DNA of 64,000 bases, from positions 42,800-106,799 of the forward strand of contig JABDNT010000081.1 of the NCBI GenBank assembly GCA_013043685.1. The letters are read 5' to 3'. Shown here in pieces: positions 1 to 64,000 of the stretch. Below the pieces are notes generated by a model that worked only from the letters and a program-made list of their open reading frames with translations, searched no databases and was not told the DNA's origin. This DNA is from Flavobacteriaceae bacterium (lineage in GTDB: Bacteria; Bacteroidota; Bacteroidia; Flavobacteriales; Flavobacteriaceae). A program made the position numbers and the translations under genes. Numbering within the stretch: position 1 is the first letter of the stretch; each line of letters begins with the position of its first letter.

Positions 1-816
1 TATAATTTCAAGTTCCGAGAGAAGATGATTACCCTCTTCATCCCACACAATATCTGCCCGGCCATAAGCAGGTAAAATATCACAGGCGTTGAATACAGAT
101 TCTGCAAATGCAATTTCTTCAGGGGTAGGTTCATATGGATGGATCGTACCACCGAAGTCATCCTGCACCCTGAAGTCGCCTATTTTCGCCCTTTTCAATA
201 TGGCATGCGTAAACTCGCCGTTAAAGACCATCAGTGACGCTTCACCGTTTATTGAAATAGTTGAGAGATACTCCTGAACCAGCATGTCTCTTTCCATAAC
301 TAATTTCCTGAACAATTCTTCGTTTGCTGCTAATTCAGAAGCCATGATCTTGTACGTATGAAAAGCAGCGCCTGAAATAGCCGGTTTAATAACGACATGT
401 TTCCAGGAATTGATATCACATACTTCCGCTAATGTCTGATATGAACCTTTGTCAACATAATGCGTTGGTACGATCACAATTCCTTTTTCAGAAAGATCCC
501 TCAGGTAGTGTTTATCGATATTCCATTGAACAAGAGAGAATGGATTGATAAGCAAAGTCTGTGCACGTACTTTTTCGAGCCAGATCTGGAATTCATCAAT
601 TCGCTCAAAATAATCCCATACGGTTCTGAAAAGGATTGCTTTAGTCTGGGTCCAGTCGTAATCTGAATTATCCCAGTATGTCCTGGTTACGCTATATCCG
701 AGCTCTTCCATGGCAACTTTCAGATAGCGATATTCGTCGAGAATATTCTGAATATAAGGAGTGATTTTTTCAGGTTTGTAATATCTGTAATCGGTAAGCA
801 CGGTTATATCGACCAT
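1..816 (-). CDS. ATP-grasp domain protein (RimK/glutathione-synthetase-like); 3' end lies outside the window
   Basis: Absent from the ORF track because it runs off the window edge. My reverse translation from the ATG (complement of 814-816) is open to position 1: MVDITVLTDYRYYKPEK...IKPAISGAAFHTYK...GDFRVQDDFGGTIHPYEP...GRADIVWDEEGNHLLSELEII. The DFR..D.GG motif is typical of ATP-grasp enzymes. Confidence 0.65.
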   Translation of the reverse strand, partial: MVDITVLTDYRYYKPEKITPYIQNILDEYRYLKVAMEELGYSVTRTYWDNSDYDWTQTKAILFRTVWDYFERIDEFQIWLEKVRAQTLLINPFSLVQWNIDKHYLRDLSEKGIVIVPTHYVDKGSYQTLAEVCDINSWKHVVIKPAISGAAFHTYKIMASELAANEELFRKLVMERDMLVQEYLSTISINGEASLMVFNGEFTHAILKRAKIGDFRVQDDFGGTIHPYEPTPEEIAFAESVFNACDILPAYGRADIVWDEEGNHLLSELEII

Positions 817-874
817 CAATCAAAATAAATTAGTCGGAAAGTTAATGGCTTTGGCGTGAAGTGACAATCAAAAT

Positions 875-1273
875 TCAACTTTTTAAGTCCTTAAGCTTAA
901 TTTCTTTATAGGCCTTCCATAGTCCTCCCTTTTCTGAAGCGATCATATGGTGTATTACACACGGATGGGCCTCATCACAATTATCAAAATCAAGTGCGCA
1001 TCTCTTTAAACGATCTTTACCCTCAACTTCAATTATAATATCAAGTATGGAGTGATCGAGCTGATCTTCAGTAACGTAAAATCCGCCACCGCGACCTTTA
1101 GAGGAGGATATGTAGTCTTTTGCTGAAAGTCGTTGCAGAATTTTTGATAAAAATGGTTTGGGCAACTGTAAATCATTGGAAATATCCTTCACCAGAATTT
1201 TCTGATTTTCAGAAGAATTCACGACCAGATAGCTAATGGCCCTAACCGCATATTTTGAAGATTTCGTAAGCAT
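875..1273 (-). CDS. Rrf2 family transcriptional regulator (NsrR/IscR-like)
   Basis: N-terminal wHTH MLTKSSKYAVRAISYLV. C-terminal cysteines (CALDFDNCDEAHPC) could ligate an Fe-S cluster. Transcribed divergently from the nos operon. Confidence 0.85.
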   Translation of the reverse strand: MLTKSSKYAVRAISYLVVNSSENQKILVKDISNDLQLPKPFLSKILQRLSAKDYISSSKGRGGGFYVTEDQLDHSILDIIIEVEGKDRLKRCALDFDNCDEAHPCVIHHMIASEKGGLWKAYKEIKLKDLKS

Positions 1274-1310
1274 AGACTAATATCAGAATAGATGGACAAA
1301 TATATTAAAT

Positions 1311-1338
1311 TATAAAAAGATAAAAATATCTTTTTATA
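1311..1338. promoter_or_regulatory. Perfect 12-4-12 palindrome TATAAAAAGATA-AAAA-TATCTTTTTATA; candidate Rrf2 operator
   Basis: Arms are exact reverse complements. The site lies just upstream of a TATATTTG -7 box for the Rrf2 gene (complement of 1297-1304), in the divergent intergenic region. Confidence 0.45.
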
Positions 1339-1351
1339 TGATAATTGTCAT
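1338..1351. promoter_or_regulatory. Crp/Fnr-like dyad ATGAT-AATT-GTCAT (TGA-N6-TCA core)
   Basis: Dyad centre is 29.5 nt upstream of the first base of the nos -7 box. The 16-nt string TATGATAATTGTCATT recurs exactly at 52149-52164. Confidence 0.45.
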
Positions 1352-1373
1352 TTTTTAGCAGTGTTTCGGACGA

Positions 1374-1381
1374 TACTTTTG
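1374..1381 (+). promoter_or_regulatory. Bacteroidota-type -7 promoter box TACTTTTG (TAnnTTTG) for the nos operon
   Basis: Exact match to the TAnnTTTG consensus, 25 nt upstream of the cytochrome c start codon. Confidence 0.4.
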
Positions 1382-1405
1382 ACCTTATAATCAAATCAAA
1401 CTAAT

Positions 1406-1915
1406 ATGAAGCACATAATCAAACTATTGATGATTTTTGCCGCCGCAATTTTAATAAGCTGCGGAGGCAAAGAAGATAAAAAAGAGGATAGCATCAAACT
1501 TAGCGGTAAAAAAGAGATTAAAAAAGAACCTGCAAAGTCTGAGGCATCGTCGGACGAAGTGCCGGCCTCGGAACGAATCACCCTGGACAATAAGGGTGTT
1601 GGAGAGGTTAAAGACATGCCACTTGGCGATGAGATTGACCAGGAAATGGTGGCGCGAGGAGCAGAATTATTTAAGACCAACTGTACCGCCTGCCATAAAG
1701 TAGACAAAAGATTTATTGGTCCCTCACCGAAAGGGATCTTGAATCGCAGAAGTCCGGAATGGATCATGAACATGATTCTCGATCCTCAACTGATGGTGGA
1801 ACAGGATAGATGTGCAAAGGATCTCCTTATAGAATTTAACGGAGCAGCAATGGCTAATCAGAGTATCACCTTAGATGAAGCGAGAGATATACTTGAATAT
1901 TTTAGAACACTATAA
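1406..1915 (+). CDS. c-type cytochrome lipoprotein (likely electron donor to NosZ)
   Basis: Lipobox LISCGG and a single haem motif CTACH. First gene of the nos operon. Confidence 0.85.
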   Translation: MKHIIKLLMIFAAAILISCGGKEDKKEDSIKLSGKKEIKKEPAKSEASSDEVPASERITLDNKGVGEVKDMPLGDEIDQEMVARGAELFKTNCTACHKVDKRFIGPSPKGILNRRSPEWIMNMILDPQLMVEQDRCAKDLLIEFNGAAMANQSITLDEARDILEYFRTL

Positions 1916-1923
1916 ACAACATT

Positions 1924-2499
1924 ATGAAAACTAATAACCTTAAATTTTTACTCATTTCTTGTATAAGTATCTTATTCTTATTGGGATGTAAAAACGAAAA
2001 TAAACAAGATAACTCCACGGTAGGATCTGATACCACTTCAGAGAATAAAGAAGAAGGACAAGCCTTTATCGAAGATGATGAAGCAGTTCCTAATGTTCTT
2101 CAAATCGCAATTGGTTCACCAGATCATACCACGTTGGTAGCAGCTGTACAAGCCGCAGATCTGGAGAATGTCTTGGTAAATGCAGGACCTTTAATGGTCT
2201 TTGCTCCTACTAATGCGGCCTTCGATGCCCTTCCAGATGGTACAGTTGATAACCTTTTGAAACCCGAAAACAAAGGCGATTTAGCACTAATCCTGAAGCA
2301 TCATGTAACTCCGGGTAATTACTCGAAGGATTTTTTGAAAAAATTCAAAAAACTCGGACAAGCCAGTGATCTGAATACCACAGTCGAAGTTAAGGACGGT
2401 GAGGTCTACGTGGGAGGGGCCAAAATACTGGCAAGTATTCCTGCAGGAAATGGTATCGTGCACGTTGTTGACGCAGTTATCTTACCACCTGCTAACTAA
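1924..2499 (+). CDS. Fasciclin (FAS1) domain lipoprotein
   Basis: Lipobox LLGC. FAS1 signatures HTTLVAAVQAADL, GPLMVFAPTNAAFDALP and NGIVHVVDAVILP. Confidence 0.85.
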   Translation: MKTNNLKFLLISCISILFLLGCKNENKQDNSTVGSDTTSENKEEGQAFIEDDEAVPNVLQIAIGSPDHTTLVAAVQAADLENVLVNAGPLMVFAPTNAAFDALPDGTVDNLLKPENKGDLALILKHHVTPGNYSKDFLKKFKKLGQASDLNTTVEVKDGEVYVGGAKILASIPAGNGIVHVVDAVILPPAN

Positions 2500-2520
2500 T
2501 CATAATCTAAACAAATCAAA

Positions 2521-4482
2521 ATGAAGAAATCAAATTATTTTTTTGTTACTGTACTGGCTCTATCCTTAATTATGTCTGGATGCCAACAGGGCACAAATAA
2601 GTCGAGCAACGGAGCGCTGGCTTCCAGCGCGGCTGAAAAAGTGTACGTAGCTCCTGGAGAACAGGATGAGTTTTATGCATTTTTATCCGGTGGATATAGT
2701 GGAAACCTAACGGTTTATGGACTACCCTCCGGAAGAATGTTCAAGGAAATTCCGGTATTCTCCCAATTTCCGACCTCCGGTTATGGATATTCAGAAGAAA
2801 CCAAGCCGATGCTGAACACCTCTCACGGTTTTATTCCCTGGGATGACCTTCACCACCCTGATATTTCACAAACAAACGGTGAATTGGATGGTCGATGGAT
2901 CTTTGTGAACGGCAACAATACTCCTCGTATAGCGAGGATCAGCCTTGCAACTTTCGAAACTGAGGAAATCATTGAAATACCAAATAGTGCAGGTAACCAC
3001 AGTTCTGCTTTCATCACTGAAAACACAGAATATGTAATCGCAGGTACTCGATTTGCAGTTCCTGTTCCGCAAAGAGATATGCCAATCAACGAATATAAAG
3101 GGAATTTTAAAGGTGCCTTAAGCTTTATTAGTGTAGATCAGGAAAGCGGTCGTTTAGATCTAAAATTCCAGATTATGATGCCAGGTTTCAACTATGACCT
3201 TTCGCATCCGGGGCGCGGCGCATCTCACGGCTGGCATTTCTTCAGCACCTATAATACAGAAGAGGCCAATTCGCTGATGGAAGTCAATTCGTCACAAAAC
3301 GACAAAGACTTTATCGCAGCGATTAACTGGAAAAAGTTTGAGGAATATGTGAACAATGGCGGAGGCTCAAAAATGGCGACAAATTATGCACATAATGTAT
3401 ATGACGATCGCACACATACAGGAACCTCAACGATGGTGAAAGAGGTTGTCACCGTCGATCCAACACAAGTTCCAGGCGCAGTGTTCTTTTTGCCAACACC
3501 AAAATCTCCTCATGGCTGTGATGTAGATCCGTCAGGGGAATACATCATTGGTGCAGGAAAGCTGTCTGCCGATCTTACGATTCACTCCTTTACAAAAATG
3601 TTGGAGGCCATTGAAAACGAAAAGTTTGATGGAGAGGCCTATGGAATTCCTATTCTAAAATACGAGGATGTAATGGCAGGGGTAGTAAAAAGTGGTGGCC
3701 TCGGTCCATTGCACACGGAATTCGACGGTAAAGGCAATGCTTATACAACATTCTTTATTTCTTCAGAGGTTGTAAAATGGGAATTGGGAACCTGGGAAGT
3801 AATTGATAGAAAACCTACATATTACTCGGTCGGGCATTTGATGATCCCCGGTGGTAACTCTCGTAAGCCTTTTGGAAAATATGTTGTAGCCATGAATAAA
3901 ATCACAAAAGACCGCTACTTGCCAACCGGTCCTGAAATGGAGCACTCGGCTCAGATATATGATATCTCTGGTGAGAAAATGCAATTGCTCTATGATTTCC
4001 CAACACATGGGGAACCTCACTATGCAGCGGGTTGCCCTGCTGAACTGTTGGCTTCCAAATCACAAAAGATCTATAGACTGGATGAGAACGAGCACCCTTA
4101 TGCTGTAGCCAATCCATCTGAAGCAAGGGTAGAACGCGATGGAAACGAAGTACATATTTACATGAGTACGATACGTAGTCACTTTACCCCAGACAATATC
4201 GAAGGTGTAAAGGTAGGTGACAAAGTGTACTTCCATATTACGAATCATGAGCAAGATTTTGATGTACCTCACGGATTTTCAATTATTGGTCAAAATACTT
4301 CAGAACTGTTGATTATGCCAGGGCAAACCAAATCCTCGCTCTGGGAGCCTAAACAGGTTGGCGTGTGGCCATTCTATTGTACCGATTTCTGCTCCGCTCT
4401 GCACCAGGAAATGCAAGGATATGTGAGAGTTTCTCCTGCATCTTCTAATATTGAATTATCCTGGTCGCTCGGTGAAGATTAG
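2521..4482 (+). CDS. nosZ: Nitrous-oxide reductase, Sec-dependent (clade II)
   Basis: 653 aa. CuA site at the C-terminus (HGFSI...WPFYCTDFCSALHQEMQGYVRV). N-terminus MKKSNYFFVTVLALSLIMSGC has no twin-arginine motif. Confidence 0.97.
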   Translation: MKKSNYFFVTVLALSLIMSGCQQGTNKSSNGALASSAAEKVYVAPGEQDEFYAFLSGGYSGNLTVYGLPSGRMFKEIPVFSQFPTSGYGYSEETKPMLNTSHGFIPWDDLHHPDISQTNGELDGRWIFVNGNNTPRIARISLATFETEEIIEIPNSAGNHSSAFITENTEYVIAGTRFAVPVPQRDMPINEYKGNFKGALSFISVDQESGRLDLKFQIMMPGFNYDLSHPGRGASHGWHFFSTYNTEEANSLMEVNSSQNDKDFIAAINWKKFEEYVNNGGGSKMATNYAHNVYDDRTHTGTSTMVKEVVTVDPTQVPGAVFFLPTPKSPHGCDVDPSGEYIIGAGKLSADLTIHSFTKMLEAIENEKFDGEAYGIPILKYEDVMAGVVKSGGLGPLHTEFDGKGNAYTTFFISSEVVKWELGTWEVIDRKPTYYSVGHLMIPGGNSRKPFGKYVVAMNKITKDRYLPTGPEMEHSAQIYDISGEKMQLLYDFPTHGEPHYAAGCPAELLASKSQKIYRLDENEHPYAVANPSEARVERDGNEVHIYMSTIRSHFTPDNIEGVKVGDKVYFHITNHEQDFDVPHGFSIIGQNTSELLIMPGQTKSSLWEPKQVGVWPFYCTDFCSALHQEMQGYVRVSPASSNIELSWSLGED

Positions 4483-4533
4483 TTTGATTTTGAATTGGAA
4501 ATACTTATTGATTAGTGATTAATAATATTTCCT

Positions 4534-4563
4534 GAAGGCGGAAGTGAATCGACTTCCGCCTTC
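4534..4563 (+). promoter_or_regulatory. 12-bp perfect stem-loop GAAGGCGGAAGT-gaatcg-ACTTCCGCCTTC after nosZ, without a U-tract
   Basis: Arms are exact reverse complements. No T-run follows on either strand. Confidence 0.5.
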
Positions 4564-4621
4564 TCACTAAAAAATTGCTGTCACGGAGCTTTAATATGCT
4601 CATATCCATAATTAAATTTCA

Positions 4622-5269
4622 ATGAAAAAAGCTAGTATTATTATGATGGTTGGTCCCCTGTTCTTGATGGGGTTGTATGTATTTCCATTATGGACCATTA
4701 TGCTCGGAGCCCCCCAGTATCCAGATCCACTGGGCATGAACATTCATATCGATGGCATACAGGGAGTCAATGAGTTCGATATCCAGAATATCGACGGGCT
4801 AAATCACTACATAGGAATGAAGACTCTACCCAAACCTGAAGAAATGTGGGAGTTTAGTACGTTCCCTTTAGTTATAGGGATCATGATTGGGCTAGGGGTA
4901 TTGATTGGGCTACTGGGGTTCTTTAAAAAAGTAAATTATAAATGGTTTATTGGTTGGTTCATCTTTATGTCAATACTTGGAGTTTTGGGGATGTATGATT
5001 TCAATGCCTGGATGGTAGACTACGGCACAAATTTAGATCCAAACGCCATAATGAAACTTGCAAATCCGGACGGAACACCTATGACTTACAAACCACCATT
5101 ATTCGGGCATACTAAAATGCTGAATTTCGATGTTACCTCTTTACCTGCTACAGGGGCATGGTTGATGTTCACTGGAATGTTACTAACCATAGTTGCCTCC
5201 GTGGTTGGATGGAGAAATCGAAAGGCACCACATGTCAAAAACCCCGTGAAATCGCAACATCATGAATAA
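4622..5269 (+). CDS. Polytopic membrane protein in the position occupied by NosB in clade II nos clusters
   Basis: Several hydrophobic helices. Lies immediately downstream of nosZ and overlaps the nosL start by 8 nt. The family assignment rests on position only. Confidence 0.6.
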   Translation: MKKASIIMMVGPLFLMGLYVFPLWTIMLGAPQYPDPLGMNIHIDGIQGVNEFDIQNIDGLNHYIGMKTLPKPEEMWEFSTFPLVIGIMIGLGVLIGLLGFFKKVNYKWFIGWFIFMSILGVLGMYDFNAWMVDYGTNLDPNAIMKLANPDGTPMTYKPPLFGHTKMLNFDVTSLPATGAWLMFTGMLLTIVASVVGWRNRKAPHVKNPVKSQHHE

Positions 5270-5693
5270 GTTCTTACTTATCCCATTAGTCGCTACGCTC
5301 CTGTGTTGCGCGATCGGACCTTCGAAAATTGCATACGGAGAACAAGCCTGCCATTTCTGCCGGATGACCATCGTTGATAAACAGCATGCTGCACAATTGA
5401 TAACCGACAAGGGCAAAGTATTCAATTTCGATGCTTCAGAATGTATGATCAACTATATCACCGGAATTGATCGAGAGAACATTGGCTTGTTGTTAGTTAC
5501 AGACTATAATAACCCGGAGTCCCTCATCGAAGTTGAAACAGCGACTTTTATAATTTCTGAAGATATGCCCAGCCCAATGGGTGCTAATCTTTCCGCTATT
5601 GGCACACTGGCCGAAGCCCAGCAGTTGATTCAGGATAAACAAGGCAAACTTTACAACTGGAATGAATTACTACAATATTTTAAAAATCTCTGA
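5262..5693 (+). CDS. nosL: Copper chaperone lipoprotein NosL
   Basis: Motif ACHFCRMTIVDKQHAAQLITDKGKVFNFDASECM and SPMG, typical of NosL. Lies within the nos operon. Confidence 0.85.
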   Translation: MNKFLLIPLVATLLCCAIGPSKIAYGEQACHFCRMTIVDKQHAAQLITDKGKVFNFDASECMINYITGIDRENIGLLLVTDYNNPESLIEVETATFIISEDMPSPMGANLSAIGTLAEAQQLIQDKQGKLYNWNELLQYFKNL

Positions 5694-5694
5694 T

Positions 5695-5988
5695 ATGTTC
5701 AGCATTGAAAAACAAATCAAAGAAACTTCCTTTGAAGGACTATCCGTTCAGAAAATATTCAAAAACGAGAACGCAGAAACACTTCTGATCACTTTGGAAA
5801 AGAACTATGAGTTTCCCGAGCATAGCTCCCCGCGGGATGCTTTTTTGGTGATGCTTGAAGGAAGTGTAATTTTTACAATTCAGAACACAGATTATGCATT
5901 AAATTGCTCAGATTCTTTTACCTTTCCTGCTGAAGAACCACATAAAGTTTACGCTAAAGAAAATTCGAAATTTTTAATCATCAGATAA
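5695..5988 (+). CDS. Cupin domain protein
   Basis: ORF 5662..5988 trimmed to the in-frame ATG at 5695, 2 nt after the nosL stop. Small beta-barrel pattern: FPEHSSPRDAFLVMLEGSV...PAEEPHKV. Confidence 0.6.
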   Translation: MFSIEKQIKETSFEGLSVQKIFKNENAETLLITLEKNYEFPEHSSPRDAFLVMLEGSVIFTIQNTDYALNCSDSFTFPAEEPHKVYAKENSKFLIIR

Positions 5989-6004
5989 CCGATCCAACAT
6001 CACA

Positions 6005-7255
6005 TTGAAGTTTTTTCGATACATAACAATAATAATAGTGTTGTTGGCGGGTAAATCTGTGCCTGCAAAAACCATTGAAGTATGCAAAAAATGCACTTAC
6101 AGTGAAATCGGCAAGGCAGTAGAGGCGGCTAATGATTACGATACCGTTTTGGTGAGAAAAGGAACCTATAAGGAAGTCAATATATTAATAGACAAACCCC
6201 TTGTACTAAAAGGAGAAAACTACCCGGTTATCGATGGCGAACTTAAAGGGGAGATCATCACCATTACTTCCGATGATGTTACGGTGGACGGACTATTCAT
6301 TATCAATGTTGGCACGAGTTATACTGTTGATTATGCCGCAGTACGGGTTATTAAAAGTAAGAACTTCCTTATACAGAATTTGGTCCTGGAAAAACTCTTC
6401 TTCGGAATTTACCTTGAAAAGTCTGAAAATGGCCGTGTGTACCATAACAACATAATAGGCGATGCTGAAGAGGAATACAACTCGGGCAACGGGATTCAGC
6501 TATGGTACAGTAAAAATATTGAAATAGAGCAAAATATTATCTCTCATGTTCGCGATGGTATATATCTGGAATTCGCAGACGATTGTATCATAAAGAACAA
6601 TATCAGTTCCAACAACGTGCGTTACGGCCTCCATTTCATGTTTTCCAACAACGACATATATTCCAACAATACCTTCGAAAATAATGGAGCCGGTGTTGCG
6701 GTGATGTTTTCTAAAGAGATTAAGATGTACAACAATGTATTCAGGGATAATTGGGGATCGGCGGCATATGGGATGTTACTGAAGGAAATAAATGATTCGG
6801 AGATCATGGGTAATACTTTCCAGGAAAATACTGTAGGAATTAATATTGAAGGGTCCAATCGTATTACTTATTCCAATAACGACTTTATACGCAATGGTTG
6901 GGCTATTAAATCGAGAGGGGCTTGTTATGCCAACCTTTTTACTGAAAATAATTTCCTTTACAACTCCTTCGATCTTTCCTATAACAGCAAATTAAACGAC
7001 AATAAGTTCGAGAAAAATTACTGGAGTAATTACGCAGGTTATGACCTCGACAAGGATGGAATAGGAGATGTTCCGTATCGTCCCGTAAAGTTATTCTCTT
7101 ACGTGGTGAACAGAACTCCGGAAGCCATTATTTTACTACGAAGTCTTTTTACCGATATTATTGATTTTTCTGAAAAGGTGTCTCCGGTTTTTACGCCTGA
7201 TAACCTTCTAGATATCCAACCGAAAATGAAACAAATCGTCCATGATCGAAATTAG
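6005..7255 (+). CDS. nosD: Nitrous-oxide reductase maturation protein NosD (periplasmic parallel beta-helix)
   Basis: TTG start. Repeated NN.I..N..G beta-helix repeats. Located between nosL and nosF. Confidence 0.9.
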   Translation: MKFFRYITIIIVLLAGKSVPAKTIEVCKKCTYSEIGKAVEAANDYDTVLVRKGTYKEVNILIDKPLVLKGENYPVIDGELKGEIITITSDDVTVDGLFIINVGTSYTVDYAAVRVIKSKNFLIQNLVLEKLFFGIYLEKSENGRVYHNNIIGDAEEEYNSGNGIQLWYSKNIEIEQNIISHVRDGIYLEFADDCIIKNNISSNNVRYGLHFMFSNNDIYSNNTFENNGAGVAVMFSKEIKMYNNVFRDNWGSAAYGMLLKEINDSEIMGNTFQENTVGINIEGSNRITYSNNDFIRNGWAIKSRGACYANLFTENNFLYNSFDLSYNSKLNDNKFEKNYWSNYAGYDLDKDGIGDVPYRPVKLFSYVVNRTPEAIILLRSLFTDIIDFSEKVSPVFTPDNLLDIQPKMKQIVHDRN

Positions 7256-7952
7256 GGGACTTTATAAGAAGTACGGCAAGAACGAGGTGCTGAAAGGTGT
7301 AGATCTCGCGATCGAGGAAAAGAAGATCGTGGCGGTATTGGGGCCCAATGGTTCTGGGAAGACCACCTTTATAAAAAGTATACTGGGCATGGTCTTGCCC
7401 AGCAAGGGGGATATTATAATGGAAGGAAAGTCCATTAAAAAAGAATGGAAATACCGCAATAACATAGATTATTTGCCTCAGATCGCCAATTTTCCGAATA
7501 ACCTTACGGTGAAAGAACTCATCAATATGATCAAGGATCTTCGACAAAAAAAATCTGCAGATGACGGTGCACTGGTGGAACTCTTTAAGCTTGAGCCATT
7601 TTTGAACAAGAAGCTGGGAAATCTTTCCGGTGGGACGAAGCAAAAAGTGAATATCCTACTCACTTTTATGTTCGACAGCCCCATCATAATCCTCGATGAG
7701 CCAACATCCGGTCTCGATCCTATTTCACTGATTCGCCTGAAAGAACTAATAGATACCGAAAAAAAGAAAGGGAAGACCATTATCATTACTTCCCATATCA
7801 TGAATTTTGTAGAAGAAGTAGCCGATGAAATTGTTTTTCTACTGGAAGGTAAGATCTATTTCAAAGGAAGTATTTCAGAATTAAAGGAGAAAACGAACCA
7901 ACCCGATTTCGAACACGCGATCGCATCCATCTTAACGCAATCCTATGCTTAA
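7242..7952 (+). CDS. nosF: ABC transporter ATP-binding protein NosF
   Basis: Walker A GPNGSGKTT, signature LSGGTKQK, Walker B IIILDEPTSGLD. Overlaps nosD by 14 nt. Confidence 0.9.
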   Translation: MIEIRGLYKKYGKNEVLKGVDLAIEEKKIVAVLGPNGSGKTTFIKSILGMVLPSKGDIIMEGKSIKKEWKYRNNIDYLPQIANFPNNLTVKELINMIKDLRQKKSADDGALVELFKLEPFLNKKLGNLSGGTKQKVNILLTFMFDSPIIILDEPTSGLDPISLIRLKELIDTEKKKGKTIIITSHIMNFVEEVADEIVFLLEGKIYFKGSISELKEKTNQPDFEHAIASILTQSYA

Positions 7953-8727
7953 AATACTGAAATACAGCTTTTACGATCTTATGCGAAGCCGCTGGAGCTA
8001 TGTTTATTTCGTATTTTATTTAGTCCTTGGATTTGTACTGCTATTTCTTAATAACAACGTATCGAAAGCCGTGATCACCCTAATGAATGTGATCATTATC
8101 CTGGTGCCCCTTATCGGGACCATTTTTGGCGTGATGTATTACTATAATTCAAAAGAATTTACGGGGCTACTTTTGGCGCAACCCATAAAACGTTCCTTGA
8201 TTTTCCTGGGACAATACCTGGGTGTAGCACTTTCTTTATCCATGAGCCTGATCATCGGGTTGGGTATTCCGTTTATTCTCTACGGAATATTCCGTTCGGA
8301 TGCCATCTGGGATTTCTCCTTGCTTTTGATCACCGGAACCTTCCTCACCCTTATATTCACAGCATTGTCTTTCAATATTGCGCTCAGCAACGAGAACAGG
8401 ATCAAGGGATTCGGCTACGCTATTTTACTATGGTTGTTTATGGCCGTGATCTACGACGGTATCTTCCTGATGTCCCTGATGATCTTCGAGGACTATCCTT
8501 TGGATACATTCTCACTAACTGCTACGATGTTCAATCCCATAGATCTTTCCCGGGTATTAATATTACTCAAACTGGATATTTCAGCATTGATGGGCTATAC
8601 CGGGGCCTTGTTTCAGAAATTCTTTGGAACCAATTTTGGAATGTTCCTGTCTATTGGCATACTCATTCTCTGGGTTGTGATCCCCGCCTGGTTTATTGAG
8701 CGAAAAGCTAACCGTAAAGATTTTTAG
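7945..8727 (+). CDS. nosY: ABC-2 type permease NosY
   Basis: Polytopic membrane protein overlapping nosF by 8 nt. Canonical nosDFY order. Confidence 0.85.
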   Translation: MLKILKYSFYDLMRSRWSYVYFVFYLVLGFVLLFLNNNVSKAVITLMNVIIILVPLIGTIFGVMYYYNSKEFTGLLLAQPIKRSLIFLGQYLGVALSLSMSLIIGLGIPFILYGIFRSDAIWDFSLLLITGTFLTLIFTALSFNIALSNENRIKGFGYAILLWLFMAVIYDGIFLMSLMIFEDYPLDTFSLTATMFNPIDLSRVLILLKLDISALMGYTGALFQKFFGTNFGMFLSIGILILWVVIPAWFIERKANRKDF

Positions 8728-8787
8728 TTAGTGGATTCTTCGATTTGTTGATTTGATTATGTATATATTTAAATCAAATTTGAGATT

Positions 8788-9219
8788 ATGAAATTCGTCC
8801 TTTATGCACTACTAGCTATTATCACTTTGAATTCTTATGCGCAAACGGAAGTTGAAGATAAGGAAGCTATTCTTCAAGTTTTGAAACAACAGGAAACCGC
8901 ATGGAATAATTATAATCTGGAAGGTTTTATGGAGGGATACTGGAAAAGTGATTCATTGAAATTCTTTGGATCTGGAGGTGTCACCCACGGCTGGACACAA
9001 ACTCTGGAGCGATACAAGAAAGGATACCCGGATAAATCGTATTCGGGCACCTTAAATTTTAAGATCGAGCAGATTTCTCCTATAGAAAACAACAGCTATT
9101 ATGTTATGGGGCGTTATTTCCTTACTCGGGAAGCAGGTGATGCAGAGGGAATTTTTATGATTATCTTCAAGAACATCGATGGCGATTGGAAGATCATTTC
9201 CGACACTTCTTGTGGGTAG
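8788..9219 (+). CDS. SnoaL-like / DUF4440 (NTF2 fold) secreted protein
   Basis: Signal peptide plus an NTF2-like pattern (EAILQVLKQQETAWNNYNLEGFMEGYW...GDWKII). Confidence 0.6.
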   Translation: MKFVLYALLAIITLNSYAQTEVEDKEAILQVLKQQETAWNNYNLEGFMEGYWKSDSLKFFGSGGVTHGWTQTLERYKKGYPDKSYSGTLNFKIEQISPIENNSYYVMGRYFLTREAGDAEGIFMIIFKNIDGDWKIISDTSCG

Positions 9220-9326
9220 TGGCCGGAAGTCAGGAGTCCGAAGTCGGAAGTCAGAGGTTGGAAGTTGTGATGTATATCGAGAACAGGTACATATAATTTG
9301 TTCAATTGTAACCTGAGGGTTGTGAA

Positions 9327-9686
9327 TTAAAGGTTTCGAAGTTCTTCCTTTAGTTTTTTGGTAAGCCCGTCTACCACCAATTCATAAGAATGGTCGATTA
9401 GTTCGTAAATGAGATCCCGAGGCACATTACTTTCTATTTCCACCGTATTCCAAAGCACCTTACTCATGTGGTAGGCACCATATATGAGCCCGTCGTACTC
9501 TTCTCTCAATCGAACAGAACGTTCCGGATCGCATTTCAGGTTTACCTGTTTTGGTATACGCTCAAGCCCGGTTAAGGCGAACATTTTGCCCATCACTTTA
9601 AAGACCAGGGTGTGTTCATCGAATGGAAAGGACTCTGTAACTCCTTTTTTCGACAGGCAATAGTCACGAAATTCTTCAATATTCAT
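9327..9686 (-). CDS. MmcQ/YjbR family DNA-binding protein
   Basis: Trimmed to MNIEEFRDYCLSKKGVTESFPFDEHTLVFKVMGKMFA. The extended start would overlap the upstream gene. Confidence 0.75.
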   Translation of the reverse strand: MNIEEFRDYCLSKKGVTESFPFDEHTLVFKVMGKMFALTGLERIPKQVNLKCDPERSVRLREEYDGLIYGAYHMSKVLWNTVEIESNVPRDLIYELIDHSYELVVDGLTKKLKEELRNL

Positions 9687-9687
9687 G

Positions 9688-10617
9688 CTACTTGATCTTA
9701 TAGGCGATTGCCGGTTCATCGTTGAAATAAATCAGCAGGTTTCGCTGCCCCAATTCAAAAGGAATCGCGAAATGCAATAGTCCGTTATCATCCGATGTTG
9801 CAACTTCAACTTTTTCGTTTCCGAAGGAATAAGAAACTGCAACCGAGGTATCCCAGCGAATCCCGAATTCTATCTGTCCCAGGCTGGTTTCAGGATCGAT
9901 AATGCCCGTTAACGGCATTTCAATATCATCCTGTGTCATCTCTTCAATGATAATCAATGGCCATTTGGCATATACGTCCCTTGGGACCATGGATCCCAGG
10001 AATGTATCTTCCTGAAGTTCTGGATAATGCGTTTTAATAAATAATTCGGGAGGAGTTTTATAATAGAAATAGCTGGGCTCCCTGATAAATTTACCCTGGT
10101 ATTTGCCTGCGCCCCAGGTAGGATCGAACAAATATCCCTGCCCATCGATCACCGCCACATTCCACATATGTATTTTTTCAAAGGGCCGGCCAATATCGTT
10201 AAAATGAGTTTTAATGTCTCCACGTACCAAATAGTTACTGATTCCCTGCATATTGCAGAGTTTTTCAAATAACATGGCGTATCCTTCGCAAACGGCTATG
10301 CCTTTGCTTAGTGTTCGGTTAATGGTCTGCTCCCGCACCTTTTCTTCTTTACTGTTACGCTCCCTGTAATTTTTGAAATTGTAATTGAACTTCTTGTATT
10401 CATCCGGGTCATAGGCCACATTTCTGATGATCCAGCTGTAAATACCTCGAACTTTTTCCTCATCGGTACTGAAATCCCTGCTTATCATGGCGGCGAGATC
10501 TTCAATATTTTCGAAAGTTTCAGGATATAACTCGATAGTTGCATCAACCCGCACATAATCCTGGCCAAAGACCATAGGAAAGGTTAGTAAACAAAGGATC
10601 AGGCTAAGATTCTTCAT
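9688..10617 (-). CDS. Transglutaminase-like cysteine peptidase domain protein
   Basis: Core motif GIAVCEGYAMLFEKLC and downstream HMWN...DPTWG. Confidence 0.75.
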   Translation of the reverse strand: MKNLSLILCLLTFPMVFGQDYVRVDATIELYPETFENIEDLAAMISRDFSTDEEKVRGIYSWIIRNVAYDPDEYKKFNYNFKNYRERNSKEEKVREQTINRTLSKGIAVCEGYAMLFEKLCNMQGISNYLVRGDIKTHFNDIGRPFEKIHMWNVAVIDGQGYLFDPTWGAGKYQGKFIREPSYFYYKTPPELFIKTHYPELQEDTFLGSMVPRDVYAKWPLIIIEEMTQDDIEMPLTGIIDPETSLGQIEFGIRWDTSVAVSYSFGNEKVEVATSDDNGLLHFAIPFELGQRNLLIYFNDEPAIAYKIK

Positions 10618-11233
10618 CGGTTTCTGAAAGTGATTTAGGGTCTTTCTCGTCCAATAATAAGTCAGAATAATCTAATTTCCAATTAATTGTCTCCACAAGT
10701 TTCTCGATTAGCTCGACAGTTTCCAAGGCGTGTTTCGACGCTTCTTCCAATAATCCGCTTCCTGGAACTTTCTCAACGATATGATTTTTAGCTTCTTTAT
10801 TGATCTCGGTCAGATCTGAAGCCGTAAATGGATTCGCCCATCCATTCTTCTTGTCGTAATATTTAAAATCAGTTTCTACGGTCATTAGTTTTGGCTTAGG
10901 AAAATTGCTAAGCCTTACTGTCCTTGTTGGTACATCTGCATCCATTTTCAACTGACTGAGATCGAATCCCACATAAGCCTTCGCTTCTATAACAACAAGT
11001 GCCTTTTTCTTTCCTAACAATAAATTAACCCACTTGCTTTTTAAATTTTCATAGTGATAGATCTCAGAAAAATCTCCTTCGACGGTAATGAGTTTGCAAA
11101 CTGTCCGAATGCGTTCCATGAGTACGATAGACTGAGCATGAGACTTTCGTTTTCTTCGGCTGGTGTTGAACCGCACAAAAACGAAATAAGCTACAATGGC
11201 CCCAACGGCTAATCCTAAAAAGAGAAGTTCCAT
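10604..11233 (-). CDS. DUF4230-like membrane-anchored protein
   Basis: N-terminal TM helix and a pattern typical of the DUF4230 family. Recognised by eye only. Confidence 0.5.
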   Translation of the reverse strand: MELLFLGLAVGAIVAYFVFVRFNTSRRKRKSHAQSIVLMERIRTVCKLITVEGDFSEIYHYENLKSKWVNLLLGKKKALVVIEAKAYVGFDLSQLKMDADVPTRTVRLSNFPKPKLMTVETDFKYYDKKNGWANPFTASDLTEINKEAKNHIVEKVPGSGLLEEASKHALETVELIEKLVETINWKLDYSDLLLDEKDPKSLSETDEES

Positions 11234-11291
11234 ATTTATCTGTTCTTTTTCACTTCAGCTTGAGTTAACTTTTTTAATTTAAGGAGTCCGA

Positions 11292-12047
11292 TCATAAATA
11301 CGTAATTTTATAAAGTAAAGGCCGGCTGGGTGTTGCATCGTTCACGAAGGGCGCGGTCTGCAGATTGAGCAGATATGTACCGTCACTTATGCGGTTAGAG
11401 ACATAGACGAACTCTGTTATCGTTGCCTTTAAACGAGGATCTTCAGGATAATTCCAAAAAGCCTTATGTGCTTTTAACTTCCCGGCATCTTTCTCTTTAT
11501 CTACCGATGGTAAATCAACAAGCAAATGTTCAACACCAATTTCACGAATGAATTTCGCAGCACTTTCTTCCAGGTAGGGCCAGTTTGTATGCGAGTATTT
11601 TCGGGATTTTTTTGAAGTAGTATTAGGCAGCGTTCTTATCACCAGGGCTTCGGAAGAGTTCCCTTTCAATATTCCCTTTAATTGCTTTCGAGAAATCACC
11701 ATATCACCATTCTTAAGTTCAGGTGCAACTGATATGACCGTAGCGATATAAAAATAATTCTTCAATGACTTCTGGACAGAGTGGAATTCTTCTGTAATGT
11801 GCCCAAGACATTCGGTATGGGTACCATGGGCATGTGGGTTAAACCTGATATTATTAAAATTTATCGCAGCTCCTTTGGAAACACTACCGGTCCAGTCTTC
11901 GTTAGTCACCGGTTCTATAACCGGTTTATCAAGATACCAGGCGATAGGATTTCTTGAAGTTCCGTCCAAAGGGATGGAAATATCCAACGGTTTGGACAAA
12001 TCCACGTTATAAGTAATGTTATTATGCTGAAGCGATGCGATCATCAT
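11292..12047 (-). CDS. Cyclase family protein (kynurenine formamidase-like)
   Basis: Metal-binding motif HAHGTHTECLGH. Confidence 0.65.
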   Translation of the reverse strand: MMIASLQHNNITYNVDLSKPLDISIPLDGTSRNPIAWYLDKPVIEPVTNEDWTGSVSKGAAINFNNIRFNPHAHGTHTECLGHITEEFHSVQKSLKNYFYIATVISVAPELKNGDMVISRKQLKGILKGNSSEALVIRTLPNTTSKKSRKYSHTNWPYLEESAAKFIREIGVEHLLVDLPSVDKEKDAGKLKAHKAFWNYPEDPRLKATITEFVYVSNRISDGTYLLNLQTAPFVNDATPSRPLLYKITYL

Positions 12048-12088
12048 TGATTGTAATTACGTACTTTTTTCAGGTTTTATTGTGATGT

Positions 12089-13222
12089 TCAGAAATCTAA
12101 ATTTACTAAGAATAAGTCAGCTGCAATTCCATCACTCAGAAATTTTCCCTTTTTTGATACGCCAATAGTATCCTGATCTCTGAACAAAAGATGATTGCTC
12201 ATATGGATCTCGGCCTGTTGCAAAAGATATTCTCTGTACTTAAACCCAAATAATGCTTCTACTTCAGTAACAGAAATCCCACCGGCTGTCCTAAGGCGCG
12301 TCATCACGTATTCGTTATACTTATCCTTAACTGTTAGTTTTTCCCGTTCGTAAGGCAGCTCTCCCGCCATAATACTATTTATATACTTACTGTTATTCGC
12401 AACATTCCAGCTTCGGTAGTTCCCATCGTAACTGTGAGCAGACGGACCAATACCCAGGTACGACTTACCATGCCAGTATGCCATATTGTTCCGTGAGAAG
12501 TATCCTGGTTTTCCAAAGTTGGAGAACTCATAATTCTCATATCCACTTTGTTCGGTTTTCTCCAATAATATTGTGTGATGCCTTTGTGCTGCATTATCAT
12601 CAACCGGAGGAACAACACCCTTGTCAATAAATGCTTTTAGCGCAGTTTTCGGTTCTACGGTAAGCGCATAGCAGCTAAGATGAGGCACTTCCAGGTCTAA
12701 TGCCTGGTCCAAATTCTCAAGCCATCGTTCTTCACTCATACCAGGTATACCATAAATGAGATCTATACTGAAATTATCAAAATGTCCCTTTGCTGCCGAA
12801 ATACTTTCCAATGCCTCACGGGCATTGTGAGCCCGGTTCATAAGTTTAAGATCTTCTTCGAAAAAAGATTGAATTCCTATACTAAGTCTATTCACGGGTG
12901 ATTGAGCGAGTTCCCTTACTTTTTCGACAGACAGGTCATCCGGATTTGCTTCGAGCGTGATTTCGGGATTCGCACTTATTTTAAAGTTATTTTTAAGTGT
13001 ATTGAAGATTTGGTTTAACTCTTCGGAAGTGAGTAAACTGGGCGTGCCACCTCCGAAGTATATCGTCTGAATCTCATCTTCTTGATCTTCTCTCCGAAGG
13101 ACCAGCTCACGGCATAATGCATCCACCATGAACTCACGTTTCTTTAGCGAAGTTGAAAAATGAAAATCGCAATAATGGCAAGCCTGTTTGCAAAACGGTA
13201 TATGGATATAAATTCCGGACAT
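12089..13222 (-). CDS. hemW: Radical SAM family haem chaperone HemW (HemN-like)
   Basis: IYIHIPFCKQACHYCDF radical-SAM CxxxCxxC motif. 377 aa. Confidence 0.9.
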   Translation of the reverse strand: MSGIYIHIPFCKQACHYCDFHFSTSLKKREFMVDALCRELVLRREDQEDEIQTIYFGGGTPSLLTSEELNQIFNTLKNNFKISANPEITLEANPDDLSVEKVRELAQSPVNRLSIGIQSFFEEDLKLMNRAHNAREALESISAAKGHFDNFSIDLIYGIPGMSEERWLENLDQALDLEVPHLSCYALTVEPKTALKAFIDKGVVPPVDDNAAQRHHTILLEKTEQSGYENYEFSNFGKPGYFSRNNMAYWHGKSYLGIGPSAHSYDGNYRSWNVANNSKYINSIMAGELPYEREKLTVKDKYNEYVMTRLRTAGGISVTEVEALFGFKYREYLLQQAEIHMSNHLLFRDQDTIGVSKKGKFLSDGIAADLFLVNLDF

Positions 13223-13966
13223 TTACATCTGTTTCAGATAAATAATGCAAAAAGAAATGGCGAAGCCGATCATGCCGTATGAAATGAATCCAACCACAAA
13301 AATAAAGAGCGATTTAATAAGTACGATGATCTTTCCTTTTTGGAAGAAGGAAACCAAGGCATAGCAGAAATAAACCAGCATGGCCAGCATGGCAAGAAAC
13401 TGGAAATTCGGATTTACATAGTGTATGTAAAACATATTCAGGGTGGTTAGCACTGTATAGATTCCTATAAGATAGAAGGAGATAGCGATAAATTCGGCAA
13501 GACTTCGTTTCTTATAAAAGAACAACTTAAGCAACAGGCCCATTGTAAACACAAAAACAAAAAGAAGTTTGTCTATATTCAACAGCATGAAGTTCCGAGC
13601 CTGGGTTAATAACTGACTTTGTGTGTTGTCGTCTACCTGAATGGTGGTATTTCCAAAGGGGTCGTAATTAATAACCGCCCTGGTCACGAGGTAAATAACG
13701 GTCATTAAAATGAAGAATGCCACCGGTTTGTAATATCGCTTACGCTTACCCTCGAGATATTCACGTAATAATTTACCAGGATCTTTGACGAGCAATCGGA
13801 GTGTATTGAACAAGGGAGCATTTACCGAGAACACAAAATCCCAGAAATCCTGGAAAGTCTCTTTAAAGGTAACTTTATGGACGGAAGTTCGTTGCCCGCA
13901 TGCCGAACAGTACTTTCCGCGGACCGGGGTATCACAGTTGTGGCAATATGTGTTTGAATCGCTCAA
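13223..13966 (-). CDS. DUF3667 domain membrane protein (N-terminal zinc ribbon)
   Basis: CHNCDTPVRGKYCSACGQR followed by several TM helices. Confidence 0.7.
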   Translation of the reverse strand: MSDSNTYCHNCDTPVRGKYCSACGQRTSVHKVTFKETFQDFWDFVFSVNAPLFNTLRLLVKDPGKLLREYLEGKRKRYYKPVAFFILMTVIYLVTRAVINYDPFGNTTIQVDDNTQSQLLTQARNFMLLNIDKLLFVFVFTMGLLLKLFFYKKRSLAEFIAISFYLIGIYTVLTTLNMFYIHYVNPNFQFLAMLAMLVYFCYALVSFFQKGKIIVLIKSLFIFVVGFISYGMIGFAISFCIIYLKQM

Positions 13967-13968
13967 AA

Positions 13969-14532
13969 TTAATCAACCCTGTCTTCGTTTTGCTTGACAA
14001 AAGCAGACCACCCCGTGTAGCTTTTGCCCACATCAACTCTTCCGGCGTTATAGAAATGACACACTGCAGCGGCCAGTCCATCGGTGCTGTCCAGGTTTTT
14101 GGGAAGTTCCTTCAGTTCGAGTAGGCTCTGTAACATTTTAGCAACCTGTTCTTTGCTGGCATTACCATTACCTGTGATCGCCATCTTGATCTTTTTGGGA
14201 GAATACTCCGTAATGGGAACCTGGCGGGAAAGACCGGCAGCCATGGCAACACCCTGAGCACGGCCAAGCTTTAACATCGACTGAACATTCTTACCAAAGA
14301 AGGGAGCTTCAATAGCAATCTCATCGGGATGAAAGCTGTCTATAAGTTCCACGGTGCGCTCGAAAATATGTTTCAACCGAACATAGTGATCATCGTATTT
14401 AGACAGCTTAAGTTCATTTAATTGAAGGAATTGCATTTTTTTACTAACCACTTTTATTAGACCGAAACCCATAATGGTGGTTCCAGGATCAATTCCAAGA
14501 ATAATTTTTTCCGAATTCACTACATTAGCCAT
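13969..14532 (-). CDS. ruvC: Crossover junction endodeoxyribonuclease RuvC
   Basis: ILGIDPGTTIMGFGLI N-terminus and DAAAVC-like C-terminal motif (DGLAAAVCH). Confidence 0.92.
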   Translation of the reverse strand: MANVVNSEKIILGIDPGTTIMGFGLIKVVSKKMQFLQLNELKLSKYDDHYVRLKHIFERTVELIDSFHPDEIAIEAPFFGKNVQSMLKLGRAQGVAMAAGLSRQVPITEYSPKKIKMAITGNGNASKEQVAKMLQSLLELKELPKNLDSTDGLAAAVCHFYNAGRVDVGKSYTGWSAFVKQNEDRVD

Positions 14533-14534
14533 AG

Positions 14535-15482
14535 ATGTCTCACCTTTCCAACAAAGCTAAGCATTATGGGTTGATTGCCCTAAAAGTTTTAATACTTGCC
14601 GCGACTTTTTGGTTCATTTACAGCCGACTATCATCCCTTGAGAATACCGCCTGGGATACGTTTAGAACAGCGTTATCCGGATTAAATCTGTTCTACATTT
14701 TATTCTTTCTGCTTCTTGCAGTATTGAACTGGCTGCTGGAAATCAGAAAATGGCAAATGTTGGTAACTAAGATTGAAAAGATCAGGCTTCAAGATGCTGT
14801 TAAGCAGTGTTTATCCGCATTAAGTGCGGGACTCTGGACCCCGAATCGAATAGGTGAATACGGCATAAAACCCTTGTATTTTCCCAAGCAACAACGCAAA
14901 AAAATCATGGCTCTGAACCTATTGTCGAACCTTTCCCAAATGCTAGCAACAATCTTATTCGGCCTTCCCGGTTTATTGTATTTCTTATATCGTTACAATA
15001 TCGAAGTTCCGGCCTGGAAGCCTCTTTCGCTATTGTTCCTGATCGCCGCCATGCTTATGGCGGGATATTATTTCAGAAAGAGACAATTACTTATACAAGG
15101 ACTCAGCCTTGAGAACCTTGTTGGTTTCACCCGAAGGATTTCGTTGAGAATACGATGGCAAGTGATCTTACTATCGGTCACGCGGTATGTGGTGTTTGCC
15201 AGTTCGTTTTACTTTCTATTAAGGTTCTTCGGAACTGATATTGAGTTCCTGAATGCAGCTCCGCTTATTACATCCATGTACCTGATCGCATCTGTGTTGC
15301 CGTCCTTTTTCTTTTCTGAAGTTGCCATAAAAGGCGGGGTGGCCCTCTGGATCTTTTCTGTTGCGGGCTATGATGAGATCCCTGTTCTGTGTACGGCGAT
15401 GGCCATGTGGATATTGAATTTTGTGTTGCCAGCCATCATTGGAGCATTCTTTGTTGGAAAATTTAAACTTGTCTCACAATGA
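14535..15482 (+). CDS. Flippase-like (lysylphosphatidylglycerol-synthase TM region / UPF0104) membrane protein
   Basis: About 8 TM helices. Overlaps the downstream GT2 gene by 4 nt. Confidence 0.6.
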   Translation: MSHLSNKAKHYGLIALKVLILAATFWFIYSRLSSLENTAWDTFRTALSGLNLFYILFFLLLAVLNWLLEIRKWQMLVTKIEKIRLQDAVKQCLSALSAGLWTPNRIGEYGIKPLYFPKQQRKKIMALNLLSNLSQMLATILFGLPGLLYFLYRYNIEVPAWKPLSLLFLIAAMLMAGYYFRKRQLLIQGLSLENLVGFTRRISLRIRWQVILLSVTRYVVFASSFYFLLRFFGTDIEFLNAAPLITSMYLIASVLPSFFFSEVAIKGGVALWIFSVAGYDEIPVLCTAMAMWILNFVLPAIIGAFFVGKFKLVSQ

Positions 15483-16615
15483 TCGTGGTGCATATATTAG
15501 CCATAGCGACCCTGATTTATTTCCTTGCCATTTTCTACCTCACTTATGGTGTTTATAAGCTAAGGCGCTTCAAACAAATGGCTGATACCACGGTTAACCA
15601 ATTTAGCATTGTTATCCCTTTTCGGAATGAGGCAGATCGCATCATTCCTTTATTGATTTCACTAAATGAACTTGAATATCCAAGGGACAAATTTGAAGTC
15701 ATACTGGTAGACGACGATTCTACCGATAGTTCTGTTATGGTCATTGAGGAGCATCTTCAAAACAGTACTTTGGACTGGAAAATCAAGCCTAACAAACGTA
15801 AAACCGCCTCCCCCAAAAAAGATGCTATTACCACTGCCATCACTTCTTCCCGAAACGACTGGATTGTAACTACCGATGCCGATTGTATAATTCCAAATCA
15901 ATGGTTGAAAAGGATCGATTCATTTATTCAAAAGCAAGACCCGGTAATGGTCTGCGGCCCGGTATCGTTTCAGGCATCACGTTTATGGTCTTTAAGTTCG
16001 CAATACCAGATTGTGGAAGGGATCGCACTTCAGGGTGTATCGATGGGAGGTTTCGGACACGAATCACCACTGCTTTGCAATGGGGCGAACCTGGCATATA
16101 AGAAAGAAATATTTCAGCAGGCAGGTGGGTATACAGGTAATTCGGAAATAGCCAGTGGGGATGACATTTTCTTGATGGAATCCTTACGTCGAAAACATCC
16201 GGAAAGAATAAGATTTATTAAGGATCGAGCAGTCATTGTTAAAACGCCGGTCATGAAGAACTGGCGTGATATTATTCAGCAGCGTATACGCTGGGGTTCT
16301 AAAACATCAAGACAACGAAACTGGACGGCAAAAGGAATTGCTATTATAATCACGGTATCCAACTTAATCCTGGGAATTGCGCTGCTTTCTTTACCCTTTA
16401 ACTGGCAGTCCAAAGATCTCATCATTCAAATAGGGTGCTCTAAAATTGTTTTGGATCTCTATTTCATGGCCCAAACACATCTTTTCCTGCGCCAAAAACT
16501 CAATTTTCTCATGATCATTGTACTCGCTGTGATTTATCCATTCATTTCCAGCTACATAGCCATCAGGAGCATTTTTGGCGGTTACACCTGGAAAGGGCGG
16601 GAATTCAGGCACTAA
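15479..16615 (+). CDS. Glycosyltransferase family 2 (membrane-anchored)
   Basis: FSIVIPFRNE, ILVDDDSTD, TDADC, QRIRWG (QxxRW-like) motifs. Confidence 0.85.
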   Translation: MIVVHILAIATLIYFLAIFYLTYGVYKLRRFKQMADTTVNQFSIVIPFRNEADRIIPLLISLNELEYPRDKFEVILVDDDSTDSSVMVIEEHLQNSTLDWKIKPNKRKTASPKKDAITTAITSSRNDWIVTTDADCIIPNQWLKRIDSFIQKQDPVMVCGPVSFQASRLWSLSSQYQIVEGIALQGVSMGGFGHESPLLCNGANLAYKKEIFQQAGGYTGNSEIASGDDIFLMESLRRKHPERIRFIKDRAVIVKTPVMKNWRDIIQQRIRWGSKTSRQRNWTAKGIAIIITVSNLILGIALLSLPFNWQSKDLIIQIGCSKIVLDLYFMAQTHLFLRQKLNFLMIIVLAVIYPFISSYIAIRSIFGGYTWKGREFRH

Positions 16616-16658
16616 TTCAATATTTTTTTTACCTTTAACCGAATCAAATCTAGCCCAT

Positions 16659-17543
16659 ATGAAACGCCTACTCCTTATTTTTGGCTTTGTCATAGCCAGT
16701 TGCGCATTTACATTCGGACAGCAGCAATATACTGTTGACGGTCAAACATATTCATTGAAAACCGAGGTAGAAGGAACCATACAGCTCCTGTGGAACACCA
16801 TTGGCGAGGACTACCGTTATTTTATTAAGAAAGGTAATGATATTGCCGAACTCAAGAATACCCGATCCGAAAATGGTTACAGTGAAGAATATAAAGATGT
16901 TTTGAAGCTGTTTACCAATGATTCCCCGGGGGATATCGATAATACAAAATTAACCCTGGCAAGCCTCAAGAAGTATTTCAGAAGTTATAATAAACGTGTA
17001 GATCCATCCTATGATGATTCTATAGAGAATATCGAGATCAAATTGCGCTTAGGGCCCTTTGCAGGGGTATCCAATGCGATCTTCACACAAAATGAAAGCA
17101 ATGCCATCTTGTTTGCAGCCGGTGCCGATCTGGAAGTTGTGGACGAAGTGAAATTGAGAAGGCATTCTGTGGTTCTCAGGTTTAAACAAACCTTCGAGAA
17201 TAGCGAATTCAGTTACAATGCGTCTCAATTCTCCCTGAATTATCGCTTCAAGTTTGTGAAGACTGAAAATGTGGACGTCTTTGTGAATGGTAAGTTCGTT
17301 GCGTATACGTACTCTACGCGTGACTTTGAAGTAACCACCATGAATAATGGAATAACCACAACCAGAATTGAATCGGCTTCAGGAGGAGATATAAATGCTC
17401 CAGCTACTTTTGGCCTGGGTACCGATGTAAAACTGGGTAAAGGACAGTTGTTTTTCACTTATAATGACATCTTCGGGTTAGGAGTGGATAGTAATGGTGA
17501 ATTTCCCCTGGATATTTCGGTAGGATATAAATTCGGTCTATAA
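16659..17543 (+). CDS. Hypothetical secreted / outer-membrane beta-rich protein
   Basis: ORF trimmed to MKRLLLIFGFVIASCAFTFGQ (signal peptide). The C-terminal residue pattern ends in ...YKFGL. Confidence 0.55.
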   Translation: MKRLLLIFGFVIASCAFTFGQQQYTVDGQTYSLKTEVEGTIQLLWNTIGEDYRYFIKKGNDIAELKNTRSENGYSEEYKDVLKLFTNDSPGDIDNTKLTLASLKKYFRSYNKRVDPSYDDSIENIEIKLRLGPFAGVSNAIFTQNESNAILFAAGADLEVVDEVKLRRHSVVLRFKQTFENSEFSYNASQFSLNYRFKFVKTENVDVFVNGKFVAYTYSTRDFEVTTMNNGITTTRIESASGGDINAPATFGLGTDVKLGKGQLFFTYNDIFGLGVDSNGEFPLDISVGYKFGL

Positions 17544-18023
17544 AGATTCCGTTTCAACCACTATAGGTAGTGAGAATTCCGTTCTAACAGGGATACCCCG
17601 TTTATAGGCGGGTGCTATTAATTTCACAGAATCAATCCTGTCCAGCAAAGCTTGCTTCATCAAAGGATATGTGCGCATTAGGGCGCTGTCGATCTGTATT
17701 TCTCTAACTTTCAATTCAGCTGTTTCAGATACATCAATTCTTAACCAGATCGTATCATGTAATTCCTGATGGAGGCCAATTGCACTGTCCCATGCCGCCT
17801 GACTTAAAGAACTTATCAACTCCCGACTAAAACAATCCCGCTGTTCATTTTTATCGGAAAACTGTTCGCATGAGGCGAATACCGGATACTGATCTACATC
17901 GTTCCAGTTGATCGTCTTCAGTTCCTCTTCATAGAACGTTTCGGTAGATATCTTTTCCGTTTCAAAAAACTGACATGAGGTTGTGATAAACAACAGGAAC
18001 AGTATGGAGAGAGGTATTTTCAT
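17538..18023 (-). CDS. Lipoprotein with a flavobacterial TonB-C-like domain
   Basis: Lipobox TTSC. DQYPVFASCE...ERDCF motif and a C-terminal RGIPVRTEFSLPIVV typical of TonB-C-like domains. Confidence 0.55.
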   Translation of the reverse strand: MKIPLSILFLLFITTSCQFFETEKISTETFYEEELKTINWNDVDQYPVFASCEQFSDKNEQRDCFSRELISSLSQAAWDSAIGLHQELHDTIWLRIDVSETAELKVREIQIDSALMRTYPLMKQALLDRIDSVKLIAPAYKRGIPVRTEFSLPIVVETESL

Positions 18024-18124
18024 TCGGTCTGAATACCCTCCGAAAGTACAAATTTTAAGGAAACTTGTTCGATAAAAAAAATCGAAAAATCCAGGTTTCG
18101 GCTTTTTTTACAATCTCCGTTGTC

Positions 18125-18436
18125 TTACTCTACTTCAAAGATAATGGGTAACGCAAATTCTACATTCACTTTCTTACCATCATGTTCGCCCGGAATCATT
18201 TTGGGGAGCAATTCCATTACCTGAATAGCCTCATCTATTTGCTCTGAATGCTGTGCTTTCGGAATGGTGTCCTGTATACTTTCCAATTTAATAAAGGGCA
18301 GTGCCAGACTTAATAAGGGAGTAAGTAACAGGTACAACCGATTCCAATTAAAAAAAGTCTCTCTTTTCAGAAACAGATCTTATATAAGAAGGAACAATAG
18401 TTGAAAAACAACGGTTTGAATTACATAATGTATCAT
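18125..18436 (-). pseudogene. Decayed blaR1-like (M56 sensor/peptidase) gene: in-frame TAA at codon 19 plus loss of the whole M56 core
   Basis: My translation from the ATG overlapping the blaI stop (ATGA) is MIHYVIQTVVFQLLFLLI*DLFLKRETFFNWNRLYLLLTPLLSLALPFIKLESIQDTIP...GKKVNVEFALPIIFEVE. The stop is the complement of 18380-18382. Only about 103 codons remain. Confidence 0.7.
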
Positions 18437-18804
18437 GACTTATCTTCTTTGTTAATCTCCTTCAAAATTCCTTCCAACTCGTTTATACTGATGTCATTCT
18501 TCTTCATAAAAAATGATACCATGCTCTTAAAAGAACCCTGAAAATATCCGTCAACCAATTTATTTATCGATTGATTGCTATACTCCGATTTCTTTACTTT
18601 CGGAAAATAAATATGGCCCCGGCCTTCTTTTCTATAGGCAACAAAACCCTTACTTTCCATAATTCGGACTATCGTTGAAACCGTATTATAAGCTGGTTTT
18701 GGATCTGGGAGTTCGTCAATGATCCCGGCTACATTGGCCTCGTCAAGATCCCAGAGGATCTGCATAATATCTTCTTCTGCTCTGGTGAGTTGTTTCATAT
18801 TCAT
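18433..18804 (-). CDS. BlaI/MecI/CopY family transcriptional repressor
   Basis: LTRAEEDIMQILW...NTVSTIVRIMESKGFV winged-helix pattern. 123 aa. Confidence 0.9.
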   Translation of the reverse strand: MNMKQLTRAEEDIMQILWDLDEANVAGIIDELPDPKPAYNTVSTIVRIMESKGFVAYRKEGRGHIYFPKVKKSEYSNQSINKLVDGYFQGSFKSMVSFFMKKNDISINELEGILKEINKEDKS

Positions 18805-18825
18805 ACTGCTTTGGATATCAAATAT

Positions 18826-18859
18826 AACTAATTATTTAGTTTTAACTAATTTTTTAGTT
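18826..18859. promoter_or_regulatory. Two AACTAA-N4-TTAGTT dyads (18826-18841 and 18844-18859); candidate BlaI operators
   Basis: Both dyads have perfect 6-bp arms with centres 18 bp apart. They lie 22-55 nt upstream of the blaI start codon. Confidence 0.5.
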
Positions 18860-18902
18860 ATAAAATTGTAACAGAAGCGTATTTTTAACATCTAATGAGC
18901 GT

Positions 18903-19403
18903 ATGGATATCATTTTAATAATTATTGGCTTTCTTCTTATGTTAATCGGAATTGCAGGTAGCATACTTCCGGTTATCCCTGGCACGCCTATTAGTTGGTG
19001 CGGTCTCATCGTACTTTATCTTTCGCCATCTCTTCCGTTCGATTGGACATTCATAATTATTACCGGAATTGTGGCTATAGTTATTTATATCCTGGATTAC
19101 ATAATTCCCGCTGTAGGGACAAAGAAGTTTGGTGGTAGCAGGGCTGGTGCCTGGGGCACAATTATCGGATTATTTGTAGGAATCTTAGCCCCTATTCCAT
19201 TTGGGATACTTATAGGGCCTTTCCTCGGGGCGCTTGTGGGTGAAATGGCCTTTAATCAAACGCATGGACAAAAAGCGGTATGGGCGGCATTTGGATCTTT
19301 TGTAGGTTTCCTGGCATCTACATTTATGAAGCTGTTTGCCACCTGTGTTTTCCTGCTGTTGTTTTGCTGGAAGGTATGGGAGTATCGAGGATTACTCTTT
19401 TAA
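18903..19403 (+). CDS. DUF456 domain membrane protein
   Basis: Four TM helices. GSILPVIPG and GAxxG repeats are typical of this family. Confidence 0.6.
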   Translation: MDIILIIIGFLLMLIGIAGSILPVIPGTPISWCGLIVLYLSPSLPFDWTFIIITGIVAIVIYILDYIIPAVGTKKFGGSRAGAWGTIIGLFVGILAPIPFGILIGPFLGALVGEMAFNQTHGQKAVWAAFGSFVGFLASTFMKLFATCVFLLLFCWKVWEYRGLLF

Positions 19404-20027
19404 CTACAAAGAGAATTTCTTTGAAAATGCTCCCAGGAGTATGATCCATACTACACCTATGGTAATGGATAGATCGGCAAAATTAAAGATGTAGTTATTG
19501 AATTTGAACAGCTCACCTCCAACAAATGGAACCCAGTCCGGCCAGTAGGTTTCAATTATAGGAAAATAAAACATGTCCACTACATGGCCGTCGAAGAACG
19601 TGCTATACCCTCCTTCTTTGGGGAGGAACTCTGCCGTGGTGTTTCCGGTGGATTCGGAAAAAATAACGCCATAGAACAGTCCGTCGATAATATTTCCTAT
19701 CGCCCCAGCTGTAATCAAAGCTAAGGATACAACAAAAGAAAACCGCTTTTCCTGAATAAGGGATTTATAGGTATAGTATAACAATCCGGAGCCCGCGAGT
19801 ATTCTGAATACCCCCAGGATGATCTTTCCTGCCTTACCACCTAATTCCAGACCAAAGGCCATTCCATAATTTTCCGTGAACTTTATCTGAGCCCAATCCA
19901 GGCCTAACATCTTGAAACCACCATCCAATGGAAACGAGGTCTTCACGTAAAATTTCAACGCCTGGTCAATGATTAGAACTGCTGCGATTAGCAGACCGAT
20001 ATACAACATCTTCCTTCTGTGGATCAT
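19404..20027 (-). CDS. lspA: Lipoprotein signal peptidase (signal peptidase II)
   Basis: IDQALKFYVK, NYGMAFG and FNFADLSITIGV motifs. Start is uncertain: the ORF extends to 20069, and I chose MIHRRKMLY. Confidence 0.85.
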   Translation of the reverse strand: MIHRRKMLYIGLLIAAVLIIDQALKFYVKTSFPLDGGFKMLGLDWAQIKFTENYGMAFGLELGGKAGKIILGVFRILAGSGLLYYTYKSLIQEKRFSFVVSLALITAGAIGNIIDGLFYGVIFSESTGNTTAEFLPKEGGYSTFFDGHVVDMFYFPIIETYWPDWVPFVGGELFKFNNYIFNFADLSITIGVVWIILLGAFSKKFSL

Positions 20028-20179
20028 CAGCAAATTTTTAAGCTGCTGCAAATATAGAATCATTTTCATTAACTGGGAAGCACTTAACGTTGACGATTTT
20101 TGAATCTTTCCAGGCAGCCATAGCTTACCGTGGGTAAATTATAGTGAAGAGTTGATATACAGCCGAAAATTGAATCTGA

Positions 20180-20731
20180 TCACAGCCATATGGTTTTATC
20201 GGCAATCTGGGTTTTTCTTTCTCCTTCCTGTAATTCGCCATTGATTTTCCCCATGAAAAAGAAGCCAAGGCATCTCTCGCCGTCTGCCAGCGGAACATGT
20301 TCCCCAAAATACTGCTTATATGCCGGAGTACTCCAGTAGGCCCCGATCTGCATAGATTGAGCCATCAACCACATATTTTGCACTGCCATTGCAGTAGACG
20401 CAATTTCCTCCCATTCCGGAACGGATTCCAAGGGATCCCTTTGCATACAAATTGCAATAATACAACCCGATTGTTTTGTCTTATCCAATATCTTCCGAAA
20501 CTTGAATTCGGAATACTTCTCAGAAGTGGCTTTATATTTTTGGGCCAAAAATTCACCTAACATATGCTGAGATTCACCGTAAAACACCTTGAAGCGCCAG
20601 GGTTCTGTCCTTCTGTGTGTTGGAGCCCAATTGGCTGCTTCGAGGATTGTTTGAATTTCTTCCTTGCTGATGACTTCGGAATTATATTGAGCGGGAAATA
20701 CCGCTCTGCGGGCTTTTATCACTTCTAGCAT
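20180..20731 (-). CDS. NAD(P)H nitroreductase family protein
   Basis: Trimmed to MLEVIKARRAVFPAQY. APTHRRTEPWRF motif. Confidence 0.8.
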   Translation of the reverse strand: MLEVIKARRAVFPAQYNSEVISKEEIQTILEAANWAPTHRRTEPWRFKVFYGESQHMLGEFLAQKYKATSEKYSEFKFRKILDKTKQSGCIIAICMQRDPLESVPEWEEIASTAMAVQNMWLMAQSMQIGAYWSTPAYKQYFGEHVPLADGERCLGFFFMGKINGELQEGERKTQIADKTIWL

Positions 20732-20838
20732 ATACAGCTGACAATTAAAAGATTGATTATAAGGTTGGTAAAAATAAGTCATTTTACAAAGCAAGAATAC
20801 ACTTCATTTGTTAAAATAAGTTAAATACTCTCATATCT

Positions 20839-20853
20839 AATAGTATTACTATT
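20839..20853. promoter_or_regulatory. 15-bp palindrome AATAGTA-T-TACTATT; candidate TetR operator
   Basis: Perfect 7-bp arms. Lies between the divergent nitroreductase and TetR genes, 26 nt upstream of the TetR ATG. Confidence 0.4.
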
Positions 20854-20878
20854 ATATTCGCGATCAAATTGATTAATT

Positions 20879-21553
20879 ATGAAGCAGCTCTTAGGCAGTT
20901 TAAAGATCTCAGTGAATGATCAACTGTATCTGAAAGACCCGGAGTCCTCTCAATTGGGCAGAAAGATCATCGAGTATAGTATTTTACTAATTGATGAAAT
21001 CGGGTTCGACGGTCTCACTTTTAAAAAGCTGGGGTTGTCCATCGGATCGAATGAAAGTTCCGTATACCGGTATTTCGAGAATAAGCATAAATTACTTCTT
21101 TATCTCACTTCCTGGTACTGGGGCTGGATAGAATATCAGCTGGTTTTCGAAACACATAATATTTCAGATAATTCAGAAAAACTTAAAAATGCCGTTGAAA
21201 TTATATGTCGGCCAATAGTCGAGGACTCTACATATAGTCATATTAACGAGGTGCTCTTGAATAAGATTGTGATTAATGAATTCTCGAAATCCTACCTGAC
21301 CAAAGAGGTAGATGCGGAGAACAAGGAAGGCTATTTTGCCATTTATAAAAGATTGGTACATCGTCTTGAAGAGATGATCAGGGAACAAGATCATTCCTAC
21401 CAATATCCTACAAGCCTGGCCAGTACTATTATTGAAACTGCATTGCACCAGCAATTTCTGAAGGATCATTTTAAATCCATTACCGACTGTGATAAGAACA
21501 CTTCTCCGGCCGATTTTCTTATCGATCTAATTTTTAAACTATTAAATAAGTAA
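20879..21553 (+). CDS. TetR/AcrR family transcriptional regulator
   Basis: N-terminal HTH (FDGLTFKKLGLSIGSNESSVYRYFENKHKLL). Confidence 0.85.
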   Translation: MKQLLGSLKISVNDQLYLKDPESSQLGRKIIEYSILLIDEIGFDGLTFKKLGLSIGSNESSVYRYFENKHKLLLYLTSWYWGWIEYQLVFETHNISDNSEKLKNAVEIICRPIVEDSTYSHINEVLLNKIVINEFSKSYLTKEVDAENKEGYFAIYKRLVHRLEEMIREQDHSYQYPTSLASTIIETALHQQFLKDHFKSITDCDKNTSPADFLIDLIFKLLNK

Positions 21554-21556
21554 TCC

Positions 21557-23218
21557 ATGCGTAAAACTATTATGTCACCCTGGCAGCGACTCATCAATAT
21601 GCTGCAACTCGACAAGAAAGATATATTGCAGGTGTTCTATTATGCTGTTTTCGCCGGTATTGTGAACCTTTCACTTCCCCTTGGAATTCAGGCTATAATC
21701 AACCTTATTCAGGGTGCCCAAATAAGCACATCCTGGATCATTCTGGTGATCCTGGTTACTTTGGGAGTGGCTTTTGCGGGAGCATTACAGCTAATGCAAA
21801 TACGTATTATCGAAAATATTCAGCAAAAGATCTTCACACGTTCTTCCTTCGAATTCGCGTATCGTTTTCCAAAGATCAAAATGAGTGAGCTGCGCGATTT
21901 TTACCCTCCGGAGCTTGCGAATAGATTTTTCGATACTCTCACGGTTCAGAAAGGACTCTCCAAGATTTTGGTCGATTTTCCAGCAGCCTTACTGCAGATT
22001 ATATTTGGTTTACTCTTACTGTCCTTTTATCATCCGTTTTTTATTATTTACGGAATTCTGCTCTTATTACTTATTTATGTTGTATTCAAATTTACGGCCA
22101 AACGTGGTATGGAAACCAGCTTGAAAGAGTCTAAGAATAAATATAAAGTTGCCCATTGGATACAGGAAGTAGCAAGATCAATCGTGAGTTTCAAACTCTC
22201 AGGTAAGACTAACCTGGCGATGACCAAAAACGACGATCTTGTGGCAGACTACCTGGAATCTCGAGAAAGTCATTTCAGGATACTGGTGATTCAATTCATC
22301 CAGATGATAGGCTTCAAAGTCCTGGTAACAGCAGGATTGTTGCTCATCGGTGGAATCCTTGTATTGAACCAGGAGATGAACATCGGACAATTTGTGGCAG
22401 CGGAGATCATAATAATCTTGGTCATCAGTTCTGTTGAAAAACTAATATTAGGCCTGGAATCCATATATGATATTTTAACGTCACTTGAAAAGATAGGACA
22501 GGTGGTGGATAAGGATCTTGAGCCTCAGGACGGGGAAATTATCTTCGATATTTCCAAAGAATTCAATATTCAGCTTGACCATGTGAATTACCATGTAGAC
22601 AATGGTCGGAAAAAGATACTGAACGACATTTCCCTGGATATCAACACTTCGTCCAGGATACTGATAGAAGGAAAGAGTGGCTCGGGAAAATCCACCCTAC
22701 TGCGCCTAATTGCAGGAATTATTCAACCCACCGATGGAAATATTTACGTGAATGATATTTCTCTGGGAGCGGTTCAGTTAAATAATTATCGTGCAAGCAT
22801 CGGCCAATCCTTAACAGAGGAGTCTCCTTTCGAAGGCACCTTGCTTGAGAATATTACCTTCGGAAATAAAAACATTACCCCCGAAGCTATACACTGGGCC
22901 ATTGATAATGTTGGTCTTACTGATTTTGTGAAAGAACAGCCCAAAGGGCTAAATACTATTATTTACCCGGAAGGCAAGCAAATTCCGTATACGGTTACCA
23001 AAAAGATCTTGTTAGCACGAAGTATAGTAACCAAACCAAGGCTTCTTATTCTTAAGGACCCTCTGGACCAATTTGAGAAAGAAGAGGAAATCCGAATTAT
23101 GAGTTTCCTTACCGACTCAAAACAGTCGTGGGGATTAATTGTAATAAGTCATAATCCGGGCTGGAAGAATCAATGCAGCCAGTCCCTCAGACTTGAAAAA
23201 GGTAGAATTATCAACTAA
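21557..23218 (+). CDS. ABC exporter (fused TMD-NBD, no C39 peptidase domain) with degenerate signature and Walker B motifs
   Basis: Six-helix TMD, then Walker A GKSGSGKST. IPYTVTKK stands where LSGGQ is expected, and LLILKDP where hhhhDE is expected. The H-loop (VISHN) is kept. Confidence 0.8.
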   Translation: MRKTIMSPWQRLINMLQLDKKDILQVFYYAVFAGIVNLSLPLGIQAIINLIQGAQISTSWIILVILVTLGVAFAGALQLMQIRIIENIQQKIFTRSSFEFAYRFPKIKMSELRDFYPPELANRFFDTLTVQKGLSKILVDFPAALLQIIFGLLLLSFYHPFFIIYGILLLLLIYVVFKFTAKRGMETSLKESKNKYKVAHWIQEVARSIVSFKLSGKTNLAMTKNDDLVADYLESRESHFRILVIQFIQMIGFKVLVTAGLLLIGGILVLNQEMNIGQFVAAEIIIILVISSVEKLILGLESIYDILTSLEKIGQVVDKDLEPQDGEIIFDISKEFNIQLDHVNYHVDNGRKKILNDISLDINTSSRILIEGKSGSGKSTLLRLIAGIIQPTDGNIYVNDISLGAVQLNNYRASIGQSLTEESPFEGTLLENITFGNKNITPEAIHWAIDNVGLTDFVKEQPKGLNTIIYPEGKQIPYTVTKKILLARSIVTKPRLLILKDPLDQFEKEEEIRIMSFLTDSKQSWGLIVISHNPGWKNQCSQSLRLEKGRIIN

Positions 23219-23227
23219 GTAGAAATT

Positions 23228-24583
23228 ATGCTCAATATAACTAATAATAAGCTGAACAAAACAGTTGACATAAGCGGTTTCAGATCCGGACAGCGAGTCT
23301 TCCATAAGCGGCATTTTAAGTACTTCAACCGTTTTCTGAAGATATTCGCAGGAATTACCTTTGTTATACTATTCCTTCCCTGGACCCAGAATATCACAGG
23401 AAAGGGATATTTAACAACATTGAAGCCCAACCAGCGTCCACAGACCATACAGTCACCTATTCCTGGGAAGATCGAGAAGTGGTATGTTCAGGAAGGCGAT
23501 TTTGTTTCCAAGGGGGATACCATTCTATTTATTTCTGAAGTAAAGAACGAGTACTTTGATCCGCAATTAGTGGAAAGAACCGGACAGCAAATTGTGGCCA
23601 AGGAATTGTCTGTGGGTTCGTATAAAGAAAAAGTAAAAGCACTTGATGCTCAAATTGGGGCTTTGTACCGTGAACGTACTTTAAAATTGGAGCAGGCTCG
23701 GAATAAACTTATGCAGGCTAAACTTAAAGTACAAAGTGATAGCATAGATCTGCAAGCCGCAAGTACTAATCTTAAGATAGCGGAAACACAGTTTAATCGA
23801 ACTCTCACCCTTCAACAGGAAGGTTTAAAAGCCATGACCGATGTGGAGGCTAAGCGACTCAAATTGCAGGAGACTCAGGCCAAACTGATTTCTCAGGAGA
23901 ACAAATTGCTTGCCAGTAAAAATGAAGTCATAAATGCAAGTGTCGAAATTGGCCGGGTAAATGCTTCCTTTTCAGAGAAAATTTCCAAGGCTAACAGTGA
24001 TAAATTCACGGCCCAGTCCAACCAGTTTGACGCAGAAGGACAAGTTACCAAGCTGGAGAATTCTCGTACCAATTATCAAATAAGAAATGACCTTTATTAC
24101 ATAAGGGCACCGCAAAGTGGTTTTATTAATAAGGCACTTAAAGGTGGGCTTGGTGAAACGTTCAAGGAGGGGGAAAAATTGGTAGCTATCATGCCATCAG
24201 ATATTGAAATGGCGGTAGAAACCTATATCGATCCCATTGATATGCCATTAATTAAAATTGGAGAACAGGTGAGAATTCAATTTGACGGGTGGCCTGCGAT
24301 AGTATTCAGTGGGTGGCCCAATGTTTCCTACGGAACCTACGGAGGAAAAGTAGTCGCTATTGAAAACTATATTTCTGAGAATGGTAAATACAGGATCCTG
24401 ATCGCGCCGGATAGTGCCGATCACGAATGGCCATCGGACCTAAGAGTAGGCAGTGGGGCCAATACGTTGGCCCTGTTGAATGATGTGCCAATTTGGTTCG
24501 AGTTATGGCGAAAGTTAAATGGTTTTCCACCAGACTATTATCAGCCTGAACCCGATATGAAAACAGCTCAAAAAGATAAATAA
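23228..24583 (+). CDS. HlyD family membrane fusion protein
   Basis: N-terminal TM, long coiled-coil middle region and C-terminal beta-barrel pattern. Sits between the ABC and TolC genes. Confidence 0.85.
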   Translation: MLNITNNKLNKTVDISGFRSGQRVFHKRHFKYFNRFLKIFAGITFVILFLPWTQNITGKGYLTTLKPNQRPQTIQSPIPGKIEKWYVQEGDFVSKGDTILFISEVKNEYFDPQLVERTGQQIVAKELSVGSYKEKVKALDAQIGALYRERTLKLEQARNKLMQAKLKVQSDSIDLQAASTNLKIAETQFNRTLTLQQEGLKAMTDVEAKRLKLQETQAKLISQENKLLASKNEVINASVEIGRVNASFSEKISKANSDKFTAQSNQFDAEGQVTKLENSRTNYQIRNDLYYIRAPQSGFINKALKGGLGETFKEGEKLVAIMPSDIEMAVETYIDPIDMPLIKIGEQVRIQFDGWPAIVFSGWPNVSYGTYGGKVVAIENYISENGKYRILIAPDSADHEWPSDLRVGSGANTLALLNDVPIWFELWRKLNGFPPDYYQPEPDMKTAQKDK

Positions 24584-25986
24584 TGAAAACCAGGTTTTTT
24601 ATTTTTCTGCTACTTGCATTCCTTTCGGCCAATGGACAGACCTCCGATTCCCTTGTCCTGGGCTTCAGAGAGTATTTGGGTTATGTAAAGAAATTTCACC
24701 CGGTATTAAAACAAGCCAATCTAACTATCGATATGGCACAAGCTGAGGTGATGAAAGCCCGTGGAGGGTTCGATCCCAAAGTGGAGCTGGATTACAACCG
24801 GAAGAAGTTTAAAGGAACTGAGTATTATGATCTATTGAACGCTACCTTCAAGATCCCCACCTGGTACGGAATTGAACTAAAAGCGAATTTCGAAGAGAAC
24901 GAGGGAAATTTCATCAATCCGGAGCGAACCGTTCCTGTTGATGGCCTATATAGCGCGGGAGTTTCATTTTCCCTGGGCCAGGGATTGTTGATGAATGAGC
25001 GGATGGCAACCCTAAAAAAAGCCAAGATTTTCAGGGATCAAACCGAAGCTGATCGTGAGATCCTGGTGAATGATATACTCTACCAGGCCTCACTTGCCTA
25101 TTTTGAGTGGTTCAGGGCGTATAATGAAGTGAGAATTTTTGACGATATCCTGGATAATGCATTGCAGCGATTTGAAGGTATAAAACGCAGTTCTGAAGTT
25201 GGTGACATGGCGGCTATCGATACTGTAGAAGCTAAAATTAGCTATCAAAACAGGTCGCTTAGCCTGGAACAGGCAAGGATAAAATATTTGAAGCGCTCAT
25301 TAGAGTTATCGAATTTTCTGTGGTTGAATAACAATATACCGCTGGAATTACAACCGGATGTAATCCCTTCGGATACCATAGAAGCGGAGATAGATATGAC
25401 CCTGAATGTAACGGGAACTCCCCTGAGTGCTTTTACACTTGAAACTCATCCCAAATTACGGTCTTTGAATTACAAAATTGACGGGTTGGAGATTGACAGG
25501 CGCTTAAAGGGGAATAAACTTCTCCCAGTGATCGACCTGAATTACAATTTCATTTCCGAAACGCCGGAAACAGTAAATTCATTCAACACGGCAGAATATA
25601 AAGGAGGTCTGCGATTAGCGGTGCCATTGTTTCTTCGGAAGGAACGCGGAGATTACAAGCTGGCAAAACTAAAGGTAGCGGATGCAAACTTCGAGCTTTC
25701 AGCGACACAATTAACGCTCCAGAATAAGATCACCGCCTTGTATAACGAATTGGAATCATTAGAGACACAAAACCGTCTCATTTCAGAAATCGTGGTGAAC
25801 TATGAGCAATTACTCACTGCCGAGGAACGAAAGTTCAGCTTTGGCGAAAGTTCTATCTTTCTTGTCAACACAAGAGAACAGAAACTTATCGAAAGCAAAT
25901 TGAAGCAGGTTAGTATTCAAAATACATTTTTAAAAACAAAAGCCCGCTTATTCAATACCCTGGTGCTCCCGGCAGAAAATCTGTAA
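24583..25986 (+). CDS. TolC family outer membrane efflux protein
   Basis: Signal peptide and two repeated halves of alpha-helical/beta pattern. 1-nt overlap with the HlyD gene. Confidence 0.8.
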   Translation: MKTRFFIFLLLAFLSANGQTSDSLVLGFREYLGYVKKFHPVLKQANLTIDMAQAEVMKARGGFDPKVELDYNRKKFKGTEYYDLLNATFKIPTWYGIELKANFEENEGNFINPERTVPVDGLYSAGVSFSLGQGLLMNERMATLKKAKIFRDQTEADREILVNDILYQASLAYFEWFRAYNEVRIFDDILDNALQRFEGIKRSSEVGDMAAIDTVEAKISYQNRSLSLEQARIKYLKRSLELSNFLWLNNNIPLELQPDVIPSDTIEAEIDMTLNVTGTPLSAFTLETHPKLRSLNYKIDGLEIDRRLKGNKLLPVIDLNYNFISETPETVNSFNTAEYKGGLRLAVPLFLRKERGDYKLAKLKVADANFELSATQLTLQNKITALYNELESLETQNRLISEIVVNYEQLLTAEERKFSFGESSIFLVNTREQKLIESKLKQVSIQNTFLKTKARLFNTLVLPAENL

Positions 25987-26111
25987 CTGGTTATTTTTGA
26001 AGAATTAGAGATAATGGCCCACATTAAATCGGTAAGATCTGGGCCTGTTTAACTGTTTTTTTGTACCTTAAGTGTGTTAATATCTTCAACATCAATTAAA
26101 TTGGCATTCAT

Positions 26112-26564
26112 ATGAAAAAAGCAATTATTATCCTTGGTTGTGTTATAGGCGCGATGGCGTTTATCTCAGCTGACAAAAATGATCCGGCTAATAATAACAG
26201 TTTATCCCTGGAAGGAGTTTGGGAACTGGAACATCAATTTCTTTACGAAGACAACGAGGTGAAGGACACCATAATGAATTTAAACGGCTACCGTCAGGTA
26301 AAGGTCTATACGAAAGGCAAGGTGATGTGGACGCGCTTTAATCCGGCCGATTCGAATGAATGGTTTGGTTATGGATCTTACGAAGTGAAAGACGGCATGC
26401 TCGAGGAACAGCTCGAATATGCATCCGATGCGATGATGCGAATAGTAGATACTGTTCAGGTATTTCGCTTCGAACTTGACCTGGGCAAAGAGCGATACAG
26501 TCAGATTGTACGTGATAGTAATGGGGATCTCGAATCCTCGGAAAATTATATCAGAATAGAATAA
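26112..26564 (+). CDS. Hypothetical secreted protein (lipocalin-like size and pattern)
   Basis: Signal peptide and GVWELEH beta-rich sequence. No recognised catalytic motif. Confidence 0.5.
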   Translation: MKKAIIILGCVIGAMAFISADKNDPANNNSLSLEGVWELEHQFLYEDNEVKDTIMNLNGYRQVKVYTKGKVMWTRFNPADSNEWFGYGSYEVKDGMLEEQLEYASDAMMRIVDTVQVFRFELDLGKERYSQIVRDSNGDLESSENYIRIE

Positions 26565-26587
26565 TAGTATATTACCAAATAAAAAAA

Positions 26588-26606
26588 GGAAGGCAGATCG
26601 CCTTCC
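26588..26606. terminator. Bidirectional intrinsic terminator GGAAGGC-agatc-GCCTTCC flanked by A-run and T-run
   Basis: Perfect 7-bp stem between convergent genes. A8 upstream and T5 downstream. Confidence 0.7.
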
Positions 26607-26630
26607 TTTTTACTTATAAATTAAATTGTC

Positions 26631-27131
26631 CTACATGAAGTTACCGGCATCATCGATGGTGACTCGAATAATCTTGTCTCCATTTTTCAATTTAACTCTA
26701 TATTCCTTATTAGCTCCTTTCTTTAGAGAGTAGGTCACTTTAAATATATCTTTTACTACTTCATAGTTAGGATATTTGTCCTTAATAGCTAATTTAACCT
26801 CATCTGGCATCTGGATATTTTTATAACGCTCGATGGTTTTTATAATCTCCCCATCCTGGTCATACGCTGCTACCAGAACTCCATCCGGAATACGGAATGT
26901 TACGTGGTAAGTGTTGAAATCATCAAGAAATACATCACTATCGGTTACATCAAACATAGCAGCTTCCTTCTCGACACTCCATACGGGTATAGGAGCTTTG
27001 GAGTTTTCTACTGCACTTAAATACCTATAGTTCACTGACGTTACAATAATTTCGTCGAGTGGTTCAGGTTCCTGCGCAATCATTGGAGCAATAAATCCAA
27101 TGAGTAATGCGATTAATACAATTTTTTTCAT
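26631..27131 (-). CDS. Hypothetical secreted protein
   Basis: Signal peptide (IAPMIAQE). No recognised motif. Confidence 0.5.
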   Translation of the reverse strand: MKKIVLIALLIGFIAPMIAQEPEPLDEIIVTSVNYRYLSAVENSKAPIPVWSVEKEAAMFDVTDSDVFLDDFNTYHVTFRIPDGVLVAAYDQDGEIIKTIERYKNIQMPDEVKLAIKDKYPNYEVVKDIFKVTYSLKKGANKEYRVKLKNGDKIIRVTIDDAGNFM

Positions 27132-27298
27132 GATAAAAATTTTACGTTACTAACTCGTTTTGCAACTACTTAAGTTAATTATAACATAAAATATGCGCAA
27201 TGACCTAGGTCATTGAAGTAAATGAAACACAGGGAGTTACCATGTTTTCTAATTTCGAGGTGTAATTATCTCTCGGAAAAGGTCCTCTCCTGAAAAAA

Positions 27299-27823
27299 TT
27301 AATCACTTTTCAGTGAACTCTTATATTCCTCCCAGGTTTGTTGTAGATAATGCTTATTACTTAAATAGGTAAGAATTGGCATAAACTGTTGCACCGTTTG
27401 ATATCCCTTTATAATAGTAATTCGCTCGAATTTCTCATTTAGAGCGACATAACTTGGATAACTCATTCTATTATTCAATAAGGCAGCCGCCAATTCATTG
27501 TGTCCACGCCTTCCACTATCGATAAACTTGAATTCATGCCCCTGGAAAGTGAATGTCTCTTTCATTTCCGCATCGAACTTTACAGCATGGAAGTTGGTAT
27601 TGATAGCATCCACAACCTTCTTATTCCGGAAGGTGGTTTTATCCATACGCTTACACCATCCACACCAGTCGGTATATACATCAAAAAATACCGGTTTTGG
27701 ATTTCTGGACATTTCTTCTTCAAGATCAGTAATATCGATCCAATTAATGGAGTCCTGGGCAGTAACCGTTGCAAATGGTACTGAAATGAATGCGATAAGT
27801 AAAATCAGGGCTAACTTTCTCAT
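27299..27823 (-). CDS. Thioredoxin-fold protein (secreted)
   Basis: Signal peptide plus active-site WCGWC. Confidence 0.8.
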   Translation of the reverse strand: MRKLALILLIAFISVPFATVTAQDSINWIDITDLEEEMSRNPKPVFFDVYTDWCGWCKRMDKTTFRNKKVVDAINTNFHAVKFDAEMKETFTFQGHEFKFIDSGRRGHNELAAALLNNRMSYPSYVALNEKFERITIIKGYQTVQQFMPILTYLSNKHYLQQTWEEYKSSLKSD

Positions 27824-27882
27824 GCCTTAAAGATATAAATTTCAGGAAATTAATCAATTTTCAACTATGGAATGCTTCGGTC

Positions 27883-30300
27883 CTAGTTAATTCTCCTGCG
27901 CTCTTCCTCCGATCCGGTTTCGCGGTTTCTCGCAGACCTCAACTCCTTGTTACCAAAATTTCGACTATACGTTAATGTGAAGGTTCTATTGTTGAAATCA
28001 AAGGTGTTTCGGGTTAGAATATTTTGCTCCGGCAGATCGGTACCTCCGTTGAACTCTACAGAGTCCAGAATATCATTAATTGAGAATTTTAAGGTACCCC
28101 ATTTGTCGCTGAATTTTTTCTGAAGACCTAAATTGATACCATAAACCTCGTCGTATCGGGCATTCCCGAAGAAACCGGGCCCGTTGTAGAACCCTGAAAG
28201 TTCTGCCGAAAAGCTATCGGATATCTTGAACGAATGTGTGCTATTGACTGAAAAAATACCTAATTCCTGTTCTACCGGTTCTTCTAAATAAAAAGATCGT
28301 ACCTGTTGATTCACAAAGGTGAGGTTATTCTGTGTTCGCCACCAATCACTGATCTTAACCGGTATTCCGGCAATAATAGAAAATGTCCTGGTGTAGTCAA
28401 GATTAGCCGCCTCAAATATAAGCCGGCCGGTTTCCGGATCGATCCGTTCCTGAAAATTCGCTATAGACGAATCCTGGTCGGTATAACTAAAAGACAGGAA
28501 GTAATTTTTAAAATTGATATCGTATTTATAAGCATTGGAAATAGCCGGCTGGAGCGACGCATTACCCGATATAAAGGTATTGGGTTCAAAAAAGATCACA
28601 AAAGGGGCCAAATCGTTAAATGTTGGTCTTGTGATCCGCTTGGAATAGGACAAATTCATACTGAGATCTTCGGTCCATTGCCTGCTTAAGAACACACTGG
28701 GAAACCAGATTCCGTACTGGCGATCCACAACAGTACCTTCGGTATCGGTATCCAGCTTTGAATCTGTATACTCATATCTAACCCCGGCTTTAACATTGGT
28801 CTTTTCGTCTATAGTATATTCACCAGAGACATAACCGGCAAGGATACTTTCATCCAACACACTGAAGTTAGTAAGGGAAGGATCGAAAACGAACACACCA
28901 TCTATTTGGTTAGCGACCGACACGTCATTTTCAAAATCGTTCTTTATCCCCTTTACTCCTAATTCAAACTTGAATTTATCGGTTGGCCTGTTACTATAAT
29001 CCAGCTTTCCAACCAATGTGGTTAGAGGTGTTTCTTTGCGGCTTTCCAATAATTCAGTACGCAGGAACGTATTACTTCCATCAAAGAATCTGTTGGTATA
29101 ATCAGTAGGATTATCGAATTCGTAGAACAAATAGTCCACATCCATACTAATGAATTGATTTTCCGTAAAGTCATGTTTTATATTGAAATTCCCGCCAAAA
29201 TGTTTCAACTGATTTCGTTCGGTATTTGCCAGTTCCACAAAGCCAACAGGCATTCCATTTACCGCATCCATACTGTTGTTCAGGGCATCCATGGTCCATT
29301 TATTATCGAATCCTGTGAGAATGACTCCCAATATGGTTTTATCCGAAACCTGATAATCGGCACCCAATCGAACATTGTGATTTCGTTGAGTAGGTTCCCT
29401 GTCGGTCACGGAGGCATTGGAAATTAAATCACCGTCCTGGCGAAATTCACGGCTGGTTTTAATGATCTGATCCCTCTTATCCAGTAAAAAAGAATAGCTG
29501 CCGAAAAGATTGAAATCGTTCTTCCTGTAATTGAAATTGATGTTATCATTGGAAGTTGCTCCTTTGCCATAGCCCGCCGAAAGTGAATATGATCCGTTAA
29601 GGCCCAGATCACTGTTCTTTTTCATTACAATATTGATGAATCCCGCATTTCCTTCAGCGTCGAAATTAGCAGGCGGTGTAGTGATCAGTTCAATGGATTC
29701 AATATTGTCTGCACTCATTCCATCCAACAACTGAACCAATGACGAAGTTGGAACATAGCTAATTTTTCCGTTGATCATGACAACTACGCCTTCTTTGCCC
29801 ACCACCGAAATGTCATTACTCTGACGGTTGATGACTACTCCTGGGGAACGTTCTAAAACCTCCAGAGCGGTTCCTCCGGAAGAAACAATGCTATTTTCCA
29901 CATTGATCACAAGTCGGTCCACTTTCTGAGTGTAGAGCGGCTTCCTTGCTTGCACCACTACTTCACCAAGAGCCTCACCTTCAGTTAATATTATAACAGG
30001 TAACTCCAAATGTGATCGCAGTTCAAAATTATCGGTTCTGGAGGATTGAAATCCCAGGTATGTTCCCTGCACATAGTACGTTCCGGTAGGAATTTCATTT
30101 ATTGAATAGGCTCCATCCTCGTTGGTCAAACTTCCCTTGACCAAAGTAGAGTCGCTCGCCTTCATAAGAAGCACATTTGCAAAAGGGATGCCCTGATCGT
30201 TAGTGTCTGAAATTTGACCTGAAATAGTGTGGGTGGTTTGACTGAATATAACTGAATTAACAAGACACAGCACCACAGTGAAAAAAGAGGTTTTCTTCAT
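27883..30300 (-). CDS. TonB-dependent receptor with N-terminal CarboxypepD_reg-like domain
   Basis: 805 aa. Signal peptide, a plug-like region (VDRLVINVENS...GGTALEVLERSPGV) and a long beta-barrel. Confidence 0.85.
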   Translation of the reverse strand: MKKTSFFTVVLCLVNSVIFSQTTHTISGQISDTNDQGIPFANVLLMKASDSTLVKGSLTNEDGAYSINEIPTGTYYVQGTYLGFQSSRTDNFELRSHLELPVIILTEGEALGEVVVQARKPLYTQKVDRLVINVENSIVSSGGTALEVLERSPGVVINRQSNDISVVGKEGVVVMINGKISYVPTSSLVQLLDGMSADNIESIELITTPPANFDAEGNAGFINIVMKKNSDLGLNGSYSLSAGYGKGATSNDNINFNYRKNDFNLFGSYSFLLDKRDQIIKTSREFRQDGDLISNASVTDREPTQRNHNVRLGADYQVSDKTILGVILTGFDNKWTMDALNNSMDAVNGMPVGFVELANTERNQLKHFGGNFNIKHDFTENQFISMDVDYLFYEFDNPTDYTNRFFDGSNTFLRTELLESRKETPLTTLVGKLDYSNRPTDKFKFELGVKGIKNDFENDVSVANQIDGVFVFDPSLTNFSVLDESILAGYVSGEYTIDEKTNVKAGVRYEYTDSKLDTDTEGTVVDRQYGIWFPSVFLSRQWTEDLSMNLSYSKRITRPTFNDLAPFVIFFEPNTFISGNASLQPAISNAYKYDINFKNYFLSFSYTDQDSSIANFQERIDPETGRLIFEAANLDYTRTFSIIAGIPVKISDWWRTQNNLTFVNQQVRSFYLEEPVEQELGIFSVNSTHSFKISDSFSAELSGFYNGPGFFGNARYDEVYGINLGLQKKFSDKWGTLKFSINDILDSVEFNGGTDLPEQNILTRNTFDFNNRTFTLTYSRNFGNKELRSARNRETGSEEERRRIN

Positions 30301-30494
30301 TGGTTAATTAGTTAGTTGCATTGCACCGAAATTACCGTTAACCTCAATACTTTCAGTTCAATAATGAAAGATATGGAATTAAGTTGGACAGCCTTTTTAA
30401 ATTTTGATAAGACCCTTATCGTCATAATTTTCTCGATACAATCGTAATTTGCGCCACTAAGTTAATAATCAAATACTTAAGTTCTTTAAATGTT

Positions 30495-30534
30495 AATTAT
30501 TTTGCTTTTTATCGAATTATTTTGCTTTTTATCG
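30495..30534 (+). repeat. Perfect 20-bp tandem duplication (AATTATTTTGCTTTTTATCG x2)
   Basis: Read directly from the sequence. Ends 28 nt upstream of the 30563 ATG. Each unit contains TTATTTTG, a near match to TAnnTTTG. Confidence 0.9.
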
Positions 30535-30562
30535 TTTTTATTAGCAATTTCGGCCTGTAATT

Positions 30563-31354
30563 ATGCCCCAATTGCTTATGAATAGTAAAACTACGTTACT
30601 ACTTATACTTATACTTTTTTTATCGCTTAATGGTTTCGCCATGAGGTGTGGCGATGCTTATCAGAATGCCACATATGCTGTGGAGCATACTGAAAAGGCC
30701 CTTGGATCGAATAACCTGGAACATCTCAAACAATATGCTTTGAGAGCCAAAGAGGCAATAGAGAAGGTATATGTAGATACCGAAACCTGTGGGTGTACAG
30801 AGGCAAATAATGCCAGTTATGACACCCTGGATCATCTGGATAAGGCGCTTAGCAAAGATAAATATGAAGTGGCGCGCTTCTATGTTAAAAGTGCCCTTTC
30901 TACAACGAAGTCAGTGCTAATATCTTTGGATTTGTGCAATGAACCCGATCCTACCTATACGTTAATGGTGGACGAAAACAACCTGGTAAGTCAGGAACAG
31001 GAGTTATTAGCTCAACAGCAACAATTAATTCAGAAGCAAAAAGCCCTGGAAGCACAATTAAAGACTCAAAAGGAGTTGCAACAACAACTTCAGCGAGAGA
31101 AAGAACGCAAGCTCACTGTGCAAAAAAAGATAAAGTTCGAAGCTGAAGGTAGTCTGCTCGAACTTGAAACTGTTATAAACAGGTTTATCCGTATCATGGA
31201 ATGTGACCAATACGAGCCTATCTCCTCAGAAGCCTACACCCGAACACTGGAACAACTTGAAGTAGAATCAATTAAAGCTACCAAGACCTTTTACTCCATT
31301 AAAGCACGGGAAATGGCAGATCGTTTGATCGCCGTACTTGCTGGCTGTGATTAA
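30563..31354 (+). CDS. Hypothetical secreted coiled-coil protein
   Basis: Signal peptide and a Q/E/K-rich heptad stretch (QEQELLAQQQQLIQKQKALEAQLKTQKELQQQLQREKERK). Confidence 0.55.
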   Translation: MPQLLMNSKTTLLLILILFLSLNGFAMRCGDAYQNATYAVEHTEKALGSNNLEHLKQYALRAKEAIEKVYVDTETCGCTEANNASYDTLDHLDKALSKDKYEVARFYVKSALSTTKSVLISLDLCNEPDPTYTLMVDENNLVSQEQELLAQQQQLIQKQKALEAQLKTQKELQQQLQREKERKLTVQKKIKFEAEGSLLELETVINRFIRIMECDQYEPISSEAYTRTLEQLEVESIKATKTFYSIKAREMADRLIAVLAGCD

Positions 31355-31555
31355 TGTATTTAATTGTGTAACTTTAAGTCAACAATCTGCTCTATTCGAG
31401 TAATATCCCAATTTATGGGAATGAAACACCCGGTGTTAAGCCGGGTTTTTCATTAATATACTTTTACATAATGGCTATCTGGTCCTTTAATCACCAAAAT
31501 ACTTTTACATTTGTACTGCAACAGGAAATAACCATTTACTCATTTCTTCCTAAGT

Positions 31556-33019
31556 ATGAAATCCATTGCTGTTAAGATTAGTGCTACTACAATTATCTAT
31601 TTCATTCTAATTGTCGCCTTTGCGCTCAGGTTATACAATTTAAACTATGCGGGGTTATGGAATGATGAATTATATACGGCTAACATGGCTAATCCGGGTA
31701 GATCTATCAGCAATGTTATTTTCAGGTTAAAGCTCGATATTCACCCGCCATTGCACAATATACTCTCCAATCTATGGAGCAGGATATTTAGTTATAACGA
31801 CACCTCGTTACGTGTTTTTAATGTACTGATCGGAGTATTTGGGGCATTTTCCATCTATAAATTGGCTAAACTTTTATTCAATAGTAAAGTTGCTTTATAT
31901 GCTATGCTTTTGGTTGTAGTAAACTCATTTCTTATACAGTATAGCCAGGAGGTAAGGGCATATGCTTTACTGTTTCTGCTGTCGAATTTTTCTTATTTCT
32001 TTTATGTGAAGCTTACTCGTGGCCTTCTTACCAGGAAGAACATCATTGGATATGGTCTTGTCACAACAGCACTGATATATACGCATTACTTCGGATTATT
32101 TGTAGTTGCATCGCAAGTTATCATACTTTTTCTTGTGGTAAAGTGGAAAGATATCAAAGCAAATCTGTTGCGTTACGGGTTGGCGTTCGTTATACCGGGA
32201 TTGTTATTTCTGTTTTGGGCACCTACCATGTATAAGCATCTTACCAAGACCCTCGGGTCATGGCGTGTTAAACCTACTCCTGAGATATTGATAGAATATT
32301 TCCAGGGATTTTTTAATGATTATATCATATCAAGCATTGCTTTAATTTTGTTTTTCCTAACCGGTCTGTATTTTCTTTTAAAATTATTTATAAAGCTTCC
32401 CAAGGTCAAAGATTTTGTAGGGAAGCGATCCAAGGAATTATTGATCATCTTTTTATGGGCACTGATCTATTTCCTTATCCCATACTTGAAATCCACATTT
32501 TCCAGTAGTATGATGGGCTTGAAATATTTTATTGCCATGACAGGACCCATTATCATTATGTTGGCGTTTTATATCGATAGAATAAAAGGCTCACAGATTA
32601 GAAATGGGATCGTTAATGGACTCATTATATATAGTGTTCTAGTGTTATTTCTAAAAAGCAATCCATATTATCATTCAGCTACTTCCTACAGGGAAATTGC
32701 TCAAGAGGCTAAGGCAATCAATAACGATGCTCCTGTTCTTTATTTATGCAAAGACGGATTCTATTTCGACTATTACCTCCACCAGAATAATTTCATGGAT
32801 CGGCGGGAAGATTTTGTTTCCTTCTTAACATTAGTTAAAAAAGATAGTCCAAAGGAATATTTTGTATTCCTGGATCTCAGGTTAACTCCGGAGAAATTCA
32901 AAAACGGGGTGCCCGTTATCCCGGGATATGAAGAAGTGTCTTCAAAGACCTTCAGAAATGCAGCGAATATTAAAACGGTTCAACTGGTACATTATAAAAA
33001 GACAGATCAATCCATATGA
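31556..33019 (+). CDS. GT-C fold glycosyltransferase (family 39 / ArnT-PMT-like), uses polyprenyl-phosphate sugar donors
   Basis: 487 aa polytopic protein with an N-terminal NYAGLWNDELYT loop motif typical of ArnT/PMT-like enzymes. 4-nt overlap with the next gene. Confidence 0.7.
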   Translation: MKSIAVKISATTIIYFILIVAFALRLYNLNYAGLWNDELYTANMANPGRSISNVIFRLKLDIHPPLHNILSNLWSRIFSYNDTSLRVFNVLIGVFGAFSIYKLAKLLFNSKVALYAMLLVVVNSFLIQYSQEVRAYALLFLLSNFSYFFYVKLTRGLLTRKNIIGYGLVTTALIYTHYFGLFVVASQVIILFLVVKWKDIKANLLRYGLAFVIPGLLFLFWAPTMYKHLTKTLGSWRVKPTPEILIEYFQGFFNDYIISSIALILFFLTGLYFLLKLFIKLPKVKDFVGKRSKELLIIFLWALIYFLIPYLKSTFSSSMMGLKYFIAMTGPIIIMLAFYIDRIKGSQIRNGIVNGLIIYSVLVLFLKSNPYYHSATSYREIAQEAKAINNDAPVLYLCKDGFYFDYYLHQNNFMDRREDFVSFLTLVKKDSPKEYFVFLDLRLTPEKFKNGVPVIPGYEEVSSKTFRNAANIKTVQLVHYKKTDQSI

Positions 33020-33879
33020 AAGCTATCTTTCAGTTATTACGGTTGAATCAATGGATTAAGAACCTCTTTGTGTTCCTTCCAGTATTCTTTTCGGGCAATC
33101 TTCTGAATCGGGAACTACTCGTAGATTCCTGTTTTGCATTTTTAACCTTTTGCTTCACTACGAGTATGATCTATATACTGAATGACTATAAGGATGTTGA
33201 AAAAGATCGTATGCATCCTGTCAAGAAACACAGACCACTGGCTTCAGGAAAACTCAGTAAAAGAACGGCGTTGCTGCTATTCGTTCCATTGATCATAGGT
33301 TTAGGCCTGGTTGTTTTCTATCGATTCGATTTGAACGACACCTGGCCATTGATCGTCTATTTTGTGCTTAATTTGCTCTACACCTTCGGCCTGAAGTCGA
33401 TTCCTATACTAGACGTAGGCATTATCGCCGTTGGTTTTGTGTTGAGAGTTGTTCTGGGTGGGCTCGTAACCGGCATTATTGTTTCGAAATGGGCCTTTCT
33501 ATTAACGTTCGCACTGGCACTTGTCCTTGCACTGGGAAAAAGAAGAGGTGAATTGCTCTCTACGGATGGTAGTTCCAGAAGATCCCTGAAAGGATATAAT
33601 TTATCATTTTTAGACGCAGCTTTAACGAGCACGGTAACAATAACCATAGTGTGTTATATCATGTATTCGGTTTCTCCTGCAGTGGAGAACAGCCTGGGAT
33701 TTAAACACGTTTATATAACGTCCGTCTTTGTTATCCTGGGAGTATTGAGGTATTTACAGCAAACATTCGTTTATAGTAGTACCGAATCCCCTACCCGATT
33801 ACTGTATAAGGATCTATTTATTCAGGTAACAATTCTATTGTGGATTAGTACCTTTGCACTGATAATTTACTTTAAATAG
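33016..33879 (+). CDS. UbiA-family decaprenyl-phosphate phosphoribosyltransferase-like enzyme (Rv3806c-like)
   Basis: NDYKDVEKDRMHPVKKHRPLASG motif. About 8 TM helices. Confidence 0.75.
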   Translation: MKAIFQLLRLNQWIKNLFVFLPVFFSGNLLNRELLVDSCFAFLTFCFTTSMIYILNDYKDVEKDRMHPVKKHRPLASGKLSKRTALLLFVPLIIGLGLVVFYRFDLNDTWPLIVYFVLNLLYTFGLKSIPILDVGIIAVGFVLRVVLGGLVTGIIVSKWAFLLTFALALVLALGKRRGELLSTDGSSRRSLKGYNLSFLDAALTSTVTITIVCYIMYSVSPAVENSLGFKHVYITSVFVILGVLRYLQQTFVYSSTESPTRLLYKDLFIQVTILLWISTFALIIYFK

Positions 33880-33883
33880 TCTT

Positions 33884-35191
33884 TTGCAGAAAAAAAAAGA
33901 AATAAGCAACTGGGGAAACTTTCCAACCAGCATTTCAAGTGAACAATGGATCTTAAATTCAAAAGATCCAGGAATTACTTTCAATCAAACTGAAAAGATA
34001 ATTCCGCGCGGCAACGGGCGATGTTATGGTGATGCCTCGCTGGGAGAAAATATCGTGAGTACGCGCTACCTTACTAATTTCCTGGAACTCGACGAGGATA
34101 CCCTGGAAATGGAATGTGAGTCCGGAGTACTTTTTTCTGACCTATTAGATCTTTTAATTCCAAAAGGGTTATTTCTACCCGTTACACCGGGAACTAAATT
34201 TATAACCGTTGGGGGTGCTGTGGCTGCCGATGTCCATGGTAAAAATCATCATAAGGATGGCTGTTTTTCATCGTACGTGATTTCCTTTCAGCTACTTACC
34301 AGTGATCATAAAATTATAAATTGTTCAAAAGAAGAGAACAGTGAATTATTCTGGCAAACCATTGGCGGGATGGGATTAACCGGAATTATTCTGCGCGTAA
34401 GGTTCCGACTGCTTCAAATCGAAACCTCATACATTTCCCAGGAATCTATTAAAGCCAAAAACCTGGACGAAATCTTCGACCTCTTCGAGGATTCCAAAGA
34501 CTGGAAATACACTGTAGCCTGGATAGACTGTCTTCAGAAAAAGAAAAATTTAGGCAGGTCTGTACTTTTAAGGGGGGAGCATGCATCCATCGATGACCTG
34601 GATCAAAACAAAAGAAAAAGGCCGTTGCTTGTTGAGAATAAGAAAAGCTTCTCAATTCCATTCTTTTTCCCCGCATTTACTCTGAATTGGTGGACGGTCA
34701 AGATCTTCAACTTGTTATATTTCTATAAACAGCGCAGCAAAAAGAAAAGCGCTGTCGTTTCTTATAATACCTTCTTCTATCCTTTGGATTCAATAGAAGG
34801 CTGGAATAAGATCTATGGTAAGAAAGGATTCATTCAATATCAATTTGTGGTTCCATTAGAAACCAGTAAAGAGGTATTGCGTGAAATATTAGAATTAATT
34901 GCCGTTAGTCGTCAGGCTTCATTTCTAGCGGTATTGAAGCTTTTTGGCGAGAATTCTCCGGAAGCCATTAATTCATTTCCAATGAAAGGGTATACCTTAG
35001 CACTGGATTTTAAGGTGACCCAAAAAACCCTGGAATTAGTCCCTAAAATGGATGCCATCATTCTAAAACATAAAGGTAGGATCTATCGCGCTAAGGACTG
35101 CGTATCAGATCCTCGATTAACCAATTATTTGCAGTTACCGGAATCAAATTTTGAATCACTGCAAAGCATAAGGATAAACTCGAAGATATGA
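33884..35191 (+). CDS. FAD-binding oxidoreductase, DprE1-like
   Basis: TTG start. SNWGNFP...GNGRCYGDASLG N-terminus and a PCMH-type FAD domain. Confidence 0.7.
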   Translation: MQKKKEISNWGNFPTSISSEQWILNSKDPGITFNQTEKIIPRGNGRCYGDASLGENIVSTRYLTNFLELDEDTLEMECESGVLFSDLLDLLIPKGLFLPVTPGTKFITVGGAVAADVHGKNHHKDGCFSSYVISFQLLTSDHKIINCSKEENSELFWQTIGGMGLTGIILRVRFRLLQIETSYISQESIKAKNLDEIFDLFEDSKDWKYTVAWIDCLQKKKNLGRSVLLRGEHASIDDLDQNKRKRPLLVENKKSFSIPFFFPAFTLNWWTVKIFNLLYFYKQRSKKKSAVVSYNTFFYPLDSIEGWNKIYGKKGFIQYQFVVPLETSKEVLREILELIAVSRQASFLAVLKLFGENSPEAINSFPMKGYTLALDFKVTQKTLELVPKMDAIILKHKGRIYRAKDCVSDPRLTNYLQLPESNFESLQSIRINSKI

Positions 35192-35907
35192 TAGTATTAG
35201 GGGCAAATTCGGAAATCTCAAGAGAATTCGTTGAGTTAATGATTCAAAAGGAAGGCCTGAAAAAGGTGTACTTGTTCTCTTCCAATGTGGATACCCTGGA
35301 GCCTTTCGGACAACATTTGAAGGTGAAATACGGGATTGATGCGGGCATCTATCATTATGACCTTTTAGAACTCCCCGACTTTGATTTTTCACAATTGGAT
35401 TATAACCTGGTATTTTGTGCCTCGGGATATTTAGGCAGTCAGCCCGATATTGACCTTAGTCACAAAATGGATAACGACAAGATCCTGAAAATCAATTACT
35501 CCAAATTAGTATTAGCACTCAATGCGATTTCCATGGATTTGATAAAAAAGCAGACTGGAACGATCATCGCATTAAGTTCCGTAGCTGGAGAAAGGGGCCG
35601 GAAGAGCAATTTTATCTACGGGAGCGCAAAAGCAGGTTTCACAGCGTATTTAAGTGGCTTGAGGAACTATTTATTCAGCCATAAAATTCATGTTTTAACT
35701 GTGAAGCCAGGCTTCATGAATACCAAAATGACAGCTGGCCTGGATTTGCCTAAAAGGCTAACTATCTCGCCCGAGAAGGCAGCTAAATTGATATATAAAG
35801 GTTATAAAAGAAGAAAGAACACCATTTATATTGCAGCTATTTGGCGTTATATCATGTTCATAATTAGGAACATTCCTGAATTTATCTTTAAAAAGATGTC
35901 ATTGTGA
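35188..35907 (+). CDS. Short-chain dehydrogenase/reductase, DprE2-like
   Basis: VLGANSEISREF nucleotide-binding turn and catalytic YGSAKAG. 4-nt overlaps on both sides. Confidence 0.7.
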   Translation: MIVLGANSEISREFVELMIQKEGLKKVYLFSSNVDTLEPFGQHLKVKYGIDAGIYHYDLLELPDFDFSQLDYNLVFCASGYLGSQPDIDLSHKMDNDKILKINYSKLVLALNAISMDLIKKQTGTIIALSSVAGERGRKSNFIYGSAKAGFTAYLSGLRNYLFSHKIHVLTVKPGFMNTKMTAGLDLPKRLTISPEKAAKLIYKGYKRRKNTIYIAAIWRYIMFIIRNIPEFIFKKMSL

Positions 35908-36494
35908 GCAAGTTGTTCTTATATGATTTTGACGGCACCATTTCACGTAAGGACACCTTATTTGATTTCCTGAGATTTACTATCAGAAAGGATAAACTTT
36001 ATTTTGGCTACCTGGTGCTAACTCCAATATTCGTCTTAACCTTCCTCAGGCTTAGCAAAAGGTCTTTCGCCAAAGAAAGGCTGATATCCCACTTCCTTAA
36101 AGGAAAAACGAGAGCCGAATTAGCTCAAATGTCAGAGAAGTTTTTGAACAATATGCTTACAGAAAAGAAGTTTAGAACAAGTGCACTGGCTTCAATAAAA
36201 GATGATAAAAAGGAAGGGGCCGTTTATATTGTGTCCGCTTCTCTCGATATCTGGTTGAAAGATATTGCCAACCATTTAGGGGTGCATTTAATATGCACCC
36301 GGGCAAAGTTCGAGAATAATGTATTCACCGGTAAGTTTTTGGGTCCTAACTGTAATAATGAAGAGAAGCCTCGAAGAGTGCAATCAGAAATATCCTTGGA
36401 GGAGTATAATTCTATTACCTATTACGGAGATTCAAAAGGTGATCTCGCCATGAAGGAAATTGTGGATCACTTTGAATACAGAAAATTTGAATGA
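35904..36494 (+). CDS. HAD-IB family phosphatase
   Basis: GTG start. Motif I LYDFDGTIS and C-terminal GDSKGD. Confidence 0.75.
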   Translation: MSKLFLYDFDGTISRKDTLFDFLRFTIRKDKLYFGYLVLTPIFVLTFLRLSKRSFAKERLISHFLKGKTRAELAQMSEKFLNNMLTEKKFRTSALASIKDDKKEGAVYIVSASLDIWLKDIANHLGVHLICTRAKFENNVFTGKFLGPNCNNEEKPRRVQSEISLEEYNSITYYGDSKGDLAMKEIVDHFEYRKFE

Positions 36495-36765
36495 TACGGT
36501 ACTGCCTCAATTGCCTTCTGATCTTTCCTTTAGCCTTCTAAAATTGAATATATCCCTCTGAATCACATCGCGTACTGCTTAATGTTAATATTTTGACAAA
36601 CAGAAGAGCAATGTTCAATCTTTTGGTAAATTTGTTCAACAAGTGTCCGTATCAATCTAGGAATTTTCGCCATTATTATGTTGCTGTCCACAAAATTTAG
36701 TGCACAGGATTTCCAGGACCAGGCATTAAACAGGATAAAACAGAAAATTGACCGATTCGAAATTC

Positions 36766-39507
36766 ATGAAAAAAATTCTCCTTCTTGTGTTACTTTTCAC
36801 AGCAACTGTATCTTTTGCCCAGGTGAAACTCCAGGGTGTTGTGAAGGACAGTATTAGTGGTAGTCCGCTCGAATTGGCCAATGTAATCGCCATTGATCAG
36901 AACACCAGCACTATGGAATCCTATGCGGTGACCAATCCTGAAGGAAGGTATGTCCTTCGTTTGGGAAGGAACGGCACCTACAAACTGCAGGTCAGTTATA
37001 TAGGAATGAAAGCTGTCGAGACTATTATTAATACCAGCGAAGAAGATATTACAAGAAATTTTGAATTAAGTGCGGATAATACACTGGATGAGGTTAACAT
37101 TACCTATGAAATGCCTGTCTCAGTTAGTGGTGATACGCTTACCTATAACGCCGATTCGTTCAATACAGGAACAGAGAGGAAACTAGAAGATGTGCTGGAA
37201 AATCTTCCAGGCGTGGAAATTAACGAAGAAGGCCAGATAGAAGTGGAAGGCAAGGTTGTGAATAAACTCATGGTGAACGGAAAGGACTTTTTCGATGGAG
37301 ATTCAAAGCTGGCATCCAAGAATATTCCCTCCAAGGCAGTTGATAAAATTCAGGTGCTGCGTAATTATTCGGAAGTTGGTCAACTAAGCAGGGTTTCCAA
37401 TAACCAGGACAATGTAGCTTTGAATATCAAACTCAAAGAGGGCAAAGAGAAATTCTGGTTCGGTAATGTGACTGCTGGTGGTGGTTTCTCTCCGGAGGAT
37501 GAACTCTATTTACTTCAACCCAAATTGTTCTATTATAGTCCGAAGTTCAGCCTAAATTTCATTGGTGACCTCAATAACACTGGTGAAGTGGCACTAACCA
37601 GACGTGATATACGAGGTTTTGGTGGCGGTTTCAGGCTTCCTAGCAGGACCAGTGGCACCAATATCAACTTAGGTGATAACAGTCTTAACTTCCTAACCAA
37701 CCAGGGTAATGCGCTGGAGATTGAATCGAAGCTTGCGGCCACGAATTTCAACTATTCCCCAAATCAAGCCCTTGACATCAGCGGATTCTTCATCTTTAAT
37801 AGCAGTAGAATACTTTCTAAGGAGACAAGCTTTGTGCAATATACCGATTCAGACCTGGGAATTCCCGATGAAGCCACGGAACAACGAAGCAGGGAGCGAT
37901 CGGATCAGGGATTACTAAAGCTAAGTGCATCCTACAGTCCCAATGTGAACAATCAATTGGACTACGATGTCCTGGGGCGTTTTTCGAACGATACCCAGGT
38001 GCAGAATTTATTTTCATCGGTAGTTGGAAATACCAGTCAGTTCGAGGAAGTTAAACCCTTCAGCATTAACCAAAATATAAACTACTATTACACCCTGAAC
38101 GAAACCAATATTTTCGCCTTTGAAGCGCAACATCTGATAAAAGATGAAGATCCTTTCTACAGTGCATTACTGGAGAATGACCCAACAAATAACGATGCAA
38201 TGGATCCTGATGAAAGGGATGCTTTTGACAACACCGCAGACGCCTTAGGCCTAAATACGACGCTCAATAATTATAACCTGGGGCAGAACAGGCGAATTAA
38301 ATCGAACCAGGTGGACGCAAAGCTCGACTGGTATAATATTCTTAACGACAGAAGCAATATCAACTTCACCCTTGGAACTATTTTAAGCAGACAAGAATTC
38401 AACTCCGATATTTTCCAGTTTCTGGAGAATGGGGCCCGGTTTAATCCAACACCAACCATCAATGATGGCCGGGCTGGTAACGATACCGAATACAATTTCA
38501 GTGATGTCTATCTTGGAGTTCATTATAGGGTTAAAGCAGGTAAATTTACTATTACACCAGGGTTTTCGGTCCACGCTTATGCAAACAAGAATAGTCAGTT
38601 CAATGAAACCTTTGAGGACAATTTTTTTAGACTGTTACCGGACTTCGAAACCAGGATCCAACTAAAAAAGAGTGAGAGCTTAACGTTCAATTACAATATG
38701 CAGAACCAGTTCACAGATGTTACCCGCCTGGCACAGGGACTTGTATTAAATAACTTCAACAGCATACAGTTTGGTAAGCCGGAATTGCAGAATGCACTCT
38801 CTCACAATTTGAGTTTATTCTACCGAAGTTTTAACCTATTCAACTATACCAATGTCTTTGCCCGTGTAGCTTATTCTAAAAATATTGATCAGATAAGAAG
38901 TCTGACGAATTTCGAGAATGTGATCAGGACCAGTACTTTTTTTAATTCCGACTTCGCCGATGAGACTTTTACTGCCTTCGGACGGGTGCAACGTACTTTT
39001 GGCAAGATACGAGCCAGTTTGAACGCAAACTTCAATTACAGCAAGATCAACCAATTCATCCAGGGCAGGCGATCTGTGAACGAAGGATTTACTCAAAGTT
39101 ATACACCTGGGGTACGGACAAATTTCAGGTACGCACCTAATGTGAGTGTAAGATACCGATATAGCATTTCGACGAACAACCAGGGAACTAATGAAACAAA
39201 GTTCATTACAAATGCCCCCTCGATTGAATTTGACGCATATATTTTAAAAGCGTTTACTTTCAGGACAAATTATACCTATAACTCATTGAGTGATGAGGAC
39301 GGTGAAATCAATTCGTTTCAATCCTGGGACGCTTCCCTGTCATATCGAAAAGATCGGGATGCGAAATGGGAGTATGAAATTCAGGCGACCAACCTATTAA
39401 ATATCGATTCCCAGATCCGGAACAGTGCCAATAACCTTTCCGTATTTACTTCGGAAACATTTATACAACCGCGATTTGTTACATTCAGGTTCGTATATAC
39501 TTTATAA
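36766..39507 (+). CDS. TonB-dependent receptor-like outer membrane protein with CarboxypepD_reg domain
   Basis: ORF trimmed to MKKILLLVLLF. GVVKDSISGSPLELANV and a plug-like LEDVLENLPGVEI. Ends in an aromatic-rich barrel (FRFVYTL). Confidence 0.8.
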   Translation: MKKILLLVLLFTATVSFAQVKLQGVVKDSISGSPLELANVIAIDQNTSTMESYAVTNPEGRYVLRLGRNGTYKLQVSYIGMKAVETIINTSEEDITRNFELSADNTLDEVNITYEMPVSVSGDTLTYNADSFNTGTERKLEDVLENLPGVEINEEGQIEVEGKVVNKLMVNGKDFFDGDSKLASKNIPSKAVDKIQVLRNYSEVGQLSRVSNNQDNVALNIKLKEGKEKFWFGNVTAGGGFSPEDELYLLQPKLFYYSPKFSLNFIGDLNNTGEVALTRRDIRGFGGGFRLPSRTSGTNINLGDNSLNFLTNQGNALEIESKLAATNFNYSPNQALDISGFFIFNSSRILSKETSFVQYTDSDLGIPDEATEQRSRERSDQGLLKLSASYSPNVNNQLDYDVLGRFSNDTQVQNLFSSVVGNTSQFEEVKPFSINQNINYYYTLNETNIFAFEAQHLIKDEDPFYSALLENDPTNNDAMDPDERDAFDNTADALGLNTTLNNYNLGQNRRIKSNQVDAKLDWYNILNDRSNINFTLGTILSRQEFNSDIFQFLENGARFNPTPTINDGRAGNDTEYNFSDVYLGVHYRVKAGKFTITPGFSVHAYANKNSQFNETFEDNFFRLLPDFETRIQLKKSESLTFNYNMQNQFTDVTRLAQGLVLNNFNSIQFGKPELQNALSHNLSLFYRSFNLFNYTNVFARVAYSKNIDQIRSLTNFENVIRTSTFFNSDFADETFTAFGRVQRTFGKIRASLNANFNYSKINQFIQGRRSVNEGFTQSYTPGVRTNFRYAPNVSVRYRYSISTNNQGTNETKFITNAPSIEFDAYILKAFTFRTNYTYNSLSDEDGEINSFQSWDASLSYRKDRDAKWEYEIQATNLLNIDSQIRNSANNLSVFTSETFIQPRFVTFRFVYTL

Positions 39508-39556
39508 CTAAAACTTTACATTTGTTTACCTAATAGATCAACATAAAATTAATACC

Positions 39557-41629
39557 ATGAAAAAATTCATTATTCTATTTCTTTTTCTACCCTTTTTATC
39601 TTTCGCTCAAGAAGGGAGAATTGGAAAAGTATTTGAAGCAGTAAACGCCGAAATAGCGAGATCGGGAGAATTTCAGCAATTCCAAATTTTTAATCAACAA
39701 ACAAGGAGCTCGAGCAATGATTACGCAGAGAGTGTAAATGACGGGGTGATTCTTGAAATGGATCAAGAGATGATCAATAATTTACGCCGTCAGAGTCCTG
39801 CCCGAATGAGTCTTACTTTACCATTTAGATCAACTGGGGAAACCGTAGCTCTGGATCTAATTCAGGTAGAGGTTTTTTCTCCTTCCTTAACTGCTGTAAC
39901 CGATACCGGAATTGATTTAGCTAATACTGTCGATTTTGGTGTACATTATCGTGGAGTGATCGCTGGAAACCAGAACTCTCTGGTATCCATCAGTATCTTC
40001 GAAACACAAGTAATTGGCTTTATTTCCAATAGTGAAGGCAACTTCACCTTAGGGAGGCTTAGTGACTCGAGTAGCGATCATATCCTTTATAAGGATACCG
40101 ACTTAAGACAAGCTCAATCATTTGAATGTTTTACTGAAGACGACAACGAAGGATACACAGCCGAACAACTTTCAAACCCAGGGAATCGTGACCCGGGAGA
40201 TGTTATTGAGATCTACATTGAAGCGGGATCGACTGTTGCGGGTTCTTTTGGTGGTGATCTACCCAATACGGTTGCCTTTCTAACAGGTGTTTTTGCGCAG
40301 TGTTATGCACTTTATGCCAATGATGGTATCAGCGCACGTACGTCCAGCATGTTCGTCTGGACCGAATTAGATCCATATACCGGGACCAATACTACTACTA
40401 AACTAAACCAGTTCAAAGCTAATTTGCCACAAAATGGATTTGATGGCGACCTTGGGCACCTGGTCGAAGTACAGAATATAGGTGGTCAGGCTGCAGGGTT
40501 CTCTGGTCTTTGCGCGGCAAACACCGATGACAGTCTTTGTGTAAGTGGTTTCCTTGGAACGAGCTTTAACACCATTCCAACCTACTCCTTCAATGTATAT
40601 CTCATAGCGCACGAAATGGGTCACCTTATGGGATCAAGACACACACACGCCTGTGTCTGGAACGGTGATAATACAGCTATCGACGGCTGTGCCGGATTTA
40701 CAGAAGGCGGCTGCCCGCTGCCCGGGCTGCCTGCCGGAGGTGGAACCATAATGAGTTATTGTAATAATACCGGTGTAGGTGTTAATTTCAATGAAGGTTT
40801 CGGGCCTCAACCTACAGCCGTGATCCTTAACAATATAGATGCCGTAGGAAATTGCCTCGTGCCTATAGGTACTCTGGTCCCGCCTACAGCCGTGTGTACG
40901 AATTACACCGCCGTATTAGATACGAACGGAACTGTTACAATTGTACCGGCAGATGTTGACGGAGGAAGTTATGATGATCTTGGAATTACGAATTATACTA
41001 TTGACATCGACACATTTGATTGTGACGATCTTGGTGACAATGATGTGTTGCTAACTGTTACCGATGGTGATGGCTTGTCGCATACCTGTATAGCTATTGT
41101 GAAAGTCGTAGATGAAACAGATCCTGTTGTAACTGATTGCCCGGCAGATTTCACTGAAGTTATACCGCAGGGTACGCAGTACGAACTGCTGGATTATACC
41201 GGAACAGTTACCGCCACAGATAACTGTCCATCAGTAACGATCAGCCAGGACCCTGACCCTGGAACTTTACTGGACGAAGGTGTATATACTATCACGCTTA
41301 CAGGAGAAGATGAAGACGGTAATGAAGGAAGTTGTTCATTTGAGCTAACCGTTGAGTTTATCCTGGCCAATTATGATGCCTCTTTATTGTCTAGTCTCGC
41401 ACTCTATCCTAATCCCGCTTTTGAGTACGTTCAATTGAGCAATCCTCAGAACCTGGAATTGGAAAGAATTGCCATATATGACATAACCGGAAGATTGATC
41501 CAGCAGGAGGATCTTACCGATATGGGAACAGAGGTTAGTATCGATGTTTCTGCGCTCGCTGCTTCAACTTATTTTGTTATAATCAGCAATGATGAGAGCC
41601 AGGTTGCGAAGCAATTAATTAAGAAATAA
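39557..41629 (+). CDS. Reprolysin-like (M12B) zinc metalloprotease with HYR-like modules and a T9SS C-terminal sorting domain
   Basis: HEMGHLMGSRH zinc motif. Repeated D-rich beta modules. C-terminus LYPNPAFEYVQL...STYFVIISN. Confidence 0.8.
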   Translation: MKKFIILFLFLPFLSFAQEGRIGKVFEAVNAEIARSGEFQQFQIFNQQTRSSSNDYAESVNDGVILEMDQEMINNLRRQSPARMSLTLPFRSTGETVALDLIQVEVFSPSLTAVTDTGIDLANTVDFGVHYRGVIAGNQNSLVSISIFETQVIGFISNSEGNFTLGRLSDSSSDHILYKDTDLRQAQSFECFTEDDNEGYTAEQLSNPGNRDPGDVIEIYIEAGSTVAGSFGGDLPNTVAFLTGVFAQCYALYANDGISARTSSMFVWTELDPYTGTNTTTKLNQFKANLPQNGFDGDLGHLVEVQNIGGQAAGFSGLCAANTDDSLCVSGFLGTSFNTIPTYSFNVYLIAHEMGHLMGSRHTHACVWNGDNTAIDGCAGFTEGGCPLPGLPAGGGTIMSYCNNTGVGVNFNEGFGPQPTAVILNNIDAVGNCLVPIGTLVPPTAVCTNYTAVLDTNGTVTIVPADVDGGSYDDLGITNYTIDIDTFDCDDLGDNDVLLTVTDGDGLSHTCIAIVKVVDETDPVVTDCPADFTEVIPQGTQYELLDYTGTVTATDNCPSVTISQDPDPGTLLDEGVYTITLTGEDEDGNEGSCSFELTVEFILANYDASLLSSLALYPNPAFEYVQLSNPQNLELERIAIYDITGRLIQQEDLTDMGTEVSIDVSALAASTYFVIISNDESQVAKQLIKK

Positions 41630-41659
41630 CACCTTACAAGAGGTATACTCACTAATTCT

Positions 41660-41698
41660 AATCCCCGTTTGACTAATCAAATTAGTTAAACGGGGATT
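41660..41698. terminator. 18-bp stem intrinsic terminator (one G-T pair), loop CAA, followed by T5
   Basis: AATCCCCGTTTGACTAAT-caa-ATTAGTTAAACGGGGATT, then TTT. Lies between convergent genes. Confidence 0.8.
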
Positions 41699-41724
41699 TT
41701 TAATTCGTGCGACTTTATCGCTGT

Positions 41725-42048
41725 TTAATTTTTCTTCTTTATTTCAGTAATTGAGATACCAGGATGGGCATTTCGTATCAACCCGCAATTGACGCTATCC
41801 AGAACTTTATATCCAATCATAACATCCAGGCTGTCTATCTTATACTGTTCAGGTAAATTCTCAGGTTTATAAATCGTTGAAGACACGTCCACGACCCATC
41901 CGCAACCATCCAGGGCAGGATCACCGTAATTTCGTATAACTGCATCTTCACATTTACCGCATTCGCTTTCCATTAAAAGTCCGTCCTTGCTTTTACAAGA
42001 CAAAAATAGCAGAAAGGCAGAAATAACAGTAATGCTAAGGCGTTTCAT
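41725..42048 (-). CDS. Hypothetical small lipoprotein (Cys-rich)
   Basis: Trimmed to MKRLSITVISAFLLFLSC (lipobox). Confidence 0.55.
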   Translation of the reverse strand: MKRLSITVISAFLLFLSCKSKDGLLMESECGKCEDAVIRNYGDPALDGCGWVVDVSSTIYKPENLPEQYKIDSLDVMIGYKVLDSVNCGLIRNAHPGISITEIKKKN

Positions 42049-42244
42049 GATTTTTCTATTAGTCAGAAGGCGAAAGATACTGATTAATTGGGTCTTGTTT
42101 ATCACAATGGAAATCTTAAGAAATGTCCATCACGAAGATGTAGTAATGAACTTACGCTATTCGGTCGTGAAATAACATTGTATTTTATTGAAAAACAGTA
42201 ACTTATGTGTTCAATCCAGAAATAACTAACTAAATCAAACAATT

Positions 42245-43747
42245 ATGTCACACCTAAAAAAACTATCTACGTTCATAATGATGATAGCGTTGCTGCTCGT
42301 CATTTCATGTAAATCTTCAGAAGAATCCAAAGTAACATTCCCTGAGAATGACATCCCGATTGGTGAGACCTCCCAAGAGGCATTGAAGGAGTTCATGGAA
42401 GGTTTAAAATTGTACGACCAGGGTGATTTCATCAAGTCCAGGCCACATTTCAGAAAAGCGATCGAACTGGACCCGGATTTCGTAAGCGGTCATATGTACA
42501 CGGCATATACCAGTAATTCAGTTAAAGATTGGTCGGAAAACAGGGATAAGTTCCTGGCGATGCGCGATAAGGCAAATGAGGCCGAAATTATTATGATGGA
42601 TCTGATAGAAGCCGATCTGGATAATGATACGGCCAAGGAATTGGAATTAAGCAAAGCCCTCGTTGAAAAATACCCGAATTCGGCACGGGCTATGGACAAT
42701 TTAGCCGGATATTATGTGGGCATGGATGAAGTTGAAAAAGCCAGGGAACACTGGATGAAAGCACATGAGCTCGATCAGGACTTCATTTCTGTAATATCCA
42801 GCCTGGGTGCTTCCTACCTATTTACTTCAACCAAGGATTTCAATAAAGCAGAAAAATATATGCAGATGGTGGTTGATAAACTTCCGGAAAGTTCTCAAGC
42901 CCGTATTGGCCTTGGAGACTGTTATCGTGCCCAGGGCGATCTCGGTAAAGCGCTTGCGAGCTATAAGAAAGCCGCCGAATTGGATACTGAGAATGAAGTT
43001 GCACATTCGAAAGCCGGCCATGCCAATACATTTATGGGGAACTATGAGCTGGCACGTCAAAATTTTAAAGACGCAAGGAAGGTTAGTGAATTCGGAACCG
43101 GATCTTACAATTTTGAAGCCTATACTTATTTATATGAAGGTGATTATAAAAAAGCCCTGGCATTCCTCCAGGAAGGTGCCGAGATGTTTGATAAAATGGA
43201 TATCCCGGAAAGTAATAAAAATGGAGCGAAAATGGGTTGTGCAAGGGATTGTGCTATGATCGCCATGCACTATGGTGATGCGGACCACCTGAAGGAATTG
43301 GTTGCGATGATGAAACCTATGTCGAACCAATTTAGTGAAGAGGCTGATGACCCGATAACTACGCTATATCAAAAAGCTAATATGCATTATTGGGATGCCA
43401 TGGCTTCCGTCACAGAAGGTGATTACGAAGCCGCAGCCGCTAAGGCAGATATGATCAAAGCTGCAATGGAAACTGTTAATGATCCTAATAAACTAAGATC
43501 TTATCACAGGGTCCATGCCTTCGTCAATTACAAAAAGGGTGATTACGATAAGGCCCTGGAACATATGGCCGAATTAAATGAGGACAACGTATATATTAAA
43601 TTCTGGAAGGCCAAAGCCCACAAGATGAAGGGTAATGATGAGAAATCCATGGAGCTATTCAAGGAAATTGCGAACAATAATTTCAACAGTGTTGCCTATG
43701 CCCTTATTCTGAACCAGGCCAAAGAAATGACGGCTGCAGTAAATTAG
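42245..43747 (+). CDS. Tetratricopeptide repeat lipoprotein
   Basis: Lipobox VISC. Multiple TPR-like A..Y...G....A units. Confidence 0.75.
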   Translation: MSHLKKLSTFIMMIALLLVISCKSSEESKVTFPENDIPIGETSQEALKEFMEGLKLYDQGDFIKSRPHFRKAIELDPDFVSGHMYTAYTSNSVKDWSENRDKFLAMRDKANEAEIIMMDLIEADLDNDTAKELELSKALVEKYPNSARAMDNLAGYYVGMDEVEKAREHWMKAHELDQDFISVISSLGASYLFTSTKDFNKAEKYMQMVVDKLPESSQARIGLGDCYRAQGDLGKALASYKKAAELDTENEVAHSKAGHANTFMGNYELARQNFKDARKVSEFGTGSYNFEAYTYLYEGDYKKALAFLQEGAEMFDKMDIPESNKNGAKMGCARDCAMIAMHYGDADHLKELVAMMKPMSNQFSEEADDPITTLYQKANMHYWDAMASVTEGDYEAAAAKADMIKAAMETVNDPNKLRSYHRVHAFVNYKKGDYDKALEHMAELNEDNVYIKFWKAKAHKMKGNDEKSMELFKEIANNNFNSVAYALILNQAKEMTAAVN

Positions 43748-43808
43748 GGCTATCACTGATCTTAGGAAATTCTGTATAGAAATTACTTGATCATATAGTG
43801 AAATATTG

Positions 43809-43840
43809 AAGCCTCTCCTGACATATGTCAGGAGAGGCTT
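43809..43840 (+). terminator. Perfect 15-bp stem terminator AAGCCTCTCCTGACA-ta-TGTCAGGAGAGGCTT followed by a T-run
   Basis: Read directly. Shares the GCCTCTCC/GGAGAGGC stem with the element at 47733-47754. Confidence 0.8.
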
Positions 43841-43883
43841 ATTTTTATAACTTTAGTTCTATCTTTGGAAAAATCACCAACCA

Positions 43884-45275
43884 ATGATCACCAAGCTAGG
43901 TAATTATTTCTCCGAGGGCTTCAAGAAGTTCATGCCCAATTCATTCGTTTTTGCTTTAATATTAACTCTCATAGCAACCTTAGCTGCCATATTGTGGGTT
44001 GAAGCTTCCTTCATAGAAACAGTAGAAAGCTGGTATAAAGGTTTCTGGATCTTGCTGGAATTCGGAATGCAGGTGACCCTCATTCTAATTACCGGATACA
44101 GCATTGCCTTATCTTCGGTTGCCAACAAGGGTATTAATTTTATAGCCAGGTATATACGCACCCCTAAACAGGTGTATGTGTTTGTAATAATTATCGGATT
44201 CTTATTTTCATTGATTAGCTGGGGCTGGCTGGTGATTACGGCTGTCCTGGGGAGGGAACTCGCAATGAGGGTCAAAGGGCTGAACTATTACTATCTCATT
44301 GCATGCGTTTATTTTTCGGGGGGTTTATGGGTATGTGGTTTGTCCAGTTCTATTCCGCTATTGCTCAATACAGAAAATAACTTCCTGTTGGAGCAGCAGG
44401 TATTGACCACTACTTTACCTACTTCATTAACATTAGGTTCTATACTGAACCTGAGCATTATCGCGATGTATTTTGTAATGGGCCCGTTGTTGTTCTGGCT
44501 ATTAGCCCCAAAAAAGGTTATCGATCTGCCTGGCCTATTACATAAAAAAAGCGGGGCTGAACCATCCATCAAATCGGAAGCCAAAGATTCAAGTCTTGAG
44601 ATGCCTGCACTCTCTGATAAACTCAACAACAGTTGGATTCTTCAGTATGTGGTCGCTGCTATGGGATTGGTGTATATCGTCTATTATTTTTCCACGAAAG
44701 GCATTGATCTGAACCTGAATGTAATGATCTTCATATTTATTATCCTGGGATTGTTTCTTCATAAGACTCCCATACGTTATGGTATTGCGATGCAACGTGC
44801 GAGTGCTAACATATCAGGGATCCTGTTTCAATACCCTTTCTACGCGGCTATTATGGGAATAATGCTGTACACGGGACTTGGAGAACGGCTTGCAGATATG
44901 ATGGCGTCTGTAGCTACCGTGGATTCCTATCCATTTTTTGCATTTCTTTCCGGTGGGGTGGTTAATTTCGCTATTCCTTCGGCGGGAGGGGAATTTGCAG
45001 TTATTGGCCCCAGTATTTTAACGGCGGTCAAGGAAATTGGTGCAGGATTAGATCCCGGCCAGGTAAATGTCATGGTGGCCAAAGCCTCTCTTTCGGTTGC
45101 CTATGGAGAATCACTAACCAATCTATTACAGCCCTTCTTTTTATTGATAGTTTTGCCAATAATGGGCAAAGGAATTAAAGTGCAGGCCCGCGATGTTATG
45201 GGTTACCTCATAATTCCGTTTGTGGTGATATTTATCATCCTGGCTTTGCTGGTGACGTACATTCCTATTTTATAG
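43884..45275 (+). CDS. Short-chain fatty acid transporter (AtoE family)
   Basis: 463 aa polytopic protein whose pattern resembles AtoE/TIGR00366-type transporters. Recognised by eye. Confidence 0.65.
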   Translation: MITKLGNYFSEGFKKFMPNSFVFALILTLIATLAAILWVEASFIETVESWYKGFWILLEFGMQVTLILITGYSIALSSVANKGINFIARYIRTPKQVYVFVIIIGFLFSLISWGWLVITAVLGRELAMRVKGLNYYYLIACVYFSGGLWVCGLSSSIPLLLNTENNFLLEQQVLTTTLPTSLTLGSILNLSIIAMYFVMGPLLFWLLAPKKVIDLPGLLHKKSGAEPSIKSEAKDSSLEMPALSDKLNNSWILQYVVAAMGLVYIVYYFSTKGIDLNLNVMIFIFIILGLFLHKTPIRYGIAMQRASANISGILFQYPFYAAIMGIMLYTGLGERLADMMASVATVDSYPFFAFLSGGVVNFAIPSAGGEFAVIGPSILTAVKEIGAGLDPGQVNVMVAKASLSVAYGESLTNLLQPFFLLIVLPIMGKGIKVQARDVMGYLIIPFVVIFIILALLVTYIPIL

Positions 45276-45715
45276 GACCCACTGTAAGTGAGGGATGGGA
45301 TAGATCTTAATTCATTTCGTAATCATCATTATTCATGACCTGGATCATTGTATAATTTGTGTAAATAATCTACTTTTTTAAGTTGATAGTTTGTATTCTC
45401 CTCTTCGGGCTATCTGCATGAATTATTTGTTATATAAATATAGGTATTTATCATAATCTGAACACATCAGACTCCCCTATTAGTTGGGTTGTGATACTTG
45501 GAAAAGTGAAGTAAAAAATAATCCGGAACTGTGTTTCCGGTACTTTTCTGAAAGATTCAACAAAATACGATAATGAATATTTCGAGGAAATCTTCCAGGT
45601 ATTGACTGACGATATTTAGGTGCCTATATCACGAATCCATTTCGATTCGCAGAATATGGCGAAATACACAGTATGGTAAAATCAGACAATTTAAATGTCT
45701 TTAATCTAATTAATC

Positions 45716-46378
45716 ATGAAAAATCTATTCTTAGCAATACTATCAGGGTTGATTTTACTCACAGCGTGTAGTAAAGATGAATCCTTCGAACCAATTGACG
45801 AGCAAAGCAACGAAGTTGTTTATGTGTTCGACCAGAACATGGATGTGGCCGATTTTAGCAATGTCACGATCGACAAAATACAGGAAATTTCAAACAACAG
45901 GGGTCCCGGATATAATGAAGGTTTTGCCCATTCCAGCGGATTTTATAAGCCTCAATGTAAGGATCCGATGATTCTTTCCTGGTTCGCAAATCTCGACGAT
46001 ACAGGATGCCATGGAACAGCTGAATTACAAATTATAAGACCCAATTTTACCATGCATCTGGCCATGGAAACCGAATGTATTAATGCTGAAGGTAACAAAG
46101 CTGTGTATGGAGCTATAATTACCGAGGTTATAGAAATCTCCGGTAATATACCTCCAATCACAGAGATGTGGCGGCTCTACTTTGAAGTAACCGATAATTA
46201 CCAAATGGGATCCGGAGGCTTTGATCATGATCAAATTTCAAACAGATTGATACTTGCCTCTCCTCGATCTGTGTCCCTATGTAACGTATACCCACCAAAT
46301 CATCCTATGTGGTCAAGTGAAGGCCATTCAGATGTGATGAGTCCAGGTTTTGTAAAAGTAACCGACCTCACAGAATAA
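45716..46378 (+). CDS. Hypothetical lipoprotein, paralogue of 53216..53899
   Basis: Lipobox LLTAC. Shares an A.YG..IT....I and YFEVTDN/YFAVEDN core with the other copy. Confidence 0.6.
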   Translation: MKNLFLAILSGLILLTACSKDESFEPIDEQSNEVVYVFDQNMDVADFSNVTIDKIQEISNNRGPGYNEGFAHSSGFYKPQCKDPMILSWFANLDDTGCHGTAELQIIRPNFTMHLAMETECINAEGNKAVYGAIITEVIEISGNIPPITEMWRLYFEVTDNYQMGSGGFDHDQISNRLILASPRSVSLCNVYPPNHPMWSSEGHSDVMSPGFVKVTDLTE

Positions 46379-46400
46379 TATCAAACTTATTAACTATAAG

Positions 46401-46428
46401 CCCACTTCCCATCACAGGAAGTGGGTTT
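46401..46428 (+). terminator. Intrinsic terminator CCCACTTCC-catcaca-GGAAGTGGG + TTT
   Basis: Perfect 9-bp stem, 23 nt after the stop codon. Confidence 0.7.
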
Positions 46429-47134
46429 ATTAGTTATTTTAAATGGATTTATTAAGATAAAGTGCATCCAACGAAGAAAGCCTTTCCAAACGGAAAGGGC
46501 TTTTACAAAATAGCTTTCTCCAAACCAAAATCCCTATATCAGAACTTTTGGATGCCACTTTTTTTCCTGGCTACACCGCAATAACCAGCGTCATTCGAGA
46601 GATGTTTTGAATTGGTAACTTCTCAACCGTATGAGTTCGGTGAAGCCGCTATGACTTTATTTCTGCGGTACCTCGTAATAATGTCGTTCTGTTCAATTCC
46701 TGAGCTTTCAACGCAGCCAGAACCTGCTCATTAAATCGCACGCCGTCAACGTGCATATCGGCAACGATTTCCCTGATCGGATTAAATTTTTTCTTTTTCA
46801 TATTCAAATCTAATCTATTTTGTGTTTAACTTATTTAAAATAAAGTTAAACATTTAAATCTGGTCAGCCATCGTAAGCGCAATACCACCAGCCGCGTACA
46901 TGGTAGCCGGGTTCCAGAATATAGAAACTAATAGAAGTATAGCAAGCCCAACTTTGATAGTGTCAAGAAATTGTACTTACAGAGAAACTAGATATCAGTT
47001 TTTAATTAATTCTTATACGGCAGATGTCGCTAATAAACTCTTAATATTTTACAACATAACGCTAAACTTTGTTAACGAAGTCCCGAAGCTCCAAAAAATT
47101 ATGCATATTGAGCCAAACCAAAAAAAAGAAAGCT

Positions 47135-47578
47135 ATGTTACGAACGTATAATAAGTACGGAATTATTATCGCGATTTCCCTTATCGCATATTTTCTATTC
47201 ATGAAATTATTTGGATTGCACCAATATCCGGCACTGAGTATTTTCAATGCACTCCTATTCGGGGGTGGAATCTACAGGGCGATTCAAACTCACATGCGGG
47301 ACCGTCCCGACTATAAATACCAGGATCTATGGCAAGCCGGATTTATGAGCGGCGCTATTGCTACGATAATCTTTACAGCATTTATGGCCGTCTATATGTA
47401 TCAGATCGATACCGTATTCGCGTCGGAGATTTTGACGGGTTGGGGACTGAACTACAATGCAGGTGTCCTGGTCATGTTATTTTCCATGGTACTAATGGGA
47501 ATGTCCACATCCATAGTTTGTGTACTGACGTATATGCAGCGCTTTAAGAAATCGTGGAATCCTACAAAACCGTTATAA
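47135..47578 (+). CDS. DUF4199-like small membrane protein
   Basis: Trimmed to MLRTYNKYGIIIAISLIAYF. Four TM helices. Confidence 0.55.
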   Translation: MLRTYNKYGIIIAISLIAYFLFMKLFGLHQYPALSIFNALLFGGGIYRAIQTHMRDRPDYKYQDLWQAGFMSGAIATIIFTAFMAVYMYQIDTVFASEILTGWGLNYNAGVLVMLFSMVLMGMSTSIVCVLTYMQRFKKSWNPTKPL

Positions 47579-47724
47579 GAAAGTAATCATTATCTTCTGA
47601 AGATTAAATCAATGCTATAACGCTTCGGGAACCTGAACATGCGATGGAAGATATAAAGGAACAACTCAGAATAAAGTGACTATTACCAGGTCACTATTTT
47701 TGACTTTTTGAAAAACGAAATCAA

Positions 47725-47754
47725 CAAAAAAAGCCTCTCCATCCAAGGAGAGGC
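47725..47754 (-). terminator. Intrinsic terminator (minus strand) GCCTCTCC-ttggat-GGAGAGGC + T8
   Basis: Perfect 8-bp stem and a T-run when read on the minus strand. Downstream of 47906..48634. Confidence 0.75.
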
Positions 47755-47905
47755 TTCTCATTGGTCTAATTCTGGATCCAATTCTCCATGGCTTCCAACT
47801 CCGCCTGGCTATAGAAGCCCGCGAAAATGTGGGGGAGAATTATTCCACTTTTTCTTATCATGTGAAAGGGTAATGTAAATCCCTGGAGCGAAAGCTATAG
47901 CGCTT

Positions 47906-48634
47906 CTATTCAAGAAAAATTATCTGTACATCATCGGGCAGGCTATCCAGCACCATCGAATGATCTTTCATGATGTATTCTTTTCCACTCTCGTCGGTAA
48001 AAACTTCCTCTATCTCGTATTTCACAAGGTTCCAACCTGGTTTGAATTCGAGATCATAATTGCTGGTTTGAGTAAATGAAGTTTCATCGCCTGAAGGATA
48101 AAATTCTAAACTACAACTGCCTTTAACCGACGCCTCACTTTCAAAATAGTACCAATCCAATTGATACCCTTTCTTTACTTTAAACTGCCCGAAGCTCATA
48201 ATTGCCTTTGCGAATTCCAGGTCGCTGGCATACATTATCTTACCATAAAGTTTTTGTTCCTCGAAATTGGCAACCGAAAAAACCCCAAGTTGACTTAAAG
48301 CTATCATGGTCTGGTCTCCACCCTTGATGTCAAGTTCACCATTGTAACAGCTACCATAACTGCGTTCTAGATTAGGCAAAGAGGTCTTCCATTGGGAATC
48401 TTTTGCGTTATCGGCATCTACGGAAGATATGAGCTGATCTTTGTACGTATTATCCAGGAGGATCTGAAAGGTTCCGTTCTCATCAATGGTGCCAATTTTT
48501 ATAGGTGTTTTGATTCCAGAATAGATTTCAGCTTCACCGCTGGTATAGTTGTCGACTGTTCCCTCAATACCTTCCTGAGAGACTGCGGTAGTTAGAGTAA
48601 AGAGAAGGCAAATAATACAATAAATTCGTGTCAT
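47906..48634 (-). CDS. Hypothetical secreted protein
   Basis: Signal peptide. No recognised motif. Confidence 0.55.
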   Translation of the reverse strand: MTRIYCIICLLFTLTTAVSQEGIEGTVDNYTSGEAEIYSGIKTPIKIGTIDENGTFQILLDNTYKDQLISSVDADNAKDSQWKTSLPNLERSYGSCYNGELDIKGGDQTMIALSQLGVFSVANFEEQKLYGKIMYASDLEFAKAIMSFGQFKVKKGYQLDWYYFESEASVKGSCSLEFYPSGDETSFTQTSNYDLEFKPGWNLVKYEIEEVFTDESGKEYIMKDHSMVLDSLPDDVQIIFLE

Positions 48635-49146
48635 AATCTAAAATGATTTTAGTTGATGGTTTTTATTAAAATATCCCGAGTAGTAAAAGAATTGATCTTA
48701 ACGGACTCTCTTTTAAAACTGAAGTAGTTCTTTAAGGGAAATCCCGTTTTGAAAAATAAACTCATGCCGCCAAAATAAAAAATAAGGGACTTACCAGGGA
48801 AATGATTCATATCTTAAAGTTATAAAAAAACTGGAAGCAATAAATTGTATCAATATGGACATAATGTAACCATGTTCAACCAACACTCTCATATTATAAT
48901 AGTTTTTCCTGCTTAGCACTCGAAATTATAATAATATAAATCACCGAGATAGTCTGCCTTCCAGAACTCAATTTCCAAAATGACTTTCAAACCCTTATCT
49001 AGTATGGCTCCGCTCAGCGCGTACTTCCGGATATGATCCTCAATTATCTATTTCGAATCAACCCCTGGGATTATTCGAATTTTTATTCGGTATTCATCCA
49101 CAATGTTCAAATCATTAACTTTAATTATTGCAACTGTTCACTTTAT

Positions 49147-50013
49147 ATGAGTACATCTTACTCCCACATTGTCCCTCTGCTGACACCTCCCCAACGACTA
49201 CAGGAATATGGAGTTGGTTTGTTTGACGCGATTCCTACCAAATCCGCGTTAAAAAAAGCGCTTAAGAAAAAACAAATCCAGGTCAATGGGGAAATAGCAA
49301 CGACAGCGACCATTATTAAAGGAGGCGAGACCATTCTTTTTACCCCGTTAGAGGTTCACGGGTCGGACAAAAAATTGAATCTAAAACTTAAGGTTCTCTT
49401 CGAAGACGATTATTTAGCGGCCACATATAAACCTTCGGGAATTTTGGTTAGTGGCAACAGCTTTCGAACTATTGCCAACGCGCTACCACAAAACCTCATT
49501 AAAAGTGAGCAGGCTGATGCTGTTACCCCTCAACCGGTTCATAGGCTTGACTATGCAACCACAGGGATTTTGTTAATTGGCAAGACCGCCGAGAGCATTC
49601 GCAGGTTAAATAAATTCTTTGAGGAAAAAGAGATCGAGAAAACATACTATGCTGTGACCGTAGGTGCTATGGAATCCCGGGGAACCTTAAAAGAACCCAT
49701 AGGTGGTAAAGAAGCGATCACCTATTTTGAAAAAGTAGCCACTGTGGATTCATCTCGGTTTAAATACCTGAATCTCGTTAGGCTTCAACCTAAAACAGGA
49801 AGAAGACACCAGCTTAGAATTCACCTGGCTGGTTTAGGAAACCCAATACTTGGGGATAAGGATTATACGCCTGAACCCTTTATCTTAAAGGGCAAAGGCA
49901 TGTATTTACACGCCTTTTCAATTATGTTTGTTCACCCTTTTACCAATGAGCCGCTCAGATTGACTGCACCTTTACCCGGTCGTTTTAAGAAGATCTTTAA
50001 AAAGCTACTCTGA
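49147..50013 (+). CDS. RluA family pseudouridine synthase
   Basis: Trimmed to MSTSYSHIV. Catalytic HRLDYATTGILLIGK and RRHQLRIH motifs. Confidence 0.85.
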   Translation: MSTSYSHIVPLLTPPQRLQEYGVGLFDAIPTKSALKKALKKKQIQVNGEIATTATIIKGGETILFTPLEVHGSDKKLNLKLKVLFEDDYLAATYKPSGILVSGNSFRTIANALPQNLIKSEQADAVTPQPVHRLDYATTGILLIGKTAESIRRLNKFFEEKEIEKTYYAVTVGAMESRGTLKEPIGGKEAITYFEKVATVDSSRFKYLNLVRLQPKTGRRHQLRIHLAGLGNPILGDKDYTPEPFILKGKGMYLHAFSIMFVHPFTNEPLRLTAPLPGRFKKIFKKLL

Positions 50014-50042
50014 ATTGATAATAATTACAAAATAGCAAAAAA

Positions 50043-50065
50043 AAGGGGCCAATATGTGGCCCCTT
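50043..50065 (-). terminator. Terminator AAGGGGCCA-catat-TGGCCCCTT with a T-run on the minus strand
   Basis: Perfect 9-bp stem between convergent genes. A-run on the plus-strand 5' side. Confidence 0.75.
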
Positions 50066-50085
50066 CATCTAACAAAAAAATTAAA

Positions 50086-51450
50086 CTAGAAACTTATTAC
50101 GGATTCTATTACGACTCCGTTAAATTTCCCTTCGTTAAACTGACTTCCTTCTGGGAAATCACTATATTCCTGATTTACATACTCGATCTTAGCAAGAACA
50201 TTCTTTGTAAAGAACACACCTGCGCCAATATTGAAGCGGTTAATAGTTACATCACTTGTCATCCCGCGCATCTCTCCTGAAGCGGTATTGTAACGACCAC
50301 CTACGTAGAAGTTTTCATTATTACCGAATCGATAAAGTACTTCCGCCATAATATGCGTCCAGTTTCTGTCTGTATTGTTACCCGAAGCATCAAATTCTGA
50401 ATCAGCTCGACCTGTTGTTGTTTCGAACAAACCAAAGAATTCAAGACCTTGATATTTAACAAATGGGTTAATCATAATGGCTGTAACTTCATTGGTAAAG
50501 CCCGGATCAATCCTACCTGATGTAAAGTATCCTCGACCACCTGAAGAGGCATTGGCATCTTCCATTACGAAATAGTATCGAGAACCTCCCCGGTCTGCAC
50601 CATAGAGATATACCCTGGCAGTATGAGCAGTGTTGTAAACAGATCCAGTTAATCTCAACCTGAGATCATCACTAAGCTGCTTGTCCCATCCCAGTTTTCC
50701 AACCAAAGTAGGAGAAGTAGTTTCCGGGTTACTCACCGCCTGGTTCAATTTACCATTATACAATCCAACCATGGCAAGCCATCCATTATTACGATAATAG
50801 AACTCTCCACCCACTTCCTGGGCAAATCCGTCAAGTAGTGTGTTTCCTACGAATGGGTTATAAATGGATTGAGCATTATCAGAACGTCTGAAATGCTGGT
50901 CACCGTAGTTAACTTCCATGTGTCCGATCTTAACCGTCACCTTGTCCATTACATCACCTAGTAATCCTTCCTGAATCCAGTTAAGATTATCTACTTGGAT
51001 ATAACCTCCTTTTACCCATGCTTCCGGGTGGTGACGGGAAGATAAATAGGTACGTAAGTGCATACGCAGTCCATCATGAAGTTCCACATCCAAATCAAGG
51101 TTAGCAGTGGCCAGGTTAAAGTTGGATCCGATTTCCTTTAAAGGAAGATTTGCATTTCCACCCATGCCGTCATCGCTAAACCAAGGACTGCCGGGCATGA
51201 TTGTGCTCTCAGCCGGACGACCATTCTCATGGTCAATGGCCTGGAATTGAAGGGTGGAGGAACCACCGATTCTTACACGAACGCCGTCGAATGCTTTGAT
51301 CACAGCCGTATCTTTAGGCGATTCAAAGACATTAATACCCTCCTTAGAAGGTTCTCTGTAGTTGTTCAGACTACGTTTATTCTGAGCATAGACAGAAACA
51401 ACGCTGAACATAATAATTAAGACTAGTAGTTGTTTTATTAGGTGTTTCAT
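50086..51450 (-). CDS. Porin-like outer membrane beta-barrel protein
   Basis: Signal peptide, alternating beta pattern and a C-terminal aromatic residue (VISF). Overlaps the YceI gene by 4 nt. Confidence 0.6.
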   Translation of the reverse strand: MKHLIKQLLVLIIMFSVVSVYAQNKRSLNNYREPSKEGINVFESPKDTAVIKAFDGVRVRIGGSSTLQFQAIDHENGRPAESTIMPGSPWFSDDGMGGNANLPLKEIGSNFNLATANLDLDVELHDGLRMHLRTYLSSRHHPEAWVKGGYIQVDNLNWIQEGLLGDVMDKVTVKIGHMEVNYGDQHFRRSDNAQSIYNPFVGNTLLDGFAQEVGGEFYYRNNGWLAMVGLYNGKLNQAVSNPETTSPTLVGKLGWDKQLSDDLRLRLTGSVYNTAHTARVYLYGADRGGSRYYFVMEDANASSGGRGYFTSGRIDPGFTNEVTAIMINPFVKYQGLEFFGLFETTTGRADSEFDASGNNTDRNWTHIMAEVLYRFGNNENFYVGGRYNTASGEMRGMTSDVTINRFNIGAGVFFTKNVLAKIEYVNQEYSDFPEGSQFNEGKFNGVVIESVISF

Positions 51451-52061
51451 AACACTATAAAGTTTAAGTTAAAGACAATTGTTATATCATTTCCAGTTTT
51501 TAATGTTCCGAGCAAAGCCGTGGGTGGTTCTACATCATAGTCGGTCATTTTCATCGGCTTACTTCCTTTAATATTTAAAATTCCATCCTTCAGTTCAATA
51601 TCAACATCAATATTCACCGGTTTTACAACCCCGGCGATATCCAACGAACCATTTAAACTTGCTTTAAACTTAGAATTTCCATTTTTAGAAATGGAATTAA
51701 TTTTTTTGAAACGATAAATAATATTTGGATAGTTCTCATGTTTTAATGCGTTGTAACACTTTTTATCCATTATCCTTTTTCCACTTTTCAGAGTGGTTAC
51801 ACCTACCTTGATATTTATATGTTCAAGATTTATAGAATTATCACCATCGTTGTATTCGAGCTTTCCATTACAGGCATTTGAGATCATTTCCCAATCGTGG
51901 AGTGAAGAAGTTCCTTGAATCACAAAACTGGATGTCAAAGGATCACATGCAAGTGATTTTAATGCCATTTCTGGTTCTATTTCTGCAGCGGACTGGGCTT
52001 GAAGAGTATTTACCTGGATTAGGATCAGCAGGATTGCCACTAGGGATTTCAATATCCTCAT
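51447..52061 (-). CDS. YceI family (polyisoprenoid-binding-like) periplasmic protein
   Basis: Signal peptide. GTSSLHDWEM and IKGSKPMKMTDYDVEPP patterns are typical of YceI-like proteins. Confidence 0.7.
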   Translation of the reverse strand: MRILKSLVAILLILIQVNTLQAQSAAEIEPEMALKSLACDPLTSSFVIQGTSSLHDWEMISNACNGKLEYNDGDNSINLEHINIKVGVTTLKSGKRIMDKKCYNALKHENYPNIIYRFKKINSISKNGNSKFKASLNGSLDIAGVVKPVNIDVDIELKDGILNIKGSKPMKMTDYDVEPPTALLGTLKTGNDITIVFNLNFIVL

Positions 52062-52087
52062 TGATTTTTTGTTTGTAACTTTTGATA

Positions 52088-52095
52088 CAAAACTA
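52088..52095 (-). promoter_or_regulatory. -7 promoter box TAGTTTTG (TAnnTTTG) for the YceI-porin operon
   Basis: Exact consensus match on the minus strand, 27 nt upstream of the start codon. Confidence 0.4.
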
Positions 52096-52117
52096 TGTTT
52101 GGTTTTAGAAATGATTT

Positions 52118-52131
52118 ATGACGATTATCAT
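52118..52131. promoter_or_regulatory. Crp/Fnr-like dyad (minus-strand reading ATGAT-AATC-GTCAT), promoter-proximal
   Basis: One nucleotide different from the nos-promoter dyad. Centre is 29.5 nt from the first base of the -7 box, the same as at nos. Confidence 0.45.
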
Positions 52132-52149
52132 AAACTCCTGATATTCTTT

Positions 52150-52163
52150 ATGATAATTGTCAT
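52150..52163. promoter_or_regulatory. Second Crp/Fnr-like dyad ATGATAATTGTCAT, promoter-distal
   Basis: Identical on the plus strand to 1338-1351. Centre is 32 bp upstream of the proximal site. Confidence 0.4.
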
Positions 52164-52476
52164 TGTTTTTGTTATAATTTCTATTAAGACTGTTAAATCT
52201 AAATTGACTCATGCGTCACATTCACATTAGTTTCTATTAGAGATGGTGTAAGAGCATAGAATTGAATGTAATCTGCATTCTACAATTCAGCCAATATAAA
52301 TGCATTGTTGAATTCAATTAACCCATGAGGAGTGATTATGTCAGCCGATTTCTACACGAATTATGAAATGGCTAACGGATAAGATGAATCAACAACAATT
52401 GTGGAGTTCGGCTCAGACTGGCCTGTAGAATCAAATGAAAGAATATCCACCGTGAATTATGAGCCTCAACGAATTC

Positions 52477-52857
52477 TTACTTAAAAAGCGGTTTGTAGGA
52501 ATCCCATCTTCTAACTATAAGCAACACGTTTATAAGCCCTACAACATATGCAGGCCAAGCTTTCGAGAATTCTCCATTTGAAATACTGAAGATGAGAAAA
52601 GCAACAGATAATGGAGCCAGAACAATAAGGATAAAGGCGGTCCACTTATTGAAGATCAGAAACAACCCGATAATTATCTCAAAAATATACAAGGCGGGTA
52701 GATAGATCGCTACAGAGTCTAAAAAATCCTGCGTTACCTCAGGCATTGCACCGTAACTGGAAGGTAGAAAATGAAAAAACCTATTAAGGGCGTACAGAAT
52801 CAAAAAGAGTCCGAGGGCGGTTCTTGCAACCATGAAGAGTGAGTCGTTTTTTTTCAT
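52477..52857 (-). CDS. DoxX family membrane protein
   Basis: Four TM helices, 126 aa. Pattern resembles DoxX, recognised by eye. Confidence 0.55.
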   Translation of the reverse strand: MKKNDSLFMVARTALGLFLILYALNRFFHFLPSSYGAMPEVTQDFLDSVAIYLPALYIFEIIIGLFLIFNKWTAFILIVLAPLSVAFLIFSISNGEFSKAWPAYVVGLINVLLIVRRWDSYKPLFK

Positions 52858-53082
52858 AATTTGTATGTTAGGTATAAGTAATGTGATTGCTTATTATTGG
52901 TAAAAATGTAAGTATTTAAGAAAATTTTCATGTTAAAAATCAAGCTACAGTCTGTTTATCAGAATGTTAAATTAAGCTTTGCCTTTTAAATCCAATATGA
53001 TTTATATCATGACCACAATATATAACCTAATTCGAAAACCCATCACTCCACAAAAATATCAGCTGAAAATTAATCCGAAAAA

Positions 53083-53112
53083 CAAAAAAAGCCTCTCCAT
53101 CTAAGGAAAAGC
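53083..53112 (-). terminator. Terminator of the same family (minus strand GCUUUUCC-uuagau-GGAGAGGC + U-run)
   Basis: The stem closes with two G-U pairs only when read as minus-strand RNA. Downstream of 53216..53899. Confidence 0.55.
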
Positions 53113-53215
53113 TTTTCATAGGTTTGTCATTCCGATACTGATTTTCATCAGAAGATTCATAACACTAGTTATCCACTGACCTCAAAGCAAGTAAGATTAC
53201 TTCAAATAGCCGAAA

Positions 53216-53899
53216 TTACTTTACCTGCACATTTGTAGGTGCTAATCCGTCTAAAAATGGAATTTGCCCTTCTTCATATTCAATTGGCCAGACATCACAC
53301 CATGTTTCTATGCCGTAATATTCTATGAATTCGATGGGTAATACCTCATTTACATCAAGACCAGGTGGAAGCAAGAATATTGCTATTCCATATCGATCCG
53401 ATTCCGCATTATTACCTTCTCCATTGTCTTCAACGGCAAAATACACTTCCCATCCAACAGTGAAAGGTTGGTATGGCCCTACTTCGATTTGCGTGATGAC
53501 ACCTCCATAAAAGGCACGGTTATCAATCACCGTTATGCAATTAGATCTAACATGCATACTTTCTATCACTCCCGGCCATCCGGAAATGGTCTGAGTCTGC
53601 CCATGCACTCCACCAGAATTTTCTTTAGCAGAAAAACTATAGGCCAGGCCAGAATGTGTTCTTATATGACCGTTTGTTGATTTGCTAGGTCTTCTTTGCG
53701 AAATACCGGGTTTTACATTGCTTATGGATATTGTTCCAATGTCATTGGGTACAATAGATGCGTCTGCCGAATTTAATACATAAAATTGCTGGTCATTATC
53801 CGGATTTATCGAAGTTGGTTCCTTCTGACAACTATTCAAACTGAAGAAAATGCCCGTTGACAACACAAGCACGTAAAATGAAATTTTTTTGGCTTTCAT
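53216..53899 (-). CDS. Hypothetical lipoprotein, paralogue of 45716..46378
   Basis: Lipobox SLNSC. Shared AFYGGVITQIEV...YFAVEDN core. Confidence 0.6.
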   Translation of the reverse strand: MKAKKISFYVLVLSTGIFFSLNSCQKEPTSINPDNDQQFYVLNSADASIVPNDIGTISISNVKPGISQRRPSKSTNGHIRTHSGLAYSFSAKENSGGVHGQTQTISGWPGVIESMHVRSNCITVIDNRAFYGGVITQIEVGPYQPFTVGWEVYFAVEDNGEGNNAESDRYGIAIFLLPPGLDVNEVLPIEFIEYYGIETWCDVWPIEYEEGQIPFLDGLAPTNVQVK

Positions 53900-54184
53900 A
53901 ATAGTATGTTATTAGTTCATAATGTTTTAACATACTTCTTATGCTTCTTAGCCCATTGCATATTACAAAATAAATATTAAATTATTTAAGTATTTATATT
54001 ATTATTAGTTTTTATGTTAAATAATTGAATTATACTTATTATTTAAACAAGTAATCCCATTTTTTTTAATAATTATGAGTCTAATAGTTCATACCATAAG
54101 TAAAATGGTTCATCACATCGTTGTATTGGCGGATGCTAATTGATTAAGCCGACGTTGTGAACACAGCACTCATAAACAAAAAAA

Positions 54185-54227
54185 GCCTCATCATCTCGAC
54201 TCCGCTCGATGCGGGCTCAGGAAAAGC
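54185..54227 (-). repeat. Structured 3' repeat/terminator element, divergent copy (D)
   Basis: Aligns with the copies at 55850, 58134 and 63500 via the anchors TCGACT, CGCTC and CGGGC. Its internal 4-bp helix carries compensatory changes. Flanked by an A-run (a T-run on the minus strand). Confidence 0.55.
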
Positions 54228-54279
54228 TTCTCATTGTCGCACCAAACTTAGTTGGTTATCTAAGCCTTATATATTTAGA

Positions 54280-54831
54280 TCAATCCACTTCAGTTATTGT
54301 AAATGGTTTTAGTAGATGAAATAACTTCCATTTCCCCTTATAATTAATCATATCCAAGCTTCCCAGGTATTTTTTGTTGTCGGACTTTAAATGAAATGAA
54401 AAATTAACCTTGAGCTGTTCATCGGGAGAATTTTTAGGCTCATAATCTTTAGATTCCGGCCAGCTGATTGTTTCGTCTTTGCCGGGTTTGCCAATTTGAT
54501 ATTCATATTCAATACGATCAACCTGCAAGTCTCCCCAGGCTTCATCATTCAGACTAACGAAATCTAATAAATATGCTTCTTGTGCTTCTTCATAGTTTTC
54601 CAACATTATATTTATTTGCTCCTGCCCTGGTTTTCGACTCATACTATTCACAAAATCTATGAATTCAGATTTTTCCATCAAGTATTTCTCAATCTTCTCT
54701 ACTTTGCCCGACATCAGGTATTTAATAATCCTTTTACCCGTCCTTTCGGGAGTGGTAAAACCTGATATTAGGACAACTATTATAACTAATAACGCTGAAT
54801 ATTTTAAATTGAATTTTCTTTTTATGAACAT
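54280..54831 (-). CDS. Hypothetical membrane-anchored protein
   Basis: N-terminal TM helix. No recognised motif. Confidence 0.5.
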   Translation of the reverse strand: MFIKRKFNLKYSALLVIIVVLISGFTTPERTGKRIIKYLMSGKVEKIEKYLMEKSEFIDFVNSMSRKPGQEQINIMLENYEEAQEAYLLDFVSLNDEAWGDLQVDRIEYEYQIGKPGKDETISWPESKDYEPKNSPDEQLKVNFSFHLKSDNKKYLGSLDMINYKGKWKLFHLLKPFTITEVD

Positions 54832-55042
54832 GGTATGTCATTTAAATTTTTTGTTTATCATCTCATGGCGAATATAAAGATACACTTTTGAGGAACCATT
54901 TAAATACCACATAACATTATAGTTCAATCCGGATGATTTCTTCTGAAAATTAAAATCAATATTAAAAGAGTATCTTTAACTTAATCTATTAATGCAGAGC
55001 AGGTAACACTTTTATAAAGTGTTCTAAACAAACATTTCTACT

Positions 55043-55792
55043 ATGTCTTTTAAATCATCACTTGTCGTATGTCTTCTTATAATAAACATAACATTCTCTT
55101 TTAGCCAGGATGTTGATAAAAACCCTCCTTGGGCTAATTATATAACAGCTCTACTAACAAACTACGATGGTCAGAACCTTATGATAATGAAAGGTCAGTT
55201 TTTTTATCGGACTGAGTTTCAATCAAAGCCCAATATCATGAAAATGTCGTTTTTGGCAACTGATCCTGACGAACAATCTGATCCTATATTTTTTGATGCT
55301 TTGGGCTATGTTTATATTAAATCGGACGAGGGCTATATAAAAACCTATTTTGATACTGTTTTGTTTCCATTAATTCCATTTCTGTCCCAGGCGGATGAGT
55401 TTAAATCGGATGTTGATGTTGAGTTAGGCATAGACCCACTGCCAGATAGTTGGCCATTATTGTCTTTAGTTACGAAATATAACATTGGACATTTTGAAGG
55501 GAAAGATCATCTGGTTAAAAAAAGTCAATTTAGGCGTGAAGATGGAAGTTTGGTTTGGACCAAATACTCAGCCATAGATCCGGATAACCTTGGAAATAGT
55601 ATAGTATTCGACAAATATGGCAGATTGAAAATGATAATTACCCCACAAGGAACTATCCAATATAATTACTTCTATTCCGAAGATAGTGCAGATCAAATTT
55701 CAGATTTCCCTATGTATGCTAAACACGAACCTAATATGGGAGAAATGATGGTAGGGCTTTTAATTAGTCTTTTTGGAGGGCTTGGTGGGTAA
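55043..55792 (+). CDS. Hypothetical secreted protein with a C-terminal hydrophobic/Gly tail
   Basis: Signal peptide. C-terminus MMVGLLISLFGGLGG. Confidence 0.5.
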   Translation: MSFKSSLVVCLLIINITFSFSQDVDKNPPWANYITALLTNYDGQNLMIMKGQFFYRTEFQSKPNIMKMSFLATDPDEQSDPIFFDALGYVYIKSDEGYIKTYFDTVLFPLIPFLSQADEFKSDVDVELGIDPLPDSWPLLSLVTKYNIGHFEGKDHLVKKSQFRREDGSLVWTKYSAIDPDNLGNSIVFDKYGRLKMIITPQGTIQYNYFYSEDSADQISDFPMYAKHEPNMGEMMVGLLISLFGGLGG

Positions 55793-55849
55793 TAGGTTTA
55801 ACAACCTTCGTTTTCATTTTTAAAAACAATATTTCCTAAAACAATAAAA

Positions 55850-55895
55850 GCCTCACTACTTCGACTGCGCTCAGCACAGGCATTTAAGGTGAAGC
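55850..55895 (-). repeat. Structured 3' repeat/terminator element, copy A
   Basis: GCCTCACTACTTCGACTGCGCTCAGCACAGGCATTTAAGGTGAAGC. Lies 24 nt after the stop of 55919..56440. Confidence 0.6.
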
Positions 55896-55918
55896 CTTTT
55901 TATAGGTCTTGTTCATCC

Positions 55919-56440
55919 TTACTCAACGAGGTAAGAATATTTTTGAAGCAGCGATAGTTGTTCGTTGTAGGTTTCCAGGTTTCCATTGATTTCGAATGAT
56001 CTTCTCCCTGAGCCAGCCAAAGCCCCAAGGCCAGCACCTATTGCCGCCGTACCACCTACAGCTAGTGCGTCCCAGTAGTCAGGGGTCAGATCCCATCCAG
56101 ATCCCGAATCATCCGAGTCGTTGAGCACAGCACCAAAACTAGCACCTACCGTAAATCCAATTACAGTTCCTATGAGGACCGATGATTTTTTCCGAATTTT
56201 GATCTCGCTTAATTCTGTTGCAGGTAATTTAACTATATCCTGCCCCATTAGGTCTCTGCTGGTATTTACGATAATTCCTTCTCCATCGGCAGAACGTAAA
56301 TACCCTTTGATCTTCCCGCCATCAATTGTAGTGACCCACGTCTTGTAGACTTTCACTTTCACTTCTCTCTCCTGTGTATACAATTCCGAAGAAATAAAAA
56401 GTACAATCAAACTAAGTATCCATACCCTTTTCATAACCAT
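55919..56440 (-). CDS. Hypothetical secreted protein with a glycine-zipper-like segment, paralogue-like to 62903..63460
   Basis: Signal peptide, beta-rich N-terminal domain, then IGTVIGFTVGASFGAVL...GGTAAIGAGLGALAG. Confidence 0.55.
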   Translation of the reverse strand: MVMKRVWILSLIVLFISSELYTQEREVKVKVYKTWVTTIDGGKIKGYLRSADGEGIIVNTSRDLMGQDIVKLPATELSEIKIRKKSSVLIGTVIGFTVGASFGAVLNDSDDSGSGWDLTPDYWDALAVGGTAAIGAGLGALAGSGRRSFEINGNLETYNEQLSLLQKYSYLVE

Positions 56441-56581
56441 TAAGTTAATCTAACATATTAGAGATAATTTTGAAAATAGGCAATGATACTGGTCATTGAC
56501 AATAAACAAACTTTAAAAAATCTATCCCCTATGGGTCGCGGTGGTAAATCGTTGAAAAGTTGAATAGTAATGGCAGTGGAG

Positions 56582-57916
56582 TTAATTGAGATTTCGCAGA
56601 TCCAATTTTCGTAATTCTTCCAGTGCTTTCATTAATTCAAGACGGGTGAGTTTTAATTGTTCGATCAAATCTCTTCTCCTTTTAAATAAACGTGCGTAAC
56701 GAAAATCACTTTGGAACAAATAAAAGTTCCCGATATAATTAATAGTAAATAAGCCTGCAGGATATAGGGATAAAGCGAATAAAATAGACCAGTACCAATT
56801 GATCATCCATCCGAAGAATACAGTTTCAAGGATATAAAAGATCAGGAAGACGAATGCACCGAGAGCGAGTTTCAATGAACCGATAAAATCTTCTCTAATT
56901 CGAATTTTAGCAGATAACAGCCTCACTGTGGTATACGGTAAAATATTGGCTAAAAATCCATAGACACAAATTGGAGCACCAAATATGAAATAAAAAACAT
57001 TCCATGGCAGCCGTAAACGATTCTTCCCTGTTTTGATTTGCTCGTCCCTTAACTTGAGTTGATCCAGTTTTTTGAAATATCGATCGATCTCTGATCTGAG
57101 ATCGTTCATTTTCCCGGGAGATTCTTTTTGAATAAAATTCACGGCCATGGCAATGTCCTTAGACAATTTGAAACTTTCAGTTGCCTCTTCATATATATCA
57201 GTCGGGTCTTTAAACCGATTTCTATACAAGGTTTCAATTTGGATTACCAGTTTGCTAAGTTTCTCGTCCTTTACGATCACCAACAGTTCTTTCAATCTTT
57301 CTTTGATATCCTTTGTCAGCTTAAGTACAGTATCTTTTTCGTTTTTCAAATAATCCTCCTTGAACTTGGCAATCTCGATGGGGCGACCAAAATTGATAAA
57401 AACATCACTTCTGAAGGTATGAGGATCTGAATAGTTAATACCTATGGGAACAATTTGTACGTTGAGATTAAAATCCTTCTGATCTTCCGCCCCAAGGGCA
57501 ATCCTGGCGGCTCCTGTTTTCAGCCGGCGCAGGTTTCTGACCGTCTTACTGAACCCTTCAGGAAATATTAATAGCGTCTTCCCTTTTTGCAAATGGTCGA
57601 AACAGCGTTCAAAGACCTCTTTGTTTTTGTGTATTTCATCCGGGGTAATTTCGGGCCTGTACACGGGTATCATATTCAGGAAATTGAAAATCGCGGAAGA
57701 CAGTTTCGATTTAAATGCCTCGCCCCTGGCCAGGAAATACAAAGATTGTTTAATATGAATCCCGAGCAATATGGGGTCCATAAATGCACTATTATGATTC
57801 GCTACGAAAATAATGGGGCCTGATTCCAGTATATTCGATCGGCCCTTTATAGATATACCACGGAAATATCCATTAACCGCAGGATAAAATAGCCACTTTA
57901 GAATTCTATAGAGCAT
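56582..57916 (-). CDS. Lysophospholipid (1-acyl-glycerol-3-phosphate) acyltransferase family protein with a C-terminal membrane domain
   Basis: Acyltransferase motif FVANHNSAFMDP (HX4D) and FPEGFS. Several C-terminal TM helices. Confidence 0.75.
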   Translation of the reverse strand: MLYRILKWLFYPAVNGYFRGISIKGRSNILESGPIIFVANHNSAFMDPILLGIHIKQSLYFLARGEAFKSKLSSAIFNFLNMIPVYRPEITPDEIHKNKEVFERCFDHLQKGKTLLIFPEGFSKTVRNLRRLKTGAARIALGAEDQKDFNLNVQIVPIGINYSDPHTFRSDVFINFGRPIEIAKFKEDYLKNEKDTVLKLTKDIKERLKELLVIVKDEKLSKLVIQIETLYRNRFKDPTDIYEEATESFKLSKDIAMAVNFIQKESPGKMNDLRSEIDRYFKKLDQLKLRDEQIKTGKNRLRLPWNVFYFIFGAPICVYGFLANILPYTTVRLLSAKIRIREDFIGSLKLALGAFVFLIFYILETVFFGWMINWYWSILFALSLYPAGLFTINYIGNFYLFQSDFRYARLFKRRRDLIEQLKLTRLELMKALEELRKLDLRNLN

Positions 57917-58133
57917 TAGAGAAGTTTAATTAATTCTGAAGGACGCGGGACCCGGTGCACGATAAATGAAGGAGAGATGATCATAAATAGCAGAAATTAA
58001 GGTGACTATGTTAGCGATAAAATCGGAAAAAGCTTCAGGCAATATTTCAGAATAAAGACGGCACCTTATGGAGTAGTCCAATTAACCAAAAAAAGAATCA
58101 TCTACGAACATAGATATCCCAAAAACAGAAAAA

Positions 58134-58179
58134 GCCTCACTGCTTCGACTTCACTCAGCACAGGCTTTTAAGGTAAAGC
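58134..58179 (-). repeat. Structured 3' repeat/terminator element, copy B
   Basis: GCCTCACTGCTTCGACTTCACTCAGCACAGGCTTTTAAGGTAAAGC. Lies 53 nt after the stop of 58232..58609. Confidence 0.6.
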
Positions 58180-58231
58180 GTATCATTGGTTAGTTTTACC
58201 AGGCTAAGAGCCAAGCTTCGAAATATTTTGT

Positions 58232-58609
58232 TTAATCAGATCCCAGAAACTTCAACGAATTAAAATTTTCATCGCAGAGATCAACATCCACCGGAGCTCC
58301 TTTTAAAACATTCTGAGAAATTCCCTGACCGTAGCGCTTCCATATGTTTTCTAGCTTAACTTGTCCATCGGGCATAACGAACTGGACCATATACCTGTCG
58401 TTGGATTTACTCAATTTTACTACCTCTTTAGTATCTCCAATACCAAATCCTATACCAGAAAAATAGTCACCCACATCTTCTGCTTCATAGGTTGTGATAT
58501 CGCTGGTATAATATAAATCCAGACTTCCAAACGTGAGTTTTTTATCCCCACCGCTCGAACAGGATATAAAGAGTATGATCAAAAAGCTAATGAAATATGT
58601 TCTTCTCAT
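58232..58609 (-). CDS. Hypothetical small lipoprotein
   Basis: Lipobox FISCSS. 125 aa. Confidence 0.55.
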   Translation of the reverse strand: MRRTYFISFLIILFISCSSGGDKKLTFGSLDLYYTSDITTYEAEDVGDYFSGIGFGIGDTKEVVKLSKSNDRYMVQFVMPDGQVKLENIWKRYGQGISQNVLKGAPVDVDLCDENFNSLKFLGSD

Positions 58610-58801
58610 AATTATATTATTTTAAAATCCATATTGAATAAAAACAGTATTCTGTCTGCTGAAAGATAATAAATTATTGTAACAAATTGAAAATGAAACA
58701 TAAAGGTGTTAATCGACAGAAAAGTGTAGAATAAGAGTAGTGATCGGATTTTGCTTGTTAATGAATCACAAAGCATCACATCAGAGGATAAAACAAAAAA
58801 A

Positions 58802-58876
58802 GCCCGTCTTTCGTTAAAGCTTCAGCGGCACGCGGACGGAGGACAAAGCGTCCCTATGGATAGGCCTTTTACGGGC
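58802..58876 (-). terminator. Composite terminator: GCCCGT...ACGGGC outer stem enclosing about 60 nt of GC-rich insert, with a T-run on the minus strand
   Basis: Outer arms are complementary, and A7 on the plus-strand 5' side gives a U-run on the minus strand. Lies 46 nt after the stop of 58922..60277. Confidence 0.5.
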
Positions 58877-58921
58877 ATGTTTTATTCCATTTATTATAGA
58901 TGCCTTGTTTATAAGCACATC

Positions 58922-60277
58922 CTATTGGATCAACACTCGATGATAACTTGCAGCCTTTCTATCGAATAGTTTTACTATGTAAATACCAGAAGGAAGATGA
59001 GACACGTTAATTTCTTCATCCGCCTTACCTTTTGCAACCATCGATCCTTGCATTGAGTATATCTCGAAATCCAAAGAGTCATCATTTCCTGTGATGTAAA
59101 TCAGATCATTTGCCGGATTAGGGTACAAGGTAACTCCTTGCTGGTGCTCCATTTGTTCTGTACCCAACACGCCTGAGAGATCATATATGCGTGTTAGCTC
59201 GAAGCCTCCGGCGGCGAACCTGGTTGCGTTGCCGTTAAAGGCAACAGAGGCGGCATCACTCAATTGCGCCTTTTGAACCCATCCGTTGTTTTCAAACTCG
59301 TAAATAAAAGCATCATTCGCTCCCCCTTTTGTAGCAGCTAAAGCATTTCCCGAGTTGGTCAGGCTGACCAGTCCAAACCAACTAATACCACTAGGTCCAA
59401 AAATATCCTGTCCTACCACCTGCCATTGCTGACCATTGTAGTCAAAAACTCTTACGAGTCCGGAATTCTCGCCGGCAATATCACTCCCCGGAGCGCCCAC
59501 AGCAATCCGGTATCCACTTCCACTTATGGAAACATACTCGCCAAAGCGGTCGACCATTGCGTCTCCACTGATCTCCTGGCCTAAGGGGTTCCAAGTATTT
59601 CCATCAAACTCGAACATCCTGATTGAGCCCTCCTCGAAGTTGGGAGAACCGATAGCAATTCGATCCCCTGTGTCATTCAGGTCTAATGAAAAACCAAACG
59701 CGGAACCTCCCTCCTGACCATTGAGTTCCTGTCCTTTTAATACCCAATCGCTTCCATCAAAATCAAATACACGAACCCTTCCTGTACCATTATTGGTTCC
59801 AGATTCTCCAACGGCGATAACGGTACCCGAATTGGAAATGGATACGTTACGTCCACAATCAGAAGGATTGGCCCCCAGGATGGTACTGCCAACCTGTACC
59901 CAGTTGGCGCCATCATAATCGTAGACTACAACCCTACCCTGGTTGGTATTGTGATTGGGAGACCCAACAATGAGCCTGTCTCCAGGCGCATCGAGGTCAG
60001 CAGAGAAGCCCGTAAAATCTACTGCAGTCTCCCCAATTATATCTTGTCCTGTCTGTGTCCATTCCGAACCATTGTAAGAATACACTCTTAACCTTCCCCG
60101 AACACCATCATATAAGGGAGTTCCAATTGCAACCCTTGTACCATCTTCATTCATGGAAAGCCCGAGAATGTCACCGTCACCTGGACTGAGAATATCGCTG
60201 CCCACCTGAACTTGCGTAAAGGCCAAAATGGGAACCAAACCCAGAACAACCAGCATTAGTATTGTTTGTTTTTTCAT
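58922..60277 (-). CDS. FG-GAP-like beta-propeller repeat protein with a T9SS C-terminal sorting domain
   Basis: Seven or so roughly 50-aa repeats (G..V.VY.Y.G..W.Q.G..I.G). C-terminus LYPNPANDLIYI...GIYIVKL. Confidence 0.75.
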   Translation of the reverse strand: MKKQTILMLVVLGLVPILAFTQVQVGSDILSPGDGDILGLSMNEDGTRVAIGTPLYDGVRGRLRVYSYNGSEWTQTGQDIIGETAVDFTGFSADLDAPGDRLIVGSPNHNTNQGRVVVYDYDGANWVQVGSTILGANPSDCGRNVSISNSGTVIAVGESGTNNGTGRVRVFDFDGSDWVLKGQELNGQEGGSAFGFSLDLNDTGDRIAIGSPNFEEGSIRMFEFDGNTWNPLGQEISGDAMVDRFGEYVSISGSGYRIAVGAPGSDIAGENSGLVRVFDYNGQQWQVVGQDIFGPSGISWFGLVSLTNSGNALAATKGGANDAFIYEFENNGWVQKAQLSDAASVAFNGNATRFAAGGFELTRIYDLSGVLGTEQMEHQQGVTLYPNPANDLIYITGNDDSLDFEIYSMQGSMVAKGKADEEINVSHLPSGIYIVKLFDRKAASYHRVLIQ

Positions 60278-60360
60278 AATTCACTTTTTAAATGCAAATT
60301 AATTAAGAAAAACTAACGGAATATCAAATGATCAAAGTCATTTACAGAGAAAAATTTAAA

Positions 60361-60560
60361 CAAAAAAAGCCTCCACCTTCACTAAAGTTTCGGTGGACAA
60401 GTCATCCAAATCAGTACCACAAGTCACCTTTAAGTGACTCAACACAACATTTTGTAATGCCCGCGCGCCGGCTGGCCCTTCGTTAAAAACATCCACTGGA
60501 TGTTTTCTTAACACTCAGTCCCCGTCTTGACGAGACTCGAACTCGCTAATAGTTAGTTGA
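60361..60560 (-). ncRNA. Candidate structured non-coding RNA or decayed locus with a tRNA-like T-arm and an intrinsic terminator
   Basis: On the minus strand: GCGAG-TTCGAGT-CTCGT + CAAGACG (60523-60546), a 13-14 bp hairpin (60482-60512), a GC-rich block (60459-60478), hairpin AGTCAC/GTGACT (60422-60439), and terminator TCCACC-N14-GGTGGA + T7 (60362-60400). No ORF is listed here in the supplied track (shortest listed ORFs are 60 aa); my own reading finds only a 43-codon and a 54-codon frame. Confidence 0.3.
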
Positions 60561-60787
60561 TAGTCAGGCTATTGTTCCCAGTTAATAACCGTCACAATGA
60601 TCAATATCATTGCTTAGTTTTTTAGTATACAGTAATTTAATTGCTTGTAAGTCTGTACTTCTCTCCTCCTCAGACAGCTGTGCTATCTCCTCCATAAAAT
60701 TCAAAGAGTTCATTCTCAGAAATGATGCATTGAACGCTCTGATATTTATGTGGGTATAGCTTGAATCTAATCTATAAACAATGAGTT

Positions 60788-62146
60788 ATGAAAACAAAAA
60801 TACTTTTCTTAATTGTTGGTTTGATCTGCTTAACCACCAATTCCCAGATTCAATTTGATGAACATATAATCGGTCCTATCGTGTTACCCAGGGTAGTCAA
60901 AGCAGCCGACATTGATGGCGATTCTGATTTGGATGTGATAGCTGGAACCAGTGGTAATTGGTCAATAGTGTGGTATGAAAACATGGATGGCCAAGGTAAT
61001 TATGGTCCAAAAAATGGGATTAATACAACAATCGGTGCTGATTCACATTCCCTTCATATTGCAGATTTGGATGGAGATAATGACATGGATATTTTAGTTG
61101 CGAATAATATAAATCACATATTATTTTGGTTTGAAAATACGGATGGATTAGGCAATTTTGGTCCTGAACAATATATCTCCACAGAAGCAGCTTCTCCTAG
61201 TTCAGTATATGCCTCTGATTTAGATAATGATGGAGACATGGATGTACTTTCTGCTTCAACTTCTGACAACAAAATTGCATGGTACGAAAATGACGGGCTT
61301 GGAAGTTTTGGACCACAACAAATTATTACCACAAATGCATTAGGAGCAAATTCGGTTTATACAGCCGATATGGATGGAGACGGGGACATGGATGTACTTT
61401 CTGCTTCAACTTCTGACAACAAAATTGCATGGTATGAAAATGACGGGATAGGAAGTTTTGGGCCACAACAAATCATATCATTGGAGGCCGAGCAGCCAGG
61501 ATCAGTCTATGCGTGTGATATTGACAGAGATGGAGATGTGGATGTGCTTTCTGCTTCATGGGCTGACAATAAAATTGCATGGTATGAAAATGGCGGTCTG
61601 GGAAGTTTTGGACCACAACAAATAATTTCAACAAATGCTGAAGGGGCAGGTTCAGTTTATGCTGATGACTTAGATGATGATGGTGACATGGATGTACTTT
61701 CTGTTTCATATTCTGACAAAAAAATTGCATGGTACGAAAATGACGGTCTGGGAAGTTTTGGACCACAACAAATAATTTCAATAGATGACGAAGTGCCAAC
61801 TTCCGTTTATGCAGATGATTTAGATGGCGATGGTGACATGGATGTGCTTTCTGCTTGGCCAGAAGCCTATAAAATAGCATGGTTTGAAAATTTGGGCCCT
61901 TTAGGTATTGAAGATCATAATTCTACAAGGTTTAATATATATCCCATCCCAACGAAAGGCATACTAAATTTTGAATCGAACACCACAATTATTCAAATTG
62001 ATATTTACAACCAACTAGGGCAACTGGTCTTTTCAGCTAACGACACGAATACAATTGATATTTCAAGTCTGGACCAGGGGTTATACTACTGTAAAGTCCT
62101 GGATGAAAACGGAACTACTGGATCTAAAAAGATATTGAAGCAATGA
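60788..62146 (+). CDS. FG-GAP/VCBS repeat (Ca-binding DxDxDGxxD) beta-propeller protein with a T9SS C-terminal sorting domain
   Basis: Repeats D.D.DGDMDVLSAS..DNKIAWYEN.G.G.FGPQQII. C-terminus IYPIPTKGILNF...GLYYCKVLDENG. Confidence 0.85.
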   Translation: MKTKILFLIVGLICLTTNSQIQFDEHIIGPIVLPRVVKAADIDGDSDLDVIAGTSGNWSIVWYENMDGQGNYGPKNGINTTIGADSHSLHIADLDGDNDMDILVANNINHILFWFENTDGLGNFGPEQYISTEAASPSSVYASDLDNDGDMDVLSASTSDNKIAWYENDGLGSFGPQQIITTNALGANSVYTADMDGDGDMDVLSASTSDNKIAWYENDGIGSFGPQQIISLEAEQPGSVYACDIDRDGDVDVLSASWADNKIAWYENGGLGSFGPQQIISTNAEGAGSVYADDLDDDGDMDVLSVSYSDKKIAWYENDGLGSFGPQQIISIDDEVPTSVYADDLDGDGDMDVLSAWPEAYKIAWFENLGPLGIEDHNSTRFNIYPIPTKGILNFESNTTIIQIDIYNQLGQLVFSANDTNTIDISSLDQGLYYCKVLDENGTTGSKKILKQ

Positions 62147-62163
62147 AATTAAAGAATTGAGTT

Positions 62164-62730
62164 ATGAAAACAAAGTTCACTTTGTTACTAGCAGCAATAT
62201 TAGTGATGCTTAATATTACTTGTAGTAAAGATGACGTTCCTGAAGATAATATTGATTTAACTGGATCTATGTCAGCTATTGTAAATGGAGAATTAATAGA
62301 ATTCCAAATTGCAGAAAGAAATAAGTGGTCTCTTTACTTGCCCGGAAATGCTGGTAAAGGCTGTTATTTAAATTTCACCGAGATATATGGAAAAATCTAT
62401 GGGGAACATATAATAGTCCTGTTATTTAAAGATACGCTCAGAGTAGGAACATATGATTTACCCGATAGTGCTTATAGTGATTTAACCAATAACAAATCGT
62501 ATTCTCAAAAGAATTATTGTGATGGATATCCTGATGGAGAAGTTATTGATTGCGGAGGGTCTTTAACAATTACTTCAAGGGATACCTATAGAATTAAAGG
62601 GACCTTTTGGTTTAATGCTAGAACCAATAAATGGTCATGTGAACAAACAGACGAATACGTCGAAGTCAGACAAGGAAAGTTCGACATCTATAGAGGAGGT
62701 AATGCTGCGTATCCATTATGCAGACCGTAA
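62164..62730 (+). CDS. Hypothetical lipoprotein
   Basis: Lipobox NITCSK. Flanked by roughly 160-bp direct repeats. Confidence 0.55.
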   Translation: MKTKFTLLLAAILVMLNITCSKDDVPEDNIDLTGSMSAIVNGELIEFQIAERNKWSLYLPGNAGKGCYLNFTEIYGKIYGEHIIVLLFKDTLRVGTYDLPDSAYSDLTNNKSYSQKNYCDGYPDGEVIDCGGSLTITSRDTYRIKGTFWFNARTNKWSCEQTDEYVEVRQGKFDIYRGGNAAYPLCRP

Positions 62731-62754
62731 ATTTGACTCAATTAAGAAAATAGC

Positions 62755-62899
62755 TATTTACAACCAACTAGGACAACTGGTCTTTTCAGCTACCGACACG
62801 AATACAATTGATATTTCAAGTTTAGACCAGGGGTTATACTACTGTAAGATCCAGGATGAAAACGGAACTATTGGATCTAAAAAGATATTAAAGAATTGA
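62755..62899 (+). pseudogene. Orphan T9SS sorting-domain fragment (copy of the 3' end of 60788..62146)
   Basis: IYNQLGQLVFSATDTNTIDISSLDQGLYYCKIQDENGTIGSKKILKN nearly matches the C-terminus of the upstream FG-GAP protein. It lacks the first CTD strand and any passenger, and is out of frame with 62164..62730. Confidence 0.6.
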
Positions 62900-62902
62900 T
62901 TC

Positions 62903-63460
62903 ATGAAAACAAAAAACATTAAATGGTTCGCTTACATTTTAACTTCTTTGATGCTGTTACAAAGCTGTAACACTTATAAAAAAGTTTCGGTAAGCAGCGA
63001 TGAAACTATCACCTCGAATACCAATTCCGCTCAACAGACTGAGGAACGATCCGATGTATTTGTTCGTGTATTTGATATGCAGGGAAAGAAGATCGAGAAA
63101 GGTAAGATCATTACAATTTCTGACACATCCCTTGAACTATTTAGAAAAAGAGAATCCACGACGATTGACGTCAGATCCATTGGCTTCATTAAAACAAAAC
63201 GATCGATTGGACACAATTTTCTTGTTGGAGCCGTTGCAGGTACTTTATTGGGTATTGCCACTGTTACCATAGACGAAGATTATTCCTGGTCCGACGACGG
63301 CCGGTGGGTTTTTTTAGTTCCAACGGTTATTGGGGCCATAGAAGGAGGGCTATGGAGCTTTTTTAAAAATAGTAAAACCATTATAATCAAAGGCGATCTC
63401 GCAAAGTGGCAAACTCTGAAGACAAATTGGGAATCATCTCAGGAATTTATAATCAAATAA
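62903..63460 (+). CDS. Hypothetical lipoprotein with a glycine-zipper-like segment
   Basis: Lipobox LLQSC. FLVGAVAGTLLGIATV segment. Architecture resembles 55919..56440. Confidence 0.55.
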   Translation: MKTKNIKWFAYILTSLMLLQSCNTYKKVSVSSDETITSNTNSAQQTEERSDVFVRVFDMQGKKIEKGKIITISDTSLELFRKRESTTIDVRSIGFIKTKRSIGHNFLVGAVAGTLLGIATVTIDEDYSWSDDGRWVFLVPTVIGAIEGGLWSFFKNSKTIIIKGDLAKWQTLKTNWESSQEFIIK

Positions 63461-63499
63461 AAGATCGACTTCTACTACAATCAATCACAAAGAAAAAGA

Positions 63500-63545
63500 G
63501 CCTCACTGCTTCGACTTCGCTCAGCACGGGCATTTAAGGTAAAGC
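63500..63545 (-). repeat. Structured 3' repeat/terminator element, copy C
   Basis: GCCTCACTGCTTCGACTTCGCTCAGCACGGGCATTTAAGGTAAAGC. Downstream of the partial minus-strand gene at the window end. Confidence 0.6.
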
Positions 63546-63729
63546 TTCTAGAATGTATTCATTGTTCACTACGTCTATTAATGGCATCCGGAATCTCTTT
63601 AATGTACATTTAAAGGAGATGATCGATACCTCACCGGGTTGTGAGTTGTTGTTAAAAACAAATGAGTCCGGCTAGCCGGACTCATCTGATCTTATCAGAA
63701 TTCTGATATATATGTAAAGAAGCCTTTAA

Positions 63730-64000
63730 TTAACGCTTAACCACTTTTAGGTTCTGGCTACCAGAATCGGTGGCAACTCTTGCGATATAGTTTCCAGTTG
63801 GAAGCTGAGAAACGTCCAGAGTCACATTGCTTGTATCCTGAGTCTGCTGCAGAACTACTTGTCCTAAGAGGTTATAGATAGTGATATTAGTGATGGTTTC
63901 GTTGGCACTAATATTTAGCTGATCAGTAGTTGGATTCGGGAAAACCGATATGTTAACGGCATTCACGTCATCCACACCTAGGGTAAATTGAGTTACTACA
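63730..64000 (-). CDS. T9SS C-terminal sorting domain protein; 5' part lies outside the window
   Basis: VFPNPTTDQLNISANETITNITIYNLLGQVV...GNYIARV. The reading frame stays open to the window edge. Confidence 0.7.
   Translation of the reverse strand, partial: VVTQFTLGVDDVNAVNISVFPNPTTDQLNISANETITNITIYNLLGQVVLQQTQDTSNVTLDVSQLPTGNYIARVATDSGSQNLKVVKR

Follow-up and report, generated by a model that had tools for sequence, protein, structure and literature searches.

Systems in which a polyprenyl-phosphate-linked pentofuranose is made from PRPP and used by a GT-C glycosyltransferase have been described as widespread, and DprE1/DprE2 homologues have been reported wherever the glycan carries arabinofuranose (Araf) (Kelly et al. 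2024, PNAS, PMC11127046). Does the five-gene locus studied here, from a 64,000-nucleotide stretch of marine flavobacterial DNA (the window), encode such a system, which sugar would it make, and what would receive that sugar? Neither Kelly et al. (PMC11127046) nor the other searchable literature on such systems mentions the Bacteroidota, and no D-Araf-containing glycan from this phylum is reported in the searchable literature. These searches agree with the original prediction that the trait was undescribed for Flavobacteriia; the novelty is smaller than claimed, as the framework of Kelly et al. (2024) and the PGAP naming of Bacteroidota homologues as "decaprenyl-phosphate phosphoribosyltransferase" precede it. 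The observed basis consists of homology, the catalytic residues that are kept, the fold of the GT-C and a synteny both conserved and modular. From these we infer the lipid (C55), what each enzyme does, which sugar is made and what accepts it: very probably, the operon makes a lipid-linked D-arabinofuranose donor whose sugar is then attached to a cell-surface glycan.

A five-gene operon and its surroundings

Five genes on the + strand span positions 31556-36494 (Table 1), and all five open reading frames lie where the original prediction had placed them. The 4-nt overlaps that it described read ATGA (33016-33019), ATGA (35188-35191) and GTGA (35904-35907), a 4-nt spacer separates the UbiA stop from the DprE1-like start, and the motifs it quoted (NDYKDVEKDRMHP...HRPLASG, GNGRCYGDASLG and YGSAK) occur in the encoded proteins. 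The overlaps suggest translational coupling of the genes. An upstream 263-aa gene is closed by a terminator-like hairpin that forms a putative 5' boundary of the operon, the number of terminators around the operon being no higher than in shuffled sequences. A candidate -7 promoter box lies 43 nt 5' of the GT-C start codon, with no clear -33 element seen; the Bacteroidetes sigma-A -7 consensus is TAnnTTTG.

Table 1. Features of the operon and its upstream region, in window coordinates
Feature	Position	Strand	Product	Start codon	Basis
Terminator-like hairpin, intrinsic type (ACCCGGTGTTAAGCCGGGT + TTTTCATT)	31428..31446	+			scan, consensus match only
Candidate -7 promoter box, Bacteroidetes-type (TACATTTG)	31506..31513	+			read from sequence
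GT-C gene	31556-33019	+	487 aa		
UbiA-type gene	33016-33879	+	287 aa		
DprE1-like gene	33884-35191	+	435 aa	TTG	
DprE2-like gene	35188-35907	+	239 aa		
HAD-IB phosphatase gene	35904-36494	+	196 aa	GTG	

The operon stands alone in the window, outside any polysaccharide locus; its neighbors encode proteins resembling TonB-dependent receptors and a T9SS protease, and no pilin gene is found near it. Contigs of two MAG assemblies labeled Bacteroidia bacterium (GCA_018679655.1 and GCA_013042075.1) match the window. The nearest cultured relatives of the operon genes belong to the Flavobacteriaceae (Aureitalea, Rasiella and Marinirhabdus), so the label "flavobacterial" is reasonable. Among cultured strains, Aureitalea sp. 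L0-47, Rasiella sp. SM2506 and Marinirhabdus gelatinilytica DSM 101478 carry the five-gene operon.

A candidate pathway to a lipid-linked arabinofuranose

The UbiA-type protein, with 7-9 transmembrane helices and a UbiA Pfam match (1.8e-19), is supported by its sequence as a putative polyprenyl-phosphate 5-phosphoribosyltransferase (PPPRS/DPPRS) of the Rv3806c type within the UbiA superfamily. It matches the DPPR-synthase model NF008977 at 4.3e-63 and 213.5 bits, short of the equivalog cut-off of 234, and this score far exceeds those for UbiA (31 bits) and chlorophyll synthase (19 bits). By model scores, the predicted likeness to Rv3806c holds, and a grouping with MenA, UbiA or chlorophyll synthases is not supported. 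A PDB search returned only two matches, both to Rv3806c (8j8j, 1.2e-32 over residues 4-285). The protein retains N56-D57-xx-D60-xxx-D64 and R176-xx-E179, which correspond to N247/D248/D251/D255 and R366/E369 of Citrobacter ORF15, residues that matter for its function (Kelly et al. 2024, PMC11127046).

The third gene encodes a putative FAD-dependent polyprenyl-phosphate-ribose 2'-oxidase, supported by a FAD_binding_4 match (9e-17), by the DprE1 model NF053785 (1.2e-114 and 384 bits against a cut-off of 500, with the next family at 43.7 bits) and by best PDB matches to M. tuberculosis and M. smegmatis DprE1 (5e-74, with the next family at 2e-8). Residue-level alignment shows that the HGKNHH motif of the FAD site is kept, as is K404, the equivalent of the catalytic Lys K418 of the M. 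tuberculosis enzyme; no signal peptide is found in this protein. Ala373 occupies the position of M. tuberculosis C387, the Cys targeted by benzothiazinones, and given the general mechanism of these compounds, the Cys387-to-Ala change predicts insensitivity to them.

The neighboring SDR, a putative reductase that would convert the 2'-keto intermediate to arabinofuranose, is likewise supported: it keeps the catalytic S...YGSAK, matches adh_short (8e-19), and finds DprE2 (21gq_C) as its best PDB match at 6.8e-25, with the next at 2.5e-10. It scores 142 bits (2.5e-41) on the DprE2 model NF053786, whose cut-off is 250, and 225 bits on NF005489 (cut-off 267), a model whose threshold is exceeded by SDRs encoded next to DprE1 in Rhizobium, Ruegeria and Chondrinema. 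The predicted resemblance of these two proteins to DprE1 and DprE2 is thus borne out by wide margins in the PDB searches, and model scores set them apart from GlcD and FabG (384 versus 36 bits for GlcD; 142-225 on the DprE2-type models versus about 53 for FabG). Because the UbiA, DprE1-like and DprE2-like proteins all score below the NCBIfam equivalog cut-offs, they are best described as family members, not demonstrated iso-functional orthologues.

The last gene was correctly assigned as a HAD phosphatase: TIGR01490 is matched at 116 bits, exceeding its cut-off of 98, and the HAD Pfam family at 6e-29. The nucleophile motif D8-F-D10-G-T and the GDxxGD motif IV are invariant, and a hydrophobic cap segment spans about residues 33-50. 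A PDB search gave only generic HAD-IB matches. By hhalign (96.5%, E 7e-10), the protein aligns, over the C-terminal half only, with the HAD domain found at the N terminus of HAD-UbiA fusions, and its gene is grouped with the rest of the cassette at 37 loci. This genomic context predicts a polyprenyl-phosphate-ribose-5-phosphate 5'-phosphatase that would be a non-orthologous replacement of Rv3807c.

The family margins and conserved residues support the earlier proposal that the operon makes a polyprenyl-phospho-pentofuranose for transfer to a periplasmic or outer-membrane acceptor, and we consider it probable from these sequences that it encodes a lipid-linked D-Araf donor plus its transferase. 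Following phosphoribosyl transfer, the HAD-IB phosphatase would strip the 5'-phosphate to give Und-P-beta-D-Ribf, the DprE1-like flavoenzyme would oxidize C2', and the DprE2-like SDR would reduce the 2'-keto intermediate with inverted stereochemistry, yielding Und-P-beta-D-Araf. The lipid-linked sugar may reach the periplasmic face via a transporter encoded elsewhere, or possibly without a dedicated one, and the PMT_2-type GT-C would then move D-Araf onto the acceptor through its invariant D37/E38 loop. The pathway had been called complete. Its core enzymes, GT-C and phosphatase are indeed present, but neither the operon nor the rest of the 64-kb window contains a flippase or GtrA-like gene, and the phosphatase is of the HAD-IB type, not an orthologue of Rv3807c (PAP2). 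A minimal set without a flippase is known from P. aeruginosa PAO1, where DPPRS, DprE1, DprE2 and TfpW are enough and the GtrA-like protein is not needed (bioRxiv 10.1101/2020.04.19.049825).

We compared 81 loci, the window included. UbiA, DprE1, DprE2 and HAD genes are contiguous in 32 of these, mostly in Flavobacteriales, with the four-gene cassette found in Flavobacteriaceae, Weeksellaceae, Cytophagales and Chitinophagales; the DprE1-like and DprE2-like genes adjoin in 62, and the gene order of the window recurs in independent genomes. DprE1/E2 chemistry consists of C2' oxidation followed by reduction, for which arabinose is the only new stereochemical outcome. This argues against a pair that yields ribofuranose, a 2-keto sugar or another epimer, or that acts on a different substrate, an alternative that we regard as highly unlikely. 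The frequent pairing of the two genes, the retained catalytic Lys and FAD-site motif, and the association of DprE1/E2 homologues with Araf in every characterized case cited by Kelly et al. (PMC11127046) point the same way. What speaks for such an alternative is that both proteins score below equivalog cut-offs, that the GT-C family operates without them in sister lineages, and that ORF13, another kind of SDR, produces Xylf (Kelly et al., PMC11127046).

The GT-C transferase and its likely acceptor

The first gene encodes a polytopic protein of about 9-13 transmembrane helices that matches PMT_2 (Pfam, 1.9e-10). Its first periplasmic loop carries an invariant D37-E38 and a D61-x-H63-P64-P65 signature, and a small alpha/beta domain (about residues 378-482) forms the C terminus. 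An AF2 model (pLDDT 91, pTM 0.91) adopts the GT-C_A fold in Foldseek searches, with ArnT at TM-scores of 0.59-0.60 and further matches to STT3, Pmt4, ALG9/12 and PglB; matches to Emb, AftA and AftB are weaker (E 1e-3 to 8e-2). The description of this protein as an ArnT/PMT-like GT-C stands at the level of Pfam family and fold. No sequence relation to solved ArnT, Emb or Aft enzymes was found (ArnT giving no match at E<=1), nor was similarity detected to GT-Cs proven on pentofuranose donors or to the GT-C of the Rhizobium CCGE531 system listed by Kelly et al. Its predicted role is pentofuranose transfer from polyprenyl-phosphate to an acceptor.

The GT-C is the variable part of the locus. It is tied to the cassette in at least eight independent loci (linkage is seen in the window, L001-3, L095/L105, L097, L098 and L106, and also in a 32%-identical homologue), and members of its narrow family (at least 41% identity) occur with the full cassette, with UbiA and HAD only, or with a small GT2 in Wzy-type polysaccharide loci. 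Three epimerase-minus loci (L094, L099 and L100) contain a GT-C of this family (53% identity) and orthologues of UbiA (64%) and HAD (54%) without DprE1/DprE2, the modularity expected if this pair merely sets sugar identity; we read them as a ribofuranose version. That the GT-C only happens to lie next to the cassette and draws on an unrelated donor, the cassette product going to a transferase encoded elsewhere, is scarcely probable: its gene shares the 4-nt start/stop overlap with UbiA, this junction is kept in every cassette-bearing family member, and the 32%-identical homologue shows the association rebuilt with the genes arranged differently. Pointing toward mere adjacency are the four-gene cassette of Weeksellaceae, which has no adjoining GT-C, and family members that adjoin a GT2, not the cassette.

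A surface polysaccharide (O-antigen or capsule side chain) is tentatively the likeliest acceptor, with the GT-C read as a Gtr-like side-chain transferase. This reading derives from the family contexts. Members lie beside Wzy_C, GT4, Bac_transf and UDP-Glc dehydrogenase (L096, L101 and L102) or beside MBOAT, NeuB and UDP-sugar enzymes (L095), and the GT2 paired with sister GT-Cs best matches the polyprenyl-phosphate-sugar synthases PpgS, ArnC, PgfS and GtrB sll0501. Counting against a polysaccharide acceptor, the window operon lies outside polysaccharide loci. That isolation would suit an ArnT-like GT-C that uses the same donor pathway and adds the pentofuranose to lipid A or to the core of LPS, as would the ArnT TM-scores (the best among solved structures), the similar size and small C-terminal periplasmic domain, the inclusion of ArnT-like enzymes in PMT_2, and a distant cassette-linked homologue, P0040, near a GT9 heptosyltransferase-family gene. 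We consider this unlikely, since GT-C_A fold similarity does not report the acceptor, ArnT is not matched in sequence, and several narrow-family GT-Cs are embedded in Wzy-type loci.

PMTs carry a DE motif in loop 1. The GT-C shares this motif and is named "glycosyltransferase family 39 protein" by NCBI, and the best-studied Gram-negative D-Araf system modifies pilin, observations consistent with a PMT- or TfpW-like O-glycosyltransferase that places D-Araf on a periplasmic or surface protein. Such an acceptor is nevertheless very unlikely: PF02366, the true PMT domain, gives no match, MIR and TPR domains are absent, no conserved candidate acceptor gene lies beside the GT-C in L001-3, L095-L106 or the window, and the family contexts are polysaccharide loci. 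As a whole, the operon is likely best explained as a self-contained periplasmic pentofuranosylation system in its D-arabinofuranose form, with a polysaccharide the likeliest acceptor.

Comparison with known systems

The mycobacterial DPA pathway comprises Rv3806c, Rv3807c, DprE1 (Rv3790), DprE2 (Rv3791) and Rv3789, and feeds the Emb/Aft GT-C arabinosyltransferases. Its three core enzymes are the best solved-structure relatives of the window proteins, which keep their catalytic residues. The window differs in its lipid (presumably C55 versus C50), in a HAD instead of a PAP2 phosphatase, in lacking the GtrA-like Rv3789, and in having a single GT-C not of the Emb/AftA/AftB type in place of an arabinan-building set.

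In P. aeruginosa PA7/Pa5196, PsPA7_6245-6251 and TfpW glycosylate pilin with D-Araf (Harvey et al. 2011; bioRxiv 10.1101/2020.04.19.049825). There, too, a Gram-negative DPPRS, DprE1 and DprE2 feed a GT-C, and the minimal functional set needs no dedicated flippase. TfpW, however, is a 646-aa protein with a TPR domain and DDX and proline-rich motifs, encoded beside its substrate pilA, and that cluster also encodes an Rv3807c homologue and a protein of the GtrA-like type, both of which the window lacks.

The three-component extracytoplasmic pentofuranosylation system of Citrobacter youngae O1/O2 comprises ORF15 (PPPRS-PRP), ORF14 (MATE) and ORF12 (GT136), with or without the ORF13 epimerase (PMC11127046). 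The predicted window pathway shares with it the synthesis of polyprenyl-phosphate-ribofuranose from PRPP by a UbiA-type PPPRS whose essential N/D/D/D and R/E residues agree, 5'-phosphate removal by a HAD phosphatase, auxiliary epimerases that define the sugar in a modular logic, and final periplasmic transfer by a GT-C that carries an acidic residue just past TM1. In the window, the HAD-IB phosphatase stands on its own and is not an N-terminal fusion, there is no MATE or SMR transporter, the GT-C is a 487-aa PMT_2-type protein lacking a CBM, and the epimerase is a DprE1/E2 pair and not ORF13. The host also sets it apart, the Bacteroidota lying outside that paper and its supplement.

The GtrABC and ArnC-ArnT systems, which use polyprenyl-monophosphate sugars for glycosylation in the periplasm, are similar in that the GT-C_A fold is nearest ArnT, the module stands alone off the main glycan locus, and sister GT-Cs pair with a small GT2 resembling polyprenyl-phosphate-sugar synthases, whereas the window donor would come from PRPP via a UbiA-type enzyme, not from an NDP-sugar via a GT2, and GtrA or ArnE/F is absent. 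The operon would thus be a Bacteroidota example, expected and not revolutionary, of a pathway known from mycobacteria, Pseudomonas and Citrobacter.

Operon layout and the four cassette enzymes

ORF calls on the window recovered five genes, all on the + strand, at exactly the coordinates where the original prediction had placed a pathway for a lipid-linked pentofuranose together with its GT-C glycosyltransferase. In operon order, Pfam assigns the products to PMT_2, UbiA, FAD_binding_4, adh_short, and HAD. The overlapping junctions read ATGA, ATGA, and GTGA in the same order, with the genes for the DprE1-like and DprE2-like enzymes (E1 and E2) overlapping by 4 nt; the UbiA stop codon and the E1 start codon are separated by a spacer of 4 nt, and ≈270 nt lie between the HAD stop codon and the start of the following gene. 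A candidate −7 box, TACATTTG, which we take to be of the Bacteroidetes type, is found 5′ of the GT-C gene.

Features of the operon and of other regions of the window
Feature	Coordinates	Strand	Remarks
GT-C glycosyltransferase	31556-33019	+	487 aa
UbiA-type protein	33016-33879	+	287 aa
DprE1-like FAD enzyme	33884-35191	+	435 aa, start codon TTG
DprE2-like SDR	35188-35907	+	239 aa
HAD phosphatase	35904-36494	+	196 aa, start codon GTG
Terminator-like hairpin	31428-31446	+	end of upstream gene; sequence scan
−7 box, TACATTTG	31506-31513	+	candidate
CarboxypepD_reg/TonB-dependent-receptor-like gene	36748-39507		
Reprolysin-type metalloprotease gene	39557-41629		HYR domain, Por_Secre_tail (T9SS cargo signal); downstream of the preceding gene
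nos (nitrous-oxide reductase) cluster	875-8727		
LPG_synthase_TM/GT2 module	14535-17543		

A 263-aa secreted coiled-coil protein encoded upstream was considered as a member of the system and rejected because a terminator-like hairpin intervenes and the protein is not conserved in the three most closely related loci (L001–L003). Recent acquisition of the operon as an island by horizontal transfer was likewise rejected, as its GC content (0.37–0.39) is ordinary for the window and no mobility genes flank it. The window corresponds to contigs in two NCBI MAG assemblies named "Bacteroidia bacterium" (GCA_018679655.1 and GCA_013042075.1), whose records annotate the GT-C gene as "glycosyltransferase family 39 protein." Judged by the operon genes, the closest cultured relatives belong to the Flavobacteriaceae (Aureitalea, Rasiella, and Marinirhabdus), and the DprE1-like protein shares 58 to 60% identity with their homologues.

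Elsewhere in the window, the nos cluster comprises an Rrf2 regulator, a cytochrome c, a fasciclin-domain protein, NosZ (653 aa, nos_propeller), a 4-TM protein that has no Pfam match, NosL, NosD, NosF, and a NosY-like permease, a layout that presumably corresponds to the clade II nosZ of Bacteroidota. A second region encodes an LPG_synthase_TM-family membrane protein (315 aa) whose gene overlaps by 4 nt that of a membrane-anchored GT2 (378 aa), followed by a 322-aa ORF with no Pfam match; these genes may form a glycolipid or glycan module of their own, apparently unrelated to the operon.

The UbiA-type protein scores far higher with the NCBIfam DPPR synthase model NF008977 (213.5 bits) than with UbiA (31 bits) or ChlG (18.8 bits), and its sole PDB matches are to Rv3806c (1.2e-32), with no further family represented. 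As had been proposed, it does not group with MenA, UbiA, or ChlG. It falls below the equivalog cut-offs of NF008977 (234 bits) and of NF008978 (192.8 against 207 bits), whereas a Cytophagales homologue clears the cut-off at 250.7 bits. Aligned to Rv3806c, both motifs are kept, NDxxDxxxD in loop II (N56, D57, D60, and D64) and RxxE in loop IV (R176 and E179), and these residues correspond to N247, D248, D251, D255, R366, and E369 of ORF15, the PPPRS-PRP protein of Citrobacter youngae. The residues of these motifs are important in both ORF15 and Rv3806c (Kelly et al. 2024, PMC11127046). The protein appears to be a member of the Rv3806c-type family and is predicted to transfer the ribose 5-phosphate moiety of PRPP onto polyprenyl phosphate. 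Because PGAP already names Bacteroidota homologues "decaprenyl-phosphate phosphoribosyltransferase," a hint at the level of annotation is already public.

The FAD enzyme and the SDR are similarly placed with DprE1 and DprE2 and not with the GlcD and FabG proteins to which they might have belonged. The FAD enzyme scores 384 bits with the NCBIfam DprE1 model, compared with 43.7 bits for the runner-up, and matches DprE1 in the PDB at 5e-74 (252 bits), with the next family at 2e-8 (36 bits). Its HGKNHH segment at the FAD site is identical to that of Mycobacterium smegmatis DprE1, and K404 aligns with the catalytic lysine, K425, of that protein; we take these positions to be H132/K134 and K418 in the numbering of the M. 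tuberculosis enzyme. The score is short of the equivalog cut-off of 500 bits, which is also missed by the homologues of Rhizobium (408 bits) and Chondrinema (428 bits). Since these proteobacterial and Cytophagales proteins miss it, the cut-off seems specific to actinobacteria. Ala373 aligns with M. smegmatis C394, the position of the benzothiazinone target Cys387, which is dispensable for catalysis, and DprE1 homologues with alanine in its place are predicted to escape covalent benzothiazinone inhibitors.

For the SDR, NF005489 gives 225 bits and DprE2 142 bits, compared with about 53 bits for FabG, and DprE2 is the best PDB match (6.8e-25; runner-up, 2.5e-10). The catalytic serine and YxxxK motif (YGSAK) are present, with SSVAGERGRKSNFIYGSAKAG aligned to the DprE2 motif. 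Both scores are below the curated cut-offs (250 bits for DprE2 and 267 bits for NF005489). NF005489 is listed without a specific name, as an "SDR family oxidoreductase" model; the SDRs whose genes adjoin those of DprE1-like proteins in Rhizobium, Ruegeria, and Chondrinema exceed its cut-off with 322 to 366 bits, and in practice it describes the non-actinobacterial DprE2 family.

The fourth enzyme exceeds the cut-off of the HAD-IB model TIGR01490 (116 against 98 bits), and its loop-I nucleophile motif, D8-F-D10-G-T, is invariant among the aligned homologues. A sequence search of the PDB (E ≤ 0.01) gave no match, and a search with the family profile retrieved only generic HAD-IB and phosphoserine phosphatase structures and so tied the enzyme to no solved phosphoribose phosphatase in particular. 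The enzyme aligns with the N-terminal HAD domain of HAD-UbiA fusions (hhalign 96.5%, E 7e-10), a match that spans just 87 columns; when the fused proteins were searched by HMM, the E value was 0.01. ORF15 has this same fusion architecture (Kelly et al. 2024, PMC11127046). Residues ≈33 to 50 in the cap region form a hydrophobic stretch, YFGYLVLTPIFVLTFLRL, that by eye is also hydrophobic in the aligned homologues and could keep the phosphatase membrane-associated, close to the lipid-linked molecule on which it acts.

Fold and family of the GT-C transferase

A PDB sequence search (E ≤ 1) with the GT-C protein returned no match. An AlphaFold model built from 38 homologues (pLDDT 91, pTM 0.91) falls into the GT-C_A fold class, with Foldseek probabilities of 1.00 to STT3, ArnT, Pmt4, ALG9/12, and PglB. 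The closest fold is that of ArnT (TM 0.59–0.60, 12% identity), with ALG12, Pmt4, STT3, and PglB close behind. Across the family, R25, W35, D37, E38, P64, P65, R134, and Y136 are invariant (D37 and E38 in 38 sequences) and D61-x-H63-P-P-L is nearly so; the periplasmic loop-1 "DE ... HPPL" pattern is a PMT_2-type signature. The model ends in a small C-terminal α/β domain (about residues 378–482) and contains no CBM, MIR, or TPR domain.

These features argue against assignment to the families that might have been expected. The database name, GT39 (protein O-mannosyltransferase), was rejected because PF13231 (PMT_2) is the sole domain match, not PF02366; the model also has nothing resembling an MIR domain, and the PDB sequence search found no PMT. 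GT83 (ArnT) was rejected since the likeness is confined to the fold. The arabinosyltransferases GT53 (Emb), GT85 (AftA), and GT89 (AftB) were set aside for want of a sequence match and for their weaker fold matches (Foldseek E 1e-3 to 8e-2), which rank below ArnT, STT3, and PMT. For GT136, the family of C. youngae ORF12, the GT-C candidate of Rhizobium sp. CCGE531, whose system is listed by Kelly et al., served as a proxy. This 658-aa protein has no PMT_2 match, and its comparison with the window GT-C gave a BLASTP E value of 0.93 and an hhalign probability of 0.15%. By this proxy, the window GT-C is probably not a GT136 enzyme; it also differs from ORF12-type proteins in having no C-terminal CBM. 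The profile of the GT-C family showed no significant similarity to the cassette-linked GT-Cs of Rhizobium sophoriradicis, Chondrinema, and Rhizobium CCGE531.

A conserved cassette and an exchangeable transferase

To survey synteny, we used the DprE1-like protein as an anchor in species-representative genomes, identifying 275 relatives, of which the best 80 were combined with the window to give 81 loci. These best 80 are mostly from Bacteroidota (Flavobacteriaceae, Weeksellaceae, Cytophagales, and Chitinophagales). E1 adjoins E2 in 62 of these 81 loci (window counted), and the complete cassette, UbiA-E1-E2-HAD, is contiguous and in the same order in 32, its genes usually overlapping or nearly abutting. 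The surroundings vary. The cassette lies within polysaccharide loci in Empedobacter and Algoriella and amid unrelated conserved genes, with no adjoining GT-C, in Chryseobacterium, Kaistella, and Bergeyella; in Cytophagales, the E1-E2 pair accompanies different polytopic proteins, of which some are PMT_2. Alphaproteobacterial loci encode a HAD-UbiA fusion together with a GtrA-family protein, E1 and E2, as well as unrelated candidates for the GT-C.

Thirteen loci from Chryseobacterium, Kaistella, Bergeyella, and relatives (L004, L008, L013, L015, L020, L021, L024, L025, L027, L031, L033, L037, and L038) share a conserved housekeeping neighborhood and have no GT-C beside the cassette. Judged by eye, the upstream genes resemble those for an S8 peptidase of the subtilisin type and an OmpA-like lipoprotein, and the downstream genes those for a cysteine desulfurase and a thioredoxin. 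In these Weeksellaceae, the lipid-linked pentose may belong to the envelope constitutively, its transferase being encoded elsewhere.

Plasmid-borne versions also occur. On a Chondrinema litorale plasmid (L090, NZ_CP111066.1), a cassette of DPPRS, FAD oxidoreductase, and SDR genes sits beside two PMT_2 "GT39" proteins and a DUF2723 protein, and its flanking genes also include two for acyltransferases and one for an IS3 transposase. In Cytophagales, mobility is possible for the system. R. sophoriradicis pCC511_2 (L092) and 36 Rhizobium plasmid records carry a HAD-UbiA fusion, GtrA, and DprE1-like and DprE2-like genes, along with two ≈530-aa proteins with no Pfam match and a GT87. By its gene content, this set is a putative D-arabinofuranose (D-Araf)-type system.

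UbiA-HAD pairs with neither DprE1 nor DprE2 were observed in marine Flavobacteriaceae MAGs (L094, L099, and L100), in Prevotella sp. oral taxon 299 (L091), and in L121, an unverified scaffold of 6.6 kb that comes from human feces and is labeled "Bacteriophage sp." (MT837543.1); the UbiA of L121 is 43% identical to that of the window. Such pairs are predicted to make a ribofuranose (Ribf) donor.

The GT-C family of the window is narrow, with ≈35 clusters at ≥40% identity before matches fall to E values of about 1e-42. Its HMM detected members in 4 of the 81 DprE1-anchored loci (the window and L001–L003), plus one weak relative. Three configurations emerged when the family was sampled by protein look-ups and by scanning metagenomes. 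Configuration A, GT-C-UbiA-E1-E2-HAD, is found in the window, L001–L003, L095/L105, L097, L098, and L106. Configuration B, GT-C-UbiA-HAD with no E1 or E2, occurs in the three marine MAG loci L094, L099, and L100, where UbiA (64% identity) and HAD (54%) are orthologous to those of the window; this clade is highly abundant in marine metagenomes. In configuration C (L096/L104, L101, and L102/L103), the GT-C lies beside a GT2 of ≈250 aa, and no pentose cassette is present within ≈6 to 7 kb on either side. The best matches of this GT2, which are weak, are the polyprenyl-phosphate sugar synthases PpgS, ArnC, PgfS, and AglJ and, in the PDB, GtrB sll0501. More distantly, one UbiA-FAD-SDR-HAD cassette has the gene for a 32%-identical GT-C homologue at its 3′ end, and further homologues at ≈32% identity have no cassette linkage.

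A neighbor-joining tree built with no bootstraps has configuration A in each of its two major clades, places B in a nested position next to L001, and groups C as one nested clade. This topology suggests that the Araf cassette is ancestral in this GT-C family, with one loss of the epimerase and one swap of donor. As for donor specificity, the sole fixed difference that distinguishes GT-Cs linked to a cassette from those linked to a GT2 is D440/N, which proved uninformative.

The configuration C loci contain Wzy_C, GT4, Bac_transf, and UDP-Glc dehydrogenase genes, and L095, of type A, lies within a polysaccharide locus whose genes include those for MBOAT, NeuB, and UDP-ManNAc dehydrogenase. Taken together, the three configurations, the tree, and these loci indicate that the GT-C behaves as a Gtr-type side-chain transferase with a changeable donor module. 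Given this behavior, a surface polysaccharide is the most likely acceptor, although the window operon itself stands alone. We consider this modular series within one GT-C family to be the most useful new observation.

Significance and relation to known systems

D-Araf glycans are commonly regarded as a hallmark of the Mycobacteriales, with the pili of Pseudomonas aeruginosa PA7 as a curiosity. Many Bacteroidota have kept the cassette, among them clinically relevant members of the Weeksellaceae (Empedobacter, Chryseobacterium, Bergeyella, and Riemerella), and its predicted ribofuranose form is present in an oral Prevotella. From this conservation, a major phylum is predicted to have an envelope glycoconjugate not yet described, which can be sought in existing cultured carrier strains; the finding may also help account for D-arabinan-degrading enzymes outside actinobacterial habitats. 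Among cultured strains, Aureitalea sp. L0-47, Rasiella sp. SM2506, and Marinirhabdus gelatinilytica DSM 101478 have all five genes, and the Weeksellaceae Empedobacter brevis ATCC 43319 and Chryseobacterium spp. have the cassette alone. The compact PMT_2-type GT-C and flippase-less operon are additions to the glycoengineering toolbox, and the Araf, Ribf, and GT2-linked modules that accompany one GT-C family offer a natural series for studying donor specificity.

A wider reading is possible, if on balance somewhat the less probable outcome. D-Araf, replaced by Ribf in sister lineages such as the abundant marine Flavobacteriaceae clade and oral Prevotella, would be widespread on the envelope glycans of Flavobacteriales, Cytophagales, and Chitinophagales, a decoration as yet unreported, and would be installed by PMT_2-type GT-Cs outside the known pentofuranose-donor families. 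One narrow GT-C family would exchange an Araf cassette, a Ribf cassette, and a GT2-made sugar with its catalytic core nearly unchanged, a case of natural donor promiscuity. If so, the D-arabinan-degrading enzymes GH172 and GH183 would gain natural substrates far beyond the Mycobacteriales.

The general pathway has been proven biochemically and termed widespread, with a PPPRS bearing a PRP domain, a transporter, a GT-C, and epimerases that set the pentose; DprE1/E2 homologues were noted wherever the glycan has Araf, and the examples span Citrobacter, Stenotrophomonas, Rathayibacter, Devosia, Burkholderia, E. coli, Rhizobium, Xanthomonas, Bacillus, and a phage (Kelly et al. 2024, PMC11127046). 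Bacteroidota are absent from the text and supplement of that study, and our literature searches found no prior description of the trait in this phylum.

The Kelly et al. definition includes a dedicated MATE or SMR transporter as one of three components, and here the window departs from it: no GtrA, SMR, MATE, or Wzx protein is encoded in the operon or elsewhere in the 64 kb. Proteobacterial and Balneolia loci do carry GtrA-family genes. In P. aeruginosa PAO1, however, DPPRS, DprE1, DprE2, and TfpW are sufficient, the GtrA-like protein being dispensable. In some loci, a membrane protein of 480 aa (c29) recurs; it was rejected as a flippase because by eye it resembles MBOAT acyltransferases, and its 487-aa counterpart in L095 carries a precomputed MBOAT match.

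We infer all functions, along with the putative sugar, lipid, and acceptor, from homology and context. The original prediction proved real and its interpretation essentially right. The operon is a putative PRPP-derived polyprenyl-phosphate-pentofuranose glycosylation system of known type in a new phylum. It shares with the system of Kelly et al. a PPPRS, a phosphatase, and a GT-C encoded together and differs from it in its separate HAD-IB phosphatase, the lack of a linked transporter, and a distinct PMT_2-type GT-C. Current understanding is not overturned; rather, the 2024 framework is extended to a new phylum.

Follow-up and report, generated by a model that had tools for sequence, protein, structure and literature searches.

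The closest described counterpart of the regulatory arrangement reported here is the control of nosRZDFYLX in Bradyrhizobium diazoefficiens, in which the haem-PAS kinase FixL stands on top of a cascade, FixJ joins a receiver to a LuxR-type HTH, and the Crp/Fnr dimer FixK2 binds a TTGA-N6-TCAA-type box some 40.5-41.5 bp upstream of the start; the FixK2 box of nosR is centred at -40.5 and is essential for expression (PMC5582078). Escherichia coli FNR, which senses O2 through an N-terminal [4Fe-4S] cluster, acts on genes of anaerobic respiration from TGA-N6-TCA sites of 5-4-5 layout, centred at -41.5 in class II and tandem promoters, some of which carry a second upstream site on the same helix face. 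In Mycobacterium tuberculosis, the haem kinases DosS and DosT sense through GAF domains and, together with the response regulator DosR (DevR), switch on universal stress protein (Usp), ferredoxin and ribosome-stasis genes at low O2. Regulators of the NsrR/IscR type within the Rrf2 family provide a fourth comparison, being encoded beside denitrification genes. Bacteroidota with clade II nosZ are regarded as important sinks of N2O, and to our knowledge the switching of their nos genes is essentially unstudied. The only statement on nos control in these organisms that we found in the literature is the remark, from metagenome work, that Rrf2 genes adjoin clade II nos clusters (PMC6264515).

We analysed a window of 64,000 nucleotides (C25:42800-106799) from the genome of a marine flavobacterium of the genus Aureitalea, whose assembly comprises 3.0 Mb in 83 contigs and is 97.7% complete. 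A sequence-only reading of this window had described a 14-bp dyad in front of a clade II nos operon and two such dyads in front of a yceI operon some 50 kb away, and had proposed that one regulator controls both as a nos co-regulon. On re-reading the sequence, the dyad strings and their positions were correct (Table 1). All three are inverted repeats with the core TGA-N6-TCA in a 5-4-5 layout, and the nos dyad sits between the Rrf2 gene and the first gene of the nos operon, which encodes cytochrome c. The proximal yceI dyad, read in gene orientation, differs from the nos dyad by a single mismatch, as claimed, and the distance from dyad centre to the first base of the -7 box is indeed 29.5 nt at both promoters. 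The distal yceI dyad lies 32 bp further up (centre to centre, about three helical turns), and its plus-strand string is that of the nos site, with the 16-mer TATGATAATTGTCATT common to 1337-1352 (nos) and 52149-52164 (yceI distal). As yceI is encoded on the minus strand, the distal dyad is inverted relative to its gene; such inversion is unimportant for a near-palindrome, and the 16 identical nucleotides carry no orientation information.

Table 1. Positions of boxes, promoter elements and genes (window numbering unless a contig is given)
Feature	Position	Strand	Remarks
Rrf2-family regulator gene, divergent from nos	875-1273	-	Pfam PF02082, 1.4e-21; TIGR00738, 3e-23
Second palindrome, TATAAAAAGATA-AAAA-TATCTTTTTATA	1311-1338	.	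Perfect 12-4-12; core RGAYA-N4-TRTCY
nos-promoter box, ATGATAATTGTCAT (TGAY-N4-RTCA)	1338-1351	.	Putative class II activator site, centre near -41.5
nos operon -7 promoter box, TACTTTTG	1374-1381	+	
Clade II nos operon	1406-8727	+	
Cytochrome c gene, first of nos operon	1406-1915	+	
Fasciclin gene, nos operon	1924-2499	+	
NosZ	2521-4482	+	
Membrane protein, NosL and cupin genes		+	After NosZ in nos operon
Putative NosD	6005-7255	+	Named by operon position only
Putative NosF	7242-7952	+	Named by operon position only
Putative NosY	7945-8727	+	Named by operon position only
454-aa outer-membrane protein gene	50086-51450	-	Start overlaps yceI stop (ATGA)
YceI-like periplasmic protein gene	51447-52061	-	Pfam PF04264, 4.8e-12
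yceI operon -7 promoter box, TAGTTTTG	52088-52095	-	
yceI proximal box, ATGATAATCGTCAT (gene orientation)	52118-52131	.	Putative class II site near -41.5
yceI distal box, ATGATAATTGTCAT	52150-52163	.	Putative upstream class I-like site near -73.5
DoxX-like gene, adjoins yceI	52477-52857	-	Weak Pfam match, 1.5e-3
Candidate extra box, ATGATTTATATCAT (19 bits)	52997-53010	.	140 nt upstream of DoxX-like gene; poor -7 box TAATTTAA at expected offset
Weaker candidate box	60328-60341		Same 510-bp spacer as next box
Candidate extra box, ATGATCAATATCAT (17 bits)	60597-60610	.	510-bp spacer; degenerate -7 box
RR1	C79:74290-75351		353 aa, one open frame; Response_reg + cNMP_binding + HTH_Crp_2
RR1 kinase	C79:75348-76577		PAS + HisKA + HATPase_c
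FadL-like outer-membrane protein gene	C79:89648-90973		Divergent from type III sulfide:quinone reductase
RR2, paralogue of RR1	C79:108592-109659		Response_reg + cNMP_binding + HTH_Crp_2

We then examined how often the dyad and its spacing occur. Allowing up to two mismatches, the window holds 8 matches against 1.44 expected, a number reached by none of 100 shuffles. Across the genome, the strict form ATGAYAATTRTCAT occurs in only 3 places, and 14 of the 17 sites with at most one mismatch are intergenic, though only about 9% of the genome is non-coding. Distances between all TGA-N6-TCA cores and all TAnnTTTG boxes, tabulated for the whole genome, show a sharp peak of 23 cases at exactly 29.5 nt, with about 1.5 cases (1-3) at each of the other offsets; a further peak, at -11.5, is an artefact that arises where the two patterns overlap. 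From 140 positioned sites in related genomes we built a weight matrix, which gave the profile aaa(C/A)TGAYwwwTRTCATwnTTT, with the box consensus (A/C)TGAY-wwwT-RTCAT, and at a cut-off of at least 14 bits it found 45 intergenic matches in this genome (expected: 3.0 from shuffled intergenic sequence, 1.9 from a first-order Markov model). The view that the dyads are unlikely to have arisen by chance thus holds both in the window (8 versus 1.44) and in the genome (45 versus 2-3), and random intergenic DNA does not carry the motif at a comparable frequency.

The notion that the dyad merely reflects the AT-richness of promoter DNA by chance, or else is a general promoter element, would suit an AT-rich motif in intergenic DNA of 35% G+C, but we give it next to no credence: composition-matched shuffles and Markov sequences yield 2-3 sites where 45 are observed, the 23 positioned boxes precede different genes and make up only a small fraction of promoters, and orthologous promoters keep the half-sites but differ in the central 4 bp. 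Taken together with the consensus (A/C)TGAY-N4-RTCAT, the dyads are predicted to be real operators of FNR/FixK type for a dimeric Crp/Fnr-family activator. A Fur, Zur or PerR box, considered on account of GATAAT-like strings, was rejected: genes for the uptake of iron or other metals are not what the boxes precede, and conservation falls on TGA and TCA.

Conservation across genomes followed the same pattern. The nos box, together with its 29.5-nt spacing to TAnnTTTG, is kept in 24 of 25 nosZ-carrying genomes of the same family in the form ATGAY-N4-RTCAT, its half-sites conserved and its central bases varying freely; the 25th genome has TTAATTTG at that offset. Two genomes of another family had no such box. 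At yceI, 18 of 21 genomes (>15 genera) retain a box with TTTG at this same offset, and each of the six Aureitalea yceI loci (G000, G001, G003, G005, G006 and G007) has the pair of boxes 32 bp apart, again with variable central bases. Among the seven other Aureitalea genomes, the nos box is kept in all and the yceI boxes in five.

In Flavobacterium psychrophilum, the sigma-A -7 box (TAnnTTTG) lies at -12 to -5 (PMC9723704). If the -7 boxes here occupy that interval, the proximal dyads would be centred at -41.5 and the distal yceI dyad at -73.5, positions that carry over the promoter geometry of another flavobacterium; the proximal nos and yceI boxes would accordingly stand at the class II activator position. 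The box itself spans about -48 to -35, and the -33 TTTG element has no recognisable copy at its usual place. That the spacing does not vary by a single nucleotide at 23 promoters, and is held across genera, speaks for an activator that touches the polymerase directly. The same regulator could in principle repress, with the box covering the -33 region and the block being relieved by phosphorylation or O2, as the overlap of the box with the place of the -33 TTTG element would allow and as FNR and CRP do repress at some promoters. We consider repression unlikely, since fixed spacing is a hallmark of activation whereas repressor sites are variable in position, and since these promoters have no recognisable -33 TTTG to cover. 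The FixK2 box at nosR is, moreover, required for expression (PMC5582078).

Which protein would act as the activator was addressed through the Crp/Fnr-family genes of the genome, of which there are three, two on contig C79 and one on C41. The two on C79, RR1 and RR2, encode receiver-Crp/Fnr fusions and are the second genes of operons opened by a histidine kinase, the kinase genes overlapping or abutting them upstream. Their receiver domains (PF00072, 3e-29 and 8.6e-26), with the motifs IEDD, VCDIMMPE, LSAKT and TKPF, hold the acidic pair, the phospho-acceptor Asp, the Ser/Thr and the Lys that define a two-component response regulator. The recognition helix reads T-E-S-L-I-R in RR1, with T-E-S/T-L/A-I-R as the form common to RR1 and RR2, and these are the only Crp/Fnr proteins of the genome with an FNR-like E-x-x-x-R recognition helix. 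In CRP, FNR and FixK2, the Glu and Arg of this helix (E209 and R213 in FNR) read TGA, and R180 of CRP demands GTGA. The RR1 helix has the Glu and the Arg and lacks an equivalent of R180, which fits a TGA without a preceding G. Assignment of the dyads to the Crp/Fnr family, as the sequence-only reading had suggested, therefore agrees both with the TGAY-N4-RTCA motif and with the FNR-like helices of RR1 and RR2. By sequence, RR1 and RR2 are not distinguishable as binders of the boxes, and with an assembly of 83 contigs at 97.7% completeness a further regulator gene may have been missed.

Gene linkage connects the box with RR1. Relatives of RR1 number at least 545 in a collection scan and include proteins of Aquimarina, Altibacter, Aequorivita, Dokdonia, Maribacter and Arenibacter. 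Of 80 Flavobacteriaceae loci retrieved, 76 have a positioned box directly after the RR1 stop codon and before a Usp gene, and in about 20 of these 80 a further box lies upstream of the kinase gene; comparative genomics ordinarily assigns motifs to regulators on such linkage. In the present genome, boxes lie upstream of both kinase operons (C79:76613 and C79:111029), and eight positioned boxes cluster around them. The boxes might instead be read by the third protein, a classical Crp/Fnr protein of 210 aa encoded at C41:17922-18554, the fusions then controlling neighbouring Usp genes or something else. We regard this as improbable: the C41 product is a true cNMP_binding + HTH_Crp_2 protein, but its helix, S-R-V-V-I-S-R, is without the Glu by which CRP, FNR and FixK2 contact the G of TGA, its gene shows no genomic linkage to any box (its own upstream region being cut off by the contig end), and it is more distant from the box-linked regulators than these are from the Cys-rich Fnr of other genera.

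We also searched for a classical Cys-rich Fnr and found none in this genome or in the genus Aureitalea. RR1 has a single Cys, situated in the receiver domain; where E. coli FNR carries the cysteines of its [4Fe-4S] cluster in an N-terminal group, RR1 has no such cluster and has a receiver domain. The genus has receiver-Crp/Fnr fusions beside kinases and no classical Fnr, yet the nos and yceI boxes persist, and in 6 of 7 other Aureitalea genomes a single RR1 orthologue is the only such protein. Several relatives, in turn, keep the nos and yceI boxes without a fusion and carry a Crp/Fnr protein of about 225 aa with four conserved Cys (MSxCEQC...YCV...GIC) and the same helix as the fusion type, TATES(A/L)IR. 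Both regulator types accompany the boxes, which are therefore no exclusive mark of the fusion type, and the two types are not separable by linkage alone; the box would be an ancestral flavobacterial Fnr box readable by fusion and Cys-rich Fnr types alike. Since Aureitalea retains the boxes with the fusion type only, RR1 is the best candidate regulator here. At loci L075-L082, from other genera, the Fnr-like protein of about 225 aa has a C-x2-C near its N-terminus followed by a C-x5-C, unlike E. coli FNR; its gene is frequently located some 20 kb away from nosZ, and Aureitalea does not have it.

The kinase encoded with RR1 offers a candidate signal. The top 14 solved-structure matches of its PAS domain are the haem-PAS domains of FixL, DosP or EcDOS (1.2e-15 to 6.5e-11; best 1d06). 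A proximal His and a distal Arg are the residues with assigned roles in the FixL haem-PAS. In the RR1 kinase, a His matches the proximal His of FixL in the alignment, where G-H-G-R also stands opposite G-I-G-R, the Arg lying 20 residues later. We therefore designate it a putative FixL-like haem-PAS oxygen sensor. The RR2 kinase has no FixL-like PAS and a different sensor, so some sites may answer to another signal. At the operon of the FixL-like kinase (C79:76577-76640), only 4 nt separate the end of the -7 box from the annotated ATG, and the spacing of the box is 30.5 nt, not 29.5, a value that recurs in about 20 other genera; the 4-nt gap and this spacing suggest that the mRNA is leaderless or that autoregulation uses a special class of promoter.

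We consider it probable that the boxes are class II activator sites of FNR/FixK type, serving a regulon of about 45 sites, and that the RR1 fusion binds them in response to low O2 through its FixL-like kinase. At low O2, the deoxy-haem kinase would be active and would phosphorylate RR1, and phosphorylated RR1 would bind the boxes and activate nos, the yceI/outer-membrane protein operon and the other targets. Such a route would amount to a one-step version of the rhizobial FixL-FixJ-FixK cascade, with which it would have in common a haem-PAS kinase on top, a Crp/Fnr dimer acting at a box near -41 and an N2O reductase target. It differs from the B. diazoefficiens system in that receiver and Crp/Fnr portions are joined in one polypeptide, with neither a separate FixJ nor a cascade, in the flanks of its boxes (TTGA...TCAA there, (A/C)TGAY...RTCAT here), in its Bacteroidota promoters of -7/-33 type and in a clade II nos operon without nosR. 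With no separate FixJ that activates a separate fixK, it would work like FixLJ-FixK but is not a member of that system. To E. coli FNR it is comparable in layout, predicted position and the tandem arrangement at yceI, as well as in its respiratory targets. The resemblance to DosS/DosT-DosR lies in a putative haem kinase and response regulator placed over Usp, ferredoxin and ribosome-stasis genes, whereas DosR has a LuxR-type output domain and another box, and its sensors are GAF, not PAS.

The Rrf2 gene beside nos called for separate consideration. An NsrR/IscR-like Rrf2 protein that binds the 14-bp dyad would make nos and yceI a small NO-/N2O-specific co-regulon, and the gene lies only 65 bp from the nos dyad. 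Its product has three cysteines in translation (C92, C99 and C105), which could hold an Fe-S cluster, as is typical of Fe-S Rrf2 sensors, and Rrf2 genes have been noted by clade II nos clusters (PMC6264515). We nonetheless hold this reading to be very improbable. Most of the roughly 45 intergenic sites of the box have no relation to nitrogen oxides, and the box is tied to receiver-Crp genes in 76 of 80 loci; it is kept at nos in some genera (G014 and G027) where the upstream region resembles a terminator, not the start of a divergent gene; and a TGA-N6-TCA core in 5-4-5 layout is what Crp/Fnr proteins typically bind, unlike Rrf2 proteins. A local Rrf2 operator is better matched by the second, conserved and near-unique palindrome beside the box. 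Situated directly upstream of the nos box, this palindrome has a core that recurs at an unchanged position in about 20 genera, and its strict pattern has one intergenic site in the genome, the nos one. The yceI promoter has no RGAYA-N4-TRTCY palindrome. A three-Cys Rrf2 gene divergent from nos with a conserved palindrome in the shared region thus recalls the NsrR/IscR-type arrangement at denitrification genes, but that palindrome is distinct from the 14-bp dyad, and it is more likely than the dyad to be the nos-specific candidate operator of the adjacent Rrf2 protein. About 31 kb before the window start, at C25:11412-11445, the only other AGATA-N4-TATCT palindrome located about 20 bp upstream of a positioned Fnr-type box precedes a 458-aa gene without family match; this composite may be a second target of nos-type dual control.

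We also considered what the boxes precede. Canonical geometry is found in front of two tandem-Usp proteins, the ribosome hibernation factor (S30AE), a P-type ATPase, the Hox-type NAD-linked NiFe hydrogenase, the uptake NiFe hydrogenase (with a TAACTTTT box), ferredoxin, a TauE exporter, pyruvate phosphate dikinase, glutamate dehydrogenase, methionine gamma-lyase, MlaE and the FadL-like outer-membrane protein, as well as nos and yceI. The type III sulfide:quinone reductase encoded divergently from the FadL-like protein also counts among the targets. Judged by gene content, the predicted target set is that of a typical low-oxygen regulon (respiration and energy) with a stasis component (Usp and hibernation factor), which points to a general low-oxygen and stress programme and not to N2O respiration specifically. 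A shared regulator for nos and yceI, as the sequence-only reading proposed, is very probable, but the description as a nos co-regulon is wrong: at least 23 promoters have the same box and spacing, with about 45 intergenic sites in all, and identity of sequence and geometry therefore does not single out these two operons. The interpretation given in the sequence-only reading is partly supported, nos and yceI probably sharing a regulator as members of a global low-oxygen regulon of about 45 sites.

Several observations bear on the genomic setting of the boxes. The region C79:70000-114000 is a dense island with at least eight positioned boxes; it contains the two kinase + receiver-Crp operons, Usp genes, the hibernation factor, TauE, sulfide:quinone reductase, the FadL-like outer-membrane protein, the uptake and Hox NiFe hydrogenases with hyp genes, and the P-type ATPase. 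At C48:51382-51600, a canonical box and -7 box precede a remnant of about 55 codons beside the cbb3 oxidase (cco) cluster. The remnant joins N-terminal (NLPGPRYTSYPT) and C-terminal motifs of hemN, and looks like an internally deleted hemN pseudogene that has retained its Fnr-type promoter. The ccoNO gene of the cbb3 oxidase, also considered as a target, runs off the end of C48.

At the yceI operon, the YceI label given to the first gene is confirmed by its Pfam match. The protein encoded next to it, of 454 aa, has no Pfam match, shows a sub-threshold match to LbtU-type siderophore porins (6e-6) and is named 'outer membrane protein' in one database source, so that the label 'porin' is plausible. 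Its gene follows yceI in about 19 related loci (41-94% identity) and is better conserved than YceI. This conserved order and the box at yceI mark the two genes as a conserved two-gene module and a core member of the regulon. We looked for a paralogous relationship between the 454-aa protein and the FadL-like regulon member and found no similarity. No other known target in this genome has two boxes in tandem, and their separation by three helical turns at yceI suggests synergistic (tandem) activation. The window contains additional candidate boxes. One, 140 nt upstream of the DoxX-like gene that adjoins yceI, has a poor -7 box at the expected offset, and the DoxX-like gene may or may not belong to the regulon; two more share a single spacer (Table 1).

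The operator type is known, and the regulator architecture and its role in Bacteroidota are without description in the literature searched, which contained no account of this regulon or of receiver-Crp/Fnr fusions in that phylum. Two items that came up in the search, RgzAB of F. johnsoniae (a preprint) and a CRP/FNR meta-regulon paper, are unrelated to this regulon. For clade II nosZ Bacteroidota, the analysis would supply a model for the whole family, in which the operator is defined, the activator geometry is fixed, a FixL-like kinase and a receiver-Crp/Fnr fusion are the candidate regulators, and nos has a second operator specific to it. It would also give a low-oxygen context to the YceI/outer-membrane protein pair, which is widespread and functionally obscure. 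It is a tentative proposal, and one that we would hold with considerable doubt, that a one-step fusion switch of this type, and not an Fe-S Fnr or NosR, gates consumption of the greenhouse gas N2O in Aureitalea and probably in many marine Flavobacteriaceae, that in Aureitalea the fusion took over the entire ancestral Fnr regulon, and that low-oxygen or N2O respiration requires the YceI/outer-membrane protein pair as an envelope accessory. If this is true, the pair may, for instance, traffic isoprenoid quinone or another lipid across the periplasm.
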